The notes beneath the pieces are model-generated. The model was not told where the DNA came from. It worked only from the letters and a program-made list of their open reading frames with translations, and did not search any database. DNA of 64,000 nucleotides from Clostridium sp. Its GTDB lineage: Bacteria > Bacillota_I > Bacilli_A > RF39 > UBA660. Every line of letters begins with the position of its first letter. The stretch's first letter is position 1. Both the position numbers and the translations under genes were made by a program. Location of the stretch: contig JAMPDH010000003.1 of the NCBI GenBank assembly GCA_023665725.1, positions 5,484 through 69,483 of the forward strand, given 5' to 3'. Positions 1-64,000 of the stretch are shown here, one piece after another.

Positions 1-752
1 TTACAGGAATTGTATCTTTCTTTAAAGAATTATCAACAACATTTGATCTTAATTTTGGAGATATTCAAAATACCTTGAGTAATACATTTACATCTATTTT
101 ATCTAATTTAGGTACATATGTATCTAATGGCGCAATTAATTTCATAGGTGTTTCATTAAGCTTTTTTAGTGCTTTTTTAGTTGGTGTTTCAGCAACTATT
201 TATTTCTTAATAGATATGGATTCTATTAGAAAAGAAGTTAAACTTTTTGTAAGAAAAAAATCTAAGAAAGTTTATAAATATATTTCAATATTAGATGAAC
301 AAATGAAGCAATATTTAATTGGATTTATGAAAATCTTAGTTATTAATTTTTTTCTATATTCCTTTGCATTTTTAATAGTAGGACACCCAAATGCAATACT
401 TTTAGGATTTATGGCATCCTTATTATCACTTATACCTTATTTTGGAGGAATATTTACAAATATAATTGCTTTAGTAACTGCATTTGTAGTAAGTCCTGCA
501 CTTTTTATAAAAACAATTGTAGCTGTTATAATACTTTCAATATTAGATGGAAATGTAATAAGTCCACTTGTTTATGGTAAAGCAAACAAAGTGCATCCTA
601 TAGTAATAATAATGTCAATATTTGCAGGAGGATTAATATTTGGATTTATTGGAGTAGTTTTTGCACTTCCTATAGCAATTATTATAATAACTACTATAAA
701 ATATTTTAAAGAAGATATAAGTGATATAATAGATGATAAGAAGAAAAAATAA
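1..752 (+). CDS. AI-2E family (PerM/UPF0118-like) membrane transporter. The 5' end is truncated; the frame is open to the window start.
   Basis: The frame is open from position 3. The protein is polytopic and hydrophobic, with the typical AI-2E C-terminal motifs (GGIFT, PLVYGKANKVHP) and a charged tail. Confidence 0.5.
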   Translation, partial: TGIVSFFKELSTTFDLNFGDIQNTLSNTFTSILSNLGTYVSNGAINFIGVSLSFFSAFLVGVSATIYFLIDMDSIRKEVKLFVRKKSKKVYKYISILDEQMKQYLIGFMKILVINFFLYSFAFLIVGHPNAILLGFMASLLSLIPYFGGIFTNIIALVTAFVVSPALFIKTIVAVIILSILDGNVISPLVYGKANKVHPIVIIMSIFAGGLIFGFIGVVFALPIAIIIITTIKYFKEDISDIIDDKKKK

Positions 753-774
753 TATTAGTTTGGAGTAATAGTAG

Positions 775-2073
775 ATGAAAAAAATTAAAAAGGAAAAATT
801 ATTTAGAATAGTAAGTATTTGTTTTTTAGGGTTTTTATTTATATTTTATGGGGCCCGTTTTACATATAATTACATATCAGAAAACTTAATAAATAAACAA
901 ACATCGGATTTATTTTCAGATACAATTGTATCAAAAACTAAAAAAGAAAATTTGACATATGAAAATAATACATATACTTTAATTGGAGATATTGATAATA
1001 ACTATGTTTCATATTCAGGAATTTTATGGAGAGTAATATCTGTATATGATAATGAAATTAAGATAGTTACAGATGACAGTATAACTATGATTCCATGGGG
1101 AAATAATAAAGATTATTTAAGTTCAAATATAAATACATGGTTAAATGAAAAATTATTAAATAATTTAACTAGTATAGATTATTATATTCAAGATTTTGAT
1201 GCTTGTTTAAATATAACAAATAACTCCTCTTTATCAGAATGTAAAAACTTAAGTAGTAAAATATCTTTATTATCACTTAATGATTACCTTAAAGCAGGTG
1301 CAAATAATAGCTTTATTAATAATGGAACTTACTTCTTTTTATCTTCAACAGATGAAAATAATTATCCCTGGTATGTCTTTGATAGCGGTGGTGTAAACAT
1401 TGATAAAGAAAACCATATTTATGGAGTAAGGGCTGTCATTTCATTAAAAAATACTGAAGAATTCTATGGAAGTGGAACTAAAAATGATCCATATATAGTA
1501 TTTAATAATCCTATAGATAATTTAGAAGAAGTAGAACTAGGTAGTTATATAGATTATAGTGATTACATTTGGAAAGTGATTTCAAAGGAAGATGATAGTG
1601 TAAAGCTTGTTATGACTGAACCATTAAAAGAAAATGATATAGAAATAACTAAAGCATATTCTAGATATAAAAATGTTTTTGATTTAAATGATAAAACAGG
1701 TATAGCATATTATTTAAATAACACTTTTTATAATAAATTAAATCATAAAGAGTATATAAAAAGTAAAGATTATTATATTGGTAAATATACTGATTATAAT
1801 TTAGATGAGCAATATAGTGAAAAGGTAAATTGTAATGTTGCACTTTTAACACTTGGAGATAATTTTATAACGGAATATGATGATATGTACTTAATTTCAT
1901 CTATAAAAAATGATGGAACAATACCAATAATTAAAAAAAGTATGATTTTTAGTGATTTTGTAAGTTATGAATCTTTAATAAAACCAGTAATATATTTAGA
2001 TAGTTCATTAGAAATAAAAGGTGGTATAGGGGATAGCACTTATCCATTTGAATTGAGGTTAGAAGATGAGTAA
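775..2073 (+). CDS. Membrane-anchored surface protein with two DUF6273-like modules (W[RK]VIS...VRAVI).
   Basis: A GGAG RBS lies upstream. There is an N-terminal TM anchor. A repeated module runs ILWRVISVYDNEIKIV ... YGVRAVISL, with a second copy YIWKVISKEDDSVKLV ... IKPVIYL. Confidence 0.5.
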   Translation: MKKIKKEKLFRIVSICFLGFLFIFYGARFTYNYISENLINKQTSDLFSDTIVSKTKKENLTYENNTYTLIGDIDNNYVSYSGILWRVISVYDNEIKIVTDDSITMIPWGNNKDYLSSNINTWLNEKLLNNLTSIDYYIQDFDACLNITNNSSLSECKNLSSKISLLSLNDYLKAGANNSFINNGTYFFLSSTDENNYPWYVFDSGGVNIDKENHIYGVRAVISLKNTEEFYGSGTKNDPYIVFNNPIDNLEEVELGSYIDYSDYIWKVISKEDDSVKLVMTEPLKENDIEITKAYSRYKNVFDLNDKTGIAYYLNNTFYNKLNHKEYIKSKDYYIGKYTDYNLDEQYSEKVNCNVALLTLGDNFITEYDDMYLISSIKNDGTIPIIKKSMIFSDFVSYESLIKPVIYLDSSLEIKGGIGDSTYPFELRLEDE

Positions 2074-3073
2074 AAAAAAGACAAAGAAAAAATTAAAAAA
2101 AACAACTATTTTATTAATTTTTTTAGATATATTAGCCATTGCATGTTTATTTATAATGTATGGACCAATATCATATTTTAGGAATCTATGGGTGACAACT
2201 TCTATGACTACAAAAAGCCATAAATATTTAGCTAGAACTTTTTTTAATGATGAATCAATAAATAAAATGATATCAAATAACTATGTATCTATAAACCAAA
2301 TAATAGATACAAGCGCTATAACTATAGGAGATATAGAAGAACCAGAGGTTTTTGAATCAATATATGAAGAACAAATATTAAAAAGAGATGAAGGAAATGA
2401 TTTATATAAAATTATTGAGGTAAAGGGAGATAATTATAAAGGGTATATGGCTGTAATATATGACCCATCACGTATTTCTTTAGCGACTGCAAGATATTTT
2501 GGAAAAGGTGGACAAACTATAGATAAAATAGTTGCAAATGAAAAAGCATTTTTAGGAATAAATGCTAGTGGTTTTTCTAATGGGGCAAAAGAAGGAAATA
2601 ATTTAGGGAGTCTACCCAGTGGAAATGTAATAAAAAATGGAAAAGTCATTTGGGATACAGGACATGTTGGAAATTTAATAGGGTTTAATAATGATAATGT
2701 ATTATTTTTAACAAAGTCAACAGCAAAAGAAGCAGTTAAAAATGGAATGAAAGATGCAGTAGAATTTGGACCATTTTTAATAGTAAATGGCGAACCTGCA
2801 ACAATTGGAGGAAATGGTGGATGGGGAATCGCACCAAGAACTGCAATCGCACAAAGAAAAGATGGAATAGTATTATTATTAGTTGTAGATGGAAGAAGTT
2901 CATCAAGTTTAGGTGTAGATATGCAAGAAATTATAAATATATTTATAAAATATAAGGCTTATAATGCTGCAAATTTAGACGGAGGTTACTCTTCAATAAT
3001 GTATGAAAATGGTAAAATAGTTAATGGAATTAAAACTATGAGATATTTACCAACTGCATTTGTTGTAAAATAA
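2066..3073 (+). CDS. Phosphodiester glycosidase family protein (DUF2233/NAGPA-like), membrane anchored.
   Basis: The start overlaps the previous stop (ATGA). There is an N-terminal TM. Motifs GINASGFSN, GPFLIVNGEP, AIAQRKDGIVLLLVVDGR and LDGGYSS are present. Confidence 0.6.
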   Translation: MSKKKTKKKLKKTTILLIFLDILAIACLFIMYGPISYFRNLWVTTSMTTKSHKYLARTFFNDESINKMISNNYVSINQIIDTSAITIGDIEEPEVFESIYEEQILKRDEGNDLYKIIEVKGDNYKGYMAVIYDPSRISLATARYFGKGGQTIDKIVANEKAFLGINASGFSNGAKEGNNLGSLPSGNVIKNGKVIWDTGHVGNLIGFNNDNVLFLTKSTAKEAVKNGMKDAVEFGPFLIVNGEPATIGGNGGWGIAPRTAIAQRKDGIVLLLVVDGRSSSSLGVDMQEIINIFIKYKAYNAANLDGGYSSIMYENGKIVNGIKTMRYLPTAFVVK

Positions 3074-3286
3074 TTAAAGATTATACTAATAAAATAAGGA
3101 GATTTGAGTATGTGCTTTATTATGGCAATGAAGACTATAAAGAAAGAGGGTAGTTTTTATCCTGTGCAGAATGAAGAAACATTGTTGATAAAAAAACATC
3201 AGAAATGCAAAAAGTTAAACAATTGAAAAAAAGATAAAATAACAAAAAAATTAGAAAATTTAATCTAATTTTTTTTAATAAACATA

Positions 3287-3829
3287 TTAATCAATTAAAA
3301 ATGTATTAATTCCATATTGTTCTTTTAGAGGATCAAAAAAGAATTCATTTATTACCGGATTATATGTTAAATATGCAAATATAACATATATTATTATAAT
3401 AAATACTAACGAAACTATATTTAACCAAGTGTAGTTTTTTTCTAATGATAAAATTTTATATGAAATAAATTGAGTAATAACAATAGCTATAAATATAATA
3501 AAAATAGTTATAGGTAAATTTTCACCTATTTTATAGTATACAGGTAAAAAAATAATTAAAAATATAATTATATTAGAAATAATAGAAATTAAAATACTAA
3601 ATAGGAAGTTATTGTACTTAATATTAAGTTTTTTTAACAGTATATATTCTATTATACTGTAAATAAGTATTGAGCTAGAAATTATTTTCATATGTTCAAA
3701 TATACTTTCATTTACAGAAAAAAATATAGAAAATAATGTGTTTGGAAACCAATCATATAAAAAATGACATAAAAAACTAAGCAAAAAAATCCCAAAAATA
3801 CTAATAATTTTAACTTTTTTTAAATTCAT
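3287..3829 (-). CDS. Hypothetical polytopic membrane protein.
   Basis: A 180-aa ORF with 5-6 hydrophobic segments. No recognisable family motif. Confidence 0.35.
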   Translation of the reverse strand: MNLKKVKIISIFGIFLLSFLCHFLYDWFPNTLFSIFFSVNESIFEHMKIISSSILIYSIIEYILLKKLNIKYNNFLFSILISIISNIIIFLIIFLPVYYKIGENLPITIFIIFIAIVITQFISYKILSLEKNYTWLNIVSLVFIIIIYVIFAYLTYNPVINEFFFDPLKEQYGINTFLID

Positions 3830-3944
3830 AATACACCTCTTAGTTAATATTATGATATAATTTTATAAAAATATTAAAAAAATGCTATAAAAAAAAGGAA
3901 ATTTAAAAGTTTTGTCGTATATTATTAGTAGGGTGTGATATTTC

Positions 3945-5669
3945 ATGATAAATAATGATGAAATAACTGATATAAGAAATAGTGTAGATATAGTAGATGT
4001 AATATCAAGATATATTCCATTAACTCCAAAAGGTAAAAACTATTTTGGAGTATGCCCATTTCATGATGATCACTCACCAAGTATGAGTGTTTCACGTGAA
4101 AAACAAATATATACTTGTTTTACTTGTGGCGCGACAGGAAATGTATTTAAATTTATAATGGATTATGAAAATATTTCATTTAAAGAATCACTAAAAATAG
4201 TTGCTGATATTGCTGGAAAGACTATAAATATTAAAAACATAAAACACGCGACAACGCCAAATCAAGAATTATATGATATTTATGATATAAGTGCAAAATA
4301 TTATCAAAATAATATAAATACAACAGTAGGAAAAGAAGCAAAAAATTATCTGTATGAACGTCTTATAGATGATAATATCATAAAAGAGTTTCAAATTGGA
4401 CTAGCTTTAAAGGAAGGCACATCATTAGTGACACTCCTAAGTAAAAAAAATTATAATAAAGAAAATCTAATTAAAAGTGGTTTAATTTTGAAAAGTGAAA
4501 AAGGTTATATAGATATATTTTATAATAGAATAATGTTTCCACTTTATGATATACAGGGTAGAATTGTTGCTTATAGTGGTAGAATATATAATCAAAAAAG
4601 TGACTCAAAGTATATTAACACTATGGAAACAGAAATTTTTAAAAAGGGCGAAATACTATACAATTACCATAGAGCTAAGGAGGAAGCAAGAACTAAAAAC
4701 CAAATAATAATTGTTGAGGGCTTTATGGATGTAATTAGACTTTATTCTATTGGTATAAAAAATGTAGTTGCTTCTATGGGAACCGCTGTAACTAGACAAC
4801 AAGTAAATTTACTTAAAAGGTTATCTAAAAATATTATATTACTTTTTGATGGAGATAAAGCTGGTGCCAAGGCAACCTATTCATGCTCTAACGAATTAAT
4901 AAAAGTAGGAATCATTCCTAAAATAGTAAGATTAGAGGAAAATTTAGATCCAGATGATTATGTAAAAAAATATGGAAGTCAAAAAATAATAGATAAAATA
5001 AATAATCCCATTAATATAATGGATTTTAAGTTATCATATTTAAAAAAGGATAAAGATTTTAACAATAACATGGAGAAGGCAACTTATATTAATGAAGTGT
5101 TAGAAGAATTAAATAAAATAGAGGATGATATATTAAAGGAATTAACACTTCAAAAAATAAGTGAAGAAACAGGTCTTGATAAAGATTTTATAAAATCTAA
5201 ATTAGGTGAAAAAAAAGTAGTTAAGGAAAAGATAAAACAAGTTTCGAGTGTTAAATTATCTAAATATGAAAAAGCGCAAATGTATTTAGTATATTACATG
5301 TTAAAAAGTGTAGAAGTTATAAAAATATATAGTAAAAAAATTACGTACATTCCTATAGAAAAATATAGGAAATTAGCCTTTGAAATAGATTATTTTTATA
5401 AAAAAAATAGTAAATTTGAAATGGCTGATTTTATAACATATTTAGAATGTGAAAATAGTAAACTACTTGATGTTATTAATGAGATAAATTTATTAAACCT
5501 TAAAGAAGAATATGACTTAGAAGAAATAAATGATTATGTAAAGACAATAAATGAGTATAATATAAAAAATGAATGTGATAGGCTAAAAAATAAAATGAAT
5601 AATGAAGTTAGTTCTATAGAAAAAGCAAATCTATTACAACAAATAATAAATTTAAAGAAGCAAAGTTAG
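3945..5669 (+). CDS. dnaG: DNA primase.
   Basis: CHC2 zinc finger (CPFHDDHSPSMSVS...YTCFTCGATGNVFKF), a TOPRIM region (IIVEGFMDV, LLFDGDKAG) and a C-terminal DnaB-interaction domain. Confidence 0.9.
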   Translation: MINNDEITDIRNSVDIVDVISRYIPLTPKGKNYFGVCPFHDDHSPSMSVSREKQIYTCFTCGATGNVFKFIMDYENISFKESLKIVADIAGKTINIKNIKHATTPNQELYDIYDISAKYYQNNINTTVGKEAKNYLYERLIDDNIIKEFQIGLALKEGTSLVTLLSKKNYNKENLIKSGLILKSEKGYIDIFYNRIMFPLYDIQGRIVAYSGRIYNQKSDSKYINTMETEIFKKGEILYNYHRAKEEARTKNQIIIVEGFMDVIRLYSIGIKNVVASMGTAVTRQQVNLLKRLSKNIILLFDGDKAGAKATYSCSNELIKVGIIPKIVRLEENLDPDDYVKKYGSQKIIDKINNPINIMDFKLSYLKKDKDFNNNMEKATYINEVLEELNKIEDDILKELTLQKISEETGLDKDFIKSKLGEKKVVKEKIKQVSSVKLSKYEKAQMYLVYYMLKSVEVIKIYSKKITYIPIEKYRKLAFEIDYFYKKNSKFEMADFITYLECENSKLLDVINEINLLNLKEEYDLEEINDYVKTINEYNIKNECDRLKNKMNNEVSSIEKANLLQQIINLKKQS

Positions 5670-5681
5670 GAGAATAATATT

Positions 5682-6761
5682 ATGGTAAATGAAATAAAAG
5701 GGTATGAGACAAGAAAAAATGAATTAGTAGAAAAAGGAAAAAGAGACGGATTTATAACTTATGAAGAACTTGCAAAAACTTTAAAGGGATTAGAATTAGA
5801 CGCAGATACTTTAGATGATTTATATAATGCTTTTAATGAAAATAATATAGCAATAGTATCAGAGGATGAAGAAGGAGAAAATGGAGTAGAAAAACTTTTA
5901 CTAGATGATGATACATTAACTAAAGATTTAACTATAAATGATCCAGTTAGAATGTATTTGAAAGAAATTGGACAAATTAAATTATTAACCATGCAAGAGG
6001 AATTAGATTTAGCAGATAAAATTTTAGAGGGAGATGAGTCTGCTAAAACAATTCTTGCAGAGGCAAATTTAAGATTAGTAGTAAGTATTGCTAAAAGATA
6101 TGTAGGGCGTGGAATGCTGTTTTTAGACTTAATACAAGAAGGTAATATAGGTTTAATGAAAGCAGTAGATAAATTTGATGTAACTAAAGGATATAAATTT
6201 TCTACATATGCTACATGGTGGATTAGACAAGCAATTACTAGAGCGATTGCAGATCAAGCTAGAACAATAAGAGTACCAGTTCATATGGTAGAAACAATAA
6301 ATAAGCTAGCACGTATACAAAGACAATTGACACTAGAATTAAACCGTGAACCAACTGAACAAGAATTATCAAAAAAAATGAATATTTCAGTTGAAAAGAT
6401 AAGAGAAATATATAAAATTAGTCAAGAACCAGTTAGTCTAGAAACTCCAATAGGAGAAGAAGATGATTCCCATTTAGGTGACTTTATAAAAGATGAACGT
6501 AATATGAGTCCTGAAGAATATGCAACAAATGAAATGCTAAAAGATGAAATATCAGAAGTGTTACTTACCTTAACTGAAAGAGAAGAAAAGGTAATAAGAT
6601 TAAGATTTGGGCTTGAAGATGGCAAATCTAGGACACTAGAAGAGGTTGGGCAAATGTTTGGAGTTACTCGTGAAAGAATAAGACAAATAGAAGCAAAAGC
6701 ATTAAGAAAGCTAAGACATCCATCACGTTCTAGAAAATTAAAAGACTATATGGAGGATTAG
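5682..6761 (+). CDS. sigA: Primary RNA polymerase sigma factor SigA/RpoD.
   Basis: AGGAG RBS. Region 1.2 ([11 protein letters not shown]), region 2 ([52 protein letters not shown]) and region 4 ([28 protein letters not shown]) are all present. The dnaG-sigA order is conserved. Confidence 0.92.
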
Positions 6762-7366
6762 TGATTTTATCCAAAAGATTAAAAACAATCGCTGATATGG
6801 TAGATACTAAAATAATTTATGATATAGGTTGTGATCATGCACTTTTAGATATTTATCTATCAGAAAAGGAAACATATTGTATAGCTATAGATATAAGTCC
6901 TTATTGTATAGAAAAAGCTTCTAAAAATATAGGCAATAATAAATATATAAAATTGTTAGTTAATAATGGTTTACAAGGAATAGATATAGTTAATAATTCA
7001 ACTGTTATTTTAAGCGGTATGGGAGTAAAAACAATATTAGATATTATAAATGGTAAAAATATAGATAACTTAATATGTCAAACTAATAAAAATATATATG
7101 AACTAAGAAAAAAAGTTTGTTCTTTAGGATATTATATAGAAAACGAAAAAGTAATATTTGATAAAAGATATTATATTATTATAAAATTTAAAAAAGGAAT
7201 TTCTAATTACAATGAAAAAGAACTTCATTTAGGACCTATACTTCTCAAAAACAAAACCGATATTTATTATGATTATTTAAAGTATTTAAAAAAAATAAAT
7301 ATTAATATTAGGTATCATAATATCGAAAAGCAAAATTTACTTAAAATAATAAACGAAGAGTTATAA
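6761..7366 (+). CDS. trmK: tRNA (adenine22-N1)-methyltransferase TrmK (YqfN family).
   Basis: GTG start overlapping the sigA stop. LSKRL...IYDIGCDHALLDIYL aligns with the YqfN N-terminus. Position after sigA matches Bacillus. Confidence 0.65.
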   Translation: MILSKRLKTIADMVDTKIIYDIGCDHALLDIYLSEKETYCIAIDISPYCIEKASKNIGNNKYIKLLVNNGLQGIDIVNNSTVILSGMGVKTILDIINGKNIDNLICQTNKNIYELRKKVCSLGYYIENEKVIFDKRYYIIIKFKKGISNYNEKELHLGPILLKNKTDIYYDYLKYLKKININIRYHNIEKQNLLKIINEEL

Positions 7367-7380
7367 ATCTCTTCGTTTAT
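7349..7380. terminator. Bidirectional intrinsic terminator between the convergent trmK gene and the 7380..7748 gene.
   Basis: A 12-bp perfect stem (ataaacgaagag / ctcttcgtttat) with an 8-nt loop, overlapping both stop codons. Confidence 0.6.
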
Positions 7381-7748
7381 TATGCAAAAAAAGTTGGACC
7401 CTGATTGTTATCTATATTTATACTATTATTTTCTTGAATAGTTTGTTTATTGTTTTGATTTTTATTAATATTTTGATTATTTACTACATTATTTGAATTA
7501 CTAGGAGTATCTACTTTTTTAAACTCATTCATAACTCTAAACATAGTTTTAGCATTTTTTACAACTGGGGAAATTTGTTTAATAGTAGGTATTGTTTGAT
7601 TTATAATATTTAAAGTCCTTTGAGTTCCATTTAAAATACTACTCCAGTTAATCCCATTTCTAAATAATCTTGAGAAAAGTCCAGTGCCTACCCTCGTTGG
7701 AATTGCTGTGTATGGGTATCCCATACCATAAGGAAAGTAGTAGTTCAT
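7380..7748 (-). CDS. YqfQ/VrrA-like hypothetical protein, Asn/Gln-rich.
   Basis: MNYYFPYGMGYPY...GLFSRLF...LNGTQRTL...IKQISPVV resembles the B. subtilis yqfQ product, which lies near sigA-yqfN. The call rests on low-complexity similarity only. Confidence 0.35.
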   Translation of the reverse strand: MNYYFPYGMGYPYTAIPTRVGTGLFSRLFRNGINWSSILNGTQRTLNIINQTIPTIKQISPVVKNAKTMFRVMNEFKKVDTPSNSNNVVNNQNINKNQNNKQTIQENNSINIDNNQGPTFFA

Positions 7749-7850
7749 TTATAACACCTCTAAAATATTATATGAATAAAATAAAAAAAGTTTTACAAAA
7801 TATAAAATTGTGTTATAATATTTTATAGAATAGGGATTGGAGTGTGCAAT

Positions 7851-9851
7851 ATGACAAATTTATTGTCAAAAATAGTCAACATAATAAAATATCCTTTCAT
7901 TGGACTTTTTTTTACATTATATATAATTGTGTATGTAATATACTTATTATTTAAATATCTTATACTAGGTATTATATTTATTATATATGCACCATTTAAA
8001 TTAATTTCAGGATTGCTTAAGCCCAAAGAAAACATACCAAAAACAAAACCAGAAAAAATAAGTTCAAGTAAAAGAAAGCAAGATGTAATAGAAATTCGTA
8101 ATCAAAAAAAATTACAAAAAATAGAGAAGCAACAACTTAGAAAACAACAAAAAGCTATGCTTTTTGAAAAGAAAAAACAAGAAAAGGAATTAGACAAGGT
8201 TAATCGTTTGACTAATGACCCTAAATTTGCTAAGAAACAAGCTGCAAAGGAAGCAAAAAAACAGGCTAAATTAGAAAAAGAAAATTTAATAAAACAAAAG
8301 TTATTAAACAAGGCAAAATCTGATATAAAGAAGGATGAAACCAGAGAAGAAAAAGCATTAAGATTGCTTCAAGAAAGAGAAGAAAAGAAAAAAGAAAAGG
8401 AACGTATTAGAAAGCTAAAAAAAGAAGCAAAACAAAAAGTTTTAGAAAAATCTAAACAAGATATTTTGGAAGATCCAAAACTTGCTAAGTATGCAGGCAA
8501 ACCATTTGGAAAATTAATTCAAAAAATATATACTTTGCCATTTGTAAGACGTGCTAGAAATAAAAGAGATATAAATAGACAAGCATTAATGCTTGAATTT
8601 GATAATAAATCAACTAAAAAAAATGAAACAAAGGTTGTATATATTTATGAAGCAAAGAATCCAGAAGGCAAAATTGTTAGAGAAAAATTTGCTGCATATT
8701 CCAAAGTAGAGGTACATTCATTTTTGCTTAGTGAAGGATATGAAGTATATAGTATAAAAACAAATCCTTTAATTCAAATATTATTTAAAGAAAACGCTAC
8801 TGTTAAATTTAAAACAAAAGATTTAATATTCTTTTTAACACAATTATCAACTTATATTAAAGCAGGTATTACTTTAGTAGAAGCATTAAAAGTATTATCT
8901 AGGCAATATAAACAAAGAAAGTACAAGGATATATTTAGAGGACTTATATATGATTTGTCTACAGGAGAAAGTTTTAGTAATGCCATGCTAAAACAAGAAA
9001 GTACATTTCCTAAGTTACTTATAAATATGGTTAAAGCGGCGGAACTTACAGGTGAGTTGACAGAAGCACTCGACGACATGGCAGATTATTATTCTGAGGT
9101 AAATAAAACAAGAAAACAAATGATTAATGCAATGACATATCCGGCTATTGTTCTATTTATATCTATTGCAGTTTTAACGTTTATAATGGTTTATGTTATT
9201 CCAAAATTTGTTGATATGTATGAAGCAATTGATCCAAGTAAAATACCTGGATTTACTATAGTAATAATGAATATAAGTAATTTCCTTCAAACTAATATTT
9301 TATATATTGGAATTATACTTGTTGTCGTTATTATTGCATTTATTTTATTATATAAAAAGGTTAAAGTATTTAGAACAACTATCCAATGGATATTAATGCA
9401 TATTCCTGTTATAGGAAATGTGATTATTTATAATGAAGTGTCAATGTTTACTAAGACATTTGCGTCATTACTTGCGCATAATGTATATATAACTGATAGT
9501 ATGGAAATATTACAAAAACTTACTAATAATGAAATATATCAATCAATTATTCTTGAAACAGTTACTAATTTAGCAAAAGGAGAAAAAATTTCATCTGCAT
9601 TTAAAGATCATTGGGCATTCCCAATTCCTGCATATGAAATGTTAGTAACTGGAGAAAGCACAGGTCAACTTGCAGAAATGATGCAAAAAGTATCTATATA
9701 TTATCAAGAATTACATAAGGATATTGTAACAAAGATTAAAACATTATTAGAGCCTGCATTAATCATAATATTAACTGTAATGGTTGGAATAATAGTTCTT
9801 TCAGTTGTAGTACCAATGTTTAGCTTATATAATGCAATACAAGAGATGTAA
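7851..9851 (+). CDS. pilC: Type IV pilus / T2SS platform protein PilC/GspF with a roughly 240-aa N-terminal extension (2 TM plus a Lys/Glu-rich low-complexity region).
   Basis: GGAG lies 9 nt upstream of the ATG at 7851. The GTG at 7842 has no RBS. The C-terminal 425 aa carry two T2SSF repeats (TFPKLLINMVKAAELTGEL..., LVTGESTGQLAEMMQKV) and three TM segments. An extended -10 (TGTTATAAT) sits at 7811-7819. Confidence 0.8.
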   Translation: MTNLLSKIVNIIKYPFIGLFFTLYIIVYVIYLLFKYLILGIIFIIYAPFKLISGLLKPKENIPKTKPEKISSSKRKQDVIEIRNQKKLQKIEKQQLRKQQKAMLFEKKKQEKELDKVNRLTNDPKFAKKQAAKEAKKQAKLEKENLIKQKLLNKAKSDIKKDETREEKALRLLQEREEKKKEKERIRKLKKEAKQKVLEKSKQDILEDPKLAKYAGKPFGKLIQKIYTLPFVRRARNKRDINRQALMLEFDNKSTKKNETKVVYIYEAKNPEGKIVREKFAAYSKVEVHSFLLSEGYEVYSIKTNPLIQILFKENATVKFKTKDLIFFLTQLSTYIKAGITLVEALKVLSRQYKQRKYKDIFRGLIYDLSTGESFSNAMLKQESTFPKLLINMVKAAELTGELTEALDDMADYYSEVNKTRKQMINAMTYPAIVLFISIAVLTFIMVYVIPKFVDMYEAIDPSKIPGFTIVIMNISNFLQTNILYIGIILVVVIIAFILLYKKVKVFRTTIQWILMHIPVIGNVIIYNEVSMFTKTFASLLAHNVYITDSMEILQKLTNNEIYQSIILETVTNLAKGEKISSAFKDHWAFPIPAYEMLVTGESTGQLAEMMQKVSIYYQELHKDIVTKIKTLLEPALIIILTVMVGIIVLSVVVPMFSLYNAIQEM

Positions 9852-9862
9852 GGAGTTATAAT

Positions 9863-10630
9863 ATGACTATATATTATTCAATTTGCTTTTTCATATTAGG
9901 GATGGTATTAGGATCATTTTATAATGTAGTTGGTTCTAGAATTCCTAATGGAGAATCAATATTATATCCAGGTTCCCATTGTACTAATTGTAATCATAAA
10001 TTAATGCCATGGGAACTTATTCCTGTTATTTCTTTTTTTCTTTTAAGAGGAAAATGCAGTAGTTGTAAGCAGAAAATATCATGGGTATATCCATTATTTG
10101 AATTATTTTCTGGATTATTATTTATGATAGCGTTTTTAATATTTGGACTTTCTTTAGAACTAATAATATCCTTAACTTTTATTTCACTTATTTTAATAAT
10201 TACAATAAGTGATTTTCAATATATGATAATACCTGATTCAATTATAATTTTTTTCTTTTTGTTAATTAGCGTTGAAATATTTTTTATTAGAGGATCTAAT
10301 TCATTATTATATGGTTTATTTAGCGCTTTAATATCATTTATAGTTATGTTTTTAATAAAAAAATTAGGTGATTTTCTATTTAAAAAAGAATCTATGGGCG
10401 GTGGAGATATTAAACTTCTTTCAATATTTGGACTTACATTAGGTTGGCCTATTGCATTGATATCTATATTTGTTGGAGCTTTAGTAGGATTACCAATTGC
10501 TTTAATTATATGTATAAAACACAATAATCATATTTTACCATTCGGTCCATTACTTGGAATAGGCGCAATAATACTACTTTTTACTAGAATAGATATAAAG
10601 CAAATATTAGATTTTTTTACAATATTTTAA
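9863..10630 (+). CDS. pilD: Prepilin peptidase (A24 family, PilD/ComC).
   Basis: N-terminal tetracysteine (CTNCNHKL...CSSCKQKI), a polytopic membrane domain and the GGGDIKL catalytic region. Confidence 0.85.
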   Translation: MTIYYSICFFILGMVLGSFYNVVGSRIPNGESILYPGSHCTNCNHKLMPWELIPVISFFLLRGKCSSCKQKISWVYPLFELFSGLLFMIAFLIFGLSLELIISLTFISLILIITISDFQYMIIPDSIIIFFFLLISVEIFFIRGSNSLLYGLFSALISFIVMFLIKKLGDFLFKKESMGGGDIKLLSIFGLTLGWPIALISIFVGALVGLPIALIICIKHNNHILPFGPLLGIGAIILLFTRIDIKQILDFFTIF

Positions 10631-10663
10631 AAAACTTTTCAAAATAAAATGAAAAGTTTTTTT
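10630..10663. terminator. Bidirectional intrinsic terminator between pilD(+) and lexA(-).
   Basis: An 11-bp stem (aaaaacttttc / gaaaagttttt) flanked by T-runs on both strands. Confidence 0.65.
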
Positions 10664-10667
10664 AATT

Positions 10668-11285
10668 TTATAATTTTCTATATAATCCTATTGCTTTTCC
10701 TAATACACTAACATTATCTAATATTATAGGACTCATTGTATCATTTTCTGGTTGTAATCTAAAATGATTATTTTCTTTGTAAAACCTTTTAAGTGTTACT
10801 TCATTTTCTTCTGTCATTGCAACAACAATATCTCCATTTTTAGCAGTGTTTTTTCTTTCTACAATAACAATATCATTATCATGTATACCCGCATTAATCA
10901 TACTAGTTCCACTTACTAGTAATGTAAATACTTCTTTGTTATTTGGAATTAGATAAGATGGTAATTGAAAGTATTCATTCGGTTTTTCTATTGCTTCTAT
11001 TGGAGTACCAGCTGTTATTTTGCCAAGTAGTGGAACTGAAACAACATTTTCGTTCTTTTCCTGAAATTCATTTTCTACAAGTAATTCAATAGCCCTATTT
11101 TTAGAACCATCTTTTCTTATAAAACCTTTATTAGAAAGATTATTTAAATGTGCATGAATAGTAGCAGGCGAAGAAACTCCTAAATCCTTACATATTTCTC
11201 TTATAGCCGGTGGATATCCATGAGATACTATAAATTTTTTTATATATGTAAGTATCTCGTCTTGTCTTTTAGTTAATTCTTTCAA
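10668..11285 (-). CDS. lexA: LexA repressor (SOS regulator, S24 peptidase).
   Basis: N-terminal winged HTH (LTKRQDEILTYIKKF...GYPPAIREICKDLGVSSPATIHAHL). The AG cleavage site is in LLGKITAGTPIEA. Catalytic Ser is in VSGTSM and Lys is in TLKRF. Confidence 0.9.
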   Translation of the reverse strand: MKELTKRQDEILTYIKKFIVSHGYPPAIREICKDLGVSSPATIHAHLNNLSNKGFIRKDGSKNRAIELLVENEFQEKNENVVSVPLLGKITAGTPIEAIEKPNEYFQLPSYLIPNNKEVFTLLVSGTSMINAGIHDNDIVIVERKNTAKNGDIVVAMTEENEVTLKRFYKENNHFRLQPENDTMSPIILDNVSVLGKAIGLYRKL

Positions 11286-11362
11286 ATTTAAACCTCCTTT
11301 ACGTACATTTACATTGTAACATATCTTTTTTTAAAAGTCAAACATTTGTTTGATAAAATTAT

Positions 11363-11391
11363 TGACACGAACAATTGTTCATGATAAACTT
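11363..11391. promoter_or_regulatory. Divergent promoter region with a Cheo/SOS box (GAACAATTGTTC at 11369..11380) inside a plus-strand sigma-A promoter (TTGACA, 17 nt, TAAACT).
   Basis: The perfect palindrome CGAACAATTGTTC matches the Firmicutes LexA operator consensus GAAC-N4-GTTC. It lies 84 nt upstream of the lexA start (minus strand) and 33 nt upstream of the small plus-strand ORF. Confidence 0.7.
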
Positions 11392-11412
11392 TAATTAATG
11401 GAGGTAATGATT

Positions 11413-11553
11413 ATGAAAGAAATGTTAAGAAGTAAAGGAATACTATTATTTATAGTTGCATTTATTGGAGTTACATATATTAATGCAATAGGTACAGTTA
11501 GAATAGAAAATAGTAATTATAGTAATAATTATATTGACGAAAATATTAGATAG
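11413..11553 (+). CDS. 46-aa single-TM peptide transcribed divergently from lexA, downstream of the SOS box. Candidate SOS-induced cell-division inhibitor analogous to YneA/SosA.
   Basis: GGAGGT RBS 7 nt before the ATG. The product is MKEMLRSKGILLFIVAFIGVTYINAIGTVRIENSNYSNNYIDENIR. A plausible terminator (aaatatt...aatattttttt) follows. It is absent from the ORF track because it is under 60 aa. Confidence 0.4.
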   Translation: MKEMLRSKGILLFIVAFIGVTYINAIGTVRIENSNYSNNYIDENIR

Positions 11554-11600
11554 AGTGTTATTTAATATTTTTTTGTATAAGAAAAAGTGTATTAAACACT

Positions 11601-12899
11601 TTATAAATCCCAATCTAAATCTAAATCTAAATTATCATCTAATTTTTCATTATGAGAAATATTAGTAAAATCTATTGCAGTTTTTAAATCATATTGTGAA
11701 TCTTTAGATTCTTCATCATCTTCTAGTTCGATAAGTTTTAAAATTTCCTCAATAGTGGTTTCTCCTTCTACAACTTTTTCAAGTCCATCTTGCAAAAGGG
11801 TTATAACATCAGATTGATAAACTAACTCTCTTAATTTTTCTTTTGGTAGATTTGCAGATAGGGCATCTTTGATTTTTTGATCAATCATTAATATTTCATG
11901 TATAGCAACTCTTCCATGGTATCCGTTTCCACATTCTTCACATCCAACAGGACTATATATATAATCAACATTTTTTCCTAAAACTTTCATAAGTAAATTT
12001 TTTTCATATGTATTTGTAGGACGTTTTTCTCTACAATTTTTGCATAATTTACGAGCTAAATTTTGAGATATAATTCCTGTTAATGCACTTGCAAGTAAGT
12101 ATCTTTCAACTTCCATATCTAATAAACGCTCAATAGTATTAAGTGAGTTATTAGTATGCAATGTAGATAATACTAAATGTCCAGTTATAGAAGCTCTTAC
12201 AGCAATTTTTGCAGTTTCAGTGTCACGAATTTCTCCAATCATTATTATATTAGGGTCTTGACGAAGTATAGAACGTAGTGCTGTTGCAAAATCTAATCCG
12301 ATTTCACTATTTGTTTGAATCTGATTAATTCCTTCTATATCCATTTCTATCGGATCTTCAACCGTTATTATATTTGTTTGTTCTTTGTTTAGTCTTTGAA
12401 GAATAGAGTAAACTGTTGTAGATTTTCCTGTTCCAGTAGCACCTGTAACTAATATTATTCCATTAGGAACTTCTATCATTTTTAAAACTTTTTTGTAATT
12501 TTGTTCACTAAAACCTAAAGATTCAAGTCCTGCTAAACTCATGGAATAGTCTAATATACGAATAACTACTTTTTCTCCTTCACTTGTAGGAATTGATGAA
12601 ACACGAAGATCCAAATTTAAATCTTGTAAGGTTGTTTTAATCGCACCATCTTGAGGTAAACGAGACTCAGTTATATTCATACCACTTATTATCTTTATAC
12701 GAGTAATAAGATTTTTTTTAATGCTATTAGGTATAATGCAGTAATCTATCAAAGCACCATCTATTCTAATTCTTACTTTCATATGCTCAGTTAATGGATC
12801 AAAATGTATATCACTTGCTTCACGTTTTGCAGAGTCAACTAATATTTCATTTACTATCTCCACAACTGGCATTTTATCAAAATCAAATACTTTTATCAC
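11601..12899 (-). CDS. pilB: Type IV pilus assembly ATPase of the PilB/GspE type. Short form, 432 aa, lacking the N-terminal GSPII domains.
   Basis: GTG start with a GGAGAG RBS. Walker A (GATGTGKSTT), Asp/His boxes, and the C-terminal tetracysteine CKNC...CEEC typical of GspE/PilB and absent from PilT. The acidic DLDLDWDL tail is unusual. Confidence 0.85.
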   Translation of the reverse strand: MIKVFDFDKMPVVEIVNEILVDSAKREASDIHFDPLTEHMKVRIRIDGALIDYCIIPNSIKKNLITRIKIISGMNITESRLPQDGAIKTTLQDLNLDLRVSSIPTSEGEKVVIRILDYSMSLAGLESLGFSEQNYKKVLKMIEVPNGIILVTGATGTGKSTTVYSILQRLNKEQTNIITVEDPIEMDIEGINQIQTNSEIGLDFATALRSILRQDPNIIMIGEIRDTETAKIAVRASITGHLVLSTLHTNNSLNTIERLLDMEVERYLLASALTGIISQNLARKLCKNCREKRPTNTYEKNLLMKVLGKNVDYIYSPVGCEECGNGYHGRVAIHEILMIDQKIKDALSANLPKEKLRELVYQSDVITLLQDGLEKVVEGETTIEEILKLIELEDDEESKDSQYDLKTAIDFTNISHNEKLDDNLDLDLDWDL

Positions 12900-12996
12900 A
12901 AAATTCTCTCCTTTTATTCTTTTTTAGGACTAGTATTTATCCTTGATTTATTATATAATATAATCGTAATAATATCAAGATAAAGGGGAAAATTTT

Positions 12997-14088
12997 ATGA
13001 AAAAAAACGAAAAAGGCTTTATATTAACTGAAGTTTTGATAATATCTGCTATAGTTTTAGGGGTATTAGTATTTATGTATGCACAATTTAGAAATATAAA
13101 TGTTAGTTTTAGGCAAACATATAGATATAATACAGTAGAAGGAATATATAAAGCCAATGAAATAAAAAAATTTATAGAATCTGATGCTATTAATAGTATG
13201 ATATCACTACTTAATGATGAAAATAAAACTTATATAGATATAACTGAATGTGATGTATCTACATATAATAATCCGAGTTTTTGTAAAATATTGTATGAAA
13301 AATTAGGAATTAAATCTGTATTATTATTGAATGAAGATGTTACTAGTTTAGTTAATTCGGGTATGGATAACTTAGATAATGGTACTAAGAATTTTATTAA
13401 ATATGTTGGAAAAAACTATACAGGTAATTATTATAGGATTATTGCTGTATTTGATGATGATACATATTCAACAGTTAGAATTGACATATTAAAGGATAGA
13501 TATGATTTTACTTATAATGAAGATATGTATACATTTGTAGTTCCAGCAAATGGTTATTATCAAATAGAATTATGGGGCGCGAGTGGAAGTCAGGATATTA
13601 ATACTACGGCTAGAGGAGCATATACAAGAGGTACCATATATTTGGAAAAAGATACTAAATTATACATATATGTCGGAGTCCAAGGGGATAATTCTATACA
13701 TCGTGGAGAGGATTATATAAGTAATCTAGGTGGGTATCAAGTAACAAATAATAATGAATTAATTGGCGGAGAAGAAACAGATATACGTCTAGTAAAAGGT
13801 AATCCATTAAACTTTGATAGTTTAAAATCTAGAATAATGGTTGCTGATGGTGGAACAGGATCTTCATTTATATCAGGTTATGATGGTTGCGACGCATTAA
13901 GTGAATCATCAACTATTGATAATGTAATCAATACAGGAAAATCAATTCATTACAGTGGTTATAAATTTGAAAATGCTATCATGATTGCTGGAAATAAGGA
14001 AATACCAAGTTATAATAATGGTTTCACAACTGGCAATATAGGTAATGGATATGCTAGGATTACTGTGATGTCAATAGAAGGAGTGTAG
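12997..14088 (+). CDS. Type IV pilin-like protein (class III signal peptide) with a C-terminal glycine-rich domain (ALK/LTK-type Gly_rich fold).
   Basis: AAGGGG RBS. The leader MKKNEKG|FILTEVLI carries G-1, F+1 and E+5. The C-terminal YTFVVPANGYYQIELWGASGS...ARGAYTRG...LYIYVGVQG...GGEETDIRL...MVADGGTG matches the glycine-rich domain signature. Confidence 0.7.
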   Translation: MKKNEKGFILTEVLIISAIVLGVLVFMYAQFRNINVSFRQTYRYNTVEGIYKANEIKKFIESDAINSMISLLNDENKTYIDITECDVSTYNNPSFCKILYEKLGIKSVLLLNEDVTSLVNSGMDNLDNGTKNFIKYVGKNYTGNYYRIIAVFDDDTYSTVRIDILKDRYDFTYNEDMYTFVVPANGYYQIELWGASGSQDINTTARGAYTRGTIYLEKDTKLYIYVGVQGDNSIHRGEDYISNLGGYQVTNNNELIGGEETDIRLVKGNPLNFDSLKSRIMVADGGTGSSFISGYDGCDALSESSTIDNVINTGKSIHYSGYKFENAIMIAGNKEIPSYNNGFTTGNIGNGYARITVMSIEGV

Positions 14089-14090
14089 TT

Positions 14091-15209
14091 ATGAAAAAGA
14101 ATGCTTTTACTATAGTAGAATTAATAGTTTCACTAAGTATAACTTTAGTTGTAATGATTATACTCTATGAAATTATAATTTTACTTAAAGACACATTTCA
14201 ATCATCTAGTTTAAAAACAGAAATTTTAAATAAGGAGTCTATATTAATTGATAATATGTATTCCGATTTTAATAATAATTCTGTTTCTTCAATTATACAA
14301 TGTGGTGACTATTGTTTAGATTTTACAATGACTAATGCAAATACAAAACGTTTACAAATTGACAAAGAAAACTTAACAATTTCTTATGGAGATTATATTA
14401 TAAAATTAAAAGACACTTATAGTATAGGAAATATATATTTTTCAAATGATTCTATTGCTTCATATGATAACAACAATAATTCTATTTTAGCTATAAAAAT
14501 ACCAATATATTCTAAAGTAAGTGGAAACGAGGATTTAGGAATAAAAATTGCATTTTCTTATAATAGTAGGCAAGTTTCCATAGGTCCAATTTATATAGTT
14601 GATAATACAAACGATTGTAGTGATAACACATTTTGTAAAGACAGTAAATATAATATAGGTGACAAGGTTAAATTAGCCGGATTTAATTGGCATATTATAG
14701 AAGATAATGAATCTACTATTACACTTTTACTTGATACAAGTGAAATACCTAACAGAAGTCATGTTACTCAAACAATGACATCATACAATTGGTCTACATC
14801 ATATATAAATGACTATTTAAATAATAATTTTTATAATTTATTAAAAATAAATGGTTTAAATTTGGATTATATAATAACATCTAAAACAGGAATATGTGAT
14901 GATAAAACTTTAAGTGGTGGTAATCCTGGAAGTCTTTCAACAGAAGGAACTACTTGTAATTCAAACTATATATATTCTAACGTAAGAATGATGTCAGTAG
15001 ATGAATTCCAAAAATTAAAAAATTATTTAACCGAAAATAATATAAATTCTGAATTTTTATATTCTTCTACTGCTGGTAAATGGGCTTTGATTAATGGAGT
15101 TAAAGATAAAAATAATATAGTTCAAATTGATGAAAATGGAAATACAATTGAAGATAACTACTCATCACTTCTAAATGTGAGAGCTGTAATTGAGATAAGA
15201 AAAAAATAA
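14091..15209 (+). CDS. Pseudopilin-like protein with a prepilin-type N-terminus and a C-terminal DUF6273-like domain.
   Basis: GAAGGAG RBS overlapping the upstream stop. The leader MKKNA|FTIVELIV has F+1 and E+5. The C-terminal VKLAGFNWHIIEDNESTITLLLD...MMSVDEFQKL...LLNVRAVIEI has the same architecture as the 775..2073 product. Confidence 0.65.
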   Translation: MKKNAFTIVELIVSLSITLVVMIILYEIIILLKDTFQSSSLKTEILNKESILIDNMYSDFNNNSVSSIIQCGDYCLDFTMTNANTKRLQIDKENLTISYGDYIIKLKDTYSIGNIYFSNDSIASYDNNNNSILAIKIPIYSKVSGNEDLGIKIAFSYNSRQVSIGPIYIVDNTNDCSDNTFCKDSKYNIGDKVKLAGFNWHIIEDNESTITLLLDTSEIPNRSHVTQTMTSYNWSTSYINDYLNNNFYNLLKINGLNLDYIITSKTGICDDKTLSGGNPGSLSTEGTTCNSNYIYSNVRMMSVDEFQKLKNYLTENNINSEFLYSSTAGKWALINGVKDKNNIVQIDENGNTIEDNYSSLLNVRAVIEIRKK

Positions 15210-15220
15210 AATTATAAAAG

Positions 15221-15257
15221 ATTAGTAATACAATATAAAAAGTTACTAATTTTTTTC
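15221..15257 (+). terminator. Intrinsic terminator after the pilin operon.
   Basis: An 8-bp stem (attagtaa / ttactaat) and 14-nt loop, followed by TTTTTTTC. Confidence 0.55.
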
Positions 15258-15366
15258 TTAAATACAAAACTAGGGATATACTAAATTTCTTTAGTTTTGT
15301 ATAATTTATTTGGTTTTTAAAAGATTTTATAGTATAATTATTAAAGTTTAATAGGATGTGAAAAAT

Positions 15367-18309
15367 ATGTATTTAAAAAAAATAATAGCGCATGGATTTA
15401 AATCATTTGCCGATAAAATAGTAATAGATATGAATGATGGAATAAATGGTATTGTAGGGCCAAATGGTAGTGGTAAAAGTAATGTAGTAGATGCAGTAAG
15501 ATGGGTTCTTGGGGAACAATCAATTAAATCATTAAGAGGAGATTCTAATATGACTGATGTAATATTTTCTGGTAGCAAATCTAGAAATATATCAAATGTT
15601 GCATCAGTATCACTTATATTTGATAATACCGATTCCTATTTACCTATACCATATAGTGAAGTTTCTATAAAAAGAAGAGTATATAGAGATGGGACTAATG
15701 AATATTATTTAAATAATGAAAAATGTAGATTAAAAGACATACAAAATATACTGCTTGATAGTGGTATGGAAAAAGAAAGTTTTAATATAATATCTCAAGG
15801 TAAAATCGAAGAAATAATATCAAGTAAACCAGAAGACAGAAGAATAATAATAGAAGAAGCTGCGAGTGTTTTAAAATATAAAAAAAGAAAAGAAGAGTCT
15901 TTAAGAAAATTAGATAAAACACATTTAAATATGAGCCGTGTTAATGATATAATATCAGAACTTGAAAAGACAGTTGAACCTTTAAAAGAACAAAAGGATA
16001 AGGCTTTAGAATACATTTCTGTTAAAGATGAATTAACTGATATAGAGATAGCTTTAATAACTCACGATATTACAAATATGAATTATAAATATCAAGAAAA
16101 AAAGGCTATAATAGAAAAATTAAATCAGGAATTAATAGAATTTAATAGTAAAGCAAGTACAAATGATGCAAATATTGAAGAAAATAAACTAAAACTTACA
16201 AAAGTAGAGGAAAAAATAAAGGAAACTCAAAGTGACCTTATTAAAATAACTGCTGAAGTTGAAAAAATAAATGGGCAAAAAAATATAATATTAGAAAGAA
16301 AAAAGTATGAAGTAGATGATATAAAACTTCACAACAATATATTAGAATTAAAGGAAAGCCTACTTAAAATAGATAATGAAATAAATTCAACAAAAACTAT
16401 ATTAAATACTAAAGAACAAGAATTAAATAAAAATTTAGAAAATTCTATATATCAAGAAAAAATTATAAATGATATAAAAACAAATAAAAATAAAATACAA
16501 ATAGAATTATCAAATAAAATAAAAGAAGAAAATCATATACAAAATAAAGTAGAAAGGTTAAAACAAAATATAGAAAATAATGGTATCATACCTAATTCAA
16601 TAAATTCAATACTTAATAATATAAAATTAAAAGGAATACATAATATAGTAGGAAATCTAATAAATGTAGATGAAAAATATTCAAACGCTATACAAATTTC
16701 ATTAGGATTTAGTATAAATAATATAGTTGTTGATAATGAATTAAGTGCTAAGGAAGCAATAAACTATTTGAAAAAAGAAAAATTAGGTCGTGCTACTTTT
16801 TTACCACTTAATGTCATGAAATCTAAATCATTAGACTCTACAATACTTAATTTAATAGATGGAGAAAATATTATATCAACAGCAGATAAACTAATTACAT
16901 ATGATTTAAAATATAAAAATATAATAGAGAATTTACTTGGGAATGTTATTGTATGTAAAAACTTAGATATTGCAAATAATTTATCTAAAAAAATTAATTA
17001 TAGATATAAAATTGTAACAATAGATGGAGAACTTATACATGTAGGTGGTTCCGTTACAGGTGGACAAGTTCAAACACAAAGTAACATTATCTCTATAAAA
17101 TATGAATATGAAAATACTCTAAAAGAATTAAAAAAGATAGAAGAATCTGCTACTAAACTTGAAGAAAACATTAACTTATTAGATAAGAATATACAAATAG
17201 AATTGGATAAACTTTATATAATAAATAAAAATAAAATTAATATAGAAAATCAAATAGCAGAATTAAAAACAAAATTAAGTGATTTACTATTAAAAAAGGA
17301 AACTTGCAATCAAGAATTGACTGGAACAAATAACTTAGTAAACAATTCAATATCTAACGAAGAAGAAGAAATATTAAATTTACTATATAAAACTCAAAAT
17401 GAAAAAAATGAAATAGAAGTAAAGCTTAATACACTTAATAACGAAAAATATGAACTAAATGATAAAATAGAACAAATAGAGTATCAGTTTAAAAAGGAAA
17501 ATTTATGCTTAAATCAAAAAAACAACGAATTAAAAGAAGCGGAAATAGAAGTAAATCGTTTAGATGTAAAATTAGATAATTTACTTAATACTCTTAGTGA
17601 AACATATAATATGACTTATGAAAAAGCAATAACATTATATAAACTAGAGTTAGATACTGAAACAGCAAGAAATAAAGTAAATATGTTAAAAAGAAAATTA
17701 AAGGAAATAGGAGAAGTAAATTTAACCGCACCAGAAGAATATGAAAACGTAAGTAAAAGATATGAATTTTTAATAGAACAAAGAAACGATTTAGTAAATG
17801 CCGAAAATACATTACTTGAAATAATAAATGAAATGGATTCGGTTATGAAAAAGGAATTTTTGAGCTCATTTAAAATCATAAACGAAAACTTTAAACAAAC
17901 TTTTAAAGAACTATTTAAGGGCGGGACTGCTAGCCTTAAATTATTAGATGAAAATAACTTACTAGAAACCGGTATTGAAATAATAGCATCACCACCTGGT
18001 AAAAAACTTACAAGTATAACCTTACTTTCAGGAGGGGAAAAAACGCTTACCTCTATAAGCTTACTATTTGCTATATTAAAATCACGTCCTGTACCTTTTT
18101 GTATACTAGATGAGGTAGAGGCTGCACTTGATGAGGTAAATGTAGATAGTTTTGGTAATTATTTAAAATCTTTAAAGGATAAAACACAATTTATATTAAT
18201 AACACATAAAAAGAAAACGATGGAATATGCAGATTTATTGTATGGTATAACTATGCAAGAATCAGGGGTTAGTAAATTAGTAAGTGTAAGATTAGAAGAA
18301 ATATCTTAA
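15367..18309 (+). CDS. smc: Chromosome segregation protein SMC (short form, 980 aa).
   Basis: N-terminal Walker A (GPNGSGKSNVVDAVRWVLGEQS), long coiled coils, a hinge (GIHNIVGNLINVDEKYSNAIQISLG), and the C-terminal signature LSGGEKTLTSISLLFAILKSRPVPFCILDEVEAALD. The ATG at 15367 aligns to the canonical MxLKxLxxxGFKSF start. Confidence 0.85.
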   Translation: MYLKKIIAHGFKSFADKIVIDMNDGINGIVGPNGSGKSNVVDAVRWVLGEQSIKSLRGDSNMTDVIFSGSKSRNISNVASVSLIFDNTDSYLPIPYSEVSIKRRVYRDGTNEYYLNNEKCRLKDIQNILLDSGMEKESFNIISQGKIEEIISSKPEDRRIIIEEAASVLKYKKRKEESLRKLDKTHLNMSRVNDIISELEKTVEPLKEQKDKALEYISVKDELTDIEIALITHDITNMNYKYQEKKAIIEKLNQELIEFNSKASTNDANIEENKLKLTKVEEKIKETQSDLIKITAEVEKINGQKNIILERKKYEVDDIKLHNNILELKESLLKIDNEINSTKTILNTKEQELNKNLENSIYQEKIINDIKTNKNKIQIELSNKIKEENHIQNKVERLKQNIENNGIIPNSINSILNNIKLKGIHNIVGNLINVDEKYSNAIQISLGFSINNIVVDNELSAKEAINYLKKEKLGRATFLPLNVMKSKSLDSTILNLIDGENIISTADKLITYDLKYKNIIENLLGNVIVCKNLDIANNLSKKINYRYKIVTIDGELIHVGGSVTGGQVQTQSNIISIKYEYENTLKELKKIEESATKLEENINLLDKNIQIELDKLYIINKNKINIENQIAELKTKLSDLLLKKETCNQELTGTNNLVNNSISNEEEEILNLLYKTQNEKNEIEVKLNTLNNEKYELNDKIEQIEYQFKKENLCLNQKNNELKEAEIEVNRLDVKLDNLLNTLSETYNMTYEKAITLYKLELDTETARNKVNMLKRKLKEIGEVNLTAPEEYENVSKRYEFLIEQRNDLVNAENTLLEIINEMDSVMKKEFLSSFKIINENFKQTFKELFKGGTASLKLLDENNLLETGIEIIASPPGKKLTSITLLSGGEKTLTSISLLFAILKSRPVPFCILDEVEAALDEVNVDSFGNYLKSLKDKTQFILITHKKKTMEYADLLYGITMQESGVSKLVSVRLEEIS

Positions 18310-18357
18310 GTTTCACGTATTTTTCATAATATATATGTATTATATAAATGGAGAGTG

Positions 18358-19023
18358 ATGTATTTGAAAATTTTAATAGTTGATGATGAAGCCCTTATTA
18401 GAAATGTTATAAAAGAATATTGTGAAGCAGAAAATTTTGAAGTTATTGAAGCAGAAAACGGAATACAAGCAATAGAAATTGTAAGTAACGATGCAATAGA
18501 CTTAATTGTATTAGATGTAATGATGCCAAAGCTTAATGGATTGAGTGCATTTAAAGAAATAAAAAAACTTAAAAATATTCCAACTATTATGTTATCAGCT
18601 AGAAAAGAAGAGTTTGATAAATTAACTGGATTTGATTTAGGAGTAGATGATTATGTAACTAAACCTTTTAGTCCAAAAGAATTGATAGCTAGAATAAAAG
18701 CAGTTTTAAAAAGAACAAAAAATATAGATAATATATATATTTATAATGATTTAAAAATGGATTTTAAAGGAAGAGTTGTAACAGTTGAAAATAAAGAATT
18801 GAAATTAACACCTAAAGAATTTGATCTTTTAAATTATTTTATACAAAATAAAGGAATTGCCTTATCTAGAGAGCAGCTTTTATCTAATGTATGGGGATAT
18901 GATTTTTTTGGAGATGATAGAACTATAGACACTCATATAAAAATGCTTCGAAATAATCTTGGAAAATATAGAAATTTAATAACAACAGTAAGAGGAGTAG
19001 GATATAAATATAATGAAACATAA
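18358..19023 (+). CDS. OmpR-family response regulator (receiver plus winged-helix).
   Basis: (M)KILIVDDE...DLIVLDVMMPKLNG...KP receiver motifs and a trans_reg_C C-terminus (LTPKEFDLLNYF...VRGVGYKY). The true start may be the TTG at 18364, which gives ideal spacing to the GGAGAG RBS. Confidence 0.85.
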   Translation: MYLKILIVDDEALIRNVIKEYCEAENFEVIEAENGIQAIEIVSNDAIDLIVLDVMMPKLNGLSAFKEIKKLKNIPTIMLSARKEEFDKLTGFDLGVDDYVTKPFSPKELIARIKAVLKRTKNIDNIYIYNDLKMDFKGRVVTVENKELKLTPKEFDLLNYFIQNKGIALSREQLLSNVWGYDFFGDDRTIDTHIKMLRNNLGKYRNLITTVRGVGYKYNET

Positions 19024-20425
19024 AAAATCTTATTTACGAACTAAAATATGGTTATATTTAATAGCTCTTTCCGTATCTATTCTTATATTTTTATGGTTAT
19101 TTCAAATATTCTTTTTAGGAGCATACTATAGCTATTATAAAAACAGAGAAGTTTTACATGCAATAGACGAAATAAAAGAAAAATATGATGATTTTGATTT
19201 TAAGGAAAAGTTAGATGATATTTCTAAGAATAATGAAGTTTGTATTGAAATAGTAAGAAATAATAGTGTCGAATATTTATCCGCACTTTACAACAAGGGA
19301 TGTATAGGTGCCGAAAAAAGTCAGTATATAGATACATTCAAAAATAAATTTATATCTAGTAACTTAGAAGAAGGTAAGTATACACTTACTAATTCAAGAT
19401 TTAAAAATAAAACAATTTTATATGCTGTTAAGTTAGATGAAAATACATTTTCTTTTATAAGTGCATCGTTAGAACCTATGGAGACAGCAATTATAGTATT
19501 TAAAAATCAGTTTTTCTTTGAAACAATTTTAGTTATAATTTTATCTTTACTGGTTTCTTACTTCGTATCTAAAAGAATTTCTAAACCTATTACTAAAATG
19601 AATGTAGAAGCAAAAAAATTAGCAAGTGGAGATTATAAAGTAGATTTTAATATAGACGACTCGATAATAGAAATTAATGAGTTATCGCAAACGTTAGAAT
19701 ATACTAAAAATCAATTATCAAAAATAGAAGATACAAGACGTGAATTACTCGCAAACATTAGCCATGATTTAAAAACTCCTCTTACCATGATAAAAGCATA
19801 TGCAGAAATGATTAGAGATTTAACAATTGATAATAAAGAAAAAAGTATAAAAAATTTAAACATTATAATAGAAGAAACCGATAGACTTAATGTCCTTGTA
19901 AATGATATTATGGATTTATCTAGTATTAGATCTGGAACCCAAAAATTAGTTATAACTGAATTTGATATAAATGAGCTAATAAAGACAATAATAAAAAGAT
20001 TCAATATAATGATAGAACAAGAAAATTATATATTTAAAATTAACTTACTTAAAAATTCCATAAAGGTTTTAGGTGATATTAAAAGAATAGAACAAGTAAT
20101 ATATAATTTAATTAATAATGCAATTAACTATACAGGAAATGATAAAACTATTATAATAAATCTTATTGATAATAAAGATTATGTAAGAGTTGAGATAAAA
20201 GATACTGGTAATGGTATAGATGAAAGTGAATTACAAAATATTTGGGAAAAATATTATAAGATTGATAAAACACATTCTAGAGTTCAAGTAGGTAGTGGAA
20301 TAGGCTTATCTATTGTTAAAAATATATTAATAAATCACGGTTATAATTATGGAGTTAAAACTAATAAAGAAAAAGGCACTACATTCTATTTTGATTTAAA
20401 AAAGGTAGAAAAACGAAAAAAATAA
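19013..20425 (+). CDS. Sensor histidine kinase (2 TM, HAMP-like linker, HisKA, HATPase_c).
   Basis: H-box LANISHDLKTPLT, N-box NLINNAINYT, and G-boxes DTGNGIDE and GSGIGLSIV. It overlaps the response-regulator gene by 11 nt. Confidence 0.85.
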   Translation: MKHKKSYLRTKIWLYLIALSVSILIFLWLFQIFFLGAYYSYYKNREVLHAIDEIKEKYDDFDFKEKLDDISKNNEVCIEIVRNNSVEYLSALYNKGCIGAEKSQYIDTFKNKFISSNLEEGKYTLTNSRFKNKTILYAVKLDENTFSFISASLEPMETAIIVFKNQFFFETILVIILSLLVSYFVSKRISKPITKMNVEAKKLASGDYKVDFNIDDSIIEINELSQTLEYTKNQLSKIEDTRRELLANISHDLKTPLTMIKAYAEMIRDLTIDNKEKSIKNLNIIIEETDRLNVLVNDIMDLSSIRSGTQKLVITEFDINELIKTIIKRFNIMIEQENYIFKINLLKNSIKVLGDIKRIEQVIYNLINNAINYTGNDKTIIINLIDNKDYVRVEIKDTGNGIDESELQNIWEKYYKIDKTHSRVQVGSGIGLSIVKNILINHGYNYGVKTNKEKGTTFYFDLKKVEKRKK

Positions 20426-20563
20426 AATAAGTATATTGAAAAAAATCAGTAAAAAAACTGGTTTTTTTAAAATTTATAAAATAAATTTATTTAAAATTAT
20501 GTAAAACATGGTATACTTATAAATAGAGATAATAAATTTATTAAAGAAAAAGAGGGTAATTAA

Positions 20564-21199
20564 ATGGATGAAAAATCAAATGAAGCAAAAATATTTAATA
20601 ATGGTACTTTAGATTTAAGCACTTTAGATGTTGCGAAAGACTTAAAGCTTCCCAGATATGTTAATGGCAATTTATTATTGACTAATTTAATTAATGTCGA
20701 GGATCATTTAAAATTCCCAAGGTATATTAATGGTGGATTAGGATTAAATAGTTTACAAAGCGCTGAAAATATAGAGTTACCATATTGTATAAATGGTAGT
20801 TTAGTATTAAGTGGATTAAAAAGTATAAAAGGATTGCAACTACCAGAATTTATTAATGGAAGTATAAATTTAAGTAGTCTAACAAATGCTAAAGGACTAA
20901 GTTTCCCAATATATCTAAAAAACAGTTTATTCTTAAATAGTTTAAATGATGCAGATGGTGTAGTTTTGCCAAGATATATAGAGGGGGAATTAGACTTAGA
21001 AAGTTTAAAAACAACTAAGGGGTTAATTTTACCAGAATATATAAATGGAACATTATTTTTAAATAGCTTAAAAGATATTAAAAATTTAAAGTTACCTAAA
21101 TATATAGGCGGATTCTTATTTATAAATAGCTCTATAAATATAGAAGAATTAAAATTACCAGACGATTTTAAAAAGGATAGGATAATTATAACGGAATAA
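20564..21199 (+). CDS. Tandem-repeat protein: eight or more 21-22-aa repeats (consensus xLxLPxYINGxLxLNSLxxxxG). Cytoplasmic or unknown localisation.
   Basis: AGAGGG RBS. No signal peptide. The repeats are evident both in the protein and as 63-66-nt periodicity in the DNA. The antisense ORF 20704..21216 is a repeat artefact. Confidence 0.55.
   Translation: MDEKSNEAKIFNNGTLDLSTLDVAKDLKLPRYVNGNLLLTNLINVEDHLKFPRYINGGLGLNSLQSAENIELPYCINGSLVLSGLKSIKGLQLPEFINGSINLSSLTNAKGLSFPIYLKNSLFLNSLNDADGVVLPRYIEGELDLESLKTTKGLILPEYINGTLFLNSLKDIKNLKLPKYIGGFLFINSSINIEELKLPDDFKKDRIIITE
20620..21170 (+). repeat. Internal 63-66-nt tandem repeats inside CDS 20564..21199.
   Basis: Eight diverged copies encode the xLxLPxYINGxLxLNSL unit. 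The overlapping antisense ORF reflects the periodicity. Confidence 0.6.
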
Positions 21200-21237
21200 T
21201 AGAAAATATAGTCCAACGTATTTTAGGAAGTGATATT

Positions 21238-22164
21238 GTGATTTATTTATTATATGGTATAGAAAGTTATTTAATAAATGATTTTATAAAAAAAATAAAA
21301 GAAGAAAATAAAATAAATGATTTAAATTTAGTAACTTATGATATGGAAAATGATAATATAAGTAATATTATAGAAGATGCTAATACACTTACTATGTTTG
21401 GAGGCAAAAAATTTATACTAGTAAAAAATAGTATATTTTTTACTAGTATAAAAAATAATATAGATATTTCTCCATTAGAAAATTATATTAAAAATATAAA
21501 TCCAAATACTATAATTGTATTTACCGTGCAATATGAAAAGTTAGATGAGAGAAAAAAAATATATAAAACATTAAAGAAGATTGGAATTGTTAAATGTTTT
21601 AATGAAACTGATAATAATTTCATAAAAAAAATGTTTGAAGACTATCAAATAGATTTTAAGTTGATTCAATTATTAAAAGAGAGAGTTGGCACTAATTCAC
21701 AATTGTTGAGTCAAGAAATAAAAAAAATCATCACTTATAAAGATAATGATAAAATTATAACAGAAGAAGATATTTTGAATTTAACTAATAAGCAAATAGA
21801 TACAGATATTTTTACATTAATTGATTGTATTATAATTAAGGATAAAGAAAAAGCAATAGAAATATATAATGAAATGATAAAATTAAATGAAGAACCTATT
21901 AAAATAATTGTAATGCTTGCTAATCAATTTAGAATTATGTACCAATCCAAAATACTTCAAAAAAAAGGATATAGTAGTAATGACATAGCATCACTACTTG
22001 AAATTCATCCATATAGAGTAAAACTAGCTTTAGAAAAGTCAAGTAAATATAAAGATGACGATTTAATATTTAATTTATATAGATTGGCCGAATTAGATGA
22101 AAAAATAAAGTTAGGGAATATAGAAAAATATTTAGCTTTAGAATTATTTTTACTTAAGATATAA
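21238..22164 (+). CDS. holA: DNA polymerase III delta subunit.
   Basis: GTG start with an AGGAAG RBS. N-terminal IYLLYGIESYLI... and overall YqeN/HolA-like composition. The call is by pattern and is moderately confident. Confidence 0.65.
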   Translation: MIYLLYGIESYLINDFIKKIKEENKINDLNLVTYDMENDNISNIIEDANTLTMFGGKKFILVKNSIFFTSIKNNIDISPLENYIKNINPNTIIVFTVQYEKLDERKKIYKTLKKIGIVKCFNETDNNFIKKMFEDYQIDFKLIQLLKERVGTNSQLLSQEIKKIITYKDNDKIITEEDILNLTNKQIDTDIFTLIDCIIIKDKEKAIEIYNEMIKLNEEPIKIIVMLANQFRIMYQSKILQKKGYSSNDIASLLEIHPYRVKLALEKSSKYKDDDLIFNLYRLAELDEKIKLGNIEKYLALELFLLKI

Positions 22165-22174
22165 ATATAATATA

Positions 22175-22202
22175 AAAAAGTTGACTTAAAATCAACTTTT
22201 TG
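22175..22202 (+). terminator. Intrinsic terminator after holA.
   Basis: aaaagttga-cttaaaa-tcaactttt stem-loop followed by a T-run. Confidence 0.65.
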
Positions 22203-22301
22203 CTTTTTAGTACATATATTGTGTGCTTTTATGCAAAATTTTACTTGCAATTTATTCATTTAGTGATATAATATCTCCCTGTAGAAAGGGGACAGTTTAT
22301 A

Positions 22302-22874
22302 ATGAGTGAAAAAATTATCTATGAAGAGGTTGCAGATTATAATAATGAATTTGAAAATGCTTTTAGTTATTATAGCATAATTGGAAATGAAGAGCCAAAT
22401 AATTATGAAAAAATAAGATATTATAAAGCTAATTCACTTACTCCAGAGAGAATAAAAACATTAGTATGTGTAATAGAAGAAAAAAAACAAGTAAACGATA
22501 ATTCTTGGTATTCTAATGTATTAAATGGATATTACTATAATATTTTTGATAATTCTTCAACTGAGTATGAAATTGTAATAGGAACAGGTATTAGGAAAAA
22601 AACAATTAACATAAACATTTTACCAAATGGAATGATTGAATATAATGAATTATCTAAACTTAAACCAATTTTAGGGAACGTGCCTATTGAAGGTTTGGGA
22701 ATAGAAGAATTATATTGTTTATTACTTAAATTACAACTTACAAATATTCCTACTATTAATTTTATACAACTTAAAAAAGCAATAGATTTAAAAAATTTAA
22801 ATTCTAAATTAAATGACTTTATAAGAGAATATTGTAATCCAAAAGTTAAATGTATTAAACCAATTGCACAATAA
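22302..22874 (+). CDS. Hypothetical protein.
   Basis: A 190-aa ORF with an extended -10 (TGATATAAT) and an AAAGGGGA RBS upstream. No recognisable motif. Confidence 0.4.
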   Translation: MSEKIIYEEVADYNNEFENAFSYYSIIGNEEPNNYEKIRYYKANSLTPERIKTLVCVIEEKKQVNDNSWYSNVLNGYYYNIFDNSSTEYEIVIGTGIRKKTININILPNGMIEYNELSKLKPILGNVPIEGLGIEELYCLLLKLQLTNIPTINFIQLKKAIDLKNLNSKLNDFIREYCNPKVKCIKPIAQ

Positions 22875-22890
22875 AAAGGCAAAAGCCTTT

Positions 22891-24510
22891 TTATTTTTCG
22901 TCTATTTCTAGTATTTTAGGTATAACTTGTAACTTTCTAGAAACTACATCTTTTAAGAAAATACCTTGTTCAATGTTATTAATATTAAATGCTTTTTTGA
23001 CAATACTTTCACCATTATTATTATATAAAATATAAGATCCATTATTTAAAATATCAGTTACCAATAACGTAATTAAAGCATAGTCATTTTCATTTGCGAT
23101 GGTATCTATTAGTTTAATAAACTCTTCTTTTTCATTTAATAATTCTTCTGGATTAGTCGTAGATATTTGACCAATACCAATTTTACTATCTTTAAATGGG
23201 TAATTTTTAAAGTCTGTATATAATATTTCTTCTTTAGTTTTACCCTTAAATGAAGAACCTTTTTTAATCATTGTAAGCCCATAATCATTATAATCAATTT
23301 TAGTTATTTTTGATAACTCAGTCAATACTTCTTTGTCAATTGAAGTTGAAGTAGGGGATTTTAATACAAGTGTATCAGAACATATACCACTCATAAGCAT
23401 CCCTGCAATTTCATAAGGGATTTCTATATTATTTTCTTTAAACATGAGATAGCATATTGTACATGTACTTCCCAATGGCATATTTCTAAAGTTAATAGGT
23501 TTACTTGTACCAATATTACCGATATTATGATGATCAACAACCTCTATAATATCAGCTTCCTCAATTCCTTCGGCACTTTGAAAAATAGTATTATGATCTA
23601 CTAAAATTACTTTTTTTTGCTTTTTTTCGCCAACATCAGAAAGCCTAACAATTCCAAGACATTTGTTACTATCTGTTAAAACAGGATAATAGCTAAATTT
23701 AGTTTTATTAGCTAAATCTATAAAATCGCTTACATTCATATTACTATTTACACATAATATATTTTTAGTAGTTGATATTTTATATATATAATTACATAAG
23801 TTAATCATTTTAGCAACTTGTAATGTAGAATAAGAGGTTCTTATAATATTTACACCATTTTCTTTTGCCATATTATAGTGTTCTTCCTTCATGCTAGAAT
23901 TTCCTGTAAGTATAATTAATTTTACCTTTTTAGTAATTGCATGTTCTATAATACTATGTCTGTCTCCAATTATCAATATGGATGAATTATCCAAAATTAT
24001 TGTTTCAATAAATGTTGAACTTTTATAACCAGCAATTATTAAATCTCCATTTATTTTATCAGAAAATTTTAGTACCTCCTGACCTGATATTGTTTTGATT
24101 ATGTTGTCATAAGTTGTTGTTAACTTTTCTATATTTCCTTCAACCTGATCTTTAGCAATATTTTTCATAGACAATACACTTAAAAATTTTTGATCTTCAT
24201 CTACTATCGGTATTTTACTTGTTCCAGTTTCTTCCATTTTTAAATATCCAGAATAAATAGATTCATATTCATTTATAAAATGTCCCTTTTTATAATCTAA
24301 ATCCTTAATTTTTAATTTTACATCATTTAAAAACACTGGTTTTTTAACATTAAAATAATTAAGTGCATATTTTGTTTCATTATTTATATCACTAAGTATT
24401 GCAGGAGATGTATTCATTCCTAACTGGTTTTTTAAATATGATAGTGCTATAGCAGAGCATACACTATCTGTATCTGGATTCCTGTGTCCAAATATATATA
24501 CTTTTTCCAT
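22891..24510 (-). CDS. ppaC: CBS-domain-containing family II (Mn-dependent, DHH/DHHA2) inorganic pyrophosphatase.
   Basis: GAGAGGA RBS. N-terminal IFGHRNPDTDSVCSAIA is the DHH motif. An inserted CBS pair and a DRTGG-like region (IIGDRHSI) follow. The C-terminal DHHA2 carries VVDHHN and MLMSGICSDTLVLKSPTST. Confidence 0.8.
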   Translation of the reverse strand: MEKVYIFGHRNPDTDSVCSAIALSYLKNQLGMNTSPAILSDINNETKYALNYFNVKKPVFLNDVKLKIKDLDYKKGHFINEYESIYSGYLKMEETGTSKIPIVDEDQKFLSVLSMKNIAKDQVEGNIEKLTTTYDNIIKTISGQEVLKFSDKINGDLIIAGYKSSTFIETIILDNSSILIIGDRHSIIEHAITKKVKLIILTGNSSMKEEHYNMAKENGVNIIRTSYSTLQVAKMINLCNYIYKISTTKNILCVNSNMNVSDFIDLANKTKFSYYPVLTDSNKCLGIVRLSDVGEKKQKKVILVDHNTIFQSAEGIEEADIIEVVDHHNIGNIGTSKPINFRNMPLGSTCTICYLMFKENNIEIPYEIAGMLMSGICSDTLVLKSPTSTSIDKEVLTELSKITKIDYNDYGLTMIKKGSSFKGKTKEEILYTDFKNYPFKDSKIGIGQISTTNPEELLNEKEEFIKLIDTIANENDYALITLLVTDILNNGSYILYNNNGESIVKKAFNINNIEQGIFLKDVVSRKLQVIPKILEIDEK

Positions 24511-24661
24511 TATGTTTCATCCTCTCTAAGATGTAATTATTATATCATAATTATCTGTAAATATAAAGTAATAAATAGGCTTTTATATTGCAAAAATACT
24601 TTACATTTTAATAAAATTTATTGTATAATTAAATATGTTTGAAAAAGGGAGTGGAACATTT

Positions 24662-26071
24662 ATGAAAAAAACAAAAATAATATGTAGTATTGGTCCTTCT
24701 ACTCAAACTTGGGAAAATTTTAAAGGTTTAGTAGATGCTGGTATGAATGTTGCAAGAATTAATTTTTCCCATGCAACTATGGAAGAAAGAAAATTAGATG
24801 AAAGTTTAGTAGAGCGTGCTAGAAAAGAAATGGGAGCAAATATAGCAATACTTTATGATACAAAAGGGCCTGATCTTAGAACTTGTACATTCGAAGGAGA
24901 TTATATAGAACTAGTTAAGGGAAATACAATAAGAATTGTTGAAGAAGATTTAAAAGATAATGGAAATAAGGAAAGAATTTCATTTAACTATAGAAATATT
25001 ATAAAAAATTTAAAAATTGGGCAAGAAATTTTACTTGACGATGGATTTTATAAATTAATCGTTATTTCAAAAGAAGAAGATGGAGTAACTTGTGAAATAG
25101 AAAATTCAGGAACAATTAAATCGAGACGTGGAGTTTGTATTCCTGGTGTCAATTTGGATGTACCTTATGTATCAGAAAAAGATAAGGAAGATATTAAATA
25201 TGCTTGTGACATGGATGGTGATTATCTAGCTATATCATTTGTTAATACAGCTGATAATATTAGAGAAGTTAGAGCTTTATGTAAGGAATTTGGCAAACCA
25301 AATATGCCAATTATTTCTAAAGTAGAAACTCAATTTGCGATGGGAAATTTAAAAGAAATCGTTACAGAATCTGATTATATTATGATAGCACGTGGTGATT
25401 TAGGGGTTGAAACAGGAGTAGAAAATTTACCTTTATATCAGCAAATGATGATAGATGAATGTCATAGCCAAGGAAAAGGAGTAATTATGGCGACACAAAT
25501 GATGACCTCTATGAAGCATAATATTAGACCTACTAATGCAGAAGTAACCGATGTTTCTAATGCAGTTTTACGCGGATGCGACGCTATTATGACAAGTGAT
25601 GAAACAACTATGGGGGAATATCCAGTTGAAACTATACAAGCTATGAGTAAAATCGCTATAAATGCAGAACTAATAGCTAATTACAGTTTAAAAGATTACA
25701 AACTAATAGGAACTGATATTCATAATACAATAGCTAAGTGTGTAGTAGAGGCATCTAAAGAATTACCTATCAAAGCAATAGTTGCTTCTACCTTAAATGG
25801 GAAAACAGCTATAGACTTATCATCATTAAGACCTAACTCATTTATAGTAGCAGCAGTAACTAATGAAAAAGTTGCTCGTTCTCTAGCACTTAAATGGGGG
25901 GTTTATTCTACCGTTATTCCTACTTTACATTCTATAGATGAAGTAGTTTCAAGTTGTGTTTTAGCAACCAAGGATATGCTAGAATTAAAATCAGGAGATT
26001 TAGTATCAGTTGTAGGTAGTATTCCTGAGGAAGCTCATACTAACTTTATGAAGATTGAAGAAATAGCCTAA
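24662..26071 (+). CDS. pyk: Pyruvate kinase.
   Basis: GGGAG RBS before the ATG at 24662. N-terminal MKKTKIICSIGPST...MNVARINFSHA. Motifs MIARGDLGVE, MATQMM and RGCDAIMTSDETTMGEYP. Confidence 0.9.
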   Translation: MKKTKIICSIGPSTQTWENFKGLVDAGMNVARINFSHATMEERKLDESLVERARKEMGANIAILYDTKGPDLRTCTFEGDYIELVKGNTIRIVEEDLKDNGNKERISFNYRNIIKNLKIGQEILLDDGFYKLIVISKEEDGVTCEIENSGTIKSRRGVCIPGVNLDVPYVSEKDKEDIKYACDMDGDYLAISFVNTADNIREVRALCKEFGKPNMPIISKVETQFAMGNLKEIVTESDYIMIARGDLGVETGVENLPLYQQMMIDECHSQGKGVIMATQMMTSMKHNIRPTNAEVTDVSNAVLRGCDAIMTSDETTMGEYPVETIQAMSKIAINAELIANYSLKDYKLIGTDIHNTIAKCVVEASKELPIKAIVASTLNGKTAIDLSSLRPNSFIVAAVTNEKVARSLALKWGVYSTVIPTLHSIDEVVSSCVLATKDMLELKSGDLVSVVGSIPEEAHTNFMKIEEIA

Positions 26072-26088
26072 AATTAGGCTTTTTTTTA
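26065..26088 (+). terminator. Intrinsic terminator after pyk.
   Basis: agcctaaaattaggct hairpin followed by TTTTTTTT. The stem includes the stop codon. Confidence 0.7.
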
Positions 26089-26166
26089 TTTTCAAAAATT
26101 TTTATTTATTTAAATTTAAAAAAAGTGTTATAATATTTTAAATAAATTTAGTGAGGTGAATAATAA

Positions 26167-27102
26167 ATGATGTATGAGGAAGAAATAGATATTTATGATG
26201 ACAATGAAATTTTTGAAGATTTGTTTTTAAATGAAGATAATAATCAAAATTATGATTGTTTTATAAGTGATGCTACTCGTTCATATTTAAAACAAATCGG
26301 CAAATATAAAAAATTAAATGATGAAGAAGAAAAAATATTAATGAAGAGATTAAAAAATGGAGATAAAAAAGCATATGATAAATTTGTAAAACATAATTTA
26401 AAACTTGTTGTTAATACTGCAAAAGATTATAGAGGATATAATGTTCCATTCATAGATATCATATTATATGGGAATGAAGGGCTTTATGAGGCAATTAATA
26501 GATATGATATTTCAAAAGGATGTAAGTTTTCAACATATGCAGTACCTTGTATTAAAACAAAAATAATAAGAGGAATTCGTGAAAACCTTAGATTGATTAT
26601 ACCTTCATTTCATATATCAGAAGAAATTAATAAATATTTAAAAATATACTCTTATTTATTAATTAAATTAGAACATGAACCTACAATAGAAGAAATGGCT
26701 TCAGAGTTAAATATTTCAATTGAAGAAGCATTGTTATTAGAACACTTATCAAAAGATGATATAAGTATAAATCAACAGTTTGAAGATAATGATAAACTTG
26801 AGCTTGGAGATTTAATTATTGATGAAACCGTAAATGTAGAAGAAAAAGTAACTTCAGATATTTATTTTGCTAAAATAATAAATTTCATAAATGATAATTT
26901 GAATGAAAAAGAAATAGATATTATAAAAAAGAGATTTGGATTTGATAATAAAATTCCTATGTCATATGACGAAATTGGTAAAATATATGGTGTTAGTCGT
27001 GAAAGAATAAGGGTAATAGTAAATAATATTTTTAAAAAACTTAGAAATTCTAAAGAATTTCAAAAAATTTCTGGATATAATCAAAAAAGTTACAAAAAAT
27101 AA
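26167..27102 (+). CDS. Sigma-70 family RNA polymerase sigma factor, a divergent 311-aa paralog.
   Basis: GAGGTGA RBS. Region 2 (HNLKLVVNTAKDYRGYNVPFIDIILYGNEGLYEAINRYD, CKFSTYAVPCIKTKIIRGIR), region 3 and region 4 (YDEIGKIYGVSRERIRVIVNNIFKKLR). Confidence 0.75.
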   Translation: MMYEEEIDIYDDNEIFEDLFLNEDNNQNYDCFISDATRSYLKQIGKYKKLNDEEEKILMKRLKNGDKKAYDKFVKHNLKLVVNTAKDYRGYNVPFIDIILYGNEGLYEAINRYDISKGCKFSTYAVPCIKTKIIRGIRENLRLIIPSFHISEEINKYLKIYSYLLIKLEHEPTIEEMASELNISIEEALLLEHLSKDDISINQQFEDNDKLELGDLIIDETVNVEEKVTSDIYFAKIINFINDNLNEKEIDIIKKRFGFDNKIPMSYDEIGKIYGVSRERIRVIVNNIFKKLRNSKEFQKISGYNQKSYKK

Positions 27103-27119
27103 TTAATAATAATCTAATA

Positions 27120-27160
27120 AAATAGAGAAAGATAGTTTACATACTATTTTTCTCTATTTT
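27120..27160. terminator. Bidirectional terminator between the convergent sigma-factor gene and rarA.
   Basis: An 11-bp stem (aatagagaaa / tttctctatt) with a 17-nt loop. It overlaps the 3' end of rarA. Confidence 0.45.
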
Positions 27161-28348
27161 ATTCATAATTTCTTTCAACATATTTTCATATTTATTGTTT
27201 TTAGGTATATAAAATTTTGCATCTTTTATTTTATCAGGTAAATATTGCTGTTTAACCCAGTTTTCTTTGTAATTATGAGGATATAAATAATCACTTGAAT
27301 TAGTTTTAATATTATCAGGAACATTACCACTATTACCACTTCTTACGGCATTAAGTGCACTATCTAATGCAAGATAAGCACTGTTTGATTTTGGAGAAAG
27401 CGCTAATTCTATCACTGTAACAGCTAAAGGAATTCTTGCTTCAGGCAAACCTAATCTATTACAAGCATTTATACATGCATCTACTTTAGGTCCCATACTA
27501 GTATTTGCAAGCCCTATATCTTCATAAGCTATTACACTCATTCTTCTAAATATTATATCTAAATCCTCAGCCTCTATTAGTCGTGCTAAATAATAAAGTG
27601 ATGCATTAACATCGCTTCCTCTTATAGATTTTTGAAATGCACTTATTACATCATAATATCCGTCACCGTCTTTATCATGAAAAAACGAAGGTTTATTATT
27701 TATTTTTTTTATTATATCTAAATTTATTTTAAAATCACTTGTAGAAAAATATGCAACTTCTAGTAAATTATAAGCAAATCTTAAATCTCCATTTGAGAGT
27801 TTAGATATGTAATCAATACTCTCATTATCTATACTAATACCATCTAAGTATTCAGTCTTTATGGCCTTTTTTATCCCAACAATTATATCCATATTAGTTA
27901 ATTCTTTAAGTTCAAATATTTGACATCTACTTCTAATTGCTGGATTAATACTATGATATGGATTAGATGTAGTAAGGCCAATTAAAGTTATAATTCCATT
28001 TTCTAAATATGGAAGTAATATATCTTGTTTATCCTTATTTAACCTATGTATTTCATCAACTATAAGTACAATATTTCCATACATTTTAGCTTCCTCTATA
28101 ACTATATCAAAATCCTTTTTCATATTTACAACTGCATTTAAATTTCTAAATTTAAAACCTAATTCATTTACAATAGCATTAGCTATTGATGTTTTACCAA
28201 TACCAGGTTTACCATATAAAATTAGTGAAAATAATTTTTTATGTTTAACCATATTATAAATAACATTATTTTTGCCAACTAAATGTTGTTGCCCAATAAT
28301 ATCTTCTATTTTTTTGGGTCTTAATTTTATTGCTAAAGGTTCATTCAT
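27137..28348 (-). CDS. rarA: Replication-associated recombination protein A (MgsA/RarA AAA+ ATPase).
   Basis: LRPKKIEDIIGQQHL..., Walker A GKPGIGKTS, DEIHRLNKDKQD, the sensor region and the C-terminal MgsA helical lid. Confidence 0.85.
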   Translation of the reverse strand: MNEPLAIKLRPKKIEDIIGQQHLVGKNNVIYNMVKHKKLFSLILYGKPGIGKTSIANAIVNELGFKFRNLNAVVNMKKDFDIVIEEAKMYGNIVLIVDEIHRLNKDKQDILLPYLENGIITLIGLTTSNPYHSINPAIRSRCQIFELKELTNMDIIVGIKKAIKTEYLDGISIDNESIDYISKLSNGDLRFAYNLLEVAYFSTSDFKINLDIIKKINNKPSFFHDKDGDGYYDVISAFQKSIRGSDVNASLYYLARLIEAEDLDIIFRRMSVIAYEDIGLANTSMGPKVDACINACNRLGLPEARIPLAVTVIELALSPKSNSAYLALDSALNAVRSGNSGNVPDNIKTNSSDYLYPHNYKENWVKQQYLPDKIKDAKFYIPKNNKYENMLKEIMNKIEKNSM

Positions 28349-28495
28349 TCATACCACCTATATATATTTTAACAAATTTTAAAACTAATTAATAGTTATT
28401 AATATAAATATACATAATTTTAAACTTTACATTATATAATATTTCTATTAATTTACTTAAAACTATATACGTGTTATAATAATATTGGCGATAAT

Positions 28496-29410
28496 ATGAA
28501 TGATAAAGAGTTTTTAGAAAAAATAGAAGATTATAAAAATTATATATTAATAGATAAAAAATATAGTAAAAATACAATTGATTCTTATTCCATTGAATTA
28601 CAAAAATACTATGAATATTTAATGAAAAATAAAATAACACTTAAAAATGTAAATTCAAATGATATAAGAGAATACTTAAAACATTTAAGGAAGCAAGATT
28701 TAATAGAAAAATCAATCGCACATTCTATTTCAGTAATAAGATCTTTTTATAAGTTCTTAGTAATAGAAAAATATATAAAAAATAATCCATCATTAGATAT
28801 AGAGATGCCACAACTTACTAAATTGCTTCCTAAAGTATTAAGTGAAGAAGAAGTATTAAAACTTTTAAATATAGAGTTAAAAGATAAATATAGTTATAGA
28901 AATAAAACTATGCTTGAGCTTATGTATGGTACAGGACTTAGAGTAAGCGAACTTATTAATTTAAAAGTTATAGATGTAGATTTGGAAAATTGTTTAATTC
29001 GAACCATTGGAAAAGGATCAAAAGAAAGAATTATTCCGCTTGGAGATTATACTATTTTTTATCTTAAAGAGTATATTTTAAATTATAGAAATTTATTTAT
29101 AAAGAAAGAGACAACAGATTATCTATTTTTAAATAATCATGGTAAAAAAATGACAAGACAGGGTTTTTTTAAAATACTACAAAATTTAGCTAAAGAAAAC
29201 CATATACAGACTAAATTTTCGCCGCATACTTTAAGACATTCATTCGCAACACATTTACTTAATGGTGGAGCCGATTTAAGAAGTATTCAAGAACTTTTAG
29301 GTCATTCAAATTTATCTACAACACAAGTATATACACATGTATCTAATAAAAAATTAAAGGAAAATTATGATAATTTTCATCCACATGGAGGTAAAAATGG
29401 AAAAAATTAA
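28496..29410 (+). CDS. xerD: Tyrosine recombinase XerD/XerC family.
   Basis: SAM-like N-terminus. Catalytic RxxR (GLRVSEL), HTLRHSFATHLL and the LGHSNLSTTQVYTHV tyrosine motif. Confidence 0.8.
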   Translation: MNDKEFLEKIEDYKNYILIDKKYSKNTIDSYSIELQKYYEYLMKNKITLKNVNSNDIREYLKHLRKQDLIEKSIAHSISVIRSFYKFLVIEKYIKNNPSLDIEMPQLTKLLPKVLSEEEVLKLLNIELKDKYSYRNKTMLELMYGTGLRVSELINLKVIDVDLENCLIRTIGKGSKERIIPLGDYTIFYLKEYILNYRNLFIKKETTDYLFLNNHGKKMTRQGFFKILQNLAKENHIQTKFSPHTLRHSFATHLLNGGADLRSIQELLGHSNLSTTQVYTHVSNKKLKENYDNFHPHGGKNGKN

Positions 29411-30755
29411 AGATAATATTTTTAGAGAATACGATATCAGAGGTATTTATAATGAAGATTTAACTGATGAAACTGCTTATCTTATAGGAAGAGGATTTGG
29501 AACACATATTAAATCTATTGGACAAACTAATACAGTAATAGGACACGATAATAGACTATCCTCTCCTAATTTAACCGAAAATTTAATAAAAGGAATTTTA
29601 GAAAGTGGAATTGATGTTATAGATTTAGGATTGGTCACAACTCCAATGTATTATTATTCTAAAATATTTTATAATATTAATTCAGGAATAATGGTTACTG
29701 CAAGCCATAATCCGGCAATTTATAATGGTTTTAAAGTGTCTTTTGAAAAAGAAAAAAATGCTTACGGGGATTCTATAATTATGCTTAGAGATCTTATAAA
29801 AAGTGAAAATTATTCAAATGGAATTGGAAATTTAATAAAAAAAGATATTACAAATGACTATATAGAATTGCTTGTAAATAACATAAAATTAGATAAAAAA
29901 TTAAAAGTAGTAGTAGACTGTGGTAATGGAACAGGATCTATAATAATTAAAAAAATATTAGATAGATTAAATATAGAATATAAACTTATTTATTGTGAAA
30001 GTGATGGAAGTTTTCCAAACCATGATCCAGATCCATCATTAGATAAAAATATGATAGAATTATCAGAAATGGTAAAAAATTTAAATTATGATTTAGGCGT
30101 TGGAATAGATGGTGATGCCGATAGAGTAGGGCTTGTTGACAATTTAGGTAATACTATAAAAACTGACTATTATTTAATAGTAATGTATAAATATTTATAT
30201 AATAAATTAAAAAATAAAAAAGCTTTATTTGATGTAAAATGTTCAAGAAGTTTAATAGATGAACTTAACAATATAGGAATAACCCCTGTTATGTATAGAA
30301 CAGGAAATTCCTATATAAATGCAAAAATGATAGATGGTGATTTTGATTTTGGTGGAGAATATTCTGGACACATATATTTTAGAGATAAATTTTTAGGGTT
30401 TGATGATGGAATATATGCAGGGCTTAGAATGATAGAATTACTTTCTAATAAAAATACTAGTTTAAATGATGAACTTAAAAATATTAAAAGATATTATTCT
30501 ACTGAAGAAATAAAGATAAACACAGATGATATTAAAAAATTTGAATTAGTAGATAAGGTAAAGTTATATTGCAAAAAAAATCAATATGAAATAAGAGAAA
30601 TAGATGGAGTAAGAGTAGAATTTAGTGATTCTTGGGCACTTATTAGAGTTTCTAATACAACTCCATGCTTAACTTTACGATTTGAAGCCGAAACAAAAGA
30701 AAGACTAGAAGAAATAAAAAATGAATTTATCGATTATATAAATAGTTTATTATAA
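29397..30755 (+). CDS. Phosphomannomutase/phosphoglucomutase (alpha-D-phosphohexomutase family).
   Basis: GGAGG RBS before the ATG at 29397; the start overlaps the xerD end. Active-site TASHNP, Mg site GIDGDADR, and a C-terminal GExSGH-like region (GEYSGH). Confidence 0.75.
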   Translation: MEKIKDNIFREYDIRGIYNEDLTDETAYLIGRGFGTHIKSIGQTNTVIGHDNRLSSPNLTENLIKGILESGIDVIDLGLVTTPMYYYSKIFYNINSGIMVTASHNPAIYNGFKVSFEKEKNAYGDSIIMLRDLIKSENYSNGIGNLIKKDITNDYIELLVNNIKLDKKLKVVVDCGNGTGSIIIKKILDRLNIEYKLIYCESDGSFPNHDPDPSLDKNMIELSEMVKNLNYDLGVGIDGDADRVGLVDNLGNTIKTDYYLIVMYKYLYNKLKNKKALFDVKCSRSLIDELNNIGITPVMYRTGNSYINAKMIDGDFDFGGEYSGHIYFRDKFLGFDDGIYAGLRMIELLSNKNTSLNDELKNIKRYYSTEEIKINTDDIKKFELVDKVKLYCKKNQYEIREIDGVRVEFSDSWALIRVSNTTPCLTLRFEAETKERLEEIKNEFIDYINSLL

Positions 30756-30849
30756 ATTTTAATAACATAACTTAATAAATTGCTTTTTTTTAAAATTGTG
30801 CTATAATAATTTTAAATTTTTAGTTGTAAATTAATAAAGGGGCAATATT

Positions 30850-31692
30850 ATGAGGATTGATGATATTAATTCAGAAAGTGAATATATAAGGGAAATTAAT
30901 AAAATAGAACTACTTTCTGAAAAAGAGGAAATGTATCTTTTTAAAATAAGAAGTAAAGAAGCAAAACAAAAGCTTATTGAAAGCAATTTAAGATTGGTTG
31001 TAAGCATTGCCAAAAATTATACTGATAGAGGTATTCCATTTTTGGATTTAGTTCAAGAAGGAAATCTCGGATTAATTAGAGCAGTAGAATTATTTGACTG
31101 TAGATATGGTAACAAGTTTTCCACATATGCAACTCCATGCATTAAATATACAATAAAAAGAGCAATCGCTACTAAAGAAAATTCAATAAAATTTCCTGCC
31201 AACATAGCTAGTAAATTATATAAAATAAATTATATTGAAGCAACATTAACAGAGAAATTGAATAGGGTGCCAACTGTCGAAGAAATATCAAAAGAAATAA
31301 ATATACCATTATTACAATTTAAAGAAATTTATAAATCATTAAAGCAACAAATAATAAGCATAGATTGTCCTATAGGAGAAGATGAAGATTCAACATTACT
31401 AGATTTAATTAAAGATGAAAGCAATATAGATTTAGATGAATATGTAGCAAATATAGAGATTAAAGAAGCTATTTTTAACGCTTTACAAACATTGACAAAA
31501 AAAGAGCAACTTATAATTAAGCTTTACTTTGGATTTGATGGATTATCTAGAATGAATATACCAAAGATAGCAAAAACACTTAATTGCTCTGAAACTGATA
31601 TTATTAATGCCTATAAAAAAGCTATTTATAAACTAAAAGATGAACTCGGTTATTTACAAGATCAAGATAAAAAAGAATATAAAATTATATAG
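30850..31692 (+). CDS. Sigma-70 family sigma factor. A SigA-like paralog, 280 aa, with no region 1.1.
   Basis: An extended -10 (TGCTATAAT) and AAGGGG RBS upstream. Region 2 is nearly identical in pattern to SigA ([56 protein letters not shown]). Region 4 is [11 protein letters not shown]...IAKTL. Confidence 0.75.
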
Positions 31693-31717
31693 ATATTTTA
31701 ATTAATATCTTTTTTTT
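31691..31717 (+). terminator. Intrinsic terminator after the sigma paralog.
   Basis: agatatt-ttaatt-aatatct followed by TTTTTTT. Confidence 0.65.
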
Positions 31718-31786
31718 AGAAAAATTTTAAAGTTCTTTTTTATCATATTTATACATAAATATATATAAAGTAGGTGAGGTATAAGT

Positions 31787-32533
31787 ATGAATAATATTTT
31801 ACTTGGTTTTATATTAACTACAATTGCTGGATTCTCTACAATGATTGGAACATTACTTATATTTTTTAAAAAGAATAAAAAAATAATTATATCATCTCTT
31901 GCTTTTGCATCTGGTGTAATGCTTTGTGTGTCTCTAACAGATTTAATACCAGAAAGTGTTAAATTAATAAATGAAAAATTTAATACAATTCCTACTATTC
32001 TTTTAGTACTTATATTTATAGTAATAGGTATAATTATTTCATCATATATAAATTTAAAACTTCCCATAGAAAAAAAGGAGAATAATGGATTATATAAAGT
32101 AGGAATATTTTCAATGTTTGCAATAATTGCACACAATATACCAGAGGGAATAGCAACATTTTTAGCTACAAGTACTGATACATCTCTTGGAATCATGCTT
32201 ACGATAGCTATAGCGCTTCATAATATACCAGAAGGTATAAGTATATCAATTCCTATATATTATTCACTAAATAGCAAAAAAAAAGCAATAGGATACACTT
32301 TAATTTCAGCTCTATCAGAACCATTTGGTGCCCTACTTGCTTATATATTTTTAAGTAGGGTAGTAAATAACCAAATAATGGGTTATATTTTTTCTAGTAT
32401 TGCAGGAATAATGATATACATATCACTTTATGAATTACTTCCTACATCATTTAAATACAAAGATAAGAAACGAACAATAATATTATTTATAATAGGAATA
32501 ATATTTATGTATATTAATTCAATTTTATTTTAA
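31787..32533 (+). CDS. ZIP family metal (zinc) transporter, ZupT-like.
   Basis: GGTGAGGT RBS. Eight TM segments. HNIPEG occurs twice (AIIAHNIPEGIATF, ALHNIPEGISISIPIY). Confidence 0.8.
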   Translation: MNNILLGFILTTIAGFSTMIGTLLIFFKKNKKIIISSLAFASGVMLCVSLTDLIPESVKLINEKFNTIPTILLVLIFIVIGIIISSYINLKLPIEKKENNGLYKVGIFSMFAIIAHNIPEGIATFLATSTDTSLGIMLTIAIALHNIPEGISISIPIYYSLNSKKKAIGYTLISALSEPFGALLAYIFLSRVVNNQIMGYIFSSIAGIMIYISLYELLPTSFKYKDKKRTIILFIIGIIFMYINSILF

Positions 32534-32536
32534 TAA

Positions 32537-32561
32537 AAGGAACTATAATTAATAGTTCCTT
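32537..32561. terminator. Bidirectional terminator between the ZIP transporter gene (+) and the small ORF (-).
   Basis: aaggaactat / atagttcctt 10-bp stem. On the minus strand it is followed by a U-rich run. Confidence 0.55.
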
Positions 32562-32587
32562 AAATTTGGGTAAATTAATACATCAAA

Positions 32588-32740
32588 TTATTTACATTCA
32601 TATGAATTACTATTATTACTATTATTATTCATTGAAGTATTATTTGATGATGTAGTATTAGCATTTTGTTCAAAATTTGTTCTCTTAGAACTATTCTTAG
32701 AACTTTTGCTTTTAGATTTTAAATTCTTATTCTTATCCAT
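32588..32740 (-). CDS. Small (50 aa) basic Ser/Asn-rich hydrophilic protein.
   Basis: GGTGA RBS 4 nt before the ATG. The product is MDKNKNLKSKSKSSKNSSKRTNFEQNANTTSSNNTSMNNNSNNSNSYECK. A terminator lies downstream. It is not in the ORF track (under 60 aa). Confidence 0.3.
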   Translation of the reverse strand: MDKNKNLKSKSKSSKNSSKRTNFEQNANTTSSNNTSMNNNSNNSNSYECK

Positions 32741-32840
32741 TTTAATCACCCAATAATATTATTGGTAATTATATATAAATTATACTATTAAATGCAATTA
32801 TTTAAACTTCGTATAATTAATATTATGTTAACTTCTTATT

Positions 32841-33629
32841 TTAATTAGTAATTTTTCTAGACTCTATTTCTGCCATTTTTTCAAATACTTCTACAGCATT
32901 ATTTTGAGTTATTTCAGTATATCCAAGTTCCTTTAAAGCTTGTGTTTTAAAGGAATTAAGTTCCATAGTACGACTCATTTTTTCTTCCATTTTATGTTCT
33001 ATTTGTGCTACAAAACGCTTATGACATTCTGAAATTTTAGTTTTAGAATATCCTCCATTATTAAATATAGTAAATGCAGAAAATAAAATACTTTCAAAAA
33101 CAAATTGTTCCTCTTCTTCAAATTGAAATTGCATAGGTTTTTCAAAACCAGCAGCTTTAGCTATATATGCCAAAATATATTTTAATTCTTTTGATGTATC
33201 CATTGATTGTATAAAATTATATAAATATTTCATTGAATAATATGAATTAATATCTGCATTATCGGTACTATCTTCTAATTTTTCTTTAACAACATCTATA
33301 ATATTACCAAGTAATTCTCTTTCTTTCTTCCCTAGCCCATCGTAAATGCCATTTTCAGAAATTTCTTTACTTTTCGTATTTTCAAAAAGACTATTAATTC
33401 TAGCTTCAACTTCCATAATATAATCGGTATTTACTTTTATATTTTCTATTTCTTCAGTAGATTTAATACCTAGTAAATTTAATAATAATACTTTTTTGTC
33501 TTTTGGCCATTTATTAATATCTTCTAATTCAAGATAATTATAGATCATTTGTCTAGAAACACCTAAAAACTTTGCAAGCTTTACTTTTGAAATCCCTAGT
33601 TCTTTCAATATTTCATTTAATTTGTCCAT
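32841..33629 (-). CDS. XRE-family HTH domain protein (N-terminal HTH plus a 200-aa C-terminal domain of unknown function).
   Basis: LAKFLGVSRQMIYNYL is a classic Cro/C1-type HTH. The remainder is uncharacterised. Confidence 0.55.
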   Translation of the reverse strand: MDKLNEILKELGISKVKLAKFLGVSRQMIYNYLELEDINKWPKDKKVLLLNLLGIKSTEEIENIKVNTDYIMEVEARINSLFENTKSKEISENGIYDGLGKKERELLGNIIDVVKEKLEDSTDNADINSYYSMKYLYNFIQSMDTSKELKYILAYIAKAAGFEKPMQFQFEEEEQFVFESILFSAFTIFNNGGYSKTKISECHKRFVAQIEHKMEEKMSRTMELNSFKTQALKELGYTEITQNNAVEVFEKMAEIESRKITN

Positions 33630-33696
33630 TCTATTAAACCTCCTATTATCATTTTAACACTTAATTGTCAAATGTCAAGTGTAAAGTAATAGTTAA

Positions 33697-34800
33697 CTAT
33701 AAATACCATAATTTTTTGCCATTTTTTCTAACTTCTTTTATTATTCCGCCACCAAGACACTCCTCATTATTATAGAAAACACATGCTTGACCTGGTGTTA
33801 CTGCCTTTACGCCTTGCGGATATTTTACAAGTATTTCATCATCTATAAATTCTAAATATACATCATTATCAGGTTGTCTATACCTAAATTTTGCTGTACA
33901 TTTTTCCGGTTTAATATCACTTATCCAATTAACAGTATCTATTATAGCAGAATCTGATATTAAATATTCACTATTTTTATTTAAAGAAACATATAAAATA
34001 TTTTCATCCAAATTTTTTCCTACAACAAACAATCTATCTTTGTTTCCACCTATATTTAGACCTTTTCTTTGACCTATTGTATAATACATTAATCCAATAT
34101 GTTTTCCAACTATTTCATTATTATCAATATTTACAATATTACCAGGAATATTTGGTAAATAATTTTTTAAAAAATTTTTAAAATTTCTTTCTCCAATAAA
34201 ACATATACCGGTTGAATCTTTTTTATTATAAGTAATAAGATCATATTTCATAGCTAAAGTTCTTACATCTTTTTTCTCCATATCACCAATTGGAAATAAT
34301 ACATTTTCTAACTGTTTTTTACTTAATTGAGAAAGAAAATAGGTTTGATCTTTATTATTATCTATACCACGTAAAAGACGTCCATTTTCTATCCTAGCAT
34401 AATGTCCTGTAGCAATATAATCCGCACCAAGTTTTAAAGCTTCTTTTACAAACATATCAAATTTAATATATTTATTACACATTATATCAGGATTAGGGGT
34501 TCTTCCCTTTTTTAATTCATCTAAAAAATAAGTAAAAACATAATCCCAATACTCTTTTATAAAATCCACTCTATGAAGAGGTATATTTAGTTTCTCGCAA
34601 ACCTTTAATGCATCGTTATAATCTTGCTCCTGCGGACAAATGTTGTTATCTAGTGTAGGATTACCTAAAACATCATTATTTACCATAGAATCCCAATTAC
34701 GCATAAATAAACCTATTACCTCATATCCTTGTTCAATTAATTTAATTGCAGCTACACTACTATCTACCCCACCTGAAATTCCAAGTACTACTTTTTTCAT
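33697..34800 (-). CDS. mnmA: tRNA-specific 2-thiouridylase MnmA.
   Basis: GGTGAAG RBS before the ATG at 34800. The PP-loop VVLGISGGVDSSVAA and catalytic Cys motifs (NPDIMCNKYIKF, DSTGICF). Confidence 0.85.
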   Translation of the reverse strand: MKKVVLGISGGVDSSVAAIKLIEQGYEVIGLFMRNWDSMVNNDVLGNPTLDNNICPQEQDYNDALKVCEKLNIPLHRVDFIKEYWDYVFTYFLDELKKGRTPNPDIMCNKYIKFDMFVKEALKLGADYIATGHYARIENGRLLRGIDNNKDQTYFLSQLSKKQLENVLFPIGDMEKKDVRTLAMKYDLITYNKKDSTGICFIGERNFKNFLKNYLPNIPGNIVNIDNNEIVGKHIGLMYYTIGQRKGLNIGGNKDRLFVVGKNLDENILYVSLNKNSEYLISDSAIIDTVNWISDIKPEKCTAKFRYRQPDNDVYLEFIDDEILVKYPQGVKAVTPGQACVFYNNEECLGGGIIKEVRKNGKKLWYL

Positions 34801-34847
34801 AAACTTCACCATAATAATTTTATCAAATTGATTAAATTTAGTCTATA

Positions 34848-35477
34848 TTATTTAATAAATGGGATTATTATTTTTATAAGTAATGGTGTTATAAATGTTT
34901 CTATTAATATGGATATTATTATTACAATTGTAGATACTATTAATACTTTAATATATTTATTCATCATTATTTTAAAATCAATCTGCTTTTTATTTATAAC
35001 TGCGCTTATGATTTTTAAAGAAAAGAATAATGCATATGTAGTTAATATCATATATATAACAAAATTCAATATTTGATGTGGAAATATATTTGCAAAGCTC
35101 AGTAAACAACCTTTTAATTTATAATTAAATATTATACTTGATATCGAAAAACCTAAAGTAAAACTTTTTATAAAAAACATTATAATTACTATTGGAAATC
35201 CAATAACTGATATTCCTAATATCCATATTAATATTATATATAATAAATTATTAAATAATCCGTTTTTTAAAGCTTCAAAATAATTAAGTTTATTTATTTC
35301 TATATTAGTTAGAAAAGAATTAAAATATTCTGTTATTAAATTTTTATCGGTTTCATTTAATATAGCCATAAAAATAGACCCAGATATTATTCCTATAACT
35401 AATAAAATAGTGAAAAAAAACATTGTTTTTTTATTTATTATAATTAAACTTTTATACTTGTCCAACCATTTCTTCAT
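34848..35477 (-). CDS. spoIIM: Stage II sporulation protein M (SpoIIM, DUF95 family).
   Basis: Five TM segments. The conserved LIWILGISVIGFPIVIIMFFIKSF block matches the SpoIIM LGLMWILGISVIGMPII motif. Confidence 0.6.
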   Translation of the reverse strand: MKKWLDKYKSLIIINKKTMFFFTILLVIGIISGSIFMAILNETDKNLITEYFNSFLTNIEINKLNYFEALKNGLFNNLLYIILIWILGISVIGFPIVIIMFFIKSFTLGFSISSIIFNYKLKGCLLSFANIFPHQILNFVIYMILTTYALFFSLKIISAVINKKQIDFKIMMNKYIKVLIVSTIVIIISILIETFITPLLIKIIIPFIK

Positions 35478-35603
35478 ATTATCACCTAATTAATCATATT
35501 TATTAAATTTAATTTTATTCCTTTTTTTATATTTTTGTTTTAATTTGTTGAAAAACATATCGCTTTATGATAATATTATTTTATATTAATAAGAGGTGAT
35601 TTT

Positions 35604-35696
35604 ATGAAGAAAAAAACTGAAAAAATAGTAATTTATATAATGTTATTTGCTATGATAGCGTCATTTGTTATATCACTTGTCTTTGTAAATAGATAA
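35604..35696 (+). CDS. 30-aa hydrophobic peptide upstream of mtgA.
   Basis: GAGGTG RBS 6 nt before the ATG. The product is MKKKTEKIVIYIMLFAMIASFVISLVFVNR. It is immediately followed by the mtgA RBS. Confidence 0.3.
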   Translation: MKKKTEKIVIYIMLFAMIASFVISLVFVNR

Positions 35697-35715
35697 TAAA
35701 AAGGAGGCCATATTT

Positions 35716-36408
35716 ATGAAGGTTATAAAAAATATTATACTTATACTTTTTTTAGTAGGATTAGGTATAGTTTTATATTATGGTATAAATGGTTATAATC
35801 TTTATAAAAAATTAATAACAGAAACTCCTTTAGAAGAAAAGATAAAATCTATTAGAGATAATAAAAATTATACAAAATTAGAGGATATTTCACCTGATTT
35901 TATAAATGCAGTTATTGCTGTTGAGGATCATAGATTTTATTCACATAGTGGTATAGATATAATTTCTACTATTAAAGCAATTTTTATAAATGTAAAAGAG
36001 GCTTCATATGTAACAGGAGGAAGCACTATAACTCAACAACTTGCTAAAAACATGTATTTTTCACAAGAGAAAAAGATGCTTAGAAAAGTTGCTGAAATGT
36101 TTATGACTTATGAATTGGAAGATGTATTGGATAAAGATGAAATTTTAGAGTTATATGTAAATACAATTTATTATGGAAGTGGTTATTATAATGTAAGATC
36201 TGCAAGTCTTGGTTATTTTAGTAAAGAACCAAGTGAACTAACTTTAGATGAAGCTTCTCTTTTGGCTGGTATCCCAAATGCGCCTTCTGTATATTCACTT
36301 GATGTCAATCCTGACCTAGCTTATCAAAGACAAAAACAAGTAATAAGTGCTATGAAGGAATACGATTATATAAATGATTTAGAATATAAAGAATTAATAA
36401 AAAAATAA
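35716..36408 (+). CDS. mtgA: Monofunctional biosynthetic peptidoglycan transglycosylase (GT51).
   Basis: AAGGAGG RBS. N-terminal TM. GT51 motifs AVIAVEDHRFYSHSGID, GGSTITQQLAKN and RKVAEM. Confidence 0.8.
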   Translation: MKVIKNIILILFLVGLGIVLYYGINGYNLYKKLITETPLEEKIKSIRDNKNYTKLEDISPDFINAVIAVEDHRFYSHSGIDIISTIKAIFINVKEASYVTGGSTITQQLAKNMYFSQEKKMLRKVAEMFMTYELEDVLDKDEILELYVNTIYYGSGYYNVRSASLGYFSKEPSELTLDEASLLAGIPNAPSVYSLDVNPDLAYQRQKQVISAMKEYDYINDLEYKELIKK

Positions 36409-36422
36409 TATAGTTTGCTATA

Positions 36423-36896
36423 TTATTTTTTTGATATTTTTTTATTATTTTCTTTTAATAAATCTCTTATTTCTTCTAATAATATTATTTCATCAGATTT
36501 TTTTGGTTTTTCTTTCTTCATTTCTTCCTCTTTATGTAAATGTATTAATCTATTTATTATTTTAATAAACATGAATATACATATAGCAATAATTAAGAAA
36601 TCAATTATTTGTTGTATAAATGAACCATATTTTATTACTGCATTTCCAAAAGTAATACTAAGATTACTAAAATCTATTCCGCCTATTACGACTCCAATTA
36701 TAGGCATAAAAATATCATCAACTAATGACGAAACTATATTTCCAAATGCTCCACCAATAATTACACCTACAGATAAATCTACTACATTTCCTCTCATTAT
36801 AAATTTTTTAAATTCACCTATACTTTTTTTTGTATTTTCTTTTTGCTTTTCAATAACTTTATTTGCTTTTTTAGAAGATTTTGTATTTTTTTTCAT
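36423..36896 (-). CDS. mscL: Large-conductance mechanosensitive channel MscL, with a 25-aa Lys-rich N-terminal extension.
   Basis: [42 protein letters not shown] is the MscL TM1 signature. TM2 and a charged C-terminal helix are present. Confidence 0.85.
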
Positions 36897-36982
36897 ATTA
36901 TAATACCTCCATAAATTATTTTACTTTATAATAATAATTTGTCAATATTATTTTTAAAAACGAAAAAAGAGAATTTCTTCTC

Positions 36983-37978
36983 TTAGTTCTCTGCTTCTTC
37001 TAACATATTTGTTATGAAAATTCCATAACCTTTTGTTGGTTCTTCAATTATAACATGAGTTACTGCTCCTACTATAAAATCACCTTGTATTATAGGTGAA
37101 CCACTCATTCCTTGTATAATACCACCTGTTTTTTCTATAAGTTTTTCATCAGTAATTTCAAAAAGTATATTTTTTGTATCATTAGAGGTTTGATTTATTT
37201 TTTTTATTTCTATATTATATTCTCCTATTTCATTATCGTCTAATACAGTTAATATACTTGCGTCTCCAATTTTTATATCATCTATGTTAGCAACTTTATA
37301 TAACTTTTTTTCAGGTATCTCATCAGTATAGTTGCCAAAAATTCCATGTGTAGTATTTTCATTTATTGTTCCTTTAATAGATTTAGTATCTAGTTTAGCA
37401 TTCTTTTCTCCAGGATTTCCAGACGTACTTTCTTTAACTCCTGTAACAGTAGATTTAAATATTGTGCCATCTGATGAATCTAATATTTTATTAGTATTTT
37501 TTTCTATTATTTCATGCCCTAAAGCGCCAAATAATTTAGTATTTGGATCTATAAATGTAAGTGTTCCAATTCCTGTAATACTATCTTTTATATACATTCC
37601 TGTTTTATATTCATTATCGGTTTTATATAATTTTAAATTAGTATACTTCTGCATATCATTTCTTACATAGCCAATTTTTATATTTTCATCATTACATGTA
37701 GATATTTTAGAAGATAAATCATATACAGTGGAAACTTTATCATCATTAATACTATTAATTAAGTCTCCAACTTGAAGACCTGCCTCTTTTGCTGGAATAG
37801 TATTATCAATAGAATACATACCAACTATCATAACACCTTTTGAATTTAGCTTTATCCCAACATTTTCCCCACCTACTATTAGATAATCTGAATAACCTAA
37901 TACTTTAGAAGGAATAATAAGAAGTGTTAGAAGAATTAAAAAAGTTTTTAAAGACTTTTTTTTAATCATTTTAAACAT
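36983..37978 (-). CDS. spoIVB: SpoIVB peptidase (S55) with a PDZ domain.
   Basis: Signal anchor. PDZ region (GDLINSINDDKV). S55 motifs GIGTLTFIDP, GALGHEI and GMSGSPIIQGDFIVGAVTHV. A terminator hairpin at 36967..36984 overlaps the stop. Confidence 0.8.
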   Translation of the reverse strand: MFKMIKKKSLKTFLILLTLLIIPSKVLGYSDYLIVGGENVGIKLNSKGVMIVGMYSIDNTIPAKEAGLQVGDLINSINDDKVSTVYDLSSKISTCNDENIKIGYVRNDMQKYTNLKLYKTDNEYKTGMYIKDSITGIGTLTFIDPNTKLFGALGHEIIEKNTNKILDSSDGTIFKSTVTGVKESTSGNPGEKNAKLDTKSIKGTINENTTHGIFGNYTDEIPEKKLYKVANIDDIKIGDASILTVLDDNEIGEYNIEIKKINQTSNDTKNILFEITDEKLIEKTGGIIQGMSGSPIIQGDFIVGAVTHVIIEEPTKGYGIFITNMLEEAEN

Positions 37979-38106
37979 CTCCTTCTAATTTTTAAATTTT
38001 ATAATTAGTATAGATAGTTTATATGTGATTTTTAAATGTTAAAATGATAAGCTCATTATTATTATGTGATAAAGTTAAAAAAAAATAAAAAATTTTTATA
38101 TATTTT

Positions 38107-38328
38107 TTATTCTTCTACATTAAAATCTTTAATTTCACCATTTTCTAATACAATTTTACTAATTTGATCTTCTACACTTTTTAATTTTTCATCACATTCT
38201 TTTATTAATTGCATAGCTTTAGTATATTTTTTTATAGAGTCATCTAAATCTGTATTTCCATTTTCTAGTTCATTAACTATTTCTTCTAATTCAGTTATCT
38301 TTTCTTCGAATTTTTTTTGTTTTTCCAT
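38107..38328 (-). CDS. xseB: Exodeoxyribonuclease VII small subunit.
   Basis: A 73-aa coiled-coil protein (FEEKITELEEIVNELENG...LDDSIKKYTKAMQLIKECDEKL) immediately downstream of xseA. Confidence 0.85.
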   Translation of the reverse strand: MEKQKKFEEKITELEEIVNELENGNTDLDDSIKKYTKAMQLIKECDEKLKSVEDQISKIVLENGEIKDFNVEE

Positions 38329-38330
38329 GT

Positions 38331-39608
38331 TTACTCCTTATCTAATACTTTAGATATAATATATCCATCATTCAATTTTATTTTTAATTTATCATCTTTA
38401 CTTACATCAGTTATACTTTTAATTAATAAATCATTTTTATATACTAATGAGTAACCCTTTTTAATTATATTTAATGGACTAACTAGTTCTAATTTATCAA
38501 TTAAATTTTTTAAAATCACTTTATTTCTTTCAAATAAAATTTCAGGTTTTTTAATTATATAATTGTTTTTTAAGTTATCCAATGTTAATCGTTTTGTAGA
38601 TATATTTATAAATATACTTTTATTTAAATTCTCAATTAATATATCTAATTTTTGTTTATAATTTTCAAACATTAACATTGGATTCTTAATCACAAATGAA
38701 TTTTTAAATGTTTCTATTTTTAGTTTTTGGTAGTTGATTTTAGTATTTATATTTTCATCTAATCTTATTTTTAATTGATTTATGTGTTTTATTAAATCGG
38801 TAATATTAGGCACTGCAAGTTCTGCAGCTCCTGTTGGAGTTGGCGCTCGTAAATCTGCGACAAAATCTGCTATCGTATAGTCAATCTCATGTCCAACTGC
38901 ACTTATAATTGGGATACTACATTCGTATATAGCACGAGCTACTTTTTCTTCATTAAAAGGCCATAAATCTTCTATAGAACCTCCACCTCTACCAACAATT
39001 AATACATCAAAATTATAATTTTCGGCAAGATGAATATTTTTAACTATATCATCTGCTGCACTTTCGCCTTGAACTAAGCTTGGAAAAAGATAAGTATCAC
39101 ATATAGGATATCTTCTTTTTATAGTAGATAAAATATCTTTTATAGCGGCTCCTGTTGGCGCTGTGATTATTCCGATTTTTTCTGGAAATAAAGGTATTCT
39201 TTTCTTTTTTTCATTATCAAATAATCCTTCTTTTTCTAACATGGCTTTCAATTTTTCAAATTCCAAATATAAATTACCTAATCCATCTTGTAGCATTTCA
39301 TCTACATATATTTGGTAATTGCCAGTTGATTCATATACACTAATTCTTCCTATTATTAAAACTTTATTTCCATCCATAGGGATAAAATTCAATTTTTTAG
39401 CATTTGTAGCAAACATAATAGCATTTATTTTGCTTGTTTCATCTTTAACTGAGAAATATAAGTGCCCTGTAGAGTGAGCTTTAAAGTTAGATATTTCTCC
39501 TTTTAAAAATACTTGTCTCAAATTATTATCATTATCTATTTTATATTTAATATAACGAGTTAGGGCAGTAACTGTTAAGTATTTACTTAAATCATTCATA
39601 TTACTCAC
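38331..39608 (-). CDS. xseA: Exodeoxyribonuclease VII large subunit.
   Basis: N-terminal OB fold (VFLKGEISNFKAHSTGHLYFSVKDE) and catalytic region (LIVGRGGGSIEDLWPFNEE, AVGHEID). Confidence 0.9.
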   Translation of the reverse strand: MSNMNDLSKYLTVTALTRYIKYKIDNDNNLRQVFLKGEISNFKAHSTGHLYFSVKDETSKINAIMFATNAKKLNFIPMDGNKVLIIGRISVYESTGNYQIYVDEMLQDGLGNLYLEFEKLKAMLEKEGLFDNEKKKRIPLFPEKIGIITAPTGAAIKDILSTIKRRYPICDTYLFPSLVQGESAADDIVKNIHLAENYNFDVLIVGRGGGSIEDLWPFNEEKVARAIYECSIPIISAVGHEIDYTIADFVADLRAPTPTGAAELAVPNITDLIKHINQLKIRLDENINTKINYQKLKIETFKNSFVIKNPMLMFENYKQKLDILIENLNKSIFINISTKRLTLDNLKNNYIIKKPEILFERNKVILKNLIDKLELVSPLNIIKKGYSLVYKNDLLIKSITDVSKDDKLKIKLNDGYIISKVLDKE

Positions 39609-40011
39609 CTATTTTTTTATGGTATATATTATCAAGCGCTGCATTTATCATGTTTTTAACTTTTTCATCACTATAAATTTTAGCAAGTTCCACTGCTTCA
39701 TTTATTGCAACTATATCCGGGGTATCTACATATACCAGTTCATATATACCCATTTTTAGTATTGCTTGATCTGTAAAACCTAATCTATCTATTGTCCAAT
39801 CTTTTAGGTTTTCATTTGCTAAAGTTTCTAACTTATCATTATAAGTTATAACACCATATACAATATCTTTTACAAAGTCATTATCTATTTCTAAAACCTT
39901 TTTAAATATATCATCTAAATTGTATTCGATTTTATTTTTATTATATATTTGTATTTGATATAATATAGTCATTATTTTAACTCTTAATTCGCTTCTAGTT
40001 AATTGCCCCAT
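39601..40011 (-). CDS. nusB: Transcription antitermination factor NusB.
   Basis: 136 aa, TRSELRVKIMTILYQ ... AINEAVELAKIYSDEK; overlaps the xseA start, which fits the nusB-xseA operon. Confidence 0.85.
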   Translation of the reverse strand: MGQLTRSELRVKIMTILYQIQIYNKNKIEYNLDDIFKKVLEIDNDFVKDIVYGVITYNDKLETLANENLKDWTIDRLGFTDQAILKMGIYELVYVDTPDIVAINEAVELAKIYSDEKVKNMINAALDNIYHKKIGE

Positions 40012-40089
40012 ATGTACTCACCTATTTAATTTTACCAAATTAATAAAACAAAATCTATAGTAAATCACGAATTATATTTTTTATTTAAT

Positions 40090-40112
40090 ACAAAAAAGCG
40101 ATAAAATCGCTT
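40090..40112 (-). terminator. Intrinsic terminator after the MacB-like gene.
   Basis: aagcgat-aaa-atcgctt stem with a U-run on the minus strand. Confidence 0.6.
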
Positions 40113-42663
40113 ATTCTGTTCTAAGTGCTACAACTGGATCCTTTTTACTTGCAAGTTTTGCAGGTATAAATCCAGCTATTACCGTTAATAAAACACTTAT
40201 TATAATTAAAATAATTGCCCCACCAATTGGAAGTTGCGCTAAGTTACTAATATTAACAACACTTTTAATTATCATATTTGCAGGTATTATTATAATAATA
40301 GTAACTAAAATTCCAAATACTCCAGCAATTAGGCCTTCAATTAATGTTTCAGCATTAAATACTCTAGAAATATCTTTTTTACTAGCGCCTATTGCTCTTA
40401 AAATTCCTATTTCTTTAGTTCTTTCAATTACTGAAATATAAGTAATAATTGCTATCATTATAGAAGATACTATTAAGCTTATTGCAACAAATGCAATTAA
40501 TACAGCACTTATTACATCTACAATAGTTGAAACAGAACTCATCATTATACCAACTAAATCTGTATAATTAATCTTTTCTTCTTCTGATTTGTCTTTATTA
40601 TATCCTTCAATTATTTTAACTATTTCATCCTTAGAATCAAAATCCTTAGGGTAAAGTGATATAGTACTTGGTTCTTCTAAAGAAACAATTCCTAATTTAA
40701 TTAAATTATCTTCATAGGTAGCTGACATATTTTCTTTATAGGAATTTATAAATTCAGTTAATTCTACTTGTGATAAACCTTGAATATACATAAGTTGTTC
40801 TTTTGAAAGATTATTCATATCAAATGTATTATTATCAGAAAATTCTAATCCAGTAAATACATTTATATCTTTATTTTCTAATTGTTTTTTGGCTATTTCT
40901 GAACTATTAATTTCATTAATTAAATATTCAACTAAATCATGTCTATATCCAACCATTCCCGCACTACTTGTTCCAACAACCGCTTCTTCGTTTGGCTTCA
41001 TAATACCTACAATTTCTATTTCTAAAGCATCTTCTAATTTTTCTTTTATATATTCTTTATCATCACTCATATCAACCCATATATTATTTTGTTTTTTATA
41101 ATAATCTGTATTTAATAAAAGTTTAAACTTCATTCCTATCAAATCTTTTGTATCATATGAGTTTTCAGTAAAACTAACATCTTTACCATTAATCATATTA
41201 GAAAATTGTTTCTTTAAATCATCTTGACTAAGTATTCCTAAACTATATAATGTATAATCTGTAATTTGATTGTTTTTATCTACTTGTAATATTACTTCAT
41301 TATATTTTTCAGGCCATCTTCCATCTACCAAATCAAATTGTTGTTTATTAAGTTCTTGATTATCTAATAATTCATAGAATACATCATAATTACTCATCAT
41401 TGTCCCATATGCAGATGAAATTCCTGAAGTATTTATTCCAAGAGCATCAAATATTGTAGTTGGATTTACTCTTACAATATCTTCGCTATTTTTATAAAGA
41501 TTTAATGTAACATCATAAGAATATTGAATATTTGAAGTATAATCTTTTATATTTGTTTTATCACTTTCTATATATTCTTTAAATGATTTTAAATCATTTT
41601 TTTGCATTTTTTGTGTCATTGTTGTAAACATATCACCCATTATATTTACTGCATGGATTTTATTATCATTATATTCTTTGTCCTCATTATTCGATGCAAG
41701 TGTTGTGATAAAAGATGCCATATCAATTGATTCTTTTTGTATAGTTAAAGGATAGGAACTTAAAGTTTCTTCTTCTGTTTTATTAATATATTTTTGTATA
41801 CCATTTGAAAGTGATAAAATAAGTGCGATACCAATTATTCCTATACTTCCTGCAAAAGCTGTAAGAATAGTTCTGCCTTTTTTTGTTAATAAATTATTTA
41901 GACTTAATGATAAAGCTGTCAAATAATTCATAGAAGTTTTTTTACTTTTTTTAGATTTTTCCTCTTTTTTTTCTTCTTTTTCACCCTTATATGGATTTGA
42001 ATCATCTACTATTTTACCATCTAATAATTTTATTATTCTAGTAGAATAAGTATTAGCTAGTTCTGGATTATGAGTTACCATAATAACTAATTTTTCTTTA
42101 GCAATTTCTTTTAATAAATCCATTATTTGAACACTTGTTTCTGAATCAAGTGCTCCTGTTGGTTCATCTGCAAGTAAAATATCAGGATCATTTACTAAAG
42201 CACGCGCTATTGCTATTCTTTGCATTTGTCCACCAGACATTTGGTTAGGTTTTTTATTTATGTGTTTTTCTAGCCCGACTTTTTTTAATACCGCTATACT
42301 TCTTTTTCTTCTTTCTTCTTTATCTATACCAGATAAGGTTAAAGCAAGTTCTACATTTTGTAAAGCGGTTTGATGTGGTATTAAGTTGTAACTTTGAAAA
42401 ACAAATCCTACTCTATGATTTCTATATGTGTCCCATGCACGATCATTATATTTTTTAGTAGATATTCCATTAATAACTAAATCACCTGTTGTATACTTAT
42501 CAAGACCTCCTATTATATTTAAAAGTGTAGTTTTTCCAGAACCACTTTGTCCTAAAATTGAAACAAATTCACTTTTTCTAAAACTTACGCTTATATCATT
42601 TAAAGCATTCTGTTTTAACCCAGCAACTTCATATATTTTAGTTATTTTTTTTAGTTCTAACAT
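40111..42663 (-). CDS. Fused ABC transporter: ATP-binding domain plus MacB/FtsX-type permease with a large extracytoplasmic domain.
   Basis: GGAGG RBS before the ATG at 42663. Walker A GQSGSGKTT, signature LSGGQMQRIAIARAL and Walker B ILLADEPTGALD. Four TM segments. The C-terminal FtsX region is RAIGASKKDI. Confidence 0.8.
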   Translation of the reverse strand: MLELKKITKIYEVAGLKQNALNDISVSFRKSEFVSILGQSGSGKTTLLNIIGGLDKYTTGDLVINGISTKKYNDRAWDTYRNHRVGFVFQSYNLIPHQTALQNVELALTLSGIDKEERRKRSIAVLKKVGLEKHINKKPNQMSGGQMQRIAIARALVNDPDILLADEPTGALDSETSVQIMDLLKEIAKEKLVIMVTHNPELANTYSTRIIKLLDGKIVDDSNPYKGEKEEKKEEKSKKSKKTSMNYLTALSLSLNNLLTKKGRTILTAFAGSIGIIGIALILSLSNGIQKYINKTEEETLSSYPLTIQKESIDMASFITTLASNNEDKEYNDNKIHAVNIMGDMFTTMTQKMQKNDLKSFKEYIESDKTNIKDYTSNIQYSYDVTLNLYKNSEDIVRVNPTTIFDALGINTSGISSAYGTMMSNYDVFYELLDNQELNKQQFDLVDGRWPEKYNEVILQVDKNNQITDYTLYSLGILSQDDLKKQFSNMINGKDVSFTENSYDTKDLIGMKFKLLLNTDYYKKQNNIWVDMSDDKEYIKEKLEDALEIEIVGIMKPNEEAVVGTSSAGMVGYRHDLVEYLINEINSSEIAKKQLENKDINVFTGLEFSDNNTFDMNNLSKEQLMYIQGLSQVELTEFINSYKENMSATYEDNLIKLGIVSLEEPSTISLYPKDFDSKDEIVKIIEGYNKDKSEEEKINYTDLVGIMMSSVSTIVDVISAVLIAFVAISLIVSSIMIAIITYISVIERTKEIGILRAIGASKKDISRVFNAETLIEGLIAGVFGILVTIIIIIPANMIIKSVVNISNLAQLPIGGAIILIIISVLLTVIAGFIPAKLASKKDPVVALRTE

Positions 42664-42802
42664 TATTTCCTCCTTATAAATTAAGATAATGTAATTAGTA
42701 TACCATTTAAGAATATTTTTAGTCAATGTCATTAATTACAATTTAAGTTGAAAAATTTGTGAAATTTATTATATTTAAAATAAAAAGATATAAATTTTCA
42801 TA

Positions 42803-44410
42803 TCAATTTTTTATATCTCTCTTTTTATATATAATATTAGTTATTATAATTATTATAATAGTAAATATTATTGAAGTTATTATTGAAGTCATTAAATCCA
42901 AATTACAATATATATCTTTATTAATAAATAAATTATACATAGGGTTATTTAATATATAATTGCTATAATTTATAAATGTTAATGGAATATAATTAAATAC
43001 TTTACTTATCGGATCAATTGCAATAACTGGCAAAAATGTTGAGAGTAAAACTATTATTAAAGTGATTCCTGAAGTAAGCGCAACATTTAAGGATATACTT
43101 GATATAAAAAATAGTATTGCAAGAACAAATATTATAAATATAAAATGTATTCCCATATTTTTTATTACAAATAATAAATAATTAGTGGTTGTAATACTTC
43201 CTTCTTCTATTATAAGTTGTGGTATAGATAAACTATCTCCATTACCTGTTATAAACATAATTACAATAAATATTAATAATGAAATTATATATAAAATTAA
43301 TGCATTTAGTATTATATAAATAAATTTAGATAGTAATACTTTACCTCTTTTAAATGGGTTTGATAAAACCAATCTAATACTTCCTGTATTATGTTCCTTA
43401 GCAACTATCCCACTAAATAATACTATACATATTATAACTACTACTATACCCGTATAATAAATATTATTAAAACAAATTCTAATATCATATTCATTATGAA
43501 AACTTGCAAAAGAAGAAGAATCTACGAGTGGTCTTATATTATTTTCTAAGCACTCTTTATATAATAAATATTCTTGTTTTCTATCTTTAAAAGTCCCTAA
43601 TAAATAACTATTTACCAAGTCTTCATAATTATTATACTGTGAATAATGTTCTCTACTATTATTAAATTCTTCTAAAGTTGGAATTGGAAATAGTAGGTTA
43701 GATACTAATCTTTCACTATTTAAAACTACAATATACTGCCAGTTATTGGTAGTAACTTTATTATCTATAATATATTGTGATAAATAAATTTTTTGTTCAA
43801 AATAATATTTTTTATTTTCTAAATTATAATCCTTTTCTTTAGTATTTTCTAATAATTTATTTATATTATTTAATTCACTTTTATACTGTTTTAAATAAAA
43901 TTCTTCTATCTCATAAACATTACCACTTATTATTACTTCTAATATTTTATCATATTGCTCTTTTAATATTTGATATTCTCTCTTTATATTATCTAAATCA
44001 TTAGTTTCCCTATAACCATCTATAATTAGTTCATGTTCTACTAATTCATTAATTATATTTTTTGCTTTATCGTATAAATCTCCCATGTTTGATTTATCAC
44101 TAGTATAGTTATTATCATACATTAATTTATCAAGTTCTATTTGTTTTTGTTTTTTTATTAAATTAATATAAACTTCTTCTGTATTAGATTCTTTTAGTAA
44201 ATCTTTATACTTATTATAAAGTATTTCGTCTTCTTCAATACTTTCTTTTGTTATATGCCATTCGTGTTTTGACATTGAATTAAATGTTAGTTCTGGTAAT
44301 TTAAATATAACTATGGAACTTATGATTAAAATAGATAAAGTTATAATAATATTTTTTAAGTTTGTATTTTTAATAAATTCTGTTTTTAATAATCTTAAAA
44401 ATTCTTTCAT
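42803..44410 (-). CDS. ABC-2-type transporter permease (1 N-terminal TM, a roughly 300-aa extracytoplasmic domain, 5 C-terminal TM). Paralog 2.
   Basis: GGAGGA RBS. Near-identical N-terminus (MKEFLRLLKTEFIKNT) and C-terminal TM block to 44431..45987. It lies downstream of the ABC ATPase. Confidence 0.6.
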   Translation of the reverse strand: MKEFLRLLKTEFIKNTNLKNIIITLSILIISSIVIFKLPELTFNSMSKHEWHITKESIEEDEILYNKYKDLLKESNTEEVYINLIKKQKQIELDKLMYDNNYTSDKSNMGDLYDKAKNIINELVEHELIIDGYRETNDLDNIKREYQILKEQYDKILEVIISGNVYEIEEFYLKQYKSELNNINKLLENTKEKDYNLENKKYYFEQKIYLSQYIIDNKVTTNNWQYIVVLNSERLVSNLLFPIPTLEEFNNSREHYSQYNNYEDLVNSYLLGTFKDRKQEYLLYKECLENNIRPLVDSSSFASFHNEYDIRICFNNIYYTGIVVVIICIVLFSGIVAKEHNTGSIRLVLSNPFKRGKVLLSKFIYIILNALILYIISLLIFIVIMFITGNGDSLSIPQLIIEEGSITTTNYLLFVIKNMGIHFIFIIFVLAILFFISSISLNVALTSGITLIIVLLSTFLPVIAIDPISKVFNYIPLTFINYSNYILNNPMYNLFINKDIYCNLDLMTSIITSIIFTIIIIIITNIIYKKRDIKN

Positions 44411-44430
44411 TATCTTCCTCCATAACTATA

Positions 44431-45987
44431 TTAATTTTTAATATCTCTCTTATAGATTAAATTATTTAATATAAATAAAACTACTATAAATATGATAGAA
44501 ATAACTATAGAAATATTTATATCTAAATCAGAATATATATTTATTATACCTTCATCATTTGATAAGTTTGTAAGTTTATATAAAGGGCTACTGGATAGAT
44601 AAGATGCATAATTAATATATGTAAATGGAATAAAATTAAATATATACATTAAAGTTTGCTTAATTAAAATAGGTAAAAATGAAAATACTATTGTTGTAAT
44701 TAAAGAGATTGAAACAGTAAAACCTGTATTTAATGAAACTGTAGATATGAAAAATAAAAGTGTTAGGATAAGTGTTATAAATATAAAATGTATACCCATA
44801 TTTTTAATTATAAATAATAAATAATTAGTTTGTGTTACATTACTTTCTTCTATTATAAGCTGTGGTATTGATAAGCTATCTCCATTACCTGTTATAAACA
44901 TTATTGCTAAAAATATTAATAATGAAATTATATATAATATTAATGCATTTAGTATTATATAAACAAATTTAGAAAGTAATACTTTACTTCTTTTAAATGG
45001 GTTTGCTAAAAGTAATCTAATACTTCCTGTATTATGTTCTTTAGCAACCACTCCGCTAAATAATATTGTACATATTATAATTACTATTATACCCATATAA
45101 TAAATATTACTAAAACCAATTCTAATATCATATTTATTATAATATTCATCTTTTATAATTGGTTTTATATCTTGTTTTAATATATTTTTATATAATTCTA
45201 TTTTAGATTTTTCTATATTAATATGTTTTAATTTATCATCAACATATTCCTCATAACTATCATAATTAATATATTCTAATCTTTGTTCATTAAAAGTATC
45301 TTCATTAACAAAGTAATTATTATAATTTAAAATAACTAATAAACTTGTCTTATAATGATAAATTATATAATTTTTCCAATTATCTTCTAAAGTGATTTTA
45401 TTATCAATTATATAATTTGATAATTTAATATTTTCTTCATAATAGTATTTATTTATTTTATCTTGAATACTATCTCCTAAAGTACTTAATTCTTTTTTAT
45501 AATTCTTTATATTAAACTCTTCTAATTTAGTAAGATCTTTAGTCATTAAAGTATCAACTAAAATATCATATTCTTGATTTAATTCTTTACAATCATTATT
45601 TTCTTTTTCGCAAAGTACGAATTGTTCTGTTAAATTATTTATATTGCTATATATATTTCTACTTAAAAAACCTTCTACTTTAACATTATTACTATATAAA
45701 GTTTCTTCTAATTTTAAATTTTTTTCTTTTATTTTTAATTCTAATTCTGTTTCATAATTTTGATTTTCATTAAAATTATTTAATGCATTTTCATATTCCT
45801 GTTTTTTTAAATCAACTGATAAAGTATCTATATTTATATTTAGACTATCACTTGTAGGATTTACTGTTTTTGATATTTTAAATATAATTAAACTTGATAA
45901 AATAAGTGTTATAAGGGTTACTATAACTCTTTTTATAGTGGTATTTTTAATAAATTCTATTTTTATTAGCCTTAAAAACTCTTTCAT
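44431..45987 (-). CDS. ABC-2-type transporter permease, paralog 1.
   Basis: Same architecture as 42803..44410. The conserved block AKEHNTGSIRLLLANPFKRSKVLLSKF is present. Confidence 0.6.
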   Translation of the reverse strand: MKEFLRLIKIEFIKNTTIKRVIVTLITLILSSLIIFKISKTVNPTSDSLNINIDTLSVDLKKQEYENALNNFNENQNYETELELKIKEKNLKLEETLYSNNVKVEGFLSRNIYSNINNLTEQFVLCEKENNDCKELNQEYDILVDTLMTKDLTKLEEFNIKNYKKELSTLGDSIQDKINKYYYEENIKLSNYIIDNKITLEDNWKNYIIYHYKTSLLVILNYNNYFVNEDTFNEQRLEYINYDSYEEYVDDKLKHINIEKSKIELYKNILKQDIKPIIKDEYYNKYDIRIGFSNIYYMGIIVIIICTILFSGVVAKEHNTGSIRLLLANPFKRSKVLLSKFVYIILNALILYIISLLIFLAIMFITGNGDSLSIPQLIIEESNVTQTNYLLFIIKNMGIHFIFITLILTLLFFISTVSLNTGFTVSISLITTIVFSFLPILIKQTLMYIFNFIPFTYINYASYLSSSPLYKLTNLSNDEGIINIYSDLDINISIVISIIFIVVLFILNNLIYKRDIKN

Positions 45988-45989
45988 AA

Positions 45990-46715
45990 CTATCTTATTT
46001 GTCCCTTACTATTTTCGAGCATACTTATAAATTTATCTTCTAATGAAATATTTTCATTTTCAAGTTCATTCTTAGTAATTTCACATAACAAATTACCATC
46101 ATTTAACATTATAAATTTATCACATATTTTTTCTATTTCAGATAATATATGACTTGAAATAATTATAGTCATACCACTTTCTTTAAGTTCTAAAATTAAT
46201 TCTCTAAGTTCTCTTATTCCAATTGGATCTAGTCCATTAGTAGGTTCATCTAAAATAAGTATTTTTGGTTTATTTATTAATGCTTGTATTATTCCAAGTC
46301 TTTGTCTCATCCCAAGAGAATAGGTTTTAATCTTATCATCTATTCTATTTTTTAATTTTAATTTTTTTACTAATTCATCCTTATATTCTTTATCATCAAC
46401 ATTTTTAATTAAAGAATAAATTTTTAAATTTTTACTTCCAGATAAATCCATATACATATCAGGATTTTCTATTATACATCCAATATTTTTTATTGCTTCA
46501 TTATGTTCGTATCTTATAGATTTACCACATATTTTAATATCGCCTAGTGTTATACTATAAAGACCTAACATTGTTTTTATTAATGTACTTTTACCTGCTC
46601 CATTTGGACCAACTATTCCTACGATTTCTCCTTCATTTATACAAAAAGAAAGATTATTTAAAATAATCTTCTTTTTGATTACTTTAGTTAAATTATTTAC
46701 TTCAAGTACTTTCAT
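45990..46715 (-). CDS. ABC transporter ATP-binding protein.
   Basis: Walker A GPNGAGKST, signature LGMRQRLGIIQAL and Walker B ILILDEPTNGLD. Confidence 0.85.
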   Translation of the reverse strand: MKVLEVNNLTKVIKKKIILNNLSFCINEGEIVGIVGPNGAGKSTLIKTMLGLYSITLGDIKICGKSIRYEHNEAIKNIGCIIENPDMYMDLSGSKNLKIYSLIKNVDDKEYKDELVKKLKLKNRIDDKIKTYSLGMRQRLGIIQALINKPKILILDEPTNGLDPIGIRELRELILELKESGMTIIISSHILSEIEKICDKFIMLNDGNLLCEITKNELENENISLEDKFISMLENSKGQIR

Positions 46716-46726
46716 AATACCACTTC

Positions 46727-47263
46727 CTAATTTTCCAAACTATATCCACCGTATAATCTTGCATTATTACCTAAAAGTGCTCCATTATATGCCTTTATAC
46801 CAACATAATTTACACTTGAATTTACAACACAGTAATCCGCACTTGAATATCCACTTTTAACATCACAAACTACACAAACTGTAGCATCATCTCTACAAGG
46901 TGCATTTTTAGCTCTAAAATCTATTATCATAGGTATTGATTTTAAACTTATTGTTTTGGTTGCAAGAGTAACCTCAGATACACTTGATGTAAAACCTGCA
47001 ATCGCACTTAAATCAACTGTATCACCAGTAGTTCCTGGTTCAAGTCTAACTCTAATATATTTATAATTTCCATTTTGTCTTGCTGCTAAAATAGAATTTG
47101 AACTAAATGTTTTAATTGTCCAATCAAAATTATAACGAGTTGCACGTGGAGAAATAGTATTATCATTTAAAGTTAAATTAGATGTTTCCATAGCTTTTGC
47201 ATCATTAGTTCCTAGTAGTAAAAAACATATTGCAAATAAAAATATAGATAAATTTTTTTTCAT
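46727..47263 (-). CDS. Secreted Cys-containing protein of unknown function. First gene of the ABC operon.
   Basis: GAGAGG RBS. Sec signal peptide MKKNLSIFLFAICFLLLGTNDAKA. The mature protein is about 155 aa and has CRDD...CVVCDV...YCVV cysteines. Confidence 0.5.
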   Translation of the reverse strand: MKKNLSIFLFAICFLLLGTNDAKAMETSNLTLNDNTISPRATRYNFDWTIKTFSSNSILAARQNGNYKYIRVRLEPGTTGDTVDLSAIAGFTSSVSEVTLATKTISLKSIPMIIDFRAKNAPCRDDATVCVVCDVKSGYSSADYCVVNSSVNYVGIKAYNGALLGNNARLYGGYSLEN

Positions 47264-47415
47264 TTTTTCATTTCCTCTCATTCAATTAAAATATTAAAAA
47301 CTTACTACACTTCAACATACTACATAAAAACTTACTACAAATTTATTATTTAATTATATACCACCCCAATTCTAAATAAATCATAGGATGAGTACTGCTA
47401 ACATCTTCTAGGCTA

Positions 47416-47444
47416 ATTATATCAACTTGTAGTTAACTTGTCAA
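47416..47444 (-). promoter_or_regulatory. Consensus sigma-A promoter (TTGACA, 17 nt, TATAAT) driving the secreted-protein / ABC operon.
   Basis: Minus-strand reading gives TTGACAagttaactacaagttgaTATAAT, with exact consensus hexamers and 17-nt spacing. Confidence 0.65.
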
Positions 47445-47448
47445 TAAC

Positions 47449-47475
47449 AAAAAAACTAAGTTTTTAATAACTTAG
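47449..47475 (-). terminator. Intrinsic terminator after the OapA-like gene.
   Basis: cuaaguu-auuaaa-aacuuag followed by UUUUUUU on the minus strand. Confidence 0.6.
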
Positions 47476-47486
47476 CTAGCAATAAA

Positions 47487-48029
47487 CTATTTATTTTTTA
47501 CTTTATAAAAACAAGAAATAACTTTAGCAAAAACATATGTAATATCATTACTTTTTTTAATAGCAATTTCTTTTCCGATAGCTTTACCACCAATAGTTAA
47601 AGATGCAATTATTCCTGTTACAACTAAATTTATATATAATAAATTAATATTTAAAATATTAGATAAACTAGTTGCAATAACAATACCAGCAGAACCTGAT
47701 ATAATTCCACAAATATCTCCTACAACATCATTACAAAAAGATGATACTTTTGCAGCATTTTTCTTTAAAATAACAGCCACTGTAGCGCCTTTAACTTTTC
47801 TTGAATTCATAGAATGAATTGGTTTTTCATCACTTGCAGTAATAGCAACTCCTATCATATCAAAAATTACACCTAGTAAAATAAAGACTATTAAAATTAT
47901 AATCCCTATTATAACTCCTGTACTAGATAAAACTAGATCTGAAATAAAAGAAAAGGCAACTGATATAACAAAAGCTAAAAATATTATTTTTATTATCCAT
48001 ACAGTATTATTATTTTTCTTTTTTGCCAT
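47487..48029 (-). CDS. oapA: Small 4-TM membrane protein with a DxxxD motif. Candidate OapA (OLE-associated protein A).
   Basis: AGAGGTGGAG RBS. 180 aa (about 20 kDa) with four predicted TM helices and DVVGD in TM3. It lies immediately downstream of the 620-nt structured RNA. Confidence 0.45.
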   Translation of the reverse strand: MAKKKNNNTVWIIKIIFLAFVISVAFSFISDLVLSSTGVIIGIIILIVFILLGVIFDMIGVAITASDEKPIHSMNSRKVKGATVAVILKKNAAKVSSFCNDVVGDICGIISGSAGIVIATSLSNILNINLLYINLVVTGIIASLTIGGKAIGKEIAIKKSNDITYVFAKVISCFYKVKNK

Positions 48030-48054
48030 ACTCCACCTCTTAAATTTAAAAAAT

Positions 48055-48675
48055 AAAAAGGGTAATCCCTTTTATAAACTTCATTTGTTTGGCTATTAAT
48101 ATAGTTAACTTTACGCCTTAGGTCGAGTCGGATTTCCCCTATTCCTACAAGATGTTACCATACTTGCGGTTCCCCTTTAAAGGAATAGATATATAGTCAC
48201 CTATTATATTACTCGATTGCCACTTAGTACGTACTGCAATCCCATATTAATCTCACTCTAGGAGATTTCCTCCCCAACGATTTATTATTAATTCTTTTTT
48301 GCAGATATAATTTCAAAATGCGATTTTCAAATAATTCTAGCTATAAACTATTTAAAATTGTTCATTTATCCCAAATATCCACTCAAGACAAGCTACACTA
48401 TCCATAACTTGCGCCACAAGATAGGTTCAAGCCTAAGTCGTAATAAATCATATCAACTTTATAAGTTTAAGTATGTTTACCACAAGATTAGGTCTCCATG
48501 AGAAATGGGTCATTTAACGTATGCCATTACGTGTGCCCATAGCTCTACCTTTCAGCACCCACCCCAAACTGGGCGTAAGAAGCAAGCACCAAAAGTTTCA
48601 CAGATATGCTCTTTAACGGATTTTTAGCCCCGTCTTCCTAATAAATCAATTGACTAGAATAATGTGCCAATCAAT
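48055..48675 (-). ncRNA. ole: Large (about 620 nt) structured noncoding RNA. Candidate OLE (ornate large extremophilic) RNA.
   Basis: About 47% GC against a roughly 25% background. There is no ORF of 60 aa or more on either strand. A consensus promoter lies upstream and an intrinsic terminator (aaaggg-auua-cccuuu plus a U-run, 48054..48075) downstream. Many local hairpins are visible, for example ACGUA-AUGGCA-UACGU. RNase P and tmRNA signature motifs are not found. The size and the downstream 4-TM DxxxD protein fit ole-oapA. Confidence 0.5.
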
Positions 48676-48681
48676 AATTTC

Positions 48682-48710
48682 ATTATAGCATATTTACACT
48701 TTAATGTCAA
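48682..48710 (-). promoter_or_regulatory. Consensus sigma-A promoter (TTGACA, 17 nt, TATAAT) for the structured RNA.
   Basis: Minus-strand reading gives TTGACAttaaagtgtaaatatgcTATAAT, with a predicted TSS near 48675. Confidence 0.65.
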
Positions 48711-48778
48711 ATTTGCTAAAAAAATAAATAAAACTATTTACTTTTACTATATTATATGCTTACGTTATTTTTATATAA

Positions 48779-49174
48779 TTATTTTAATTTTAAGTTTAAC
48801 ATCTTTCTTAATTGTTCTACATTATCAAATTTTGTATCCTTACAAGCAGTATGTAATTTTTTTATCATTACTGCTAAACTTATAACTACTACTAAAAAAG
48901 ATAATATTATAAGTCCTGCGCCAAAAGCTTTAATATCTACACTCATTAAATATATTCCAAATAATAATAATATAAATCCTATTAATACTATAGTTATAAT
49001 AGTTGTTTTATCTTTAGAATTATTTTCTAAATAAGTTATTTTTTGTTTTAAATACTCTATTTGTTCTTGTTTTGAAATATTCATTTCTTCCATAGAATCT
49101 ATAATATTATTATATACTATTTCATTTTTATTTTTTTCTGTTCCATTTATATTTACCTTTAAATCCATAACCAT
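48779..49174 (-). CDS. Hypothetical protein: N-terminal coiled coil plus two C-terminal TM segments.
   Basis: 131-aa ORF. No family motif. Confidence 0.4.
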   Translation of the reverse strand: MVMDLKVNINGTEKNKNEIVYNNIIDSMEEMNISKQEQIEYLKQKITYLENNSKDKTTIITIVLIGFILLLFGIYLMSVDIKAFGAGLIILSFLVVVISLAVMIKKLHTACKDTKFDNVEQLRKMLNLKLK

Positions 49175-49303
49175 TACCCTCCATAATAAGTATATAATAA
49201 AATGATATATGAAATCAAGAAAAAAATATATCTTTTAGCAAATATATTTATTAGATAAAAATCAATGGCTAATTTGCAATAAACTGAAAATTAGCCATAA
49301 TAT

Positions 49304-49690
49304 TTAATTAATATATTTTTCTGCATCCCCTAGATATAATCTATAAAGCATATCAATTTTTATATATATAAGCATTATAAATGCAAATATCCAACCTAGT
49401 ATAGGAATAATAATACATAAAATCCAAGTATATGGAGATAAATATAATTCTTTTCCTGCAACATTTAGTTTAGATGCGCTTTTACAAAGTATTTCAACAT
49501 AGAAAGCTGAAATCATAGCGATAAAAGGAAGAATAAATACTAATCCTAAAACCCAATAATACCATTTTCTATACCAAGCATTACTTCTATATGTATCAAG
49601 TAGTGCACCTAATACAAAAGTATCACTTCCTGATGAAAAAAGCATAAGAAGTAACCAAATCCACCAATTTTCACGTTTTAATATTTTCAT
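49304..49690 (-). CDS. Hypothetical small membrane protein (3-4 TM), downstream of mutS.
   Basis: 128-aa ORF, Trp/Tyr-rich and hydrophobic. It follows mutS 9 nt later. Confidence 0.45.
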   Translation of the reverse strand: MKILKRENWWIWLLLMLFSSGSDTFVLGALLDTYRSNAWYRKWYYWVLGLVFILPFIAMISAFYVEILCKSASKLNVAGKELYLSPYTWILCIIIPILGWIFAFIMLIYIKIDMLYRLYLGDAEKYIN

Positions 49691-49698
49691 ATATCCTC

Positions 49699-52233
49699 CT
49701 ATTTTAATTTTTCTTTTAATTCATAAAGTATATTTAAAGCTTCAAGCGGTGTTATAGATAAAGGGTTAATTTCCTTTATACGCTTTTCTACTATGCTTTC
49801 CTCTTTTACTAATTCTTCTATTGGTAAAGCTTCTTGTACTTTAATATCTCTTTTATATTCAGTATTTTCATATACTTTAAGTATAGCGTCGGCCCTTTTA
49901 ATTACTATTTCTGGAAGATGTGCGAGCTTAGCAACATGTATACCATAACTTTTATCAACACTACCCATCTTTACTTTATGTAAAAATGTAATATTACCAT
50001 TTTCTTCATGCGCACTTACATGTACATTTTTAAGGTTAGTTAATGTATTTTCTAAATCAGTAAGTTCATGGTAATGGGTAGAAAAAAGTGTTTTTGCCTT
50101 TATATTATTATGAATATATTCTATTATAGATTGAGCAAGTGCCATACCATCAAATGTTGCAGTTCCACGTCCTAATTCATCAAACAATATTAAACTTTTA
50201 CTTGTAGCATTACTTATAGCATTATTTGCTTCTATCATTTCGACCATAAATGTAGATTCACCACTAACTAAATCATCACTTGCACCAATTCGTGTATATA
50301 TTGCATCAAATATAGGTACTTTTGCAACTTTAGCTGGAACAAAACATCCTATTTGAGCCATAATAGATATTATAGCCATTTGTCTCATATAAGTTGATTT
50401 ACCAGCCATATTAGGCCCTGTTATTAATAATATGTTTGTATTTTCATCCATTATTACATTATTTTCTACATATTCATTATTTTCTAGTACTTTTTCTACT
50501 ACAGGATGCCTTCCATCTATTATATTTATTTCATTATCTGTAATAATAGGTCTTATATAATTATTCTCTTCAGTTATAGTTGCAAAAGATTGCAATACAT
50601 CTATTTCACTTATTACTTTTGATACCTTTTGAAGTGTTGGAATATATTCTTTAACTTTATCTTTTATAATATTAAATATTTCATACTCAAGCTCTACTAT
50701 TTTTTCTTCTGCATTAAGTATCAAATCTTCTTTTTCTTTTAGTATTGGACTTATATACCTTTCACAATTACTAAGGGTTTGTCTTCTTTCATAACCATAT
50801 TCTTCTTTAATTAAATCTACATTCCCCTTACTAATTTCTATGTAATAACCAAATACTCTATTATATCCAACCTTTAAATTTTTTATACCTGTTCTTTCTT
50901 TTTCTTCTGCCTCAAAACGTGCAACAAAGTCTTTACCTCCTTTTCTTAAAGCTTTGAGTTCATCTAATTCACTATTATAACCATCTTTAATAAGATATCC
51001 TTCTTTTACAGTAACAGGTGGATTTTCATATATACTTTTATCTAATAATTCATATAAATCTTCTAAGGAATTAAAACTTTTATCAAAATTAATTTTTTCT
51101 AATATTTCTTTTATAGTAGGTAATACTTTTAATGAATTTTTAAGTTGTAACAAATCTCTTGCATTTGCAGAACCAAATGCAATTCTTCCTGATAATCTTT
51201 CCAGATCATATACCTCAAACAAACACTCTTGTAAATCGCTTTTTAAAATAAATTCTTTTAAAAGTATTTCTACAAAGTCATATCTTCTATTTATTTCATT
51301 TATATCTATTAATGGATTTTCTATAAAATTCTTTAACATTCTAGAACCCATTGCAGTTTTAGTTTTATCTAGCAACCATATAAGGGAATAATTTCTTTGT
51401 TTTAATCTTAATGTTTCTGTTAACTCAAGATTTCTTTTAGTATGAACATCCATTTTCATATAGTTTTGTTTTTCTTTTATAACTGCCTTTTGTAAATGAG
51501 ATAGATTTCTTTTTTGAGTATTTGTAATATATGTAAGTAAATGTCTAATAGTTTCAATATATCTTACATCATTTATATCTTCGTAAATATATTTATATTC
51601 ATCTGATGTAATTTCATTAAATACAGTAGTTGTTATTTTAAACTGTCTTTCTAGCATAGAGGTTATTTCTATATCTACTTTATCAGTAACTATTATCTCT
51701 TTAATTCCTAAGTTTACTATTTCACTTACTAATAATGTATTATTATGTTCAGTTAAAAACACATTGACTTCTCCAGTTGATATATCTATATAACTAACTC
51801 CATAGGCGTGATTAAAATCAATTACTGAACCTATATAGTTGTTCTCATATTCAACTAAAGATTCATTATCCATTACAGTTCCCTTACTTATTATTTGAAT
51901 TAAATCTCTTTTAACGATTCCTTTAGCTGTTTTAGGATCTTCTAATTGTTCACAAATACCAACTTTGTATCCCTTTTCTACTAATTTATCTATATATATT
52001 TTAGCAGCATGATATGGTATTCCACACATTGGTATTTTTTCATTTAATCCTGCATTTTTACCTGTTAAAGTAAGTTCTAGTTCTCGAGAAATATTTATAG
52101 CATCTTCAAAAAACATTTCATAAAAATCACCTAATCTAAAAAATATTATAACATTAGGATTTTCTTTTTTTACCTCTATATATTGTTTTATTCCAGGAGA
52201 TACCTTATTTATATCTACATCTTTAAGTAACAT
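49699..52233 (-). CDS. mutS: DNA mismatch repair protein MutS.
   Basis: N-terminal mismatch-binding FFRLGDFYEMFFEDA. Walker A GPNMAGKSTYMRQ. The DE...TH motif and HTH C-terminus. 844 aa. Confidence 0.9.
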   Translation of the reverse strand: MLLKDVDINKVSPGIKQYIEVKKENPNVIIFFRLGDFYEMFFEDAINISRELELTLTGKNAGLNEKIPMCGIPYHAAKIYIDKLVEKGYKVGICEQLEDPKTAKGIVKRDLIQIISKGTVMDNESLVEYENNYIGSVIDFNHAYGVSYIDISTGEVNVFLTEHNNTLLVSEIVNLGIKEIIVTDKVDIEITSMLERQFKITTTVFNEITSDEYKYIYEDINDVRYIETIRHLLTYITNTQKRNLSHLQKAVIKEKQNYMKMDVHTKRNLELTETLRLKQRNYSLIWLLDKTKTAMGSRMLKNFIENPLIDINEINRRYDFVEILLKEFILKSDLQECLFEVYDLERLSGRIAFGSANARDLLQLKNSLKVLPTIKEILEKINFDKSFNSLEDLYELLDKSIYENPPVTVKEGYLIKDGYNSELDELKALRKGGKDFVARFEAEEKERTGIKNLKVGYNRVFGYYIEISKGNVDLIKEEYGYERRQTLSNCERYISPILKEKEDLILNAEEKIVELEYEIFNIIKDKVKEYIPTLQKVSKVISEIDVLQSFATITEENNYIRPIITDNEINIIDGRHPVVEKVLENNEYVENNVIMDENTNILLITGPNMAGKSTYMRQMAIISIMAQIGCFVPAKVAKVPIFDAIYTRIGASDDLVSGESTFMVEMIEANNAISNATSKSLILFDELGRGTATFDGMALAQSIIEYIHNNIKAKTLFSTHYHELTDLENTLTNLKNVHVSAHEENGNITFLHKVKMGSVDKSYGIHVAKLAHLPEIVIKRADAILKVYENTEYKRDIKVQEALPIEELVKEESIVEKRIKEINPLSITPLEALNILYELKEKLK

Positions 52234-52298
52234 TAATTCTTCACCATTATAATTATAGCAAAATTACACTTTAAAGTAAAACAAGTTTTAAGTTTAAT

Positions 52299-52334
52299 AT
52301 TAAAAAGAATGAATTTTAATATTTATTCATTCTT
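52299..52334 (-). terminator. Intrinsic terminator after the 52341..54167 gene.
   Basis: A 10-bp stem (aagaatgaat / attcattctt) followed by a U-run on the minus strand. Confidence 0.65.
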
Positions 52335-52340
52335 AACAAT

Positions 52341-54167
52341 CTAAATAGTTTTATTTATATTAGTTTCTTCAACATAGCTAATAAGATTTGGATTAGCATA
52401 AATAATTACTTCTTCCTTAGAAAAATTTGTATAACACTCATTTTTAAAACGTTCTTTACTATAGTCTAACATTGTCTTCTTTTCTTTTAATAACAACTCA
52501 CTTCTTTTATACTTTTTATTAAAACAATAAAGTAAAAATTTATTTATATATTCTAGGGTATCATTAATATTATATTTAGAATATCCTTTACATTCTTTAA
52601 AATTAGAAACATCATTTAAAAAATCTAAATTTAAAACAAATCTATATATATTATCAAAATCCATATATTCGCTTAAACACTCTACTAATCCAGATATATT
52701 TTTACTTAAATATAAACTTTCTAACTTCTTTTTACCGATTAACTCTTCAAGTTCATTTACTATATATAAAGAATTTTTATCATTACTTTTTTCAAAATAT
52801 CTTTTAGTAAGAATTTTAGAATAAAAATCATTAAAGCCTCTACCAAATTCTTGTATATTTAATTTTTTATTTATAATCTCCTTGCTATCATCAGTACCTA
52901 TCATACTTAAAAGAGTACTATAAATTTGTGAATAATCTAAAGGGAAATATTCTTTTACATATAAATTTGGATTAATTGAAATTCTTTTTATATTTTGATA
53001 AAAGGTATTCAAATTAATATCTGGATACTTATTTGAAATAAATAGTTCTATATTAGAAATGGCATTTTTAATATTTAAGGAAACTGATTTAATAGTATCC
53101 GTTCTTTCATTTAAATATAAATTATCAAGATTATTAATTATATCATTAGTTAAAATGTGAATATACTTAACTACATTTTCTTGTTTTGCAATTTCGCTTT
53201 TCCTAAACTGTTTTGGTGCATTATATATCATTCCATTTATTACTTTATTTTCAAATTTTCTAATATGTTTTATTGCTTCTTTTAAATCATAATTATATAT
53301 CATTTTTTTAGAATAACAAATTATTAAAAATTCACTTATTCTTTTTATAGAAGAACACATATTTTCATTTGTAGTATTTTCTCCATTATATTGAACACGA
53401 TATACAAAATCCATGTCATTTATAAAATTATAAATTTGATCGGATGATACATACTTTTGAAGTTCAGAAATTAATCCATATAAATTACCTTTTGCATATA
53501 AACTTTCCATTTGGTTTCTACCAACAACTTTTTCTATAATTTCCGCAACATATACTTGATATTTGTAACCAACTTTATCCCATTCACCTTTATTATTATC
53601 AAAATATCTTTGTGTTAAAAACTGTGTATAGCCCTCATCTATACCATACCCTATTGCATTTTCATGACCGTTTTCTTCACTATATTGCATAAAACCAAAA
53701 TATCCAATATTTTCACCGATATGAGTAGAAAGTAAATGAAACAATTCATGATAAATTGAATATTTATTATGAATTATTTCTATAGTATTTTTTTCTACTT
53801 TATAGTGCCCTAAAGTATCATATGATTTTTTTCTTTTAAAATAGTCAAAAAATCCAGTATTATTATTAATTTTAACCTCATTTATATTATTATAAAAATT
53901 AGTTAAATCATTATCATTAAAATTTTTTTTAATAGTATTTGTAAAATTAACAATTAATTTTCCAAGTTCCATTTTTAATAATCTTTGCATATCTACATTG
54001 TCATATTTTCTGGCAACAAATTCTGGAAGTTGAACCTTACACCTTATTTGTTTTCTAACTAATTTTCCACTTTTTATAGAATTAGCATTAAAATAATTTG
54101 TTACTACACTTGTATTTTCTAAATTATCTATTTTTTCTAATGTACTTAAAAGATTTGCTTGTTCCAT
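52341..54167 (-). CDS. Hypothetical 608-aa protein with an internal duplication. The first copy carries an HExxH (HELFH) motif.
   Basis: No signal peptide. Two homologous halves (GYGIDEGYTQFLTQRYF...ESLYAKGNLYGLISEL and RGFNDFYSKILTKRYF...ESLYLSKNISGLVECL). Only the first half has IYHELFHLL. Confidence 0.45.
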   Translation of the reverse strand: MEQANLLSTLEKIDNLENTSVVTNYFNANSIKSGKLVRKQIRCKVQLPEFVARKYDNVDMQRLLKMELGKLIVNFTNTIKKNFNDNDLTNFYNNINEVKINNNTGFFDYFKRKKSYDTLGHYKVEKNTIEIIHNKYSIYHELFHLLSTHIGENIGYFGFMQYSEENGHENAIGYGIDEGYTQFLTQRYFDNNKGEWDKVGYKYQVYVAEIIEKVVGRNQMESLYAKGNLYGLISELQKYVSSDQIYNFINDMDFVYRVQYNGENTTNENMCSSIKRISEFLIICYSKKMIYNYDLKEAIKHIRKFENKVINGMIYNAPKQFRKSEIAKQENVVKYIHILTNDIINNLDNLYLNERTDTIKSVSLNIKNAISNIELFISNKYPDINLNTFYQNIKRISINPNLYVKEYFPLDYSQIYSTLLSMIGTDDSKEIINKKLNIQEFGRGFNDFYSKILTKRYFEKSNDKNSLYIVNELEELIGKKKLESLYLSKNISGLVECLSEYMDFDNIYRFVLNLDFLNDVSNFKECKGYSKYNINDTLEYINKFLLYCFNKKYKRSELLLKEKKTMLDYSKERFKNECYTNFSKEEVIIYANPNLISYVEETNINKTI

Positions 54168-54280
54168 AATTTCACCTACTATTATTTTTATCTATTTAAG
54201 TATATCATTAATTCAAATAAATTACTATTAAAAAATAAAAATAAGTGTTATAATTTTATTAAATAAAGGAGGATAACATT

Positions 54281-54556
54281 ATGAAAAATACATCTGACTT
54301 ACTTCAAGTTTTATCAAGTGGTGGACTTATTGGTATGATTTCAAATAAGAATATTAAGAAATCTAAAAGATATATATTACTAATTATTTGTTTATTATTT
54401 TATTTAGCTTTAATAGGATTATGTATTTTTGGAATAATATCTAATTTAAATAAAAATTTAACAGTACTTATAATATTAAGCATTATAACAGTTATTCTAA
54501 TAATTGATTTAATTAGATTTATATATAGTGTAATAAGTAATATAAAAGCAGGATAA
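54281..54556 (+). CDS. Small 2-TM membrane protein.
   Basis: Strong AAGGAGG RBS, 91 aa, with its own terminator at 54547..54568. Confidence 0.45.
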   Translation: MKNTSDLLQVLSSGGLIGMISNKNIKKSKRYILLIICLLFYLALIGLCIFGIISNLNKNLTVLIILSIITVILIIDLIRFIYSVISNIKAG

Positions 54557-54568
54557 AATCCTGCTTTT
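54547..54568. terminator. Bidirectional terminator (agcaggat-aaaa-tcctgct).
   Basis: A perfect 7-8-bp GC-containing stem flanked by T-runs on both strands. It sits between convergent genes. Confidence 0.65.
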
Positions 54569-55577
54569 ATATTGATCTTAATTTATTTATAACATTTTCA
54601 AATGTATCTGCTTCTACAATAGTTATATTATAATTATTTTCTCTTACTAAATTAATTACTTCATCATAATTTTCACCAGTTGGAACTATAAATATATCAG
54701 CTCCATTTTTAACCGCGCCTTTTAACTTATATTTTACCCCACCAATACTACCAACTGTACCATCTAAATTAATTGTCCCTGTACCTACTATATTTCTCCC
54801 CCTAGCAATATCCTCTTCTGTTAAATAATCATAGATCGCTATCGTTAACATCAACCCTCCAGATGGTCCAGTTTCGGAGGCATCATAATTAAATGTAAGT
54901 AATGGATTAGTATCCACTTCATATATTTCGCTAACTATTATCCCTATAACTGCCCTATTATTTAATTCCTTTAATGTTGATATAACATTATACTCCTTAT
55001 TATTTCTTTTAACTGTTATTGTTACTTTATCTCCTACACTATATCTATCTAATATTTTATATAAGTCATCTTTATTTTGTATTTTTTCATTTTCTACTTT
55101 TAATATTTCATCTCCAACTTTTAATTCAGTATCAGAATCTATATCTACATAAGTTATATAAACTTTAGTATCTTTAATAGTTACTTGTCCTTTTGCATAA
55201 TTATAAGCAACTATTGTAGCATTATTAACCGATTCTTTAAGCATTATATCACTTCTAAATATTGCTTGTTCTAGTGTTTCATTATCGTATTTTGTATCAT
55301 CAATATTAATAATATCATAATCTTTATTTATAAGTGAATATAAATAGATTGGTATTGTTGCCCTATATTCACTTACATAGGATAAATTTATACTACCATT
55401 AATTTTATTTGAATTTTCTATAGTTATTTTATCATTTACATTTATAAGTCCACCAGGAGCATCTATATAAAAAGGCAATTTAATTATAGAAATTAAAAAT
55501 ATAATAATAAGAGTTATTAAAAATTTTCTATTTTCTTTTATATAATTTTTAATTTTTTCATAAAATTTAGTAATCAT
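54567..55577 (-). CDS. YlbL/SepM-family protein: N-terminal TM, PDZ domain and Lon-protease (S16) C-terminal domain.
   Basis: DAPGGLINV..., PDZ region (VGDEILKVENEKI), and S16 motifs GPSGGLMLTIAIYD and GTGTINLDGTVGSIGGVKYK. Confidence 0.75.
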   Translation of the reverse strand: MITKFYEKIKNYIKENRKFLITLIIIFLISIIKLPFYIDAPGGLINVNDKITIENSNKINGSINLSYVSEYRATIPIYLYSLINKDYDIINIDDTKYDNETLEQAIFRSDIMLKESVNNATIVAYNYAKGQVTIKDTKVYITYVDIDSDTELKVGDEILKVENEKIQNKDDLYKILDRYSVGDKVTITVKRNNKEYNVISTLKELNNRAVIGIIVSEIYEVDTNPLLTFNYDASETGPSGGLMLTIAIYDYLTEEDIARGRNIVGTGTINLDGTVGSIGGVKYKLKGAVKNGADIFIVPTGENYDEVINLVRENNYNITIVEADTFENVINKLRSI

Positions 55578-55623
55578 AAGTTTTCTCCTTTCACATTAAT
55601 TTTATAAGAATGTAGGTGTATAT

Positions 55624-56550
55624 ATGAAAAAATTCAAAGATAAGTTCACCATTATAATTTTATTTTTTTTTATATTTGAAATTATTACTAACTCTAGTTT
55701 AATAATGAATACTATTGGTTTTTCAATAGATATTTGGAAGAATAATATATTTCCATCGCTATTTCCATTTTTTGTTTTGTCAGATTTACTAATTAATTAT
55801 GGTTTCATAGAAACTACAAGTAAATTATTTAAACCATTAATGAAATTATTTAAAATTAAAAGTGAATGTGCGTTTATATTTGTTTTGAGTATATTTTCTG
55901 GTTTTCCAAGCAATTCTAAATATACTAAGGAATTATACGATAAAGGCATTATCAATAATTATGAAGCTACTAAAATATTGATGTGTACACATTTTTCTAA
56001 TCCTATATTTATATTGGGAACAATTACAGTATTTTTAAACAAAAAATTAGCTATTATTATATTAATTTCCCATTATATAGGAAATCTATTAATAGGAATT
56101 ATATTTAGAAATTATCATCCCAGTAATTATAAAAATATAAATAACGAAATTACTAAAAAAGAAACTAAAAATTTCATAGAAGTTTTAACAAATTCTCTAA
56201 TCAAAACTATTGATACCTTATTATTATTACTTGGTATTATAACGACATTTTTAATTATAACTACAGTATTAGATAAAAATTTAAATATTCCTGATATTTA
56301 TCAATATATATTAAATGGTATAATTGAAATGACTCAAGGTCTTAAATATGTAAGTGATCTAAATATAGATATAAATATTAAAGCAATAATTTTTACTTTC
56401 TTTCTATCATTTGGTGGAATCTGTATACATACACAAGTAAAAAGTATATTAAAAGGAACAGACATTAAGTATCTGCCCTATTTACTTGCGCGTATCACTC
56501 ATGGAATTATATCTAGTTTAATAACAACATTAATTATATGCTTATATTAG
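55624..56550 (+). CDS. YlbJ-like sporulation integral membrane protein (nucleoside-recognition/Gate domain family).
   Basis: A polytopic membrane protein divergent from the ylbL-like gene, as in Bacillus. The FPSLFPFFVLSDLL motif is present. The assignment rests on synteny and pattern. Confidence 0.45.
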   Translation: MKKFKDKFTIIILFFFIFEIITNSSLIMNTIGFSIDIWKNNIFPSLFPFFVLSDLLINYGFIETTSKLFKPLMKLFKIKSECAFIFVLSIFSGFPSNSKYTKELYDKGIINNYEATKILMCTHFSNPIFILGTITVFLNKKLAIIILISHYIGNLLIGIIFRNYHPSNYKNINNEITKKETKNFIEVLTNSLIKTIDTLLLLLGIITTFLIITTVLDKNLNIPDIYQYILNGIIEMTQGLKYVSDLNIDINIKAIIFTFFLSFGGICIHTQVKSILKGTDIKYLPYLLARITHGIISSLITTLIICLY

Positions 56551-56928
56551 TTATTTTGAATTTTCATTTAAAGAACATGAATCTTTTTCATCAAGTTCAT
56601 AGGTATATCCATTATTATATTTAATTTTAACAACTTTATCATTTATACTTTTACCATCATAACTTATATTAGAAATAAGTAGATTTTCATTTATTAAATC
56701 TTGTATCCCAATACAATATGTAGATCCATTAGTTATGTCGAAATCATTTTCATATTTAGTCATATATTCTTTTGTGGCTGTTTCTATTAATCGCATAGAA
56801 GCATCATTTACTTCATTATTACTATTATTTATTATATTTATAATAACATTAACAGATAAAGTAATAATAAGCGCAAGTAAAATAACCACACTAATTAATT
56901 CTATCAAAGTAAACCCATTTTTCTTCAT
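56551..56928 (-). CDS. Type IV pilin / ComGC-like major pilin with a canonical class III signal peptide.
   Basis: AGGGTGA RBS. The leader MKKNG|FTLIELISVVILLALI has G-1, F+1 and E+5. Roughly 120 aa, with a C-terminal Cys pair (YCIGIQ...DSCSL). Confidence 0.75.
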   Translation of the reverse strand: MKKNGFTLIELISVVILLALIITLSVNVIINIINNSNNEVNDASMRLIETATKEYMTKYENDFDITNGSTYCIGIQDLINENLLISNISYDGKSINDKVVKIKYNNGYTYELDEKDSCSLNENSK

Positions 56929-56933
56929 ATTAA

Positions 56934-57479
56934 TCACCCTATCATTATATCCGCTATAGCATTTCTAACATTAGAAAATGTATCAAATATGTAATAAAAG
57001 AAATCTTTAATTACATTAGTTTTGGAATTTTTATTATCTATATATAAAATAAAATCATTACCGAATTTTTCAACTCTTATATCATTTGTGTAACGTTTAT
57101 ATTTTTTTATTAAATCTTCTAAATCTATATTATTTGTATTTCCATATAAATAAATCATATCTTTATTTATATAAATACTACTACTTAGAAATGATTTAAA
57201 AAATTTTTTAATTTCAAAAATATTACATATAATAAAATCCACTCTTTTTTTCTTAAAAAATTTTTTTAAAGATTTAATTTTTATTAATTTAGATTTTGTG
57301 GTTTCAGTACTATCATGATACATTTTTTTAGATTTCCCTGATTTATAGTTAGTTAATGAATTACATATTAATATTTTTTCATTATCGTTAACTAAATCAT
57401 AAATAATCGGTTCATTTACACCAATTAATAGTACATTCCCACTTAAACATTTTGTAATTTTTATTAAATTTTCTTCCAT
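56934..57479 (-). CDS. Hypothetical protein (181 aa) between tcdA and the pilin gene.
   Basis: An ORF overlapping the downstream pilin start. No family motif. Confidence 0.4.
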   Translation of the reverse strand: MEENLIKITKCLSGNVLLIGVNEPIIYDLVNDNEKILICNSLTNYKSGKSKKMYHDSTETTKSKLIKIKSLKKFFKKKRVDFIICNIFEIKKFFKSFLSSSIYINKDMIYLYGNTNNIDLEDLIKKYKRYTNDIRVEKFGNDFILYIDNKNSKTNVIKDFFYYIFDTFSNVRNAIADIMIG

Positions 57480-57483
57480 ATAA

Positions 57484-58164
57484 TCACTTCTTTATTATAT
57501 CATTTATTACATAACTTGAACAAAGTAACCCTGCTATAGCTGGAACAAAAGAATTTGATCCTATTACTTCTCCTGTTTTTACGCTTTCTTCCTCACTATA
57601 TACAACAGGTATATTTACATTTATACCTTCATCCTTAATCATCTTCCTTAAAATTTTAGCAATTTTATCATAAGAGGTTTTCCTAATATCAGCAATTTTC
57701 AGTCTAGTAGGATCCATTTTATTACCTACGCCCATACAAGATATAATTTTAATATCATTACTTACACATTCTTTTATTAATAATTTTTTAGTTTCAATTG
57801 TATCAAGACTATCTATTACATAATCAATTTTTTCTTTAAATACTAATTTTATATTTTCTTTATTTAAAAATAAATCATAACATTTAATTTCTATAAATGG
57901 ATTTATTTTTTCTACTCGCTTTTTTAAAACATCTATCTTTTTTTGACCAATATTAGTATGATCAGTCATAAGTTGCCTATTTAAATTAGTTATATCTATA
58001 ATGTCGTAATCAACTAATATTATTTTTTTTATACCACTTCTTACAAGAGATTCAACTGCGTAACTTCCAACTCCTCCAAGACCCGCTACTAATACTGTTT
58101 TATCTGCAATTTTATTTAAATTTTCACTACCTATTAAAAGTTCTAAACGGTTTAATTGTTCCAA
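57484..58164 (-). CDS. tcdA: tRNA threonylcarbamoyladenosine dehydratase (ThiF/MoeB E1-like, TcdA/CsdL).
   Basis: Rossmann motif VAGLGGVGSYAVESLVRSGIKKIILVDYD and NLNRQ. Roughly 226 aa with no rhodanese or Cys-rich tail. Confidence 0.75.
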   Translation of the reverse strand: MEQLNRLELLIGSENLNKIADKTVLVAGLGGVGSYAVESLVRSGIKKIILVDYDIIDITNLNRQLMTDHTNIGQKKIDVLKKRVEKINPFIEIKCYDLFLNKENIKLVFKEKIDYVIDSLDTIETKKLLIKECVSNDIKIISCMGVGNKMDPTRLKIADIRKTSYDKIAKILRKMIKDEGINVNIPVVYSEEESVKTGEVIGSNSFVPAIAGLLCSSYVINDIIKK

Positions 58165-58437
58165 TTATATTCACCATATAAAGTATAGCATAATCAAAAA
58201 AAATAGGCAATAAAAAAACCTAAAGAATTAGATATTCAAACGACAAACCCGGTCTTCCAGGTGGGCATCACATTACAAATTTTAGGATTCCCTTAAAGGG
58301 CATTCAACACCACTTGTAAATTAGATTCCCAATCGTTTTATTTGTAGGTTTTTCTTTTAGAATACTAATATCTTTAGGTATTTATATTATACCATCATTT
58401 TTAAAATAAATCCATTTTTTTATAAAAAATTAATATT

Positions 58438-60393
58438 TTAATTATTTATATTATTAAATAAATATGTATAGTATTTTTTAGATCTAATCAAATTAGACAA
58501 ATTAAAATATGAATTAACTAATTGACTTGTATTATTTATATAATTTTCATCTATTACTTTATCACTAGATGTAGTCTGAGTAAACTCATTTTTTATACTA
58601 TCATAATATCCATATTTATTAATCCAACTCTGATCAGAAAGCATAACTAATCCATCACCTTTAGATAGTGCATCTTGACCTATAAGTAATCTAGAATCAT
58701 ACTCTATTCCAAATAAATTTAAAATAGTCGGCAAAATATCTATATTAGATATATATTTATCAACTTCAATATTTTCAAGACCAGGTGTATAAATAATTAA
58801 GTTTTCATGATGCATCAAAAATTTATCAGTTCTATCCTCTGTATCTATTTCATTTAATTCGTTATTTTTAAAGTAATATGGATAGTGATCTGGCGTTACA
58901 ACTATTACTGTGTCTTCTAATTTTCCAGCTTCCTCTAGTTGTTTTATTAAATATTCTAAAGCTTTATCCAAATCCATATTAGCAGCTATATATGTTTTTA
59001 AAGTATTAGAATAACTTGTTCCTTTTACAGAACTCCAATACTTTTGCGCGATTGGATTATCATAATAATTATAATTTCCATGGCCACTAACAGTTATATA
59101 ATAAGCATAAAAATTGTCTTCATTTATATAATCTTTAACTGTATTTTTAACCATTTCTAAATCGCTACCTCTAAAGTTATCACAACTTTTAACAACTCCA
59201 GTACCGCAAAATCCATATTTATCATAACCATCATTTTTGAAATATTTATTTCTTTGATAAAAATAACTATAATAATCATGATATGCAAAAGTTTTGTATC
59301 CTAATGTCTTTAAGCTATTGTTTAATCTATAAGGGTTATTATTACCAATGGATGATATAAGTTCATCACTTTTAGCAACATTAGTAGAAAGTAAACTCCA
59401 TTCAGTCATATATTCCCCACTTCCCGTACTTCCTGGGAATAAAGGAGTATAATAATTATTAAAGTGAATACCTTCTTCTTTCATTTTATATAATGTTGGT
59501 GTAAACTCTTCAGTTATTATAGATTTATCCAAAGATTCAGCTAAAACTACTATTAAATTTTTGCCTTCAAATAAACCAGTATATTCATTTTTTTGAGTAG
59601 CGCTTTTATTTTTAAAGAAATTATTAAGAGTTATTAAATCTTTATCAGTTGTTTCACTATTTAACTTATCAAAATCTATATCAATTATATTATAATCATA
59701 TTCTGGATCAGGTTCAGGAGTTGGTTCTGCTAATGTCATTAAAAGTGTTTCCTCAGGATATCCAAAAGTTGTTCTATATAATTCTAATCCAAAATATGTC
59801 GTAAGACCTAATTTATTAGTAGAAAGTATTGGTTGATTTACTTTATAATATAAGTTATAGTTAGAATAAATATTATCTTTATTAATTTGCATATATAATA
59901 AACTTATTATATAAAATACAATTGTAAAAATTAAAGATAACAATGTATTTTTCTTTTTATTAAATTCAAAATTTATTTTCTTATTAATTATTATTAATAC
60001 AATAAGCGGAATAAAAGTAAGTAAACAGTATAACCAATTATATAAAATTGAGCTTACTACCTTTTCAAATGCAGTTATGACTTGATTCATATATCCAAAT
60101 GAGCTCGTACCATATATAGCATCAAATAAATCAAAATATATAAATTGAGATAAAAATAGTATTGTTAAAAGTATTGTAAACAAAAATGTTACAATCTTAT
60201 TTATAGTTTTATTTCCAATTGTTGAAAGTAAATATATTAATAACGCAATTGGTAAAGTAAAAATAAATAAATTTAATACTTTAAAATCATTAAATGCAAA
60301 AACATGAAATATTATTTCAAAATATAAAGTTGAAATAATTACAAATAATAGTGCTCCATAATGTTTTAAAAAATCAAAAAACTTAATCTTCAT
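58438..60393 (-). CDS. ltaS: LTA synthase family protein (5 TM plus an extracellular sulfatase-like domain).
   Basis: A five-TM N-terminus then an alkaline-phosphatase-superfamily domain (VVLAESL, YHDYYS, TPDHYPY). Confidence 0.75.
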   Translation of the reverse strand: MKIKFFDFLKHYGALLFVIISTLYFEIIFHVFAFNDFKVLNLFIFTLPIALLIYLLSTIGNKTINKIVTFLFTILLTILFLSQFIYFDLFDAIYGTSSFGYMNQVITAFEKVVSSILYNWLYCLLTFIPLIVLIIINKKINFEFNKKKNTLLSLIFTIVFYIISLLYMQINKDNIYSNYNLYYKVNQPILSTNKLGLTTYFGLELYRTTFGYPEETLLMTLAEPTPEPDPEYDYNIIDIDFDKLNSETTDKDLITLNNFFKNKSATQKNEYTGLFEGKNLIVVLAESLDKSIITEEFTPTLYKMKEEGIHFNNYYTPLFPGSTGSGEYMTEWSLLSTNVAKSDELISSIGNNNPYRLNNSLKTLGYKTFAYHDYYSYFYQRNKYFKNDGYDKYGFCGTGVVKSCDNFRGSDLEMVKNTVKDYINEDNFYAYYITVSGHGNYNYYDNPIAQKYWSSVKGTSYSNTLKTYIAANMDLDKALEYLIKQLEEAGKLEDTVIVVTPDHYPYYFKNNELNEIDTEDRTDKFLMHHENLIIYTPGLENIEVDKYISNIDILPTILNLFGIEYDSRLLIGQDALSKGDGLVMLSDQSWINKYGYYDSIKNEFTQTTSSDKVIDENYINNTSQLVNSYFNLSNLIRSKKYYTYLFNNINN

Positions 60394-60465
60394 ACTTCCA
60401 TACCTTCTATCCTTAATAATACATGTTATATTTTATCAAAAAATTATGTTTTTGTAAACTCAAAT

Positions 60466-60981
60466 TTATTTTTTAACTTCATGGGATGGAACTCCAACTA
60501 CAGTAGTATTTGGTAAAACATCTTTAAGTACTACAGCATTAGCTCCTATCTTAGCATTATCTCCTATAAAAATATTACCAAGTATTTTAGCGCCACTTCC
60601 TATTATTACATTATTTCCAATGTTTGGATGTCTTTTCCCTTTATCCTTGCCAGTTCCTCCTAAAGTAACTCCATGATATATTATAACGTTATCTCCTATT
60701 ACAGAAGTTTCTCCAATTACAACACCAAAACCATGATCTATAAATAATCCTTTACCTATTATAGCTCCGGGATGTATTTCAATACCAGTTTTTCTTTTTG
60801 CTTTTTCACAAATTTTACGCGCTAAAAAATAATGTTTTTTGTTATAAAAATAACTTGATATTTTATAATATAATTGTGCTTTAAAACTTGGATACAAAAT
60901 TATTTCTATGCTACTTTTTAATGAAGGGTCATTTATTTTTATAGTTTCAATTTGTTCTTTAATAAATTTTATTATTTTCAT
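60466..60981 (-). CDS. cysE: Serine O-acetyltransferase (left-handed beta-helix hexapeptide repeats).
   Basis: N-terminal SAT helical region then [43 protein letters not shown]. Confidence 0.8.
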
Positions 60982-61267
60982 ATTAATAACCTCTAATTTA
61001 TTTTATTCTGTAATTTTTCTAATGTAGAGGTTATTAATTTAATATAAATTAAAATATTCCTTGTATTAATTTTATATATTCTAAAATTATATTACCTGTT
61101 CTTATCTTCCTATTAGTATTCTTACTATTTACAGCATTAATATAAAAGAAATCCACCTAACTCAGCAATGATTTAGGTGGAAACCACTTGTGTCTACACT
61201 CAACATGAGACTATTGAATATTCCTTTTTTTATTTTATGCAAGTTCTCTTGCTAAATCATATTAACA

Positions 61268-61296
61268 TAAAAACGACCTTTTGACAAGTCGTTTTG
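61268..61296. terminator. Intrinsic terminator downstream of the tRNA (bidirectional stem aaaacgac / gtcgtttt).
   Basis: An 8-bp stem with T-runs on both strands. An adjacent small hairpin cucgaa / uucgag is also present. Confidence 0.55.
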
Positions 61297-61325
61297 CCTC
61301 GAAAAGTTCGAGTTTTCTATCAATA

Positions 61326-61402
61326 TGGTAGTCTGTACGAGATTCGAACTCGTGAATGTCACCTTGAGAGGGTGATGTGTTAAGCCTCTTCACCAACAGA
61401 CC
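61326..61402 (-). tRNA. tRNA-Glu with anticodon CUC (77 nt including an encoded CCA).
   Basis: The cloverleaf was derived by hand. Acceptor GGUCUGU / ACAGACU has a G1.U72 wobble. D-arm GUGAAGAGGCUUAACAC. Anticodon stem UCACC / GGUGA with loop CUCUCAA (anticodon at plus 61366..61368). T-arm ACGAG-UUCGAAU-CUCGU. Discriminator A, then CCA. Confidence 0.75.
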
Positions 61403-61504
61403 ATAATAAGTAATTATCTTATGACTAGTTAATCATAACATAAAACTTAATTTTATACAATATTAATTATAGTATTTTATTAACAATTACTTATTTATAA
61501 TAAA

Positions 61505-63109
61505 TTATATTATTTTTTTATATTGTTTTGGATCTATTACTGTTTCATCAGTTACTTCATAAGTTATATTTTTCTCATTACTGATAAGTGCATCCCATTT
61601 TAGTTCAGATAAAGAATCTTCTATTATTGTTTTTAAAGATCTTGCTCCTAAATTTAATTCATTTGCTCGTTTTGCTACTTCTTTTAAGTAAGATTCATCA
61701 TAAGAAAGATTTATATTATTAAGTTCAAGAAGCTTTTTCTCAATTGAAATGGGACTACTACTAGGAGTTTTTAAAATATCTACAAGTTCATTAAAACCTA
61801 ATGGATTTAGTTTTATAATTTGATGAAGTCTTCCCATAAATTCGTTTGGAATTAAACCTACATTTATATAATCATTAGTAGTTACTTCTTTTATAACTTT
61901 ATCATTAGTATTTCCAAATCCTAATTGTTGTTTATTAATACTTTGACTTACATTGCTAAATGCTCCTCCAGCAAATAAATTTAAATATTTTGTATTAAAT
62001 ATATATGGAACTCTATTTACTGAAATTTGATAATCTGCTCCATCAAAAAATTGTAATAATGAATTTAAAACTCCTCTTCCTGAAACATCTCCATTACTTT
62101 TACTACCCTTTTTATCTATCTCATCAAAAAATATTATACCAGTTCTTTCTGCATATTTAATTTTATTTTCAATAGATGCACTTAATGATACTTTAGATAC
62201 TAAAGAACTTAAAATATCTTCTAAATTATCTCCAACATAACCCGCTACAGTTAATTGTGATGTAGCAACTTTAACCATTGGTATTTTAATTTTTGTTTCT
62301 TTTTCTAAATATTCCATTATAGTTTCTAATATTAATGTTTTACCTACTCCAGTAGGTCCTGTTATTAAACATCTAGTGGGTTTAAAATCACTTATTTTAT
62401 TTGATGAAACAGCTAAATAATTATATATAAAAATCATAATTATTTTTTTAACAGCTTCATCCTGATTTATAACCTTACTAGTTACATACTTATATAAATC
62501 ATTTACATCAAATGGTATATTAGTATCTAAACTCTTTTTTATCTCAGGAATAGTGTCTTCAATTTCTGCATTTTCATCATTATAACGTTCATAAAAATTA
62601 TTTATATACTTTTTAAGTTCATCTATATCATTAGTATTTAATAATTTATGAATAGTTTCTTCCTCAAAGTAAAAACGATTTTTTTCCGAATAAGTGTCTT
62701 CTTCATTATTATTTTCTAAATTTTTAACTTTTGTATTTAATTCCTTATAATTTGTAATATCATCAATTGGTATTGTAATTAACATAAATTCTTCCACATC
62801 ATTTATAATACCAATATATATATTTTCGCTTAATCTATCTGAATATTCTTCAATTACCTTACATTCATCATCACATTTAAATTGTTCTTTTAATTTGCAT
62901 ATTGATGTTGGAAAAGCAAAAAACTCATTTGTATTATCAATTGTCATATCTGATGTCAAAACATCAGAATATGTATTATTATACTTATCAACAAATATTG
63001 AATACTTTTCATCATAGTTCCCTTCTAAAACATGAATTTTTTTAAAAACAAATGTATTATTATCAATTATTATCCTTTCCATTAATATAGCAACATATTT
63101 ACTTTCCAT
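61505..63109 (-). CDS. ClpX-like AAA+ unfoldase paralog. It has a novel 230-aa N-terminal domain in place of the C4 zinc-binding domain.
   Basis: AGGGGGA RBS. Walker A ITGPTGVGKT. ClpX/HslU blocks VAGYVGDNLEDIL, IIFFDEIDKKGSKSNGDVSGRGVLNSLLQFFDG, LNLFAGGAF and GLIPNEFMGRL. The sensor-2 region is LGARSLKTIIED. Confidence 0.7.
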   Translation of the reverse strand: MESKYVAILMERIIIDNNTFVFKKIHVLEGNYDEKYSIFVDKYNNTYSDVLTSDMTIDNTNEFFAFPTSICKLKEQFKCDDECKVIEEYSDRLSENIYIGIINDVEEFMLITIPIDDITNYKELNTKVKNLENNNEEDTYSEKNRFYFEEETIHKLLNTNDIDELKKYINNFYERYNDENAEIEDTIPEIKKSLDTNIPFDVNDLYKYVTSKVINQDEAVKKIIMIFIYNYLAVSSNKISDFKPTRCLITGPTGVGKTLILETIMEYLEKETKIKIPMVKVATSQLTVAGYVGDNLEDILSSLVSKVSLSASIENKIKYAERTGIIFFDEIDKKGSKSNGDVSGRGVLNSLLQFFDGADYQISVNRVPYIFNTKYLNLFAGGAFSNVSQSINKQQLGFGNTNDKVIKEVTTNDYINVGLIPNEFMGRLHQIIKLNPLGFNELVDILKTPSSSPISIEKKLLELNNINLSYDESYLKEVAKRANELNLGARSLKTIIEDSLSELKWDALISNEKNITYEVTDETVIDPKQYKKII

Positions 63110-63208
63110 ACAAAATCCCCCTATGTAATTACTAAACTAAGTATTTAGTATATAAATTTTTTTTAAATTAGTCAATACCTTTTATTTTAATTATTTACAT
63201 AGAAAAAA

Positions 63209-64000
63209 TTATTTTATTTTTATATTATATTCAGTACTTTGTTTTTCCATCAAATCATTTAATTGTTCATTAGATATGTATATTACTTTACCACCTTTTG
63301 GTTCTATTTTATTATTACCAAAGACTATCCATATTATATTCATATATATATCTGACATTGATGCATACCCATCTGTAAAAATTATTTTATTTTCAGCAGT
63401 TTTACTAAAAGCATTAATAGCTGCATTAAAATCAGTCCCACCCCTACCTATAAATTGCATATTATCTATGTCATTTTCTGTTCTAATTTCGGTAAAGCCA
63501 TAAAATTCAGTATCAAAACACCCTGCTTTAATTTTAGAAAACTGTAAAATATTTTTACATTCTCTTAGGGAGTTTCTTAAAAGGGTTTCAGAAACAGAAC
63601 CACTGGTATCAAAAAGTATTTCCGTTTCAGACCATGGCATTTCCTCAAGATGTGGTGTGACTACACCGTCTTCTATAGAAGCATTTTTATAAGACCAATC
63701 CATATCATATTTAGCAAGGTCTATTAATAATCTTCTCCAGTCAACTAAAGACTGTGCAGAACCTATATTATTTATATTAATTATATTTGCATTAGATCCT
63801 GTACCTGCCTCTATAATTTCTTTAGAAATTTCATTTCTTAGTTCCTCTAGACGTTTTTTTCTATCTATTTTATTTTGATTAAAAAAATTTTTTTCTCCTA
63901 ACTCAGTTAACTTTGTAATTTGTTGCTGTTTTTCTATATCCTTATTGGCTTTTTCACTATCTATATTTGATTTTTCCTTGTTTTTATCCTGTCTATTAAA
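63209..64000 (-). CDS. VWA-domain protein (DUF2201/VWA-like C-terminal domain). The 5' end is truncated by the window edge.
   Basis: The frame is open from 64000 down to the stop at 63209. A coiled-coil-like Lys/Glu-rich segment precedes a VWA-like fold with a MIDAS-like motif (DTSGSV, GGTDF, IIFTDGYAS). Confidence 0.5.
   Translation of the reverse strand, partial: FNRQDKNKEKSNIDSEKANKDIEKQQQITKLTELGEKNFFNQNKIDRKKRLEELRNEISKEIIEAGTGSNANIININNIGSAQSLVDWRRLLIDLAKYDMDWSYKNASIEDGVVTPHLEEMPWSETEILFDTSGSVSETLLRNSLRECKNILQFSKIKAGCFDTEFYGFTEIRTENDIDNMQFIGRGGTDFNAAINAFSKTAENKIIFTDGYASMSDIYMNIIWIVFGNNKIEPKGGKVIYISNEQLNDLMEKQSTEYNIKIK

What the first reader, a model, noticed from the sequence alone, without database searches (positions are those of the whole stretch)
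11286..11600. Perfect Cheo-type SOS box in a divergent promoter shared by lexA and an unannotated 46-aa membrane peptide
CGAACAATTGTTC (11368..11380) matches the Gram-positive LexA operator consensus and is a perfect palindrome. It lies inside the spacer of a plus-strand TTGACA-17-TAAACT promoter. Thirty-three nt downstream is a GGAGGT-preceded ATG encoding a 46-aa single-TM peptide (11413..11553) with a short extracellular tail and its own terminator. The arrangement mirrors B. subtilis lexA-yneA and S. aureus lexA-sosA, where a small membrane protein transcribed divergently from lexA halts cell division during the SOS response. The peptide is below the 60-aa ORF cutoff and would be missed by standard annotation. 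It would be a very small SOS division-inhibitor candidate.
Basis: partly seen in the sequence, partly recalled or inferred. Interest (0 to 1): 0.6.

Follow-up and report, generated by a model that had tools for sequence, protein, structure and literature searches.

The report
LexA-repressed 46-aa membrane peptide gene
Next to the DNA-damage repressor gene lexA sits a real, conserved gene for a 46-residue membrane peptide whose promoter carries a LexA binding site; it is most likely this gut bacterium's version of the small "stop dividing while DNA is repaired" proteins known from Bacillus (YneA) and Staphylococcus (SosA), but from a new, unnamed sequence family.

Summary
The sequence features are all present at the stated coordinates. 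CGAACAATTGTTCA (11368-11381) fills the spacer of a TTGACA-17-TGnTAAACT promoter. GGAGG and ATG 11413 then open a 46-aa ORF with one transmembrane segment, cytoplasmic N-terminus and external C-tail.

Eighty related lexA loci settle that the gene is real. Sixty-seven carry a 33-54 aa peptide of the same design, dN/dS is about 0.2-0.3, and the promoter-embedded box occurs only where the peptide occurs (64+2 versus 0 of 13).

It overlaps lexA's own -35 and is found in all 80 loci. So there are two back-to-back promoters, each with its own operator, not one shared box.

In relatives the order is lexA | peptide | tkt | sirA, which is the slot yneA occupies in B. subtilis. The peptide has no LysM domain and matches no Pfam or NCBIfam family. 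About 130 clusters at 50% identity exist, all small and all "hypothetical".

Corrections: the gene is annotated in GenBank (NC181_01155), and the "terminator" is a hairpin with no U-tract.

Function as an SOS division inhibitor is inferred, not shown (about 0.6). Verdict: new member of a known kind, moderate interest.

The parts
10668..11285 (-). lexA (205 aa, TTG start), the SOS repressor. It has an N-terminal winged-helix DNA-binding domain and an S24 self-cleaving domain, with Ala92-Gly93, Ser128 and Lys166.
   Evidence: Pfam PF01726 plus PF00717. NCBIfam TIGR00498 equivalog, 226 bits against cutoff 111. Motif positions.
11293..11297 (-). Shine-Dalgarno sequence of lexA (GGAGG on the minus strand), 7 nt before the TTG start.
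   Evidence: Read from the sequence.
11313..11341 (-). lexA promoter: -35 TTGACT (11341-11336), 17-nt spacer, TG-extended -10 TACAAT (11318-11313).
   Evidence: Promoter scan, 10 of 12 matches with TG. GTCAA (the TTGAC complement) and TGTTAnnAT are conserved in the 80 loci.
11339..11352 (.). Box 1: the weaker LexA operator CAAACATTTGTTTG, overlapping the lexA -35. It is inferred to be the lexA autoregulation site. The G-to-A change at box position 2 is forced by the overlap with TTGAC.
   Evidence: Top weight-matrix hit in the window, 20.1 bits. The CAAA[C/T] left half is present in all 80 related loci.
11362..11390 (+). Peptide-gene promoter: -35 TTGACA (11362-11367), 17-nt spacer, TG (11382-11383), -10 TAAACT (11385-11390).
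   Evidence: The same architecture recurs in relatives: TTGACA with the box starting at offset 6 in 51 of 58, a 17-nt spacer in 50 of 58, and a TG extension in 37 of 58.
11368..11381 (.). Box 2: near-consensus LexA operator CGAACAATTGTTCA, occupying 14 of the 17 spacer positions of the peptide promoter.
   Evidence: The only GAAC-N4-GTTC in the window. 18.9 bits. Matches the CGAACN4GTTCG consensus of B. subtilis and S. aureus (PMC9578287, Table 1). Co-occurs strictly with the peptide gene.
11400..11404 (+). Shine-Dalgarno GGAGG, 8 nt before ATG 11413.
11413..11553 (+). Small ORF of 46 aa: MKEMLRSKGILLFIVAFIGVTYINAIGTVRIENSNYSNNYIDENIR. It has a cytoplasmic N-terminus of about 8 aa (net charge +2), a TM helix at about residues 9-26, and a polar external tail of about 20 aa.
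   Evidence: ORF list. Exact match to NCBI protein NC181_01155. 67 positional homologues. dN/dS about 0.2-0.3. Charge asymmetry. AF2 gives a single helix with block-mean pLDDT 94 and 88 for residues 11-20 and 21-30.
11550..11604 (+). Two-tier stem-loop that begins at the stop codon and overlaps the stop of the convergent ATPase gene. It is not a canonical terminator on the plus strand because there is no U-tract. The inner hairpin at 11584-11602 is followed by U-rich sequence on the minus strand.
   Evidence: RNA folds. Terminator scan found none.

Best explanation
This is a genuine LexA-repressed gene for a 46-residue bitopic membrane peptide. It is the positional counterpart of B. subtilis yneA and S. 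aureus sosA in an uncultured, very AT-rich (24% G+C) gut Firmicute. It most likely acts as the SOS cell-division checkpoint effector.

Proposed mechanism, with the basis for each step:

1. Without DNA damage, LexA dimers sit on two operators in a back-to-back divergent promoter pair. Box 1 overlaps the -35 of lexA and mediates autoregulation. Box 2 fills the -35/-10 spacer of the peptide promoter and excludes RNA polymerase. The motifs, positions and conservation are shown here. Binding is inferred.
2. Box 2 is closer to the consensus than box 1, so the peptide should be repressed more tightly and induced later than lexA. This is inferred.
3. After DNA damage, RecA-stimulated LexA self-cleavage frees the promoter. 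The cleavage site and the catalytic Ser and Lys are present. A short leader of about 15-20 nt with a strong Shine-Dalgarno sequence gives rapid translation. This is inferred.
4. The peptide inserts with its N-terminus inside and its C-terminus outside. This is predicted from the charge asymmetry (N-terminus more positive than the tail in 50 of 59 members) and from the confident helix in the structure model.
5. By analogy with YneA, SidA and SosA, the TM helix docks onto the septal peptidoglycan synthase (FtsW-PBP complex). The external tail of about 22 residues then blocks septal wall synthesis until repair is complete. The tail has conserved hydrophobic and acid/amide positions at residues 31, 32, 41 and 44. 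This step is inferred.
6. Extracytoplasmic PDZ proteases then clear the peptide. A PDZ plus Lon_C protease of the YlbL/DdcP type is encoded at 54567-55577. This step is speculative.
For: - **Real gene.** 59 of 80 related lexA loci have a 42-54 aa ORF at the same place with a Shine-Dalgarno sequence and ATG. A re-scan adds 8 more, giving 67 of 80. In 28 close pairs pooled pS is 0.53 and pN is 0.21, with dN/dS mostly 0.17-0.4. Profile searches find 99 clusters at 90% identity and 130 representatives at 50% identity. All are 34-87 aa.
- **LexA control.** Box 2 matches CGAACN4GTTCG. It sits at a fixed offset inside the promoter spacer in 51 of 58 loci.
- **Box 2 belongs to the peptide gene.** The box-bearing promoter is found in 64 peptide-positive loci, plus 2 with a variant -35, and in none of 13 peptide-negative loci. 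Fisher p = 4e-13, though the loci are not phylogenetically independent. Box 1 is present in all 80 loci.
- **Same genomic slot as yneA.** Four independent peptide-based look-ups beyond the window's own contig (P0065, P0036, P0038, P0037) all land next to lexA. Transketolase follows on the same strand in about 30 loci, and SirA follows that in L088.
- **Class definition from the literature.** Gram-positive SOS division inhibitors share little sequence, are co-localised with lexA, and have one TM segment and an extracellular C-terminus. SosA lacks a LysM domain and has a conserved membrane-proximal segment (PMC6851548).
- **Likely target.** The YneA TM domain binds FtsW TM7, and several SOS inhibitors are predicted to target FtsW (PMC13396833).
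- **The organism has a Gram-positive wall.** The window encodes a peptidoglycan glycosyltransferase (35716-36408), a sulfatase-family protein that I read as LtaS-like (58438-60393), SpoIIM and SpoIVB. Relatives encode sortase and CHAP/CW_7 proteins.
Against: - There is no experimental evidence of any kind. All genomes are metagenome-assembled, and LexA binding, damage induction and a division phenotype are untested.
- There is no detectable sequence similarity to any characterised inhibitor. None of the 59 peptide sequences scanned matched an NCBIfam YneA model or the Pfam LysM domain at E <= 10.
- YneA needs its LysM domain and SosA needs most of its roughly 47-aa ectodomain. Here the ectodomain is only about 22 aa, and three relatives have tail-less forms of 33-34 aa. 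The mode of action may therefore differ.
- In most relatives no terminator separates the peptide gene from tkt or polA (7 of 50). The promoter may therefore also serve downstream genes.
- No other strong LexA box occurs in the 64-kb window, so the operator model could not be cross-checked on canonical SOS genes.
- FtsW was not seen in the window.
Confidence: 0.6

Rival explanations
1. It is an SOS-induced small membrane toxin of the TisB/DinQ kind. On this view the peptide does not target the divisome. It depolarises or perturbs the membrane to induce dormancy or persistence after DNA damage.
For: It is LexA-controlled, very small, mostly a TM helix, and has no recognisable domain. E. coli has LexA-regulated single-TM peptides with this role (DinQ: PMC3567139; TisB: PMC11575346; both listed). 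Tail-less variants of 33-34 aa exist.
Against: No antitoxin RNA is evident. Rfam finds nothing in 11200-11700. The lexA and peptide transcripts do not overlap. In most relatives the next gene follows within 40-66 nt, which leaves no room for a convergent antisense gene. The TM segment is uniformly hydrophobic and has no charged face. The external tail has conserved positions. The fixed position beside lexA matches the YneA/SosA class.
Confidence: 0.12
2. It is a LexA-regulated small membrane protein with another envelope role, such as a modulator of a transporter, protease or wall enzyme. Alternatively it is mainly the first cistron or leader of an SOS-inducible operon that continues into tkt or polA.
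For: Only 7 of 50 relatives have a terminator before the next same-strand gene. That next gene is often the DNA-repair polymerase polA (L059, L065, L068, L072). Many small bacterial membrane proteins are regulators of larger membrane proteins (general knowledge).
Against: The peptide is kept under purifying selection whatever lies downstream: tkt, polA, a glycosyltransferase, or a convergent gene as in this window and in L025, L035, L051 and L052. A pure leader peptide would not keep a TM topology and conserved tail positions across about 130 clusters.
Confidence: 0.2
3. The ORF is spurious, and the box serves only lexA autoregulation.
For: A single GAAC-N4-GTTC is not significant in 64 kb. 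Short ORFs are common.
Against: The ORF is conserved in 67 of 80 loci despite extensive nucleotide divergence, and dN/dS is well below 1. In the 58 peptide-bearing loci with a recognisable promoter, box 2 sits inside a near-invariant strong promoter that points away from lexA. Box 2 disappears whenever the ORF is absent, while lexA keeps box 1.
Confidence: 0.02

Closest known systems
YneA (Bacillus subtilis, Listeria): SOS-induced division inhibitor
   Same: It is divergent from lexA and under a CGAAC-N4-GTTCG operator. It has an N-terminal TM segment with the C-terminus outside. It occupies the same chromosomal slot: relatives show lexA | peptide | tkt | sirA, against B. subtilis lexA | yneA yneB ynzC | tkt | sirA (the B. 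subtilis order is from my own knowledge and was not retrieved here). The likely targets are late divisome proteins and FtsW (PMC13396833).
   Different: YneA is about 100 aa and needs a peptidoglycan-binding LysM domain (PMC13396833). This peptide is 46 aa with no LysM domain, and no YneA model matched. No yneB or ynzC genes follow it.
SosA (Staphylococcus): SOS-induced division inhibitor
   Same: It is divergent from lexA, has a TM segment near the N-terminus (residues 10-30), an extracellular C-terminus and no LysM domain. It has a conserved membrane-proximal segment and some conservation at the extreme C-terminus (PMC6851548). The family here shows a similar pattern at positions 31/32 and 41/44.
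   Different: SosA is 77 aa with an ectodomain of about 47 aa; here the ectodomain is about 22 aa. No sequence similarity was detected. None of the 130 profile hits has the length and alignment position expected of SosA. SosA is restricted to staphylococci.
SidA (Caulobacter crescentus): 29-aa SOS-induced membrane inhibitor acting on FtsW
   Same: It is a minimal single-TM peptide with essentially no extra domain, it is SOS-induced, and it acts late in division on FtsW (PMC9578287; PMC6851548).
   Different: It comes from an alphaproteobacterium with a different LexA box (GTTCN7GTTC). It was not tested here for similarity. The 29-aa size is from my own knowledge.
TisB and DinQ (E. coli): LexA-regulated type I toxins
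   Same: They are LexA-controlled membrane peptides of under 50 aa.
   Different: Those have antisense-RNA antitoxins and act by membrane depolarisation. No antisense partner is evident here, and none would fit in most relatives.

Membership tests
Functional class: SOS-regulated small membrane division inhibitors encoded beside lexA (YneA, SosA, DivS, ChiZ) | The gene is adjacent to lexA and transcribed divergently from it. | tested here: met
   The window has lexA at 10668-11285 (minus) and the peptide at 11413-11553 (plus). The same arrangement is seen in 67 of 80 related loci and in all 4 look-ups that started from other family members; a fifth look-up, P0001, re-found the window's own contig.
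Functional class: SOS-regulated small membrane division inhibitors encoded beside lexA (YneA, SosA, DivS, ChiZ) | A LexA operator lies in the gene's own promoter. | tested here: met
   CGAACAATTGTTCA lies inside the -35/-10 spacer. The position is conserved and co-occurs strictly with the gene. Physical binding was not tested.
Functional class: SOS-regulated small membrane division inhibitors encoded beside lexA (YneA, SosA, DivS, ChiZ) | A single TM segment with an extracellular C-terminus. | tested here: met
   This is a prediction only. There is one hydrophobic stretch of 15-20 residues. The N-terminus carries net +2 and the tail net -0.8, with N more positive than C in 50 of 59 members. 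AF2 gives a confident helix. No PhoA/LacZ topology data exist.
Functional class: SOS-regulated small membrane division inhibitors encoded beside lexA (YneA, SosA, DivS, ChiZ) | The gene is induced by DNA damage, and its expression blocks septation. | not testable with these tools
   This needs expression and microscopy experiments. All hosts are uncultured MAG lineages.
YneA family | A C-terminal LysM peptidoglycan-binding domain, and a match to a YneA model. | tested here: not met
   None of the 59 peptide sequences scanned hit LysM or any YneA model, even at E <= 10. None of the 130 profile hits is longer than 87 aa.
YneA family | Position in the lexA - X - tkt - sirA neighbourhood. | tested here: met
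   Met in relatives: tkt (TIGR00232, 736 bits against cutoff 682) follows the peptide, and SirA (PF10747) follows tkt. In this window the neighbourhood is rearranged, with a pilus ATPase gene convergent on the peptide gene. The B. subtilis order is recalled from memory and was not retrieved.
SosA family | Sequence homology to the 77-aa staphylococcal SosA. | tested here: inconclusive
   No SosA sequence was available for a direct comparison. A profile search of 1.84 billion representatives returned only proteins of 34-87 aa. The longer hits align through N-terminal extensions rather than SosA-like C-terminal domains.
Type I toxin-antitoxin (TisB/IstR, DinQ/AgrB) | A cis- or trans-encoded antisense RNA antitoxin overlaps the toxin mRNA. 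| tested here: not met
   Rfam finds no hit. There is no overlap with the lexA transcript. The downstream gap is 40-66 nt in most relatives. The absence of an unknown sRNA cannot be proven from sequence.

The most novel reading that the evidence does not exclude
The family may be a minimal, domain-less Gram-positive SOS checkpoint peptide of 42-54 aa, with 33-aa tail-less variants. It may have arisen in the yneA slot, perhaps from a YneA-like ancestor by loss of the LysM domain. On this reading it blocks the FtsW-PBP septal synthase with only a TM helix and an external tail of about 20 residues. The conserved C-terminal h-x-h-N motif would double as a degron for PDZ proteases of the DdcP or CtpA type. 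That would show that the LysM or large ectodomain of YneA and SosA is dispensable for this checkpoint. It would also supply a natural library of about 130 divergent mini-inhibitors of a SEDS polymerase.
Probability: 0.35. Interest if true: 0.6.

Novelty: new member of a known kind. Interest (0 to 1): 0.42.

Why it matters
If the inference is right, it extends the lexA-linked small-membrane-inhibitor checkpoint to a large, uncultured, genome-reduced group of gut Bacilli. Public records label these MAGs Bacilli, Tenericutes or Clostridium sp. Nothing is known about their cell-cycle control.

It would also define a previously unnamed peptide family of about 130 clusters at 50% identity, all annotated "hypothetical".

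The family is much smaller than YneA or SosA. It would therefore help define the minimum needed to inhibit the septal peptidoglycan synthase, which is a question of current interest (PMC13396833). It would also give compact peptide scaffolds against FtsW-type SEDS polymerases.

The locus is also a clean example of two back-to-back promoters with operators of different strength, which predicts graded SOS timing.

It does not reveal a new kind of system.

Tried and rejected
- **Over-strict box search.** A strict GAAC-N4-GTTC search in the 80 related upstream regions hit only 6 loci and at first suggested the box was not conserved. Reading the sequences showed the box is conserved but usually carries one mismatch (GAAT, GAAA or GTTT), so the strict pattern was dropped in favour of a 10-position score and a weight matrix.
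- **Family scans.** Pfam and NCBIfam scans of 59 members at E <= 10 gave only scattered chance hits to TM-rich families. There was no YneA, LysM, Fst, TisB or Hok-type hit.
- **RNA.** An Rfam scan of 11200-11700 found nothing.
- **Terminator.** The consensus scan was negative. The folded hairpin lacks a U-tract. My own scan of the gaps in relatives was mostly negative.
- **Structure.** The AF2 monomer is one long helix with a low-confidence tail and gives no information on function, so no fold search was run.
- **Literature.** Searches for the B. subtilis yneA-yneB-ynzC-tkt order found no usable paper, so that order is cited from memory.
- **Other LexA boxes.** None of convincing strength was found elsewhere in the window.
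- **Readings considered and rejected.** I rejected the spurious-ORF reading, the reading that box 2 serves only lexA, and an association with the neighbouring pilus genes. The pilus neighbourhood is unique to this genome, whereas the link to lexA is general.
Full report
**1. What is in the sequence**

- -35 TTGACA lies at 11362-11367.
- The box CGAACAATTGTTC lies at 11368-11380. The 14-mer is CGAACAATTGTTCA, extending to 11381.
- TG lies at 11382-11383 and -10 TAAACT at 11385-11390, which makes a 17-nt spacer with an extended -10.
- GGAGG lies at 11400-11404 and ATG at 11413, 33 nt after the box.
- The ORF is 46 codons and ends at TAG 11551-11553.
- Two in-frame upstream ATGs (11398, 11407) lie before or too close to the Shine-Dalgarno sequence. 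Homologues begin at the MKEML position.

The divergent gene at 10668-11285 (minus strand) is lexA. It has Pfam LexA_DNA_bind and Peptidase_S24 domains. It matches the NCBIfam equivalog TIGR00498 at 226 bits against a cutoff of 111. The Ala92-Gly93 cleavage site, Ser128 and Lys166 are all present.

A single exact GAAC-N4-GTTC in 64 kb is not significant by itself. The expectation is 0.29, and 26 of 100 shuffles have at least one. The context is what makes it meaningful.

**2.

lexA has its own promoter on the minus strand. The -35 TTGACT is at 11341-11336, and the TG-extended -10 TACAAT is at 11318-11313.

A second, degenerate operator, CAAACATTTGTTTG (11339-11352), overlaps that -35. I built a weight matrix from the orthologous sites of the other genomes. 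With it, the two best hits in the whole window are box 1 (20.1 bits) and box 2 (18.9 bits). The next best hit scores 9.9, and the best score in 20 shuffles is 17.2.

Box 1 cannot be a perfect Cheo box. Its first three bases, CAA, are the complement of the TTG of the lexA -35. This forces an A at box position 2, and that A is invariant in all 80 relatives.

So the region is not one shared box. It is a back-to-back promoter pair, with a weaker operator on lexA and a near-consensus operator inside the spacer of the peptide promoter. The consensus CGAACN4GTTCG for B. subtilis and S. aureus is taken from PMC9578287, Table 1.

**3. Comparative evidence**

A scan of species-representative genomes with the LexA protein returned 80 loci. 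Their LexA proteins are 62-81% identical to the window's. All come from uncultured gut MAGs labelled Bacilli, Tenericutes, Firmicutes and the like.

My first strict search for GAAC-N4-GTTC found it in only 6 loci. Reading the sequences showed this was an artefact of the pattern, because the box usually has one mismatch.

The architecture is close to invariant among the 58 peptide-bearing loci with a recognisable promoter:

- TTGACA with the box beginning immediately after it: 51 of 58.
- A 17-nt spacer: 50 of 58.
- A TG-extended -10: 37 of 58.
- A distance of 20-30 nt from the -10 to the ATG, with a Shine-Dalgarno sequence.

Box 1 and box 2 lie 28-29 bp apart in 38 loci, 35-39 bp apart in 15, and 45-47 bp apart in 3.

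Fifty-nine of the 80 loci have a 42-54 aa single-TM ORF at this position. A re-scan added five full-length genes and three variants of 33-34 aa. In L028 and L029 a 62-aa soluble ORF sits between the promoter and the peptide gene. The total is 67 of 80, and one further locus is cut by the contig end.

The box-in-promoter and the peptide co-occur strictly. Sixty-four loci have both, and two peptide loci have a box behind a variant -35. Thirteen loci have neither, and none has the box without the peptide. Fisher p = 4e-13, with the caveat that related genomes are not independent. All 80 loci keep box 1.

**4. It is a protein-coding gene under selection**

Across 28 close pairs, pooled pS is 0.53 and pN is 0.21. 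dN/dS is mostly 0.17-0.4.

The family design is constant:

- A basic N-terminus of about 8 residues, such as M-K-x-h-L-K. L5 is hydrophobic in 97% of members and position 6 is K or R in 83%. The net charge is +2.
- A TM stretch of about 18 residues.
- A tail of about 22 residues that is rich in N, E and S and has a net charge of -0.8.
- Within the tail, a conserved hydrophobic position (31, 88%) followed by an acid or amide (32, 85%).
- Near the C-terminus, a V or I (41, 98% hydrophobic) and an Asn (44, 57%).

AF2 with an 84-sequence alignment gives a single helix. It is confident (block-mean pLDDT 94 and 88) over residues 11-30 and weak in the tail.

**5. Extent, names and source**

The window peptide is identical to NCBI protein NC181_01155, "hypothetical protein", from MAG GCA_023666545.1, contig JAMPBU010000003.1, labelled Clostridium sp.. 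It is therefore annotated, contrary to the finding.

A profile search finds 99 clusters at 90% identity. It finds 130 representatives at 50% identity among 1.84 billion proteins. All are 34-87 aa, none has a Pfam domain, and the few that carry a source name are called "hypothetical protein" (one is labelled PsiE). None of the 59 sequences scanned matches any Pfam or NCBIfam model meaningfully, and none matches LysM or YneA.

Four look-ups that started from other family members (P0065, P0036, P0038, P0037) all landed next to lexA; a fifth, with P0001, re-found the window's own contig.

**6. Genomic slot**

In the window the peptide gene is followed 47 nt later by the stop of a convergent type II/IV secretion ATPase gene. 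lexA itself sits inside a type IV pilus-like cluster. That neighbourhood is unique to this genome.

In relatives the gene after the peptide is on the same strand in 51 of 59 loci. Most often it is transketolase, confirmed by TIGR00232 at 736 bits against a cutoff of 682. Otherwise it is polA or a glycosyltransferase.

L088 reads lexA | peptide | tkt | sirA. From my own knowledge of the B. subtilis 168 map, which I could not retrieve here, the order there is lexA | yneA yneB ynzC | tkt | sirA(yneE). On that basis the peptide occupies the yneA slot.

The SosA paper states that synteny with lexA, one TM segment and an extracellular C-terminus are the shared features of Gram-positive SOS division inhibitors that are otherwise dissimilar. 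It also states that SosA (77 aa) lacks a LysM domain and has a conserved membrane-proximal segment (PMC6851548).

**7. Terminator**

The consensus scan finds none. A two-tier hairpin at 11550-11604 is more stable than shuffled sequence (-14.8 kcal/mol, z = -3.25), but no U-tract follows it on the plus strand. On the minus strand its inner stem is followed by U-rich sequence, which suits termination of the ATPase gene.

In relatives only 7 of 50 gaps contain a terminator-like hairpin. Read-through into tkt or polA is therefore likely in those genomes.

**8. Mechanism**

Shown from sequence and comparison:
- operator positions that would occlude RNA polymerase at both promoters;
- a self-cleaving LexA;
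- a translated, selected peptide predicted to sit with its N-terminus inside and its C-terminus outside.

Inferred:
- LexA binding and derepression after damage;
- tighter control of the peptide than of lexA, because box 2 is closer to the consensus;
- docking of the TM helix to the septal synthase, with the tail interfering in septal peptidoglycan synthesis.

The last inference rests on three analogies. The YneA TM domain binds FtsW TM7 (PMC13396833). SidA acts on FtsW (PMC9578287). SosA is a late-stage inhibitor that depends on its ectodomain (PMC6851548).

The organism has the required Gram-positive envelope. The window encodes a peptidoglycan glycosyltransferase, a sulfatase-family protein that I read as LtaS-like, SpoIIM and SpoIVB.

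Clearance by extracytoplasmic PDZ proteases is speculative. [quoted passage not shown] A protein with that architecture is encoded at 54567-55577.

**9. Rivals**

- A TisB/DinQ-like SOS toxin cannot be excluded (0.12). No antisense partner is evident, and there is no room for one in most relatives.
- A different envelope role, or a role as the first cistron of an SOS operon, is possible (0.2). The peptide is nevertheless conserved whatever lies downstream.
- A spurious ORF is effectively excluded.

**10. Verdict**

The box is not shared. The gene is annotated. There is no canonical terminator. SidA is smaller, so this is not the smallest known inhibitor.

This is a new, unnamed sequence family within a known kind of system. 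Interest is moderate.

Caveats: all data come from MAGs. The loci were chosen by LexA similarity and are phylogenetically related. The weight matrix was built from orthologous sites. The B. subtilis gene order and the SidA size are from memory.

Noticed in passing
window 7842-15209: In this genome lexA and the peptide gene are embedded in a type IV pilus or pseudopilus cluster. The cluster has a T2SSF platform protein (7842-9851) with a Lys-rich N-terminal extension of about 300 aa. It also has a prepilin peptidase (9863-10630) and a convergent T2SSE ATPase (11601-12899, minus strand). Two pilin-like proteins follow, one with an ALK/LTK glycine-rich domain (12997-14088) and one with an N_methyl motif (14091-15209). 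Relatives have lexA|peptide|tkt instead, so this is a lineage-specific rearrangement.
   Followed up: partly
window 54567-55577 (-): This is a 336-aa protein with PDZ and Lon_C domains. Its best NCBIfam hit is SepM_fam_S16, below the cutoff. It has the same architecture as B. subtilis YlbL/DdcP, one of the two proteases that degrade YneA. It is a candidate clearance protease for the peptide.
   Followed up: partly
window 26167-27102, 30850-31692, 34848-35477, 36983-37978: There are two extra sigma-70-family factors, SpoIIM and a SpoIVB peptidase. Relatives carry SirA next to tkt (L088). This lineage, which public records label Tenericutes, Bacilli or Clostridium sp., appears to keep sporulation genes. 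The window is 24% G+C.
   Followed up: no
L028 and L029, upstream of lexA (about 140-460 nt from the lexA start): A 62-aa soluble ORF (MEYYTINDIQILTGY...) lies between the LexA-box promoter and the peptide gene. This makes a two-gene SOS operon in these two genomes.
   Followed up: no
L055, L070, L071: These loci have shorter variants of 33-34 aa that end soon after the TM segment and lack the polar tail. They may be truncated or decaying copies, or evidence that the tail is dispensable.
   Followed up: no
L023, L026, L027, L033, L044, L048, L053, L063, L069, L073, L075, L076, L080: These thirteen lexA loci lack both the peptide gene and box 2 but keep box 1. L026, L044 and L075 share an unrelated ORF beside lexA that is open for at least 178-183 aa to the end of the region examined (MS.A.L.Y...SLRQIDN.TRLY...) and has a box-less promoter.
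   Followed up: partly
related loci L001-L080, lexA-peptide intergenic region: The centre-to-centre spacing of the two LexA boxes falls into classes of 28-29 bp (38 loci), 35-39 bp (15 loci) and 45-47 bp (3 loci). The steps are roughly one helical turn. This may reflect a constraint on the relative phasing of the two operators or promoters.
   Followed up: partly
related loci, gap between the peptide gene and the next same-strand gene: Only 7 of 50 gaps (mostly 40-66 nt) contain a terminator-like hairpin. The LexA-controlled promoter may therefore read through into tkt, or into polA in L059, L065, L068 and L072.
   Followed up: partly

Follow-up and report, generated by a model that had tools for sequence, protein, structure and literature searches.

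Two adjacent genes in a 64-kb window, as we call the whole stretch of DNA analysed here, encode proteins that start like type IV prepilins and end in large domains of a different kind, raising the question of what such fusions are and what they might do. A sequence-only reading had taken them for pilins carrying adhesin-like C-terminal domains, one of them glycine-rich (GRD) and the other resembling DUF6273. The hosts belong to uncultured gut Bacilli of very low GC content, prevalent in humans, and existing annotation leaves a gap: pilin 1, identical to a protein of an NCBI MAG, carries only the name 'glycine rich domain-containing protein', and pilin 2 is labelled a prepilin-type N-terminal cleavage/methylation domain protein. 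The features relevant to the question are as follows (AF2, AlphaFold model; +/-, strand).

7842..9851 (+): platform protein (PilC/GspF type); PF00482 in two stretches, E=1e-48
9863..10630 (+): prepilin peptidase (A24); PF06750 E=1e-33, PF01478 E=3e-16
11601..12899 (-): type IV filament (T4F) assembly ATPase (PilB/GspE type, 432 aa); PF00437 E=1e-121; divergent from the pilin pair
12997..14088 (+): pilin 1 gene, 363-aa ORF; N1 carrier plus a reduced ALK/LTK-type GRD
12997..13017 (+): pilin 1 class III leader MKKNEKG; predicted cleavage after G7
13018..13497 (+): pilin 1 N1 carrier module; AF2, alpha1 helix 5-~43 and alpha/beta domain to ~165-167
13498..14085 (+): pilin 1 effector module, GRD (PF12810); beta-sandwich part kept, most of the polyglycine region missing
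14091..15209 (+): pilin 2 gene, 372-aa ORF; N2 carrier plus DUF6273 module
14091..14105 (+): pilin 2 class III leader MKKNA; Ala at -1
14106..14585 (+): pilin 2 N2 carrier module; AF2, alpha1 helix 3-61 and beta-sheet 65-158
14646..15206 (+): pilin 2 effector module, DUF6273 fold; PF19789 in relatives, Foldseek BFVD
56551..56937 (-): small pilin (128 aa, MKKNG|FTLIEL), candidate major subunit; regex match, N_methyl above cutoff

The pilin pair and the neighbouring assembly genes

Both open reading frames lie at the coordinates and have the lengths (363 and 372 aa) that had been proposed, each opening with a prepilin start, and no frameshift was found that would dissolve the fusions, both genes being unbroken in relatives. 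Conserved orthologs and synteny rule out a pair of chance ORFs, and the cassette order T2SSF-A24-T2SSE(-)-pilinA-pilinB is maintained among related gut MAGs. The two genes are separated by 2 nt and each has a strong Shine-Dalgarno site (AAGGGG and AAGGAG); a promoter and terminator scan of the AT-rich locus DNA returned signal no better than that of shuffled sequence.

The leader of a type IV pilin is short and basic and ends in Gly (rarely Ala) at -1; the sequence after it opens with Phe or Met at +1, has Glu at +5 and continues as a hydrophobic stretch of about 20 residues. This is the arrangement found in MKKNEKG|FILTEVLIISAIVLGVLVF and MKKNA|FTIVELIVSLSITLVVMIIL, bearing out the class III signal peptides that had been read as MKKNEKG|FILTEV and MKKNA|FTIVEL; in each, +1 is F and +5 is E. 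Residues G7, F8 and E12 of pilin 1 are invariant across 17 homologs, and position -1 is Gly in 10 of 11 pilin 2 homologs, the window copy having Ala. The Pfam N_methyl model recognises pilin 2 (21.6 bits, cutoff 21.2) and fails to reach its cutoff for pilin 1 (E=0.61). A prepilin-motif regular expression applied to all six frames of the window yielded three matches, each at the start of an ORF: the two pilins of the pair and the 128-aa pilin at 56551-56937(-).

The AlphaFold models (pLDDT 89 for pilin 1 and 79 for pilin 2) resolve each protein into two modules, confirming the bimodular architecture, with linkers at residues ~165-170 of pilin 1 and, at low confidence, 168-179 of pilin 2. In both models the carrier is predicted to adopt the lollipop fold of pilins, a long alpha1 helix packed on a beta-sheet, and each protein has the composition of a modular pilin: a pilin module, a short linker and a module unrelated to type IV pili. 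Both carriers, N1 and N2, represent unannotated families, which is a new point. An exhaustive phmmer search gathered 575 cluster representatives of the N1 family, roughly half of them stand-alone pilins of ~165 aa. The globular part of N1 has no sequence match in Pfam or the PDB, and PDB profile searches with N1 and N2 found nothing, leaving both carriers without recognisable sequence relatives among solved pilins. Because the N_methyl model misses almost the entire N1 family (147 of 150 representatives), InterPro-based catalogues undercount modular pilins. Neither pilin falls within the HIJK-type tip minor pilins (GspK/PilX class), and Foldseek searches with both models gave no GspIJK matches; Glu5 is retained in both, so that neither is an obvious capping subunit.

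A cognate peptidase, ATPase and platform protein are encoded next to the pair, in a linkage conserved in relatives. The platform protein has a lysine-rich N-terminal extension of ~260 aa with a membrane segment, and its NCBIfam GspF/PilC matches span residues 266-666 only. The ATPase scores 485 bits against GspE, 468 against PilB and 263.6 against ComGA (cutoff 300), and the platform protein scores 144.3 bits against ComGB (cutoff 240). The GspE/PilB and GspF/PilC scores thus far exceed those for ComGA/ComGB, yet they too lie below their own equivalog cutoffs; neither protein is a ComGA or ComGB equivalog. The small pilin lies 41 kb from the pair, matches GspG, ComGC and ComGE weakly, and adjoins Gate-LonC/PDZ-MutS genes, the same genes that flank the whole cassette in two related loci (L017 and L019). 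No PilT or PilMNO genes were found in the window or in relatives L001 and L017, and searches for a PilA/GspI-like nucleator, or for a PilA-like subunit lacking Glu5, found none. A 51-aa ORF at 11398-11553 (…RSKG|ILLFIV…) was considered as a degenerate PilA-like pilin and rejected: it is too short and is missing in relatives, which leave no room for it between peptidase and ATPase.

The two C-terminal modules

The assignment of the pilin 1 module to the GRD family holds in both sequence and structure. PF12810 matches pilin 1 in two stretches at 112.9 bits (cutoff 24.5, E=3.2e-32), and the motifs quoted by the sequence-only reading (ELWGASGS, ARGAYTRG, YIYVGVQG and MVADGGTG) are all present. An HMM search of the PDB matched ALK at E=5e-8. 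The AlphaFold model exceeds a pLDDT of 90 over most of residues 168-360, and all 21 of its Foldseek hits in the PDB with E<=1e-3 are ALK/LTK GRD structures, matched with probability 1.0 but low TM-scores (0.22-0.31).

Profile homology and fold are accordingly shared with the GRDs of ALK and LTK (PDB 7NWZ, 7LIR, 7NX1). The differences are that the pilin 1 copy is bacterial, is fused to a pilin and is a reduced variant of the PF12810 family. About 90 residues are absent between MVADGGTG and SSFISGY; their aligned counterpart in ALK, residues ~849-957, accounts for 9 of its 14 polyglycine-II helices (table in PMC13243192). The glycine content is 13.8% (26 Gly), as against 20-29% (60-88 Gly) in full-length relatives, and GG runs number 3 as against 12-23, so that the polyglycine-II lattice of PF12810 domains is not found in the window copy. 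The label 'glycine-rich' consequently stands as a statement of family homology and is a poor description of this copy. Low GC as the sole cause of glycine loss is ruled out, because relatives at the same 24-25% GC retain full glycine-rich domains. The extracellular GRD of ALK is a ligand-binding domain and, to our knowledge, the function of the GRD is understood only as that of the cytokine-binding domain of metazoan ALK/LTK receptors. A literature search returned nothing on the function of bacterial PF12810/GRD domains and no reported ligand for any bacterial GRD or DUF6273.

For pilin 2, the direct Pfam match expected from the DUF6273 call is sub-threshold (PF19789, 12.4 bits, cutoff 23.5, E=0.15), and the call is sustained instead by related sequences and by fold. 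The pilin 2 alignment has 12 sequences, one of them the window copy, and nine match PF19789 at E<=0.01 (best 8.9e-7). Foldseek against BFVD retrieved phage DUF6273, tail-fiber and receptor-binding (RBP) proteins at E 3e-7 to 7e-4, those named DUF6273 domain-containing phage proteins at E 3.5e-6 to 7e-4 with probability 0.98-1.0, and phrog_9958 was matched at E=2e-5; the same model had no significant match in the PDB. The module of pilin 2 is predicted to share the fold of the DUF6273 domains of phage RBPs ('tentaclins'), a fold reported as C-lectin-like and, in those proteins, as a target of diversity-generating retroelements (PMC10743442). DUF6273 is also found at the N-terminus of ThomasA, an IgA protease of the gut (PMC12402451); both settings are proteins that recognise a surface or a ligand. 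Unlike the phage domains, the pilin 2 copy sits on a type IV pilin and scores below the Pfam cutoff. It does not appear to be a retroelement target either: no direct repeats of >=40 nt pair its 3' end with a template-like copy, and no reverse transcriptase was seen among the annotated window proteins. The module had further been said to recur in the protein at 775-2073. Two stretches of that protein do match DUF6273 (25.8 bits, above cutoff), and the link to pilin 2 is moderate, emerging from profile comparison only (hhalign probability 68%, E=4.8e-5; pairwise BLASTP not significant).

Exchange of modules among relatives

Members of the N1 family carry a GRD, a ConA-like lectin, a sialidase-lectin, pentaxin, MucBP, LRR, fibrinogen_C or DUF6273 module, or none, and the N2 carrier is joined to DUF6273, to Ig-like plus GRD, and to others. 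In one pair of strains, sequence identity is 97-100% over 8.9 kb, but it drops to 43-61% across the GRD-coding segment and is nowhere else so low. Three protein pairs behave alike, their carriers being 98-99% identical and their GRDs 44-49%. The GRD of a prevalent human-gut relative is a cassette with sharp boundaries that varies from strain to strain. Such a pattern is usual for exposed modules with binding or antigenic roles, and the replacement of the cassette marks it as a likely determinant of colonisation, facing host, phages or immune system.

What is new here are the carrier families N1 and N2 and the strain-level swap of one domain; the modular design itself is known. The suggestion that pilins with these domains had not been described does not survive comparison with the literature, since modular pilins are an established concept and IPR012902-PF12810 pilins were catalogued previously (Raynaud 2021), together with a PilY1 bearing PF12810 (Datasets S1 and S2, PMC8179133). 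The catalogued proteins resemble pilin 1 in placing PF12810 after a prepilin N-terminus, as do P0057, P0103, P0120 and P0114 among the sequences collected here. They differ in combining a PilA/GspG-like 'GFTLIELL' carrier with a full GRD, where pilin 1 has an N1 carrier and a truncated one.

Probable modular minor pilins and competing readings

We consider it fairly likely that pilin 1 and pilin 2 are modular minor pilins of a minimal type IV filament, with C-terminal modules acting as exchangeable cassettes under diversifying pressure and N1 and N2 as conserved scaffolds, an estimate that applies to this explanation as a whole. It fits both the adjacent assembly genes and the precedent of Streptococcus sanguinis, in which PilA forms a tip complex with the modular pilins PilB (vWA) and PilC (ConA-like lectin) (PMC8179133, PMC9934059). 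There, too, the host is monoderm and two adjacent minor pilin genes stand beside assembly genes, each encoding a canonical class III signal with Glu5 and, beyond a small pilin module and a short linker, a bulky module that binds ligand, features that for the window pair are read from genes and models. The N2 module of the pilin 2 model is also weakly matched to the PilB pilin module by Foldseek (probability 0.63). Unlike S. sanguinis, the window pair carries a reduced GRD and DUF6273 in place of vWA and lectin, the window has no PilA-like subunit lacking Glu5, and the major pilin would be encoded outside the locus.

Under this explanation, the machinery would consist of the ATPase, the platform protein, the prepilin peptidase and the small pilin encoded elsewhere, which we assume to be the major subunit. 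The adjacent A24 peptidase would cut the leaders after G7 in pilin 1 and after A5 in pilin 2, and the hydrophobic alpha1 helix with its Glu5 would insert each subunit into the filament core. Because each subunit has a bulky C-terminal module (~190 aa), a tip location is the most likely one, and the two would most likely sit there together as an assembly-starting complex. By analogy with the streptococcal system, both pilins are probably at the pilus tip and bind ligands, exposing a reduced TNF-like/GRD beta-sandwich and a C-type-lectin-like DUF6273 module to candidate ligands on a host, dietary or microbial surface.

The same gene set could instead belong to a Com-like DNA-uptake pilus or to a monoderm secretion pseudopilus, the pair being pseudopilins whose C-terminal modules capture DNA or substrate, or have no adhesive role. 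The set is indeed minimal and ComG-like (ATPase, platform, peptidase and pilins, with PilMNO and PilT missing as described), the ATPase is short, and the small pilin weakly matches ComGC, ComGE and GspG. We nonetheless judge this unlikely, given that the ATPase and platform protein favour GspE/PilB and GspF/PilC, that the modules of the N1 family are of lectin or adhesin type (ConA-like, MucBP, pentaxin, LRR, fibrinogen_C), and that strain-level replacement of the GRD cassette would be unexpected in a DNA receptor. Slightly less credible still is that the prepilin signal serves only export and membrane anchoring, yielding unpolymerised, surface-tethered binding proteins on the model of the archaeal sugar-binding proteins with class III signals (the 'bindosome'). 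The cassette lacks a major pilin in every relative examined, and related MAGs encode many paralogous pilin-DUF6273 proteins per genome, as such proteins might lead one to expect; against this, Glu5 and the alpha1 helix are strictly conserved, the assembly ATPase and platform genes are always linked to the pilin genes, and a small canonical pilin does exist in the window.

The third alternative concerns pilin 1 only. Truncated and depleted of glycine, its GRD might be non-functional, and the gene could be decaying, disuse having shortened the domain and eroded its glycine content. Both the deletion of ~90 residues and the drop in glycines are compatible with decay, as is the observation that the C-terminal modules of two other short forms diverge much faster than their carriers (77.6% against 97.7% identity in P0007, 75.3% against 99.4% in P0013). 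The pilin 1 module, however, is about as conserved as its carrier (62.7% against 64.9%, relative to P0002), the reading frame is intact behind its strong Shine-Dalgarno site, and the fold is predicted with confidence. Short GRD forms moreover occur in at least three backgrounds, one form having 85 member sequences, and glycine-poor forms have arisen several times. Decay is, in our estimation, the least probable of the three.

Read as modular minor pilins, the pair extends the modular type IV pilin set by two carrier families that lack annotation and by GRD and DUF6273 as effector modules, and the pilus-tip context offers a concrete, testable hypothesis for binding by bacterial GRDs. A more ambitious joint reading, in which a tip complex of prevalent, uncultured, Tenericutes-like gut Bacilli combines N1/N2 docking scaffolds, a mobile GRD and a minimal GRD, strikes us as possible but doubtful. 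If it were true, N1 and N2 would be previously unrecognised docking scaffolds for hot-swappable receptor-binding cassettes, and the GRD would be a widespread, horizontally mobile adhesin module of bacteria and phages, displayed by phage proteins as well as by filament systems of three unrelated kinds (type IV pilins, PilY1, Bacteroidota type V fimbrillins), and exchanged between strains through recombination at the module boundary. The pilin 1 GRD would then be a natural minimal GRD, whose TNF-like core needs no polyglycine-II lattice to fold and work; a naturally glycine-poor copy of this kind provides a handle on the purpose of that lattice.

A pilin pair and its assembly genes

The two ORFs with prepilin leaders picked out by the sequence-only reading are real and intact, with class III signal peptides at both N-termini (MKKNEKG|FILTEV… in pilin 1 and MKKNA|FTIVEL… in pilin 2). 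The pair was rightly recognised as a genuine feature; its function is what we infer. The gap between the ORFs is 2 nt, and each has a strong Shine-Dalgarno site on its 5′ side. A six-frame motif scan of the 64 kb returned only three prepilin-motif sites, all at ORF starts. Three assembly genes, encoding a platform protein, a peptidase and an ATPase, lie directly upstream of the pair, and an SMC gene comes after it.

Pilin and assembly genes, with the lexA gene lying among them
7842-9851: platform protein, PilC/GspF type, with an unusual N-terminal extension of ~260 aa
9863-10630: A24 prepilin peptidase
10668-11285, minus strand: lexA, between peptidase and ATPase
11601-12899, minus strand: ATPase, PilB/GspE type, transcribed divergently from the pilin pair
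12997-14088, plus strand: pilin 1, 363 aa, intact ORF
14091-15209, plus strand: pilin 2, 372 aa, intact ORF
56551-56937, minus strand: small pilin, 128 aa, third prepilin-motif site of the scan

The window has a GC content of ~24%, and its proteins are identical to those of a MAG labelled 'Clostridium sp.' at NCBI (P0001 and P0121). The GTDB genomes nearest to it are gut MAGs of 24-27% GC named 'uncultured Bacilli' or 'uncultured Tenericutes', of rabbit, human (UMGS872, UMGS1045) and Hadza origin. The order platform-peptidase-ATPase(-)-pilin A-pilin B is kept in all related MAG contigs examined (L001, L005, L017, L019, L021-L023). The intervening lexA gene is peculiar to the window genome, and peptidase-ATPase spacing is ~20-60 bp in L001, L005 and L022. 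The platform extension (7842-8640, residues 1-~265) comprises a membrane segment and then a strongly lysine/glutamate-rich stretch; it is kept in relatives (proteins of 694-763 aa) and falls outside the GspF/PilC models, which cover residues 266-666 only. In the lexA-ATPase interval, a 51-aa ORF (11398-11553, plus strand) with a leader-like start (…RSKG|ILLFIVAFIGV) and no Glu5 is not kept in relatives and is probably no pilin.

The presumed major pilin, the 128-aa protein, lies 41 kb from the pair. It adjoins Gate (55624-56550), PDZ/LonC (54567-55577) and MutS (49699-52233) genes in the region 49699-56937. In L017 and L019 these same genes stand directly after the type IV filament cassette (assembly genes plus pilin pair), which suggests that a rearrangement split the small pilin from the remainder of the cassette.

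C-terminal modules of the two pilins

The glycine-rich domain (GRD) proposed for the C-terminus of pilin 1 was borne out by a Pfam match to PF12810 (E=3.2e-32), by a family profile that matched ALK and LTK among PDB sequences (E=5e-8), and by structure prediction. An AlphaFold2 model built from 86 sequences (mean pLDDT 89) comprises a helix (5-43), a pilin-like alpha/beta module to ~165 and a beta-rich module (168-360), and all 21 significant Foldseek matches of the model in the PDB are ALK/LTK GRD structures. The window domain is a reduced form: full-length homologs have 450-496 aa and 60-88 glycines in the module, and the window copy has 26 (13.8%) and is without ~90 residues between MVADGGTG and SSFISGY. 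By our alignment to ALK and its published list of 14 polyglycine-II helices (PMC13243192), the missing residues would correspond to roughly nine of these. Comparable short, glycine-poor forms occur on other backgrounds (P0007, P0009, P0013). Relatives of equal GC retain full domains, so base composition alone is rejected as the cause of glycine loss.

For pilin 2, which passes the Pfam cutoff for the prepilin model N_methyl, the proposed DUF6273 (PF19789) module holds through relatives and structure. The window copy falls under the Pfam cutoff (E=0.15), but nine of the 12 sequences in its alignment, the window copy included, match DUF6273 (best E=8.9e-7), and among viral models its predicted structure matches phage proteins annotated as 'DUF6273 domain-containing', 'tail-collar fiber' or 'receptor binding' (E from 3e-7 to 7e-4). 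The predicted structure (pLDDT 79) has a helix (3-61), a beta-sheet (65-158), then a linker of low confidence and a confidently modelled C-terminal module (190-370); it has no significant match in the PDB, where the best hints are the PilB pilin of S. sanguinis and the CRDs of collectins. DUF6273 is described as a C-type-lectin-like fold and as a target of diversity-generating retroelements in phage receptor-binding proteins (PMC10743442), and a gut IgA protease has it as its N-terminal domain (PMC12402451). No repeats of diversity-generating retroelement type involve the pilin 2 gene. At the pilin 2 cleavage site, the -1 residue (14103-14105) is Ala, Gly in 10 of 11 homologs, and processing may be less efficient.

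The membrane-anchored 432-aa protein at 775-2073 (plus strand) contains DUF6273 in two stretches, above cutoff, and is a second surface protein using this module; its likeness to pilin 2 is only moderate. Its gene overlaps at the 3′ end with one for a NAGPA (phosphodiester glycosidase) protein (2066-3073, plus strand), and the two are kept together in L001.

Carrier families and module exchange

The N-terminal carrier of pilin 1 (N1, 170 residues) defines a family of 575 cluster representatives at E<=1e-3. Among the best 150 of these, the G|F…E5 motif is present in 149, but N_methyl detects only three; stand-alone pilins of <=200 aa account for 74, and the remainder bear C-terminal modules, including GRD (15), ConA-like lectin (8), DUF6273 (2), Flg_new, sialidase N-terminal lectin, pentaxin, DUF285, MucBP, LRR and fibrinogen_C. 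The pilin 2 carrier (N2) is fused to Ig-like plus GRD modules in P0134 and P0136-P0139, and elsewhere to others. L017 encodes an N1 pilin without GRD and an N2 pilin with Ig-like and GRD modules; L019 has the GRD on N1, and an Ig-like domain with another module on N2. For both globular carriers, Pfam has no family and the PDB no relative by sequence. Related MAGs also have DUF6273 on canonical 'GFTLIELLAVIVIL' pilins; such fusions (389-819 aa) are found in L007, L008, L009, L014 and L016, with several copies per genome in Hadza and UMGS1045 MAGs.

Three protein pairs have N1 carriers that are 98-99% identical and GRDs that are only 44-49% identical. Contigs L021 and L023, from two strains of an UMGS872-like species, are 97-100% identical in DNA across 8.9 kb except for one sharply bounded block of ~820 nt (L021:2070-2886, L023:6545-7361; 43-61% identity). 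The block spans codons ~182-453 of the pilin 1 ortholog and coincides with the GRD module; where pilin 2 starts, identity is back to 98.7%. This is an allelic cassette replacement at a module boundary, bearing the signature of exchange by recombination and of diversifying or frequency-dependent selection on a module exposed at the surface. The P0006 allele is very frequent in public metagenomes (154 member sequences, index entries in 169 blocks).

Proposed function and precedent

The modular-pilin concept is already established. In S. sanguinis, the adjacent modular pilins PilB (vWA) and PilC (lectin) join PilA in a tip complex that both initiates assembly and mediates adhesion (PMC8179133, PMC9934059). 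Pilins 1 and 2 are likewise adjacent and modular, but both retain Glu5 and no PilA-like subunit was found with them. By analogy, the adjacent peptidase most likely cleaves them and they most likely initiate the filament; they would then stay at the pilus tip, exposing both C-terminal modules to bind ligands.

Other readings are less well supported. Against a Com-like or secretion pseudopilus, the ATPase scores best with GspE/PilB and the platform protein with GspF/PilC, both under the ComGA/ComGB cutoffs. The pilins might instead be tethered at the surface without polymerising. The reduced GRD could reflect decay of the window copy.

The suggestion that these domain combinations were undescribed fails for the GRD, since a 2021 catalogue already contains an IPR012902-PF12810 architecture, along with a PilY1 carrying PF12810 (PMC8179133). 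The literature searched yielded no description of pilin-DUF6273 fusions, the N1 and N2 carrier families, glycine-poor GRD variants, strain-level GRD cassette replacement or a function for any bacterial GRD. The GRD is also found on Bacteroidota fimbrillin-like proteins (PF13149+PF12810; e.g. P0071, 'fimbrillin family protein') and in phage protein families, which hints at a general receptor-binding role.

Elsewhere in the window, a gene fusing an ABC ATPase to FtsX (40111-42732) has downstream of it two paralogous ABC-2 family permease genes in tandem (42803-44410 and 44431-45987, minus strand), with DNA repeat D1 at 80% identity across 300 nt. A 608-aa ORF (52341-54167, minus strand) without a Pfam match has an internal duplication (DNA repeat D11, 52686 vs 53472) and a HELxH-like motif, 'YHELFH'. 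The cumulative GC skew reaches its maximum near 30-32 kb, where gene orientation turns from mostly plus to mostly minus (about 30000-33000), consistent with a terminus-like region of converging replication forks.

Follow-up and report, generated by a model that had tools for sequence, protein, structure and literature searches.

A full-length OLE RNA gene and the adjoining oapA gene in an AT-rich, uncultured Clostridium sp.

On the minus strand of the 64-kb stretch of DNA analysed here (the window), a long region poor in open reading frames precedes the gene of a 180-aa membrane protein. The question raised by this locus is which RNA the region encodes and whether the neighbouring protein is its partner. 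A sequence-only reading had proposed OLE RNA followed by OapA, and had kept as a fallback an unannotated structured RNA of unknown class. Among the conserved bacterial RNAs that still lack an assigned biochemical function, OLE is one of the largest. Full-length examples have been studied in Halalkalibacterium halodurans, Clostridium acetobutylicum and C. botulinum, and published surveys report thousands of OLE RNAs, gut MAG lineages included (PMC11332333).

Identity of the RNA and its occurrence in related loci

The whole window was scanned with cmscan against all 4227 Rfam families at their gathering thresholds, and positions 47200-49400 were rescanned at E <= 1. The OLE family (RF01071) matched the minus strand at 48073-48686 with 387.2 bits, for a gathering score of 50, and E = 3.1e-110. 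The match runs over model positions 1-616 of 616 and is not truncated. No Rfam family besides OLE was found in the region, either at the gathering thresholds or, over 47200-49400, at E <= 1. The OLE RNA gene is thus placed by the RF01071 match at 48073..48686 (minus strand), with a likely transcript of ~630 nt running from ~48675 to ~48046. By the definitions of Fernando & Breaker 2024 (PMC11332333), this RNA is full-length OLE; OLE is the identity that had been put forward.

RNase P, tmRNA, ROOL, GOLLD and raiA RNAs, whose models had been named as a check, are excluded, as is an intron or rRNA fragment, OLE being the sole Rfam match even at E <= 1. That the region encodes a different structured RNA, or a new class which only resembles OLE, is a reading to which we give practically no credence: OLE stands alone among the 4227 Rfam families, its model is covered from position 1 to position 616, and nothing was found in favour of the alternative. 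Because the OLE model and the covariation, OapA and linkage checks described below all favour OLE/OapA, the fallback of a large structured RNA belonging to no known class is excluded. Since the standard Rfam model detects the RNA at once and the surveys report thousands of such RNAs, no new question is opened by its presence: the OLE/OapA pair of the window is an already known, ordinary member of a described family.

The segment 48055-48675 has a GC content of 35.4%, vs 24.0% for the 64-kb window, and the ole region is the window's GC maximum at the 614-nt scale. The figure of ~47% given for this segment by the sequence-only reading is not borne out, the GC-richest 241-nt stretch of ole (48400-48640) reaching only 41%. 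On neither strand does 48030-48663 contain an ORF of 50 aa or more, the longest being of 47 aa, in line with the earlier remark that no ORF reaches 60 aa in the region; a 73-aa GTG ORF of the plus strand (48664-48885) merely clips the extreme 5' end of ole. The ole sequence also folds more stably than its dinucleotide shuffles, with an MFE z of -3.66.

The host belongs to the Bacillota, as expected for OLE: its record carries the label MAG Clostridium sp., and a SpoIVB equivalog is encoded nearby. As a separate observation, this host is an AT-rich, uncultured gut-type MAG and not an extremophile.

Relatives were collected as the best 80 genome loci encoding homologs of the 180-aa protein, fetched via protein alignment. 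Searching these loci by nhmmer with the window RNA, an OLE homolog was detected in 73 of the best 80, upstream of the protein gene and in the same orientation. Fourteen of the nhmmer-positive loci were tested with the Rfam OLE model and all 14 were confirmed, with 374-558 bits. In most of the 73 related loci oapA comes directly after ole, and an extra gene stands between them in six relatives (L021, L028, L029, L040, L062 and L070). Six close oapA loci (L002, L003, L008, L025, L038 and L041) showed no OLE within 3 kb by nhmmer, and no OLE remnant at E <= 0.01, and protein-coding genes abut oapA in them; ole loss or relocation therefore occurs in the lineage.

Secondary structure and putative protein-binding sites

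In the window copy, 141 of the 154 Rfam consensus pairs with both partners present are Watson-Crick or G-U. Departures from the consensus are minor: the copy lacks the small Rfam hairpin of model positions 424-436, and 17 nt are inserted in one terminal loop. Apart from this one small variable hairpin, all the Rfam consensus helices are kept. The window RNA and 68 near-full-length relatives (69 loci in all, from 23% to 67% GC) were aligned with MAFFT, and covariation was scored on the projected Rfam structure together with the closing helix P1. Across the 69 loci 87.7% of the cells are paired, vs 37-46% when the partner columns are slid by 1-3. Compensatory double changes were found in 128 of the 159 pairs, and none of 500 column shuffles reached any of the observed pairing measures. 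Homologous loci thus display the covariation on which the proposal of an OLE RNA had been made to depend.

The same 69-sequence alignment shows that hairpin 424-436 is absent throughout the low-GC clade and found only in GC-rich relatives; the 17-nt insertion varies within the clade, as does the 424-436 region. Because the whole low-GC clade is without this hairpin, we regard its absence as a clade trait and not as decay. The invariant columns of the alignment correspond to the conserved OLE blocks UAUUCUAGU, the GCCCA loop, AAUGGCAU, GUGUAGC, CCUAG and ACUAAGUGG, all of which are found in the window copy.

These data bear on the idea that the RNA is a decaying, non-functional OLE relic, left in a reduced genome which is losing the system. 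The six oapA loci without OLE within 3 kb, as well as the hairpin missing from the window copy, could be taken as signs of such a decay. However, that hairpin is missing throughout the low-GC clade, 92% of the consensus pairs are intact, every invariant block is present, the promoter described below is a perfect consensus, and oapA is intact with its invariant residues kept. We consider a relic very improbable and retain the reading of a full-length OLE RNA. Among the relatives, an internal hairpin is missing in L032, L044 and L080, and others have a shortened stem.

Three helices bring distant parts of the RNA together. The closing helix P1 pairs UUGGC (48666..48670) with GCCAA (48089..48093); the pairing was read from the sequence and is part of the MFE fold. 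It is 88% paired across the 69 loci, with a compensatory change in 3 of its 5 pairs. Two long-range helices belong to the MFE fold and not to the Rfam structure line. The first one pairs UAUUCUAG (48654..48661) with CUAGAGUG (48254-48261) and holds the palindrome CUAG; it is 95.5% paired, and one of its pairs changes from U-A to C-G in 18 loci. This helix is probably P2 of the published model, near the mapped OapA-binding palindrome (PMC12265935). The second one, of 13 bp, pairs 48639..48652 with 48275-48287 and was obtained from the MFE fold and from covariation. Compensatory changes were found in 13 of its 13 pairs, and it is 73% paired, vs 38-48% with the partner column slid. It probably corresponds to the P3/P3.1 stem, proposed by Breaker 2025 to span the membrane (PMC12265935). 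The 3' strands of both helices, comprised in 48254..48287, flank a small conserved hairpin, GAG-GAAAU-CUC (48262-48272), which is 100% paired across the alignment. The labels P2, P3 and P4a are drawn from descriptions given in other papers.

The hairpin at 48549..48595, of 20 bp and with an invariant GCCCA loop (48570-48574), is the one that Lyon et al. 2022 number P5/P5.1. It is 91% paired in the 69 loci, with compensatory change in 12 pairs. In H. halodurans the flanks of the GCCCA hairpin form the k-turn of OapC (PMC9723947). The flanks found here, AUCUGUGAA on the 5' side and GGUAGAG, would correspond to this published k-turn region. The 5' flank AUCUGUGAA is conserved and near the consensus AUCGAUGAA, and a C-G pair can be drawn beside a 3-nt bulge; on the 3' side, the clade of the window has one nucleotide less than the Rfam consensus.

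Similarly, OapB requires a GNRA loop and a one-nucleotide bulge in P13 (PMC7936274). Both features are present in the hairpin at 48189..48209 (minus strand), which is capped by the tetraloop GUGA (48197-48200) and has one A bulged out at the bulge position of the model; this hairpin is the equivalent of P13, described as the primary OapB-binding site. A second GNRA hairpin, at 48147..48167 with a GUAA loop, is the equivalent of P14.1, described as a weak secondary OapB site (PMC7936274). As for the corresponding proteins, tblastn with the published sequences gave no match to OapC (ybxF) or bS21 (rpsU) in the 64-kb window, a result which says nothing about the remaining genome. No KOW-type OapB was seen by eye among the 10 un-nested small ORFs of the 64-kb window, which is too small a set for this to be meaningful.

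Taken as a whole, the window copy matches the full-length OLE class from end to end and shares its helices except one hairpin, its closing and long-range helices, its conserved blocks and its two tetraloop hairpins (GUGA and GUAA); as in that class, a promoter is proximal and oapA follows immediately downstream. It differs by very AT-rich helices (35% GC overall), the absence of hairpin 424-436 and the 17-nt loop insertion, and by its host, an uncultured 24% GC MAG rather than an extremophile. Reduced OLE variants 1 and 2, from gut TANB77 and RF39 (PMC11332333), likewise come from uncultured low-GC MAG hosts. Unlike them, the window RNA is not reduced, and keeps the stems which they shorten or lack as well as the P13 GNRA site. 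Among the closest relatives of OapA, many are encoded in MAGs that carry the label Bacilli, Mollicutes or Tenericutes.

The OapA protein

The gene following ole (47487..48029, minus strand) encodes a protein of 180 aa with four hydrophobic helices, at approximately residues 10-33, 37-64, 98-120 and 125-148. Between helices 2 and 3 lies a presumed cytoplasmic loop, K69-K94, with the basic residues K69, R77, K78, K80, K89, K90 and K94. The DxxxD motif is DVVGD at 101-105, and its two aspartates, D101 and D105, do not vary among 51 homologs. Aligned over 173 residues, the protein shares 40% identity (E = 3e-32) with the OapA that Kretsch et al. 2025 give in their supplement (PMC12286853), a sequence which was machine-read from the PDF and may contain small errors. 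OapA is described as lacking a conserved proline that is characteristic of CNNM domains. The sole proline of the window protein is P70, in EKPIHS; in the alignment it faces a proline of the published OapA, in EKPFHA.

No useful match was found in NCBIfam, and since a search of the PDB by sequence gave no match, the structure was compared by fold. With a pLDDT of 82.7, the AlphaFold2 model consists of helices throughout, and in the fold search it resembles the transmembrane domain of the CNNM/CorB/CorC transporters. The similarity to Pfam CNNM is sub-threshold (E = 5.6e-4, 20.1 bits for a cut-off of 28.4), and neither a CBS nor a CorC_HlyC domain was detected with Pfam. The traits published for OapA are four helices, a CNNM-like fold with 7M1U as top match, a DxxxD motif and no soluble domains (PMC11332333). 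Like OapA, the window protein combines four helices, the invariant DxxxD, the basic loop, a predicted CNNM-like fold and the absence of soluble domains with a position after ole. It differs from OapA relatives by a shorter N-terminus, being of 180 aa vs 190-207 aa.

Compared with MpfA, CorB and CorC, the window protein has no CBS or CorC_HlyC domain, scores below the CNNM cut-off and is only 180 aa long. It also carries DxxxD, a motif absent from CNNM domains, and OapA has four membrane helices vs three in these proteins (PMC11332333). OapA resembles the MpfA/CorB/CorC (CNNM) family, yet is not a member of it.

The 180-aa protein is OapA, a small four-helix membrane protein. The prediction made for this gene was correct, on the grounds of the four helices, DVVGD, the CNNM-like fold, the identity to published OapA and the linkage to OLE. 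It is almost certain that the locus encodes the core of an OLE ribonucleoprotein, made of OLE RNA and OapA. An NCBI entry with the identical sequence, annotated as a hypothetical protein, comes from a MAG labelled Clostridium sp. (contig JAMPBU010000003.1, GCA_023666545.1). The window thus adds a further full-length OLE from an uncultured, very AT-rich non-extremophile, along with an OapA annotated merely as hypothetical. Its copy helps annotation and supplies AT-rich sequences for covariation analysis.

Transcription unit, proposed function and gene neighbourhood

A consensus scan identified a sigma-70-type ole promoter at 48682..48710 (minus strand), with the -35 box TTGACA at 48710-48705 and the -10 box TATAAT at 48687-48682. 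It has 12 of 12 hexamer matches, a 17-nt spacer and a TG extension, in agreement with the perfect TTGACA-17-TATAAT read beforehand. In 45 of the 69 OLE loci, window included, a near-consensus promoter is found at this same spacing, 46-56 nt before the conserved TATTCTAGT block. In B. halodurans, expression of OLE is increased over 100-fold by a proximal promoter (PMC3413148). We take the ole promoter as real because its position is conserved in relatives and because the proximal promoter is active in B. halodurans. From the spacing, transcription of ole is predicted to start near 48675. The Rfam match starts 11 nt before this predicted start because the model includes a poorly conserved flank.

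On the other side, an intrinsic terminator occupies 48046..48073 (minus strand). Its hairpin (48073..48056) has the stem AAAAGGG / CCCUUUU and the loop AUUA, then UAUUUUUUAA. With 7 pairs, of which 3 are G-C, ahead of TATTTTTT, this hairpin is the sole site reported by the terminator scan in 47000-49200, vs 0.3 in shuffles, and the GC hairpin with a U-run that had been noticed there is thus recovered. Applying a strict perfect-stem rule, a comparable hairpin and T-run was found after OLE in 23 of the 69 loci, window included.

The oapA gene has its own ribosome-binding site, AGAGGUGGAG, read from the sequence at 48031..48040 (minus strand). From the terminator T-run to the oapA ATG the distance is ~16 nt, and from the end of the Rfam match to the oapA start it is 43 nt. 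No promoter-like site was reported by the consensus scan between the terminator stem and this ATG. Given the ribosome-binding site, the ~16 nt past the T-run and the lack of an intervening promoter-like site, oapA is most likely translated from read-through transcripts. Just past the oapA stop, an AT-rich terminator-like hairpin can be seen by eye at 47449..47475 (minus strand; CUAAGUU / AACUUAG, 6-nt loop, U7). It falls below the terminator-scan criteria because it has only 2 G-C pairs, and is the probable end of the ole-oapA unit. The leader that follows a second promoter (47282-47410) folds no more stably than shuffled controls (z = 0.28) and has no Rfam match.

The transcription layout bears on a further alternative, in which the 180-aa protein would be a generic CNNM/CorC-type Mg2+ transporter and the RNA its cis-regulatory leader. 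The weak similarity to Pfam CNNM and the CorB/CorC-like fold are compatible with it, and oapA, without a promoter of its own, must share the ole transcript. However, the protein has no CBS or CorC_HlyC domain, stays below the Pfam CNNM cut-off and carries the DxxxD motif missing from CNNM domains. Moreover, a terminator stands between the RNA and oapA, the two genes are split by another gene in the six relatives listed above, and the OLE of the model species is a stable, abundant RNA which acts in trans (PMC3413148). We judge such a leader highly unlikely and keep to OLE RNA with OapA as its protein.

In the OLE/OapA reading, as drawn from the layout of the locus, an OLE RNA of ~630 nt would be produced from its own strong sigma-70-type promoter and would mostly end at the intrinsic terminator. 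Translation of oapA would most likely proceed from transcripts reading through this terminator, a supply which would keep OapA much scarcer than OLE RNA. It is a tentative and rather doubtful proposal that, in this AT-rich gut lineage, ole forms a self-contained unit before a promoter-less oapA, with read-through fixing a high RNA to protein ratio. Separately, sister lineages keep an intact OapA, DxxxD included, without OLE within 3 kb. What is mildly new here is the promoter-terminator-oapA layout, which would imply read-through control, and the six oapA loci without OLE within 3 kb. If ole were truly absent from those sister genomes, they would offer natural examples of an OapA that functions in the absence of OLE RNA.

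In H. halodurans, OapA dimers bind OLE RNA and anchor it at the membrane (PMC12265935, PMC11332333, PMC9723947, PMC7936274). There, OLE dimerises and recruits OapB at the GNRA hairpin and OapC at the k-turn (PMC7936274, PMC9723947), and it helps the cell to cope with cold, short-chain alcohols, excess Mg2+ and poor carbon sources (PMC12265935). According to a recent proposal, a dimer of OLE to which OapA is bound would span the membrane (PMC12265935), and published hypotheses on the activity of the OLE complex include the control of divalent-cation transport through OapA. By analogy, the OLE RNA of the window would be expected to dimerise and to be held at the membrane by OapA dimers, an expectation which the clostridial cryo-EM work on OLE (PMC12286853) underlies together with PMC12265935. 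Its particle may also recruit more proteins and aid under cold, alcohol, Mg2+ or carbon-source stress; the stress roles are extrapolated from distant model species because the host is a gut-type AT-rich MAG and not an extremophile.

On the minus strand of the window, the gene order is mutS, 2 small ORFs, ole, oapA, an unannotated 178-184-aa ORF, 4 ABC-transporter genes, nusB, xseA, xseB and spoIVB. The mutS gene (49699-52233) is upstream of ole, the two small ORFs between them being unannotated. No useful NCBIfam match was obtained for four unannotated neighbouring proteins. The nusB (39601-40011), xseA (38331-39608) and xseB (38107-38328) genes are on the same strand as ole and 7.5-9.4 kb downstream of it, in line with the ~8 kb first estimated.

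This block had also been said to be a usual neighbour of ole. The expectation of synteny rests on the locus comparison made here, none of the papers searched mentioning both OLE RNA and xseA. The comparison bears it out, with the block located upstream of ole in the relatives which have it nearby: it lies ~8 kb downstream in the window instead of directly upstream. Compared with these relatives, the window has the order of ole-oapA and nusB-xseA-xseB swapped, with the transporter cassette between them; no functional consequence of this swap was seen. The order in relative L042 is mutS, nusB, xseA, xseB, ole, oapA and spoIVB. Similarly, xseA is located at most ~2.3 kb upstream of ole in eight further loci, four of which also have xseB.

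Gene order around ole and oapA

The block running from mutS to spoIVB was found to be rearranged when the window (36983-40011, minus strand) was compared with L042 (positions 1-4573), one of the 80 best-matching genome loci encoding relatives of the window OapA. The L042 order is mutS, nusB, xseA, xseB, ole, oapA and spoIVB, whereas in the window a pair of small ORFs comes after mutS, followed by ole and oapA, then by a cluster of five genes (one unannotated ORF and four ABC-transporter genes), and finally by nusB, xseA, xseB and spoIVB. The window SpoIVB scores above the NCBIfam equivalog cut-off (324.9 versus 305 bits).

The five-gene cluster fills the interval between oapA and nusB (40111-47281, minus strand). 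Besides the unannotated ORF of 178-184 aa, it encodes an ABC ATPase, two ABC-2 permeases that each exceed 500 aa, and an 873-aa protein in which an ABC ATPase is fused to an FtsX permease. The unannotated ORF, the 518-aa ABC-2 permease and the common ATPase were compared with the 80 related loci. Because neither the unannotated ORF nor the 518-aa permease has a counterpart adjoining ole in any of them, the comparison suggests that the cluster is a lineage-specific insertion.

Directly 3' of the probable oapA terminator lies a second promoter (47416-47444, minus strand), with a perfect TTGACA-17-TATAAT consensus and a TG extension. Its leader of about 150 nt showed no unusual structure (z = 0.28) and gave no match in an Rfam search. 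Within this leader, three 10-nt direct repeats, TGTAGTA(A/T)GT, recur with a 15-nt period (47300-47339, minus strand), immediately 5' of the unannotated ORF and then the ABC-transporter cluster. The repeats resemble a regulator binding site.

oapA loci and neighbouring OLE RNA

An intact oapA retaining the DxxxD motif was found at about positions 2900-3540 in each of L002, L003, L008, L025, L038 and L041 (6 of the 80 best-matching OapA loci), the encoded proteins being 52-64% identical to the window OapA. No OLE RNA was found by Rfam search (E <= 0.01) within 3 kb on either side of these genes, which are directly flanked by protein-coding genes. In these genomes, either ole has been relocated elsewhere or OapA has been retained without it.

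Other genes and RNAs of the window

Three minus-strand ORFs upstream of ole, of 608 aa (52341-54167), 128 aa (49304-49690) and 131 aa (48779-49174), gave no significant match in Pfam or NCBIfam; the sole family signal of the 131-aa ORF was a sub-threshold DUF2207_C match. The two shorter ones look like membrane proteins, and a tblastn comparison with all 80 related loci retrieved no match to either. Another 128-aa ORF (56551-56937, minus strand), whose N-terminus MINMKKNGFTLIELI carries a type IV pilin/pseudopilin-like motif, is a possible competence or pilus gene. The minus strand also encodes a 6S RNA (58213-58383; Rfam RF00013, 63.2 bits, full model) and a tRNA (61329-61402; RF00005, 59.5 bits).

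Follow-up and report, generated by a model that had tools for sequence, protein, structure and literature searches.

Gene content of the locus

The analysed window, a stretch of 64,000 nucleotides from a Clostridium sp. contig, carries at its far end three features on the minus strand: a tRNA gene, a gene of a ClpX-like AAA+ protein and the 3' part of a gene encoding a VWA-like protein. The ClpX-family AAA+ unfoldase gene (61505..63109) was delineated as an open reading frame and recognized by Pfam (AAA_2, AAA and ClpB_D2-small), NCBIfam and PDB comparisons; its product of 534 aa is deposited at NCBI as MCM1443968.1 under the label 'AAA family ATPase'. The co-oriented VWA-like gene runs off the window edge, as the sequence-only reading had described, and is represented by its last 263 codons (63209..64000, minus strand, from the translation). 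The domain of the VWA-like type (63275..63616, minus strand) was identified by a PF09967 (DUF2201) match at residues 129-242 of the partial translation (3.7e-11) and by the MIDAS-type motifs DTSGS, GGTDF and FTDGYAS. The two protein-coding genes are separated by a spacer of 99 bp (63110..63208, minus strand), in which a strong ribosome-binding site (AGGGGGA) and a promoter-like sequence TTGACT-17-TATACT (63147-63175) were found, the latter by a consensus scan whose matches are no commoner than in shuffled sequence. No terminator-like hairpin was detected between the DUF2201 and ClpX-like genes by scans that are not discriminating at 24% GC.

The tRNA gene (61326..61402, minus strand), identified by ARAGORN as tRNA-Glu(CUC) of 77 nt, had been called atypical and taken as a sign of an accessory or mobile context. 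It reaches 59.5 bits with the tRNA model of Rfam (threshold 29) and aligns, with the same 77-nt layout and with stem changes occurring on both sides, to the tRNA-Glu(CUC) genes of three related loci (L019, L061 and L067) and to the tRNA-Glu(UUC) of a fourth one (L051). Moreover, single tRNA genes come after the ClpX-like gene in many relatives. This is an ordinary chromosomal tRNA, and it does not point to a mobile context of the ClpX-like gene; the proposed accessory context holds for the VWA-like gene, which belongs to a mobile accessory cassette (see below).

The ClpX-like unfoldase

The 534-aa protein has a ClpX-type AAA+ core, as had been recognized from its motifs. Pfam matches were obtained for AAA_2 (7.4e-15), AAA (6.5e-13) and ClpB_D2-small (1.9e-6), and the closest PDB relatives are ClpX chains (6sfw, 2.1e-33). 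The top NCBIfam matches are also ClpX models, but the scores (169.3 bits at a cut-off of 359 and 148.3 bits at a cut-off of 370.75) stay below half of both ClpX equivalog cut-offs (TIGR00382 / PRK05342). The HslU model TIGR00390 gave 91.6 bits (cut-off 362; 4.9e-26) in three separate stretches, and neither the equivalog score nor the I-domain insertion of HslU was found. Alignment with 6sfw and with 31 family members revealed the complete set of AAA+ core elements, including the arginine finger and sensor-2. Walker A GPTGVGKT (residues 251-258; 62336..62359, minus strand; from the sequence and family conservation) has invariant G251, G254, G256 and K257, and the pore-1 loop GYVG (residues 290-293; 62231..62242, minus strand) is intact or carries one substitution in 31 of 31 aligned members. 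In Walker B DEID (residues 329-332; 62114..62125, minus strand), likewise located by the family alignment, D329, E330 and D332 are invariant in all 31 sequences and I331 is found in 30. The tripeptide LGF (residues 396-398; 61916..61924, minus strand), which corresponds to the ClpP-docking IGF loop of ClpX, lines up with VIGFG of Listeria ClpX 6sfw in the PDB alignment; [I/L/V]-G-F is present in 29/31 members, which are only 28-52% identical to the 534-aa protein, and G397 is invariant. The region of the RKH loop at the pore entrance is shorter and variable among the 31 members and has no RKH motif, which means that substrate recognition differs from that of canonical ClpX.

The N-terminal part confirms the reported absence of the ClpX zinc finger, no match to PF06689 being obtained in Pfam at E up to 0.1, and the ~210 N-terminal residues matched nothing in Pfam. 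The acidic domain of about 230 aa proposed earlier is indeed new and unrelated to the zinc finger, but its extent has to be redrawn: a family-specific domain comprises residues 1-120 (62750..63109, minus strand) and is followed by an acidic, partly helical linker to about residue 210. The structure model presents residues 1-120 as a beta-rich domain unlike the C4 zinc-binding domain, and a comparison of the model with solved structures gave no match. The profile of this domain found 484 clusters, the match being N-terminal in all of the best 150 listed; no member of the family carrying it was found in viral contigs or phage genomes.

Members of the ClpX-like family occur exclusively in uncultured gut Bacilli of low GC content, where the gene is a stand-alone chromosomal one. 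Its neighbours (80 genome loci and 2 more) are hisS, aspS, gltX, murC and tRNA genes, and it often lies directly upstream of hisS-aspS. DUF2201, MoxR-like and RT genes were absent within 10 kb at all 82 loci (0/82), as determined by tblastn and by family HMMs built from 63, 98 and 28 members. In four loci (L007, L009, L031 and L032) two family members lie close together; the family therefore does duplicate.

Judging by its sequence, the ClpX-like protein most likely works as a hexamer that would unfold selected proteins and feed them to ClpP, while the new N-domain would choose substrates or adaptors. We infer the ClpP partnership from one feature, the conservation of the docking loop. An alternative, which we consider rather unlikely, is that the protein is independent of ClpP and unfolds or remodels proteins on its own, with an N-domain that tethers it to a specific client, in the manner of mitochondrial ClpX, which acts on ALA synthase. 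The lack of a conserved RKH loop and of the zinc-binding domain would fit such a function, and the frequent position just upstream of hisS-aspS could hint at a dedicated client. Moreover, clpP is not adjacent, as had been noted, and tblastn with B. subtilis ClpP found none in the window or in the ~20-kb loci of related genomes, but this search covers only a small part of each genome and is consequently uninformative; furthermore, retention of [I/L/V]-G-F by so divergent proteins is hard to explain without ClpP. A separate question is whether the gene is an extra paralog or the only ClpX of the lineage, a housekeeping orthologue whose N-domain has been swapped. The latter is a reasonable possibility, to which we give somewhat less than even chances: the core-gene surroundings (hisS-aspS, tRNAs, gltX) at the 82 loci and the retained machinery motifs speak for it, as does the lack of a canonical clpX in the window and in the ~20-kb loci, a small fraction of each genome. 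The duplications and the scores below half of the equivalog cut-offs speak against it.

ClpX N-domains decide which proteins get degraded, and the zinc finger binds substrates and adaptors; the ClpX-like family, therefore, probably has a different client set. ClpX-type unfoldases with the zinc finger exchanged for a new domain constitute a real, unstudied family of uncultured gut Bacilli, and could show how gut bacteria with reduced genomes organize regulated proteolysis.

The diversity-generating retroelement cassette

The genes upstream of the window edge were recovered via the identical protein MCM1443968.1 on a 93.9-kb contig of the MAG GCA_023666545.1. The extension yielded the complete VWA-like gene, with which a diversity-generating retroelement (DGR) cassette of five genes and ~6 kb ends. 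In the coordinates of this locus (L001), the cassette comprises the gene of an Avd-like protein (4139-4720), the template repeat (4792-4868), the reverse transcriptase (RT) gene (5086-6111), the target gene (6134-8098) with the variable repeat (6370-6446), a gene for a 132-aa protein (8095-8493) and the DUF2201 metallopeptidase/VWA gene (8504-9901). The RT (341 aa; RVT_1, 5.4e-16) starts 218 bp downstream of the template repeat. Matches of the Avd-like protein (193 aa) are confined to its C-terminal 110 residues and lie below the cut-offs: DivGenRetAVD at 1.9e-6 (28 bits; cut-off 80) and bAvd at 0.0044 (18 bits; cut-off 40). Comparison of the 77-nt template repeat with the variable repeat revealed 8 differences, each of them (8/8) at a template adenine and in an AAT codon of the target frame. 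Restriction of the differences to template adenines was also seen in L082 (12/12), L169 (11/11) and L119 (10/10).

The product of the target gene joins an N-terminal variable domain to a MoxR-like ATPase, in which Walker A/B motifs are present. Its more than 2,400 relatives are typically 630-650 aa long and cover 96-98% of the read-through product; these protein clusters are almost all cellular, not viral. Pfam matches in this family are weak: AAA_5 on the ATPase was recorded at 0.0078 in the window genome's protein and in 3/26 relatives, and the variable domain matched DUF6273 (4.8e-4) and Fib_succ_major (0.005) in one of 26 relatives each. Precomputed PF19789 matches exist for four target relatives in the large search (>2,400). 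On these matches, the variable domain is a candidate for the C-type-lectin class of ligand-binding domains. The 465-aa VWA-like protein consists of a DUF2201_N part, an HExxH metallopeptidase (PF13203, 9.5e-22), and the VWA-like DUF2201 part (PF09967, 1.1e-10). The gene of the MoxR-like ATPase lies upstream of DUF2201, two genes away and just past the window edge; a MoxR-type partner, as is usual for VWA proteins, is therefore already present in the cassette, in agreement with the expectation voiced in the sequence-only reading. If the cassette works like the DGR-linked MoxR-vWA conflict systems, a ligand would be sensed by the variable domain, whereupon the ATPase would act on the VWA-protease. 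The 132-aa protein had no significant Pfam, NCBIfam or PADLOC match; its resemblance by eye to the ATPase core, which might have made it a degenerate copy of the latter, was not accompanied by significant BLASTP similarity.

The cassette occurs at other chromosomal sites, with at least 68 further loci, never with the ClpX-like gene. The gene order is the same at L082, L084, L169, L170 and L171, with DUF2201 the last gene each time; the 132-aa gene was found at 71/85 further loci, DUF2201 at 67/85 and the ClpX-like gene at none (0/85). The ATPase and DUF2201 genes occur together at 68 of 86 loci, as a MoxR ATPase/VWA pair. The cassette was encountered in only one viral contig, and tblastn against phage genomes gave only distant matches, that is, <33% identity of the ClpX-like protein to jumbo-phage ClpX and 22-29% identity to DUF2201 proteins of phages with genomes of ~75-80 kb. 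A prophage morphogenesis cassette, envisaged earlier as a possible source of the gene pair, was thus rejected. A known anti-phage defence system was rejected as well: the similarities found with PADLOC 2.0 were only of a generic P-loop or RT kind, the ClpX-like protein gave no specific match, and DUF2201, the ATPase and the 132-aa protein gave none whatever.

In-frame stop codons in the template repeat

In this DGR family, the template repeat often contains an in-frame stop codon which splits the target gene, as it does in the window genome. Among 15 loci with a clear repeat pair, the template stop was found in 9, at four or more codon positions, and 6 of these 9 loci also have a stop in the variable repeat. 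Three of the six variable-repeat stops are a mutagenized template codon, TAA having been converted to TAG (L082) or TGA (L095 and L096). Eight of the nine loci have preserved intact RT and Avd genes.

Two trivial causes were considered. An alternative genetic code was rejected, as the long open reading frames nearby are uninterrupted when translated with code 11 and have TAA as their stop codon. An assembly chimera is an unlikely cause of the in-frame TAA, since the exact stretch common to both repeats is too short for a mis-join and since the same codon is the template stop in the independent genome of L082, whose cassette proteins are only 45-70% identical to those of the window genome. As a biological explanation, the cassette might serve not only to diversify its target but also as an ON/OFF switch, the full-length sensor-ATPase being made only from variable-repeat copies in which adenine mutagenesis has rewritten TAA or TAG to a sense codon; we hold this to be doubtful. 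The alternative to such a switch is plain decay of the sensor domain, which is favoured by extra stops in L082 and L170 at those two loci. Should the switch exist, most cells could be spared the expression of a sensor that is costly or self-reactive, and the cassette would represent an undescribed form of DGR-driven sensing, with a hypervariable domain at the N-terminus of a MoxR-type ATPase and a stop in the template.

Relation between the two units

The sequence-only reading had joined the VWA-like protein and the ClpX-like ATPase into one functional module, an operon that might serve defence or regulated proteolysis. Co-orientation and the 99-bp gap stand as described, and no terminator-like hairpin was seen between the genes; the two genes are conceivably co-transcribed here. 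The operon itself was an inference, however, and in the spacer the ClpX-like gene has a strong ribosome-binding site of its own, besides a promoter-like site of the above-mentioned low specificity. What decides against the module is the comparison of neighbourhoods, in which the two genes are unlinked in both directions, an outcome that the sequence-only reading had itself listed among the grounds for refutation: no ClpX-like gene lies within reach of the other cassette loci (0/88), and none of the 82 loci of ClpX-like relatives has the DUF2201, MoxR-like or RT genes. Besides, the MoxR-type partner of the VWA protein resides in the same cassette, and neither protein of the supposed pair matches PADLOC defence models beyond generic P-loop similarity. 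Considering these facts, we regard a VWA/ClpX-like module as highly improbable.

We therefore consider it very probable that the locus contains two unrelated units side by side, namely the stand-alone ClpX-like gene and an inserted DGR cassette ending in the VWA gene, next to a normal tRNA. The cassette would have inserted between gltX and the ClpX-like gene, and the adjacency of the latter to the VWA gene is due to the insertion site in this one genome. A false lead is thereby removed, as there is no VWA/ClpX-type module at this locus.

Comparison with known systems

With canonical ClpX of Listeria and E. coli (PDB 6sfw, 8e91 and 3hws), the 534-aa protein shares the single AAA+ module with Walker A/B and GYVG pore-1, the DVSG(E/R)GV pore-2 region, the arginine finger, the GAR(G/S)L sensor-2 region, the D2-small domain and an IGF-type loop at the equal position (LGF). 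It differs by the low identity (~30-35%, in the core only), by the 120-aa domain and acidic linker in place of the C4 zinc-binding N-domain, and by the RKH loop, which is not conserved in the ClpX-like family. HslU (ClpY) has a related AAA+ core and C-terminal small domain, but the score is lower than with ClpX models, and the 534-aa protein is devoid of the I-domain insertion and possesses an IGF-type loop, which HslU lacks.

The cassette resembles classical DGRs (BPP-1 Mtd; Treponema TvpA; phage DUF6273 receptor-binding proteins, PMC10743442) in the order of Avd, template repeat and RT, in the adenine-specific differences between the template and variable repeats with AAY codons at variable positions, and in the GC-rich 3' boundary common to both repeats. 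In contrast to them, it has the variable repeat close to the 5' end of the target gene, which encodes an ATPase of cytoplasmic appearance instead of a surface or tail protein; while the AAY design avoids stops, many template repeats of the cassette family carry in-frame TAA or TAG.

Another likeness is that to the VMAP ternary systems, i.e., DGR-associated MoxR-vWA conflict systems, in which the hypervariable domain was proposed as a sensor, and in which the variable C-type-lectin domain is located at the C-terminus of either the vWA protein or a separate target (Kaur et al. 2020, PMC7159879; Dore et al. 2024, PMC10907252). In the gut-Bacilli cassette, the variable domain is placed at the N-terminus of the ATPase itself, the vWA protein is of the DUF2201 type fused to the DUF2201_N HExxH metallopeptidase, and the third gene encodes the 132-aa protein, no VMAP protein being recognized. 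The hosts are different too: multicellular cyanobacteria and gammaproteobacteria in the former case and small-genome gut Bacilli in the latter. The DGR-linked MoxR/VWA systems described so far come for the most part from multicellular cyanobacteria and gammaproteobacteria; the cassette shows that unicellular gut Bacilli possess a relative of these systems which is compact, widespread and different in architecture.

The ClpX-like protein and its chromosomal setting

The 534-aa AAA+ ORF (an ORF call at window 61505-63109, minus strand) and the co-oriented partial VWA-like ORF, which ends at 63209 on the minus strand and has its other end beyond the window edge, lie in a region with a G+C content of about 24%. 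The sequence-only reading had described both products accurately, as Pfam matched AAA_2 (7.4e-15, residues 247-430), AAA (6.5e-13) and ClpB_D2-small (1.9e-6) in the former and PF09967, the DUF2201 VWA-like domain (3.7e-11), in the latter, and the best curated family of the 534-aa protein was ClpX (169 bits vs 359 and 148 vs 371, less than half of the equivalog cut-offs; HslU scored 92 bits). In the alignment with Listeria ClpX (6sfw, 2.1e-33), the protein retains GPTGVGKT, GYVG, DEID, EFMGRL with the arginine finger, GARSL and the pore-2 region DVSGRGV, and it carries LGF at the site of the IGF loop, by which ClpX docks onto ClpP. Among 31 aligned family members (28-52% identity to the window protein) the [I/L/V]-G-F motif is present in 29, its glycine being invariant, and the sequences are short and variable in the RKH-loop region.

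Residues 1 to about 210 matched no family in Pfam or the curated set. The first 120 residues are predicted with high confidence (pLDDT 93.7) to form a beta-rich domain, after which come two helices and a beta-hairpin. Searched against 1.84 billion proteins, a profile of this N-domain recognized 484 cluster representatives; in all of the best 150 of these the match was at the extreme N-terminus, mostly in proteins of 480-790 aa, the shorter matches being presumably fragments. The domain was absent from viral contigs and phage genomes, where only generic ClpX cores (27-35% identity) were found. Taken together, the core motifs, the conservation of [I/L/V]-G-F and the new N-domain suggest an unfoldase that is coupled to ClpP and uses a new module for substrates or adaptors, and the gene represents an uncharacterised ClpX variant with a new N-terminal domain. 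Neither ClpP nor canonical ClpX genes were found in the about 20 kb searched per genome. In some related genomes (L007, L009, L031, L032) two family members, a 'long' one of about 700 aa and a 'short' one of about 500 aa, are separated by a few kb; the N-domain profile also matches the 'long', roughly 700-aa members.

The neighbouring tRNA-Glu(CUC) (61326-61402, minus strand), previously regarded as atypical and as a hint of a mobile context, scored 59.5 bits with the Rfam tRNA model and could be aligned to tRNA-Glu(CUC) of three related genomes and to one tRNA-Glu(UUC), with stems changed on both sides. Furthermore, tRNA genes are common beside ClpX-like genes: a single tRNA-Met(CAT) lies directly downstream in about 14 relatives, being followed in many of them by tRNA-Gln(CUG) and gltX. 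The tRNA thus belongs to the normal chromosomal setting and is no sign of mobility. Elsewhere in the window, GC skew turns from positive to negative at about 31700-32800, where gene orientation also switches from plus to minus, as is expected of a replication terminus. The gene at 54567-55577 (minus strand), some 6 kb away from the ClpX-like gene and not adjacent to it, encodes a PDZ plus Lon_C protein of 336 aa that has no ATPase domain; such a protein was near the ClpX-like gene in one of 80 related loci (L061).

Extended locus and diversity-generating retroelement

The window protein is identical to MCM1443968.1, encoded on a 93.9-kb contig of the MAG Clostridium sp. GCA_023666545.1, from which the locus beyond the window edge (L001) was recovered and oriented with the ClpX-like gene on the plus strand at 10001-11605. 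Upstream of it lie genes of a GltX-family synthetase (2290-3948), a 193-aa protein (4139-4720), a 341-aa reverse transcriptase (RT; 5086-6111; RVT_1, 5.4e-16), a short ORF (6134-6388), a 556-aa ORF with Walker A GKPSDGKS, Walker B IIFFDE and AAGNE motifs (6428-8098), a 132-aa protein (8095-8493) and a 465-aa DUF2201_N (HExxH; 9.5e-22) plus DUF2201 protein (8504-9901), of which only the last 263 codons are inside the window. The 193-aa protein showed weak but specific similarity to Avd, an accessory protein of diversity-generating retroelements (NCBIfam 1.9e-6, Pfam bAvd 0.0044, both below the curated cut-offs). Between its gene and that of the RT a 77-nt template repeat (4792-4868) was detected, the second copy of which, the variable repeat, is located at 6370-6446; all 8 mismatches between the copies fall on adenines of the first, in AAT codons of the target frame. 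These features identify the block as a diversity-generating retroelement (DGR). PADLOC models gave no match beyond generic P-loop or RT similarity.

The variable repeat is in the frame linking the short ORF and the 556-aa ORF, with one in-frame TAA between the two. Because more than 2,400 relative clusters, typically of 630-650 aa, span 96-98% of the read-through product, the two ORFs belong to a single protein, in which the ATPase carries a variable domain at its N-terminus. Five relatives of 909-936 aa (P0122, P0123, P0124, P0134, P0152) display a tandem duplication of the N-terminal variable module and the next beta-rich domain before the ATPase. The VWA gene forms the end of this DGR-MoxR-VWA cassette; therefore the VWA-like protein, earlier thought to lack the usual MoxR-type partner, has one upstream once the contig is extended.

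Independence of the cassette and the ClpX-like gene

The cassette order of Avd-like gene, template repeat, RT, target ATPase, 132-aa gene and DUF2201 recurs elsewhere on the chromosomes of other genomes, always with DUF2201 last: between recO and glyS (L082), flanked by genes of an ABC transporter and an AMP-binding enzyme (L084), adjoining a methyltransferase (L169), between greA and pyk (L170) and after fmt (L171). In 85 further loci retrieved with the ATPase, the 132-aa gene was present in 71, DUF2201 in 67, RT in 27 and the ClpX-like gene in none. Reciprocally, tblastn and family HMMs (built from 63, 98 and 28 members) found no DUF2201, MoxR-like or RT gene within 10 kb of ClpX-like relatives in 82 loci, 80 of them from species-representative genomes and two from the closest relatives that lie on long contigs. 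The most frequent companion cluster of the ClpX-like gene occurred in at most 22 of 81 loci, and its recurrent neighbours are housekeeping: hisS, aspS, murC, ftsW-type genes, single tRNA genes and gltX; L002, L167 and L168, the closest relatives, have hisS and aspS directly after the ClpX-like gene. As cassettes occur without the ClpX-like gene and ClpX-like loci without cassette genes, the proposed VWA/ClpX-like module is rejected, and the adjacency, peculiar to the window genome, is best explained by the cassette insertion site.

Seven loci (L012, L055, L067, L072, L073, L075, L077) share the order ClpX-like gene, tRNA-Met(CAT), tRNA-Gln(CUG) and a 552-aa GltX/GlnS-family synthetase, the gene of which in the window genome lies instead upstream of the inserted cassette. 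Many trios of ATPase, 132-aa and DUF2201 genes (e.g., L143-L146, L133, L137) lack both RT and Avd in the 6 kb upstream; therefore the trio also occurs without an adjacent DGR, or a DGR serves it in trans. A PDDEXK_2 (Rpn/transposase-like nuclease) gene directly follows the cassette in L082 (13827-14720); no integrase or transposase was seen beside the cassette at other loci.

Stop codons in the template repeats

Outside the window, the L001 template repeat reads AAC TAA AAT, and TAA likewise in the variable repeat divides the target into 84-aa and 556-aa ORFs. An adenine-biased repeat pair was identified in 15 loci; the template of nine contains an in-frame TAA or TAG, and these stops fall at four or more codon positions. 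The variable-repeat codon is then a stop in six (TAA in L001 and L169, TAG in L082 and L171, TGA in L095 and L096) and sense in three (TAC in L166, AAG in L128, GAA in L170). The TAG and TGA must have derived from a TAA-bearing template, so that homing went on after the template gained its stop. RT and Avd ORFs are intact in all template-stop loci except L128. Apart from this stop, L001, L095, L096, L169 and L171 have an intact N-terminal ORF, and extra stops occur in L082 and L170. The stops may reflect decay of the sensor domain in several lineages, or the template stop may make full-length expression depend on mutagenesis, as an ON/OFF switch. If functional, this feature adds interest beyond the VWA/ClpX-like finding.

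Comparison with known systems

It is usually stated that AAY codons avoid stops (PMC4891356), and no description of template-encoded stops was found in the literature searched. The variable domain showed only weak similarity to Fib_succ_major and to DUF6273, which DGRs are known to target in receptor-binding proteins of phages (PMC10743442). The combination of DGR, MoxR ATPase and vWA is known from the 'VMAP ternary' conflict systems, mainly of multicellular cyanobacteria and gammaproteobacteria, in which the vWA protein usually carries the variable C-type-lectin domain as a fusion (PMC7159879, PMC10907252). In contrast, it is the N-terminus of the ATPase that bears the variable domain here, a zincin-like peptidase is fused to the vWA-like domain, which is of the DUF2201 type, a 132-aa protein without an assigned family is the product of the third gene, and the hosts are small-genome gut Bacilli.
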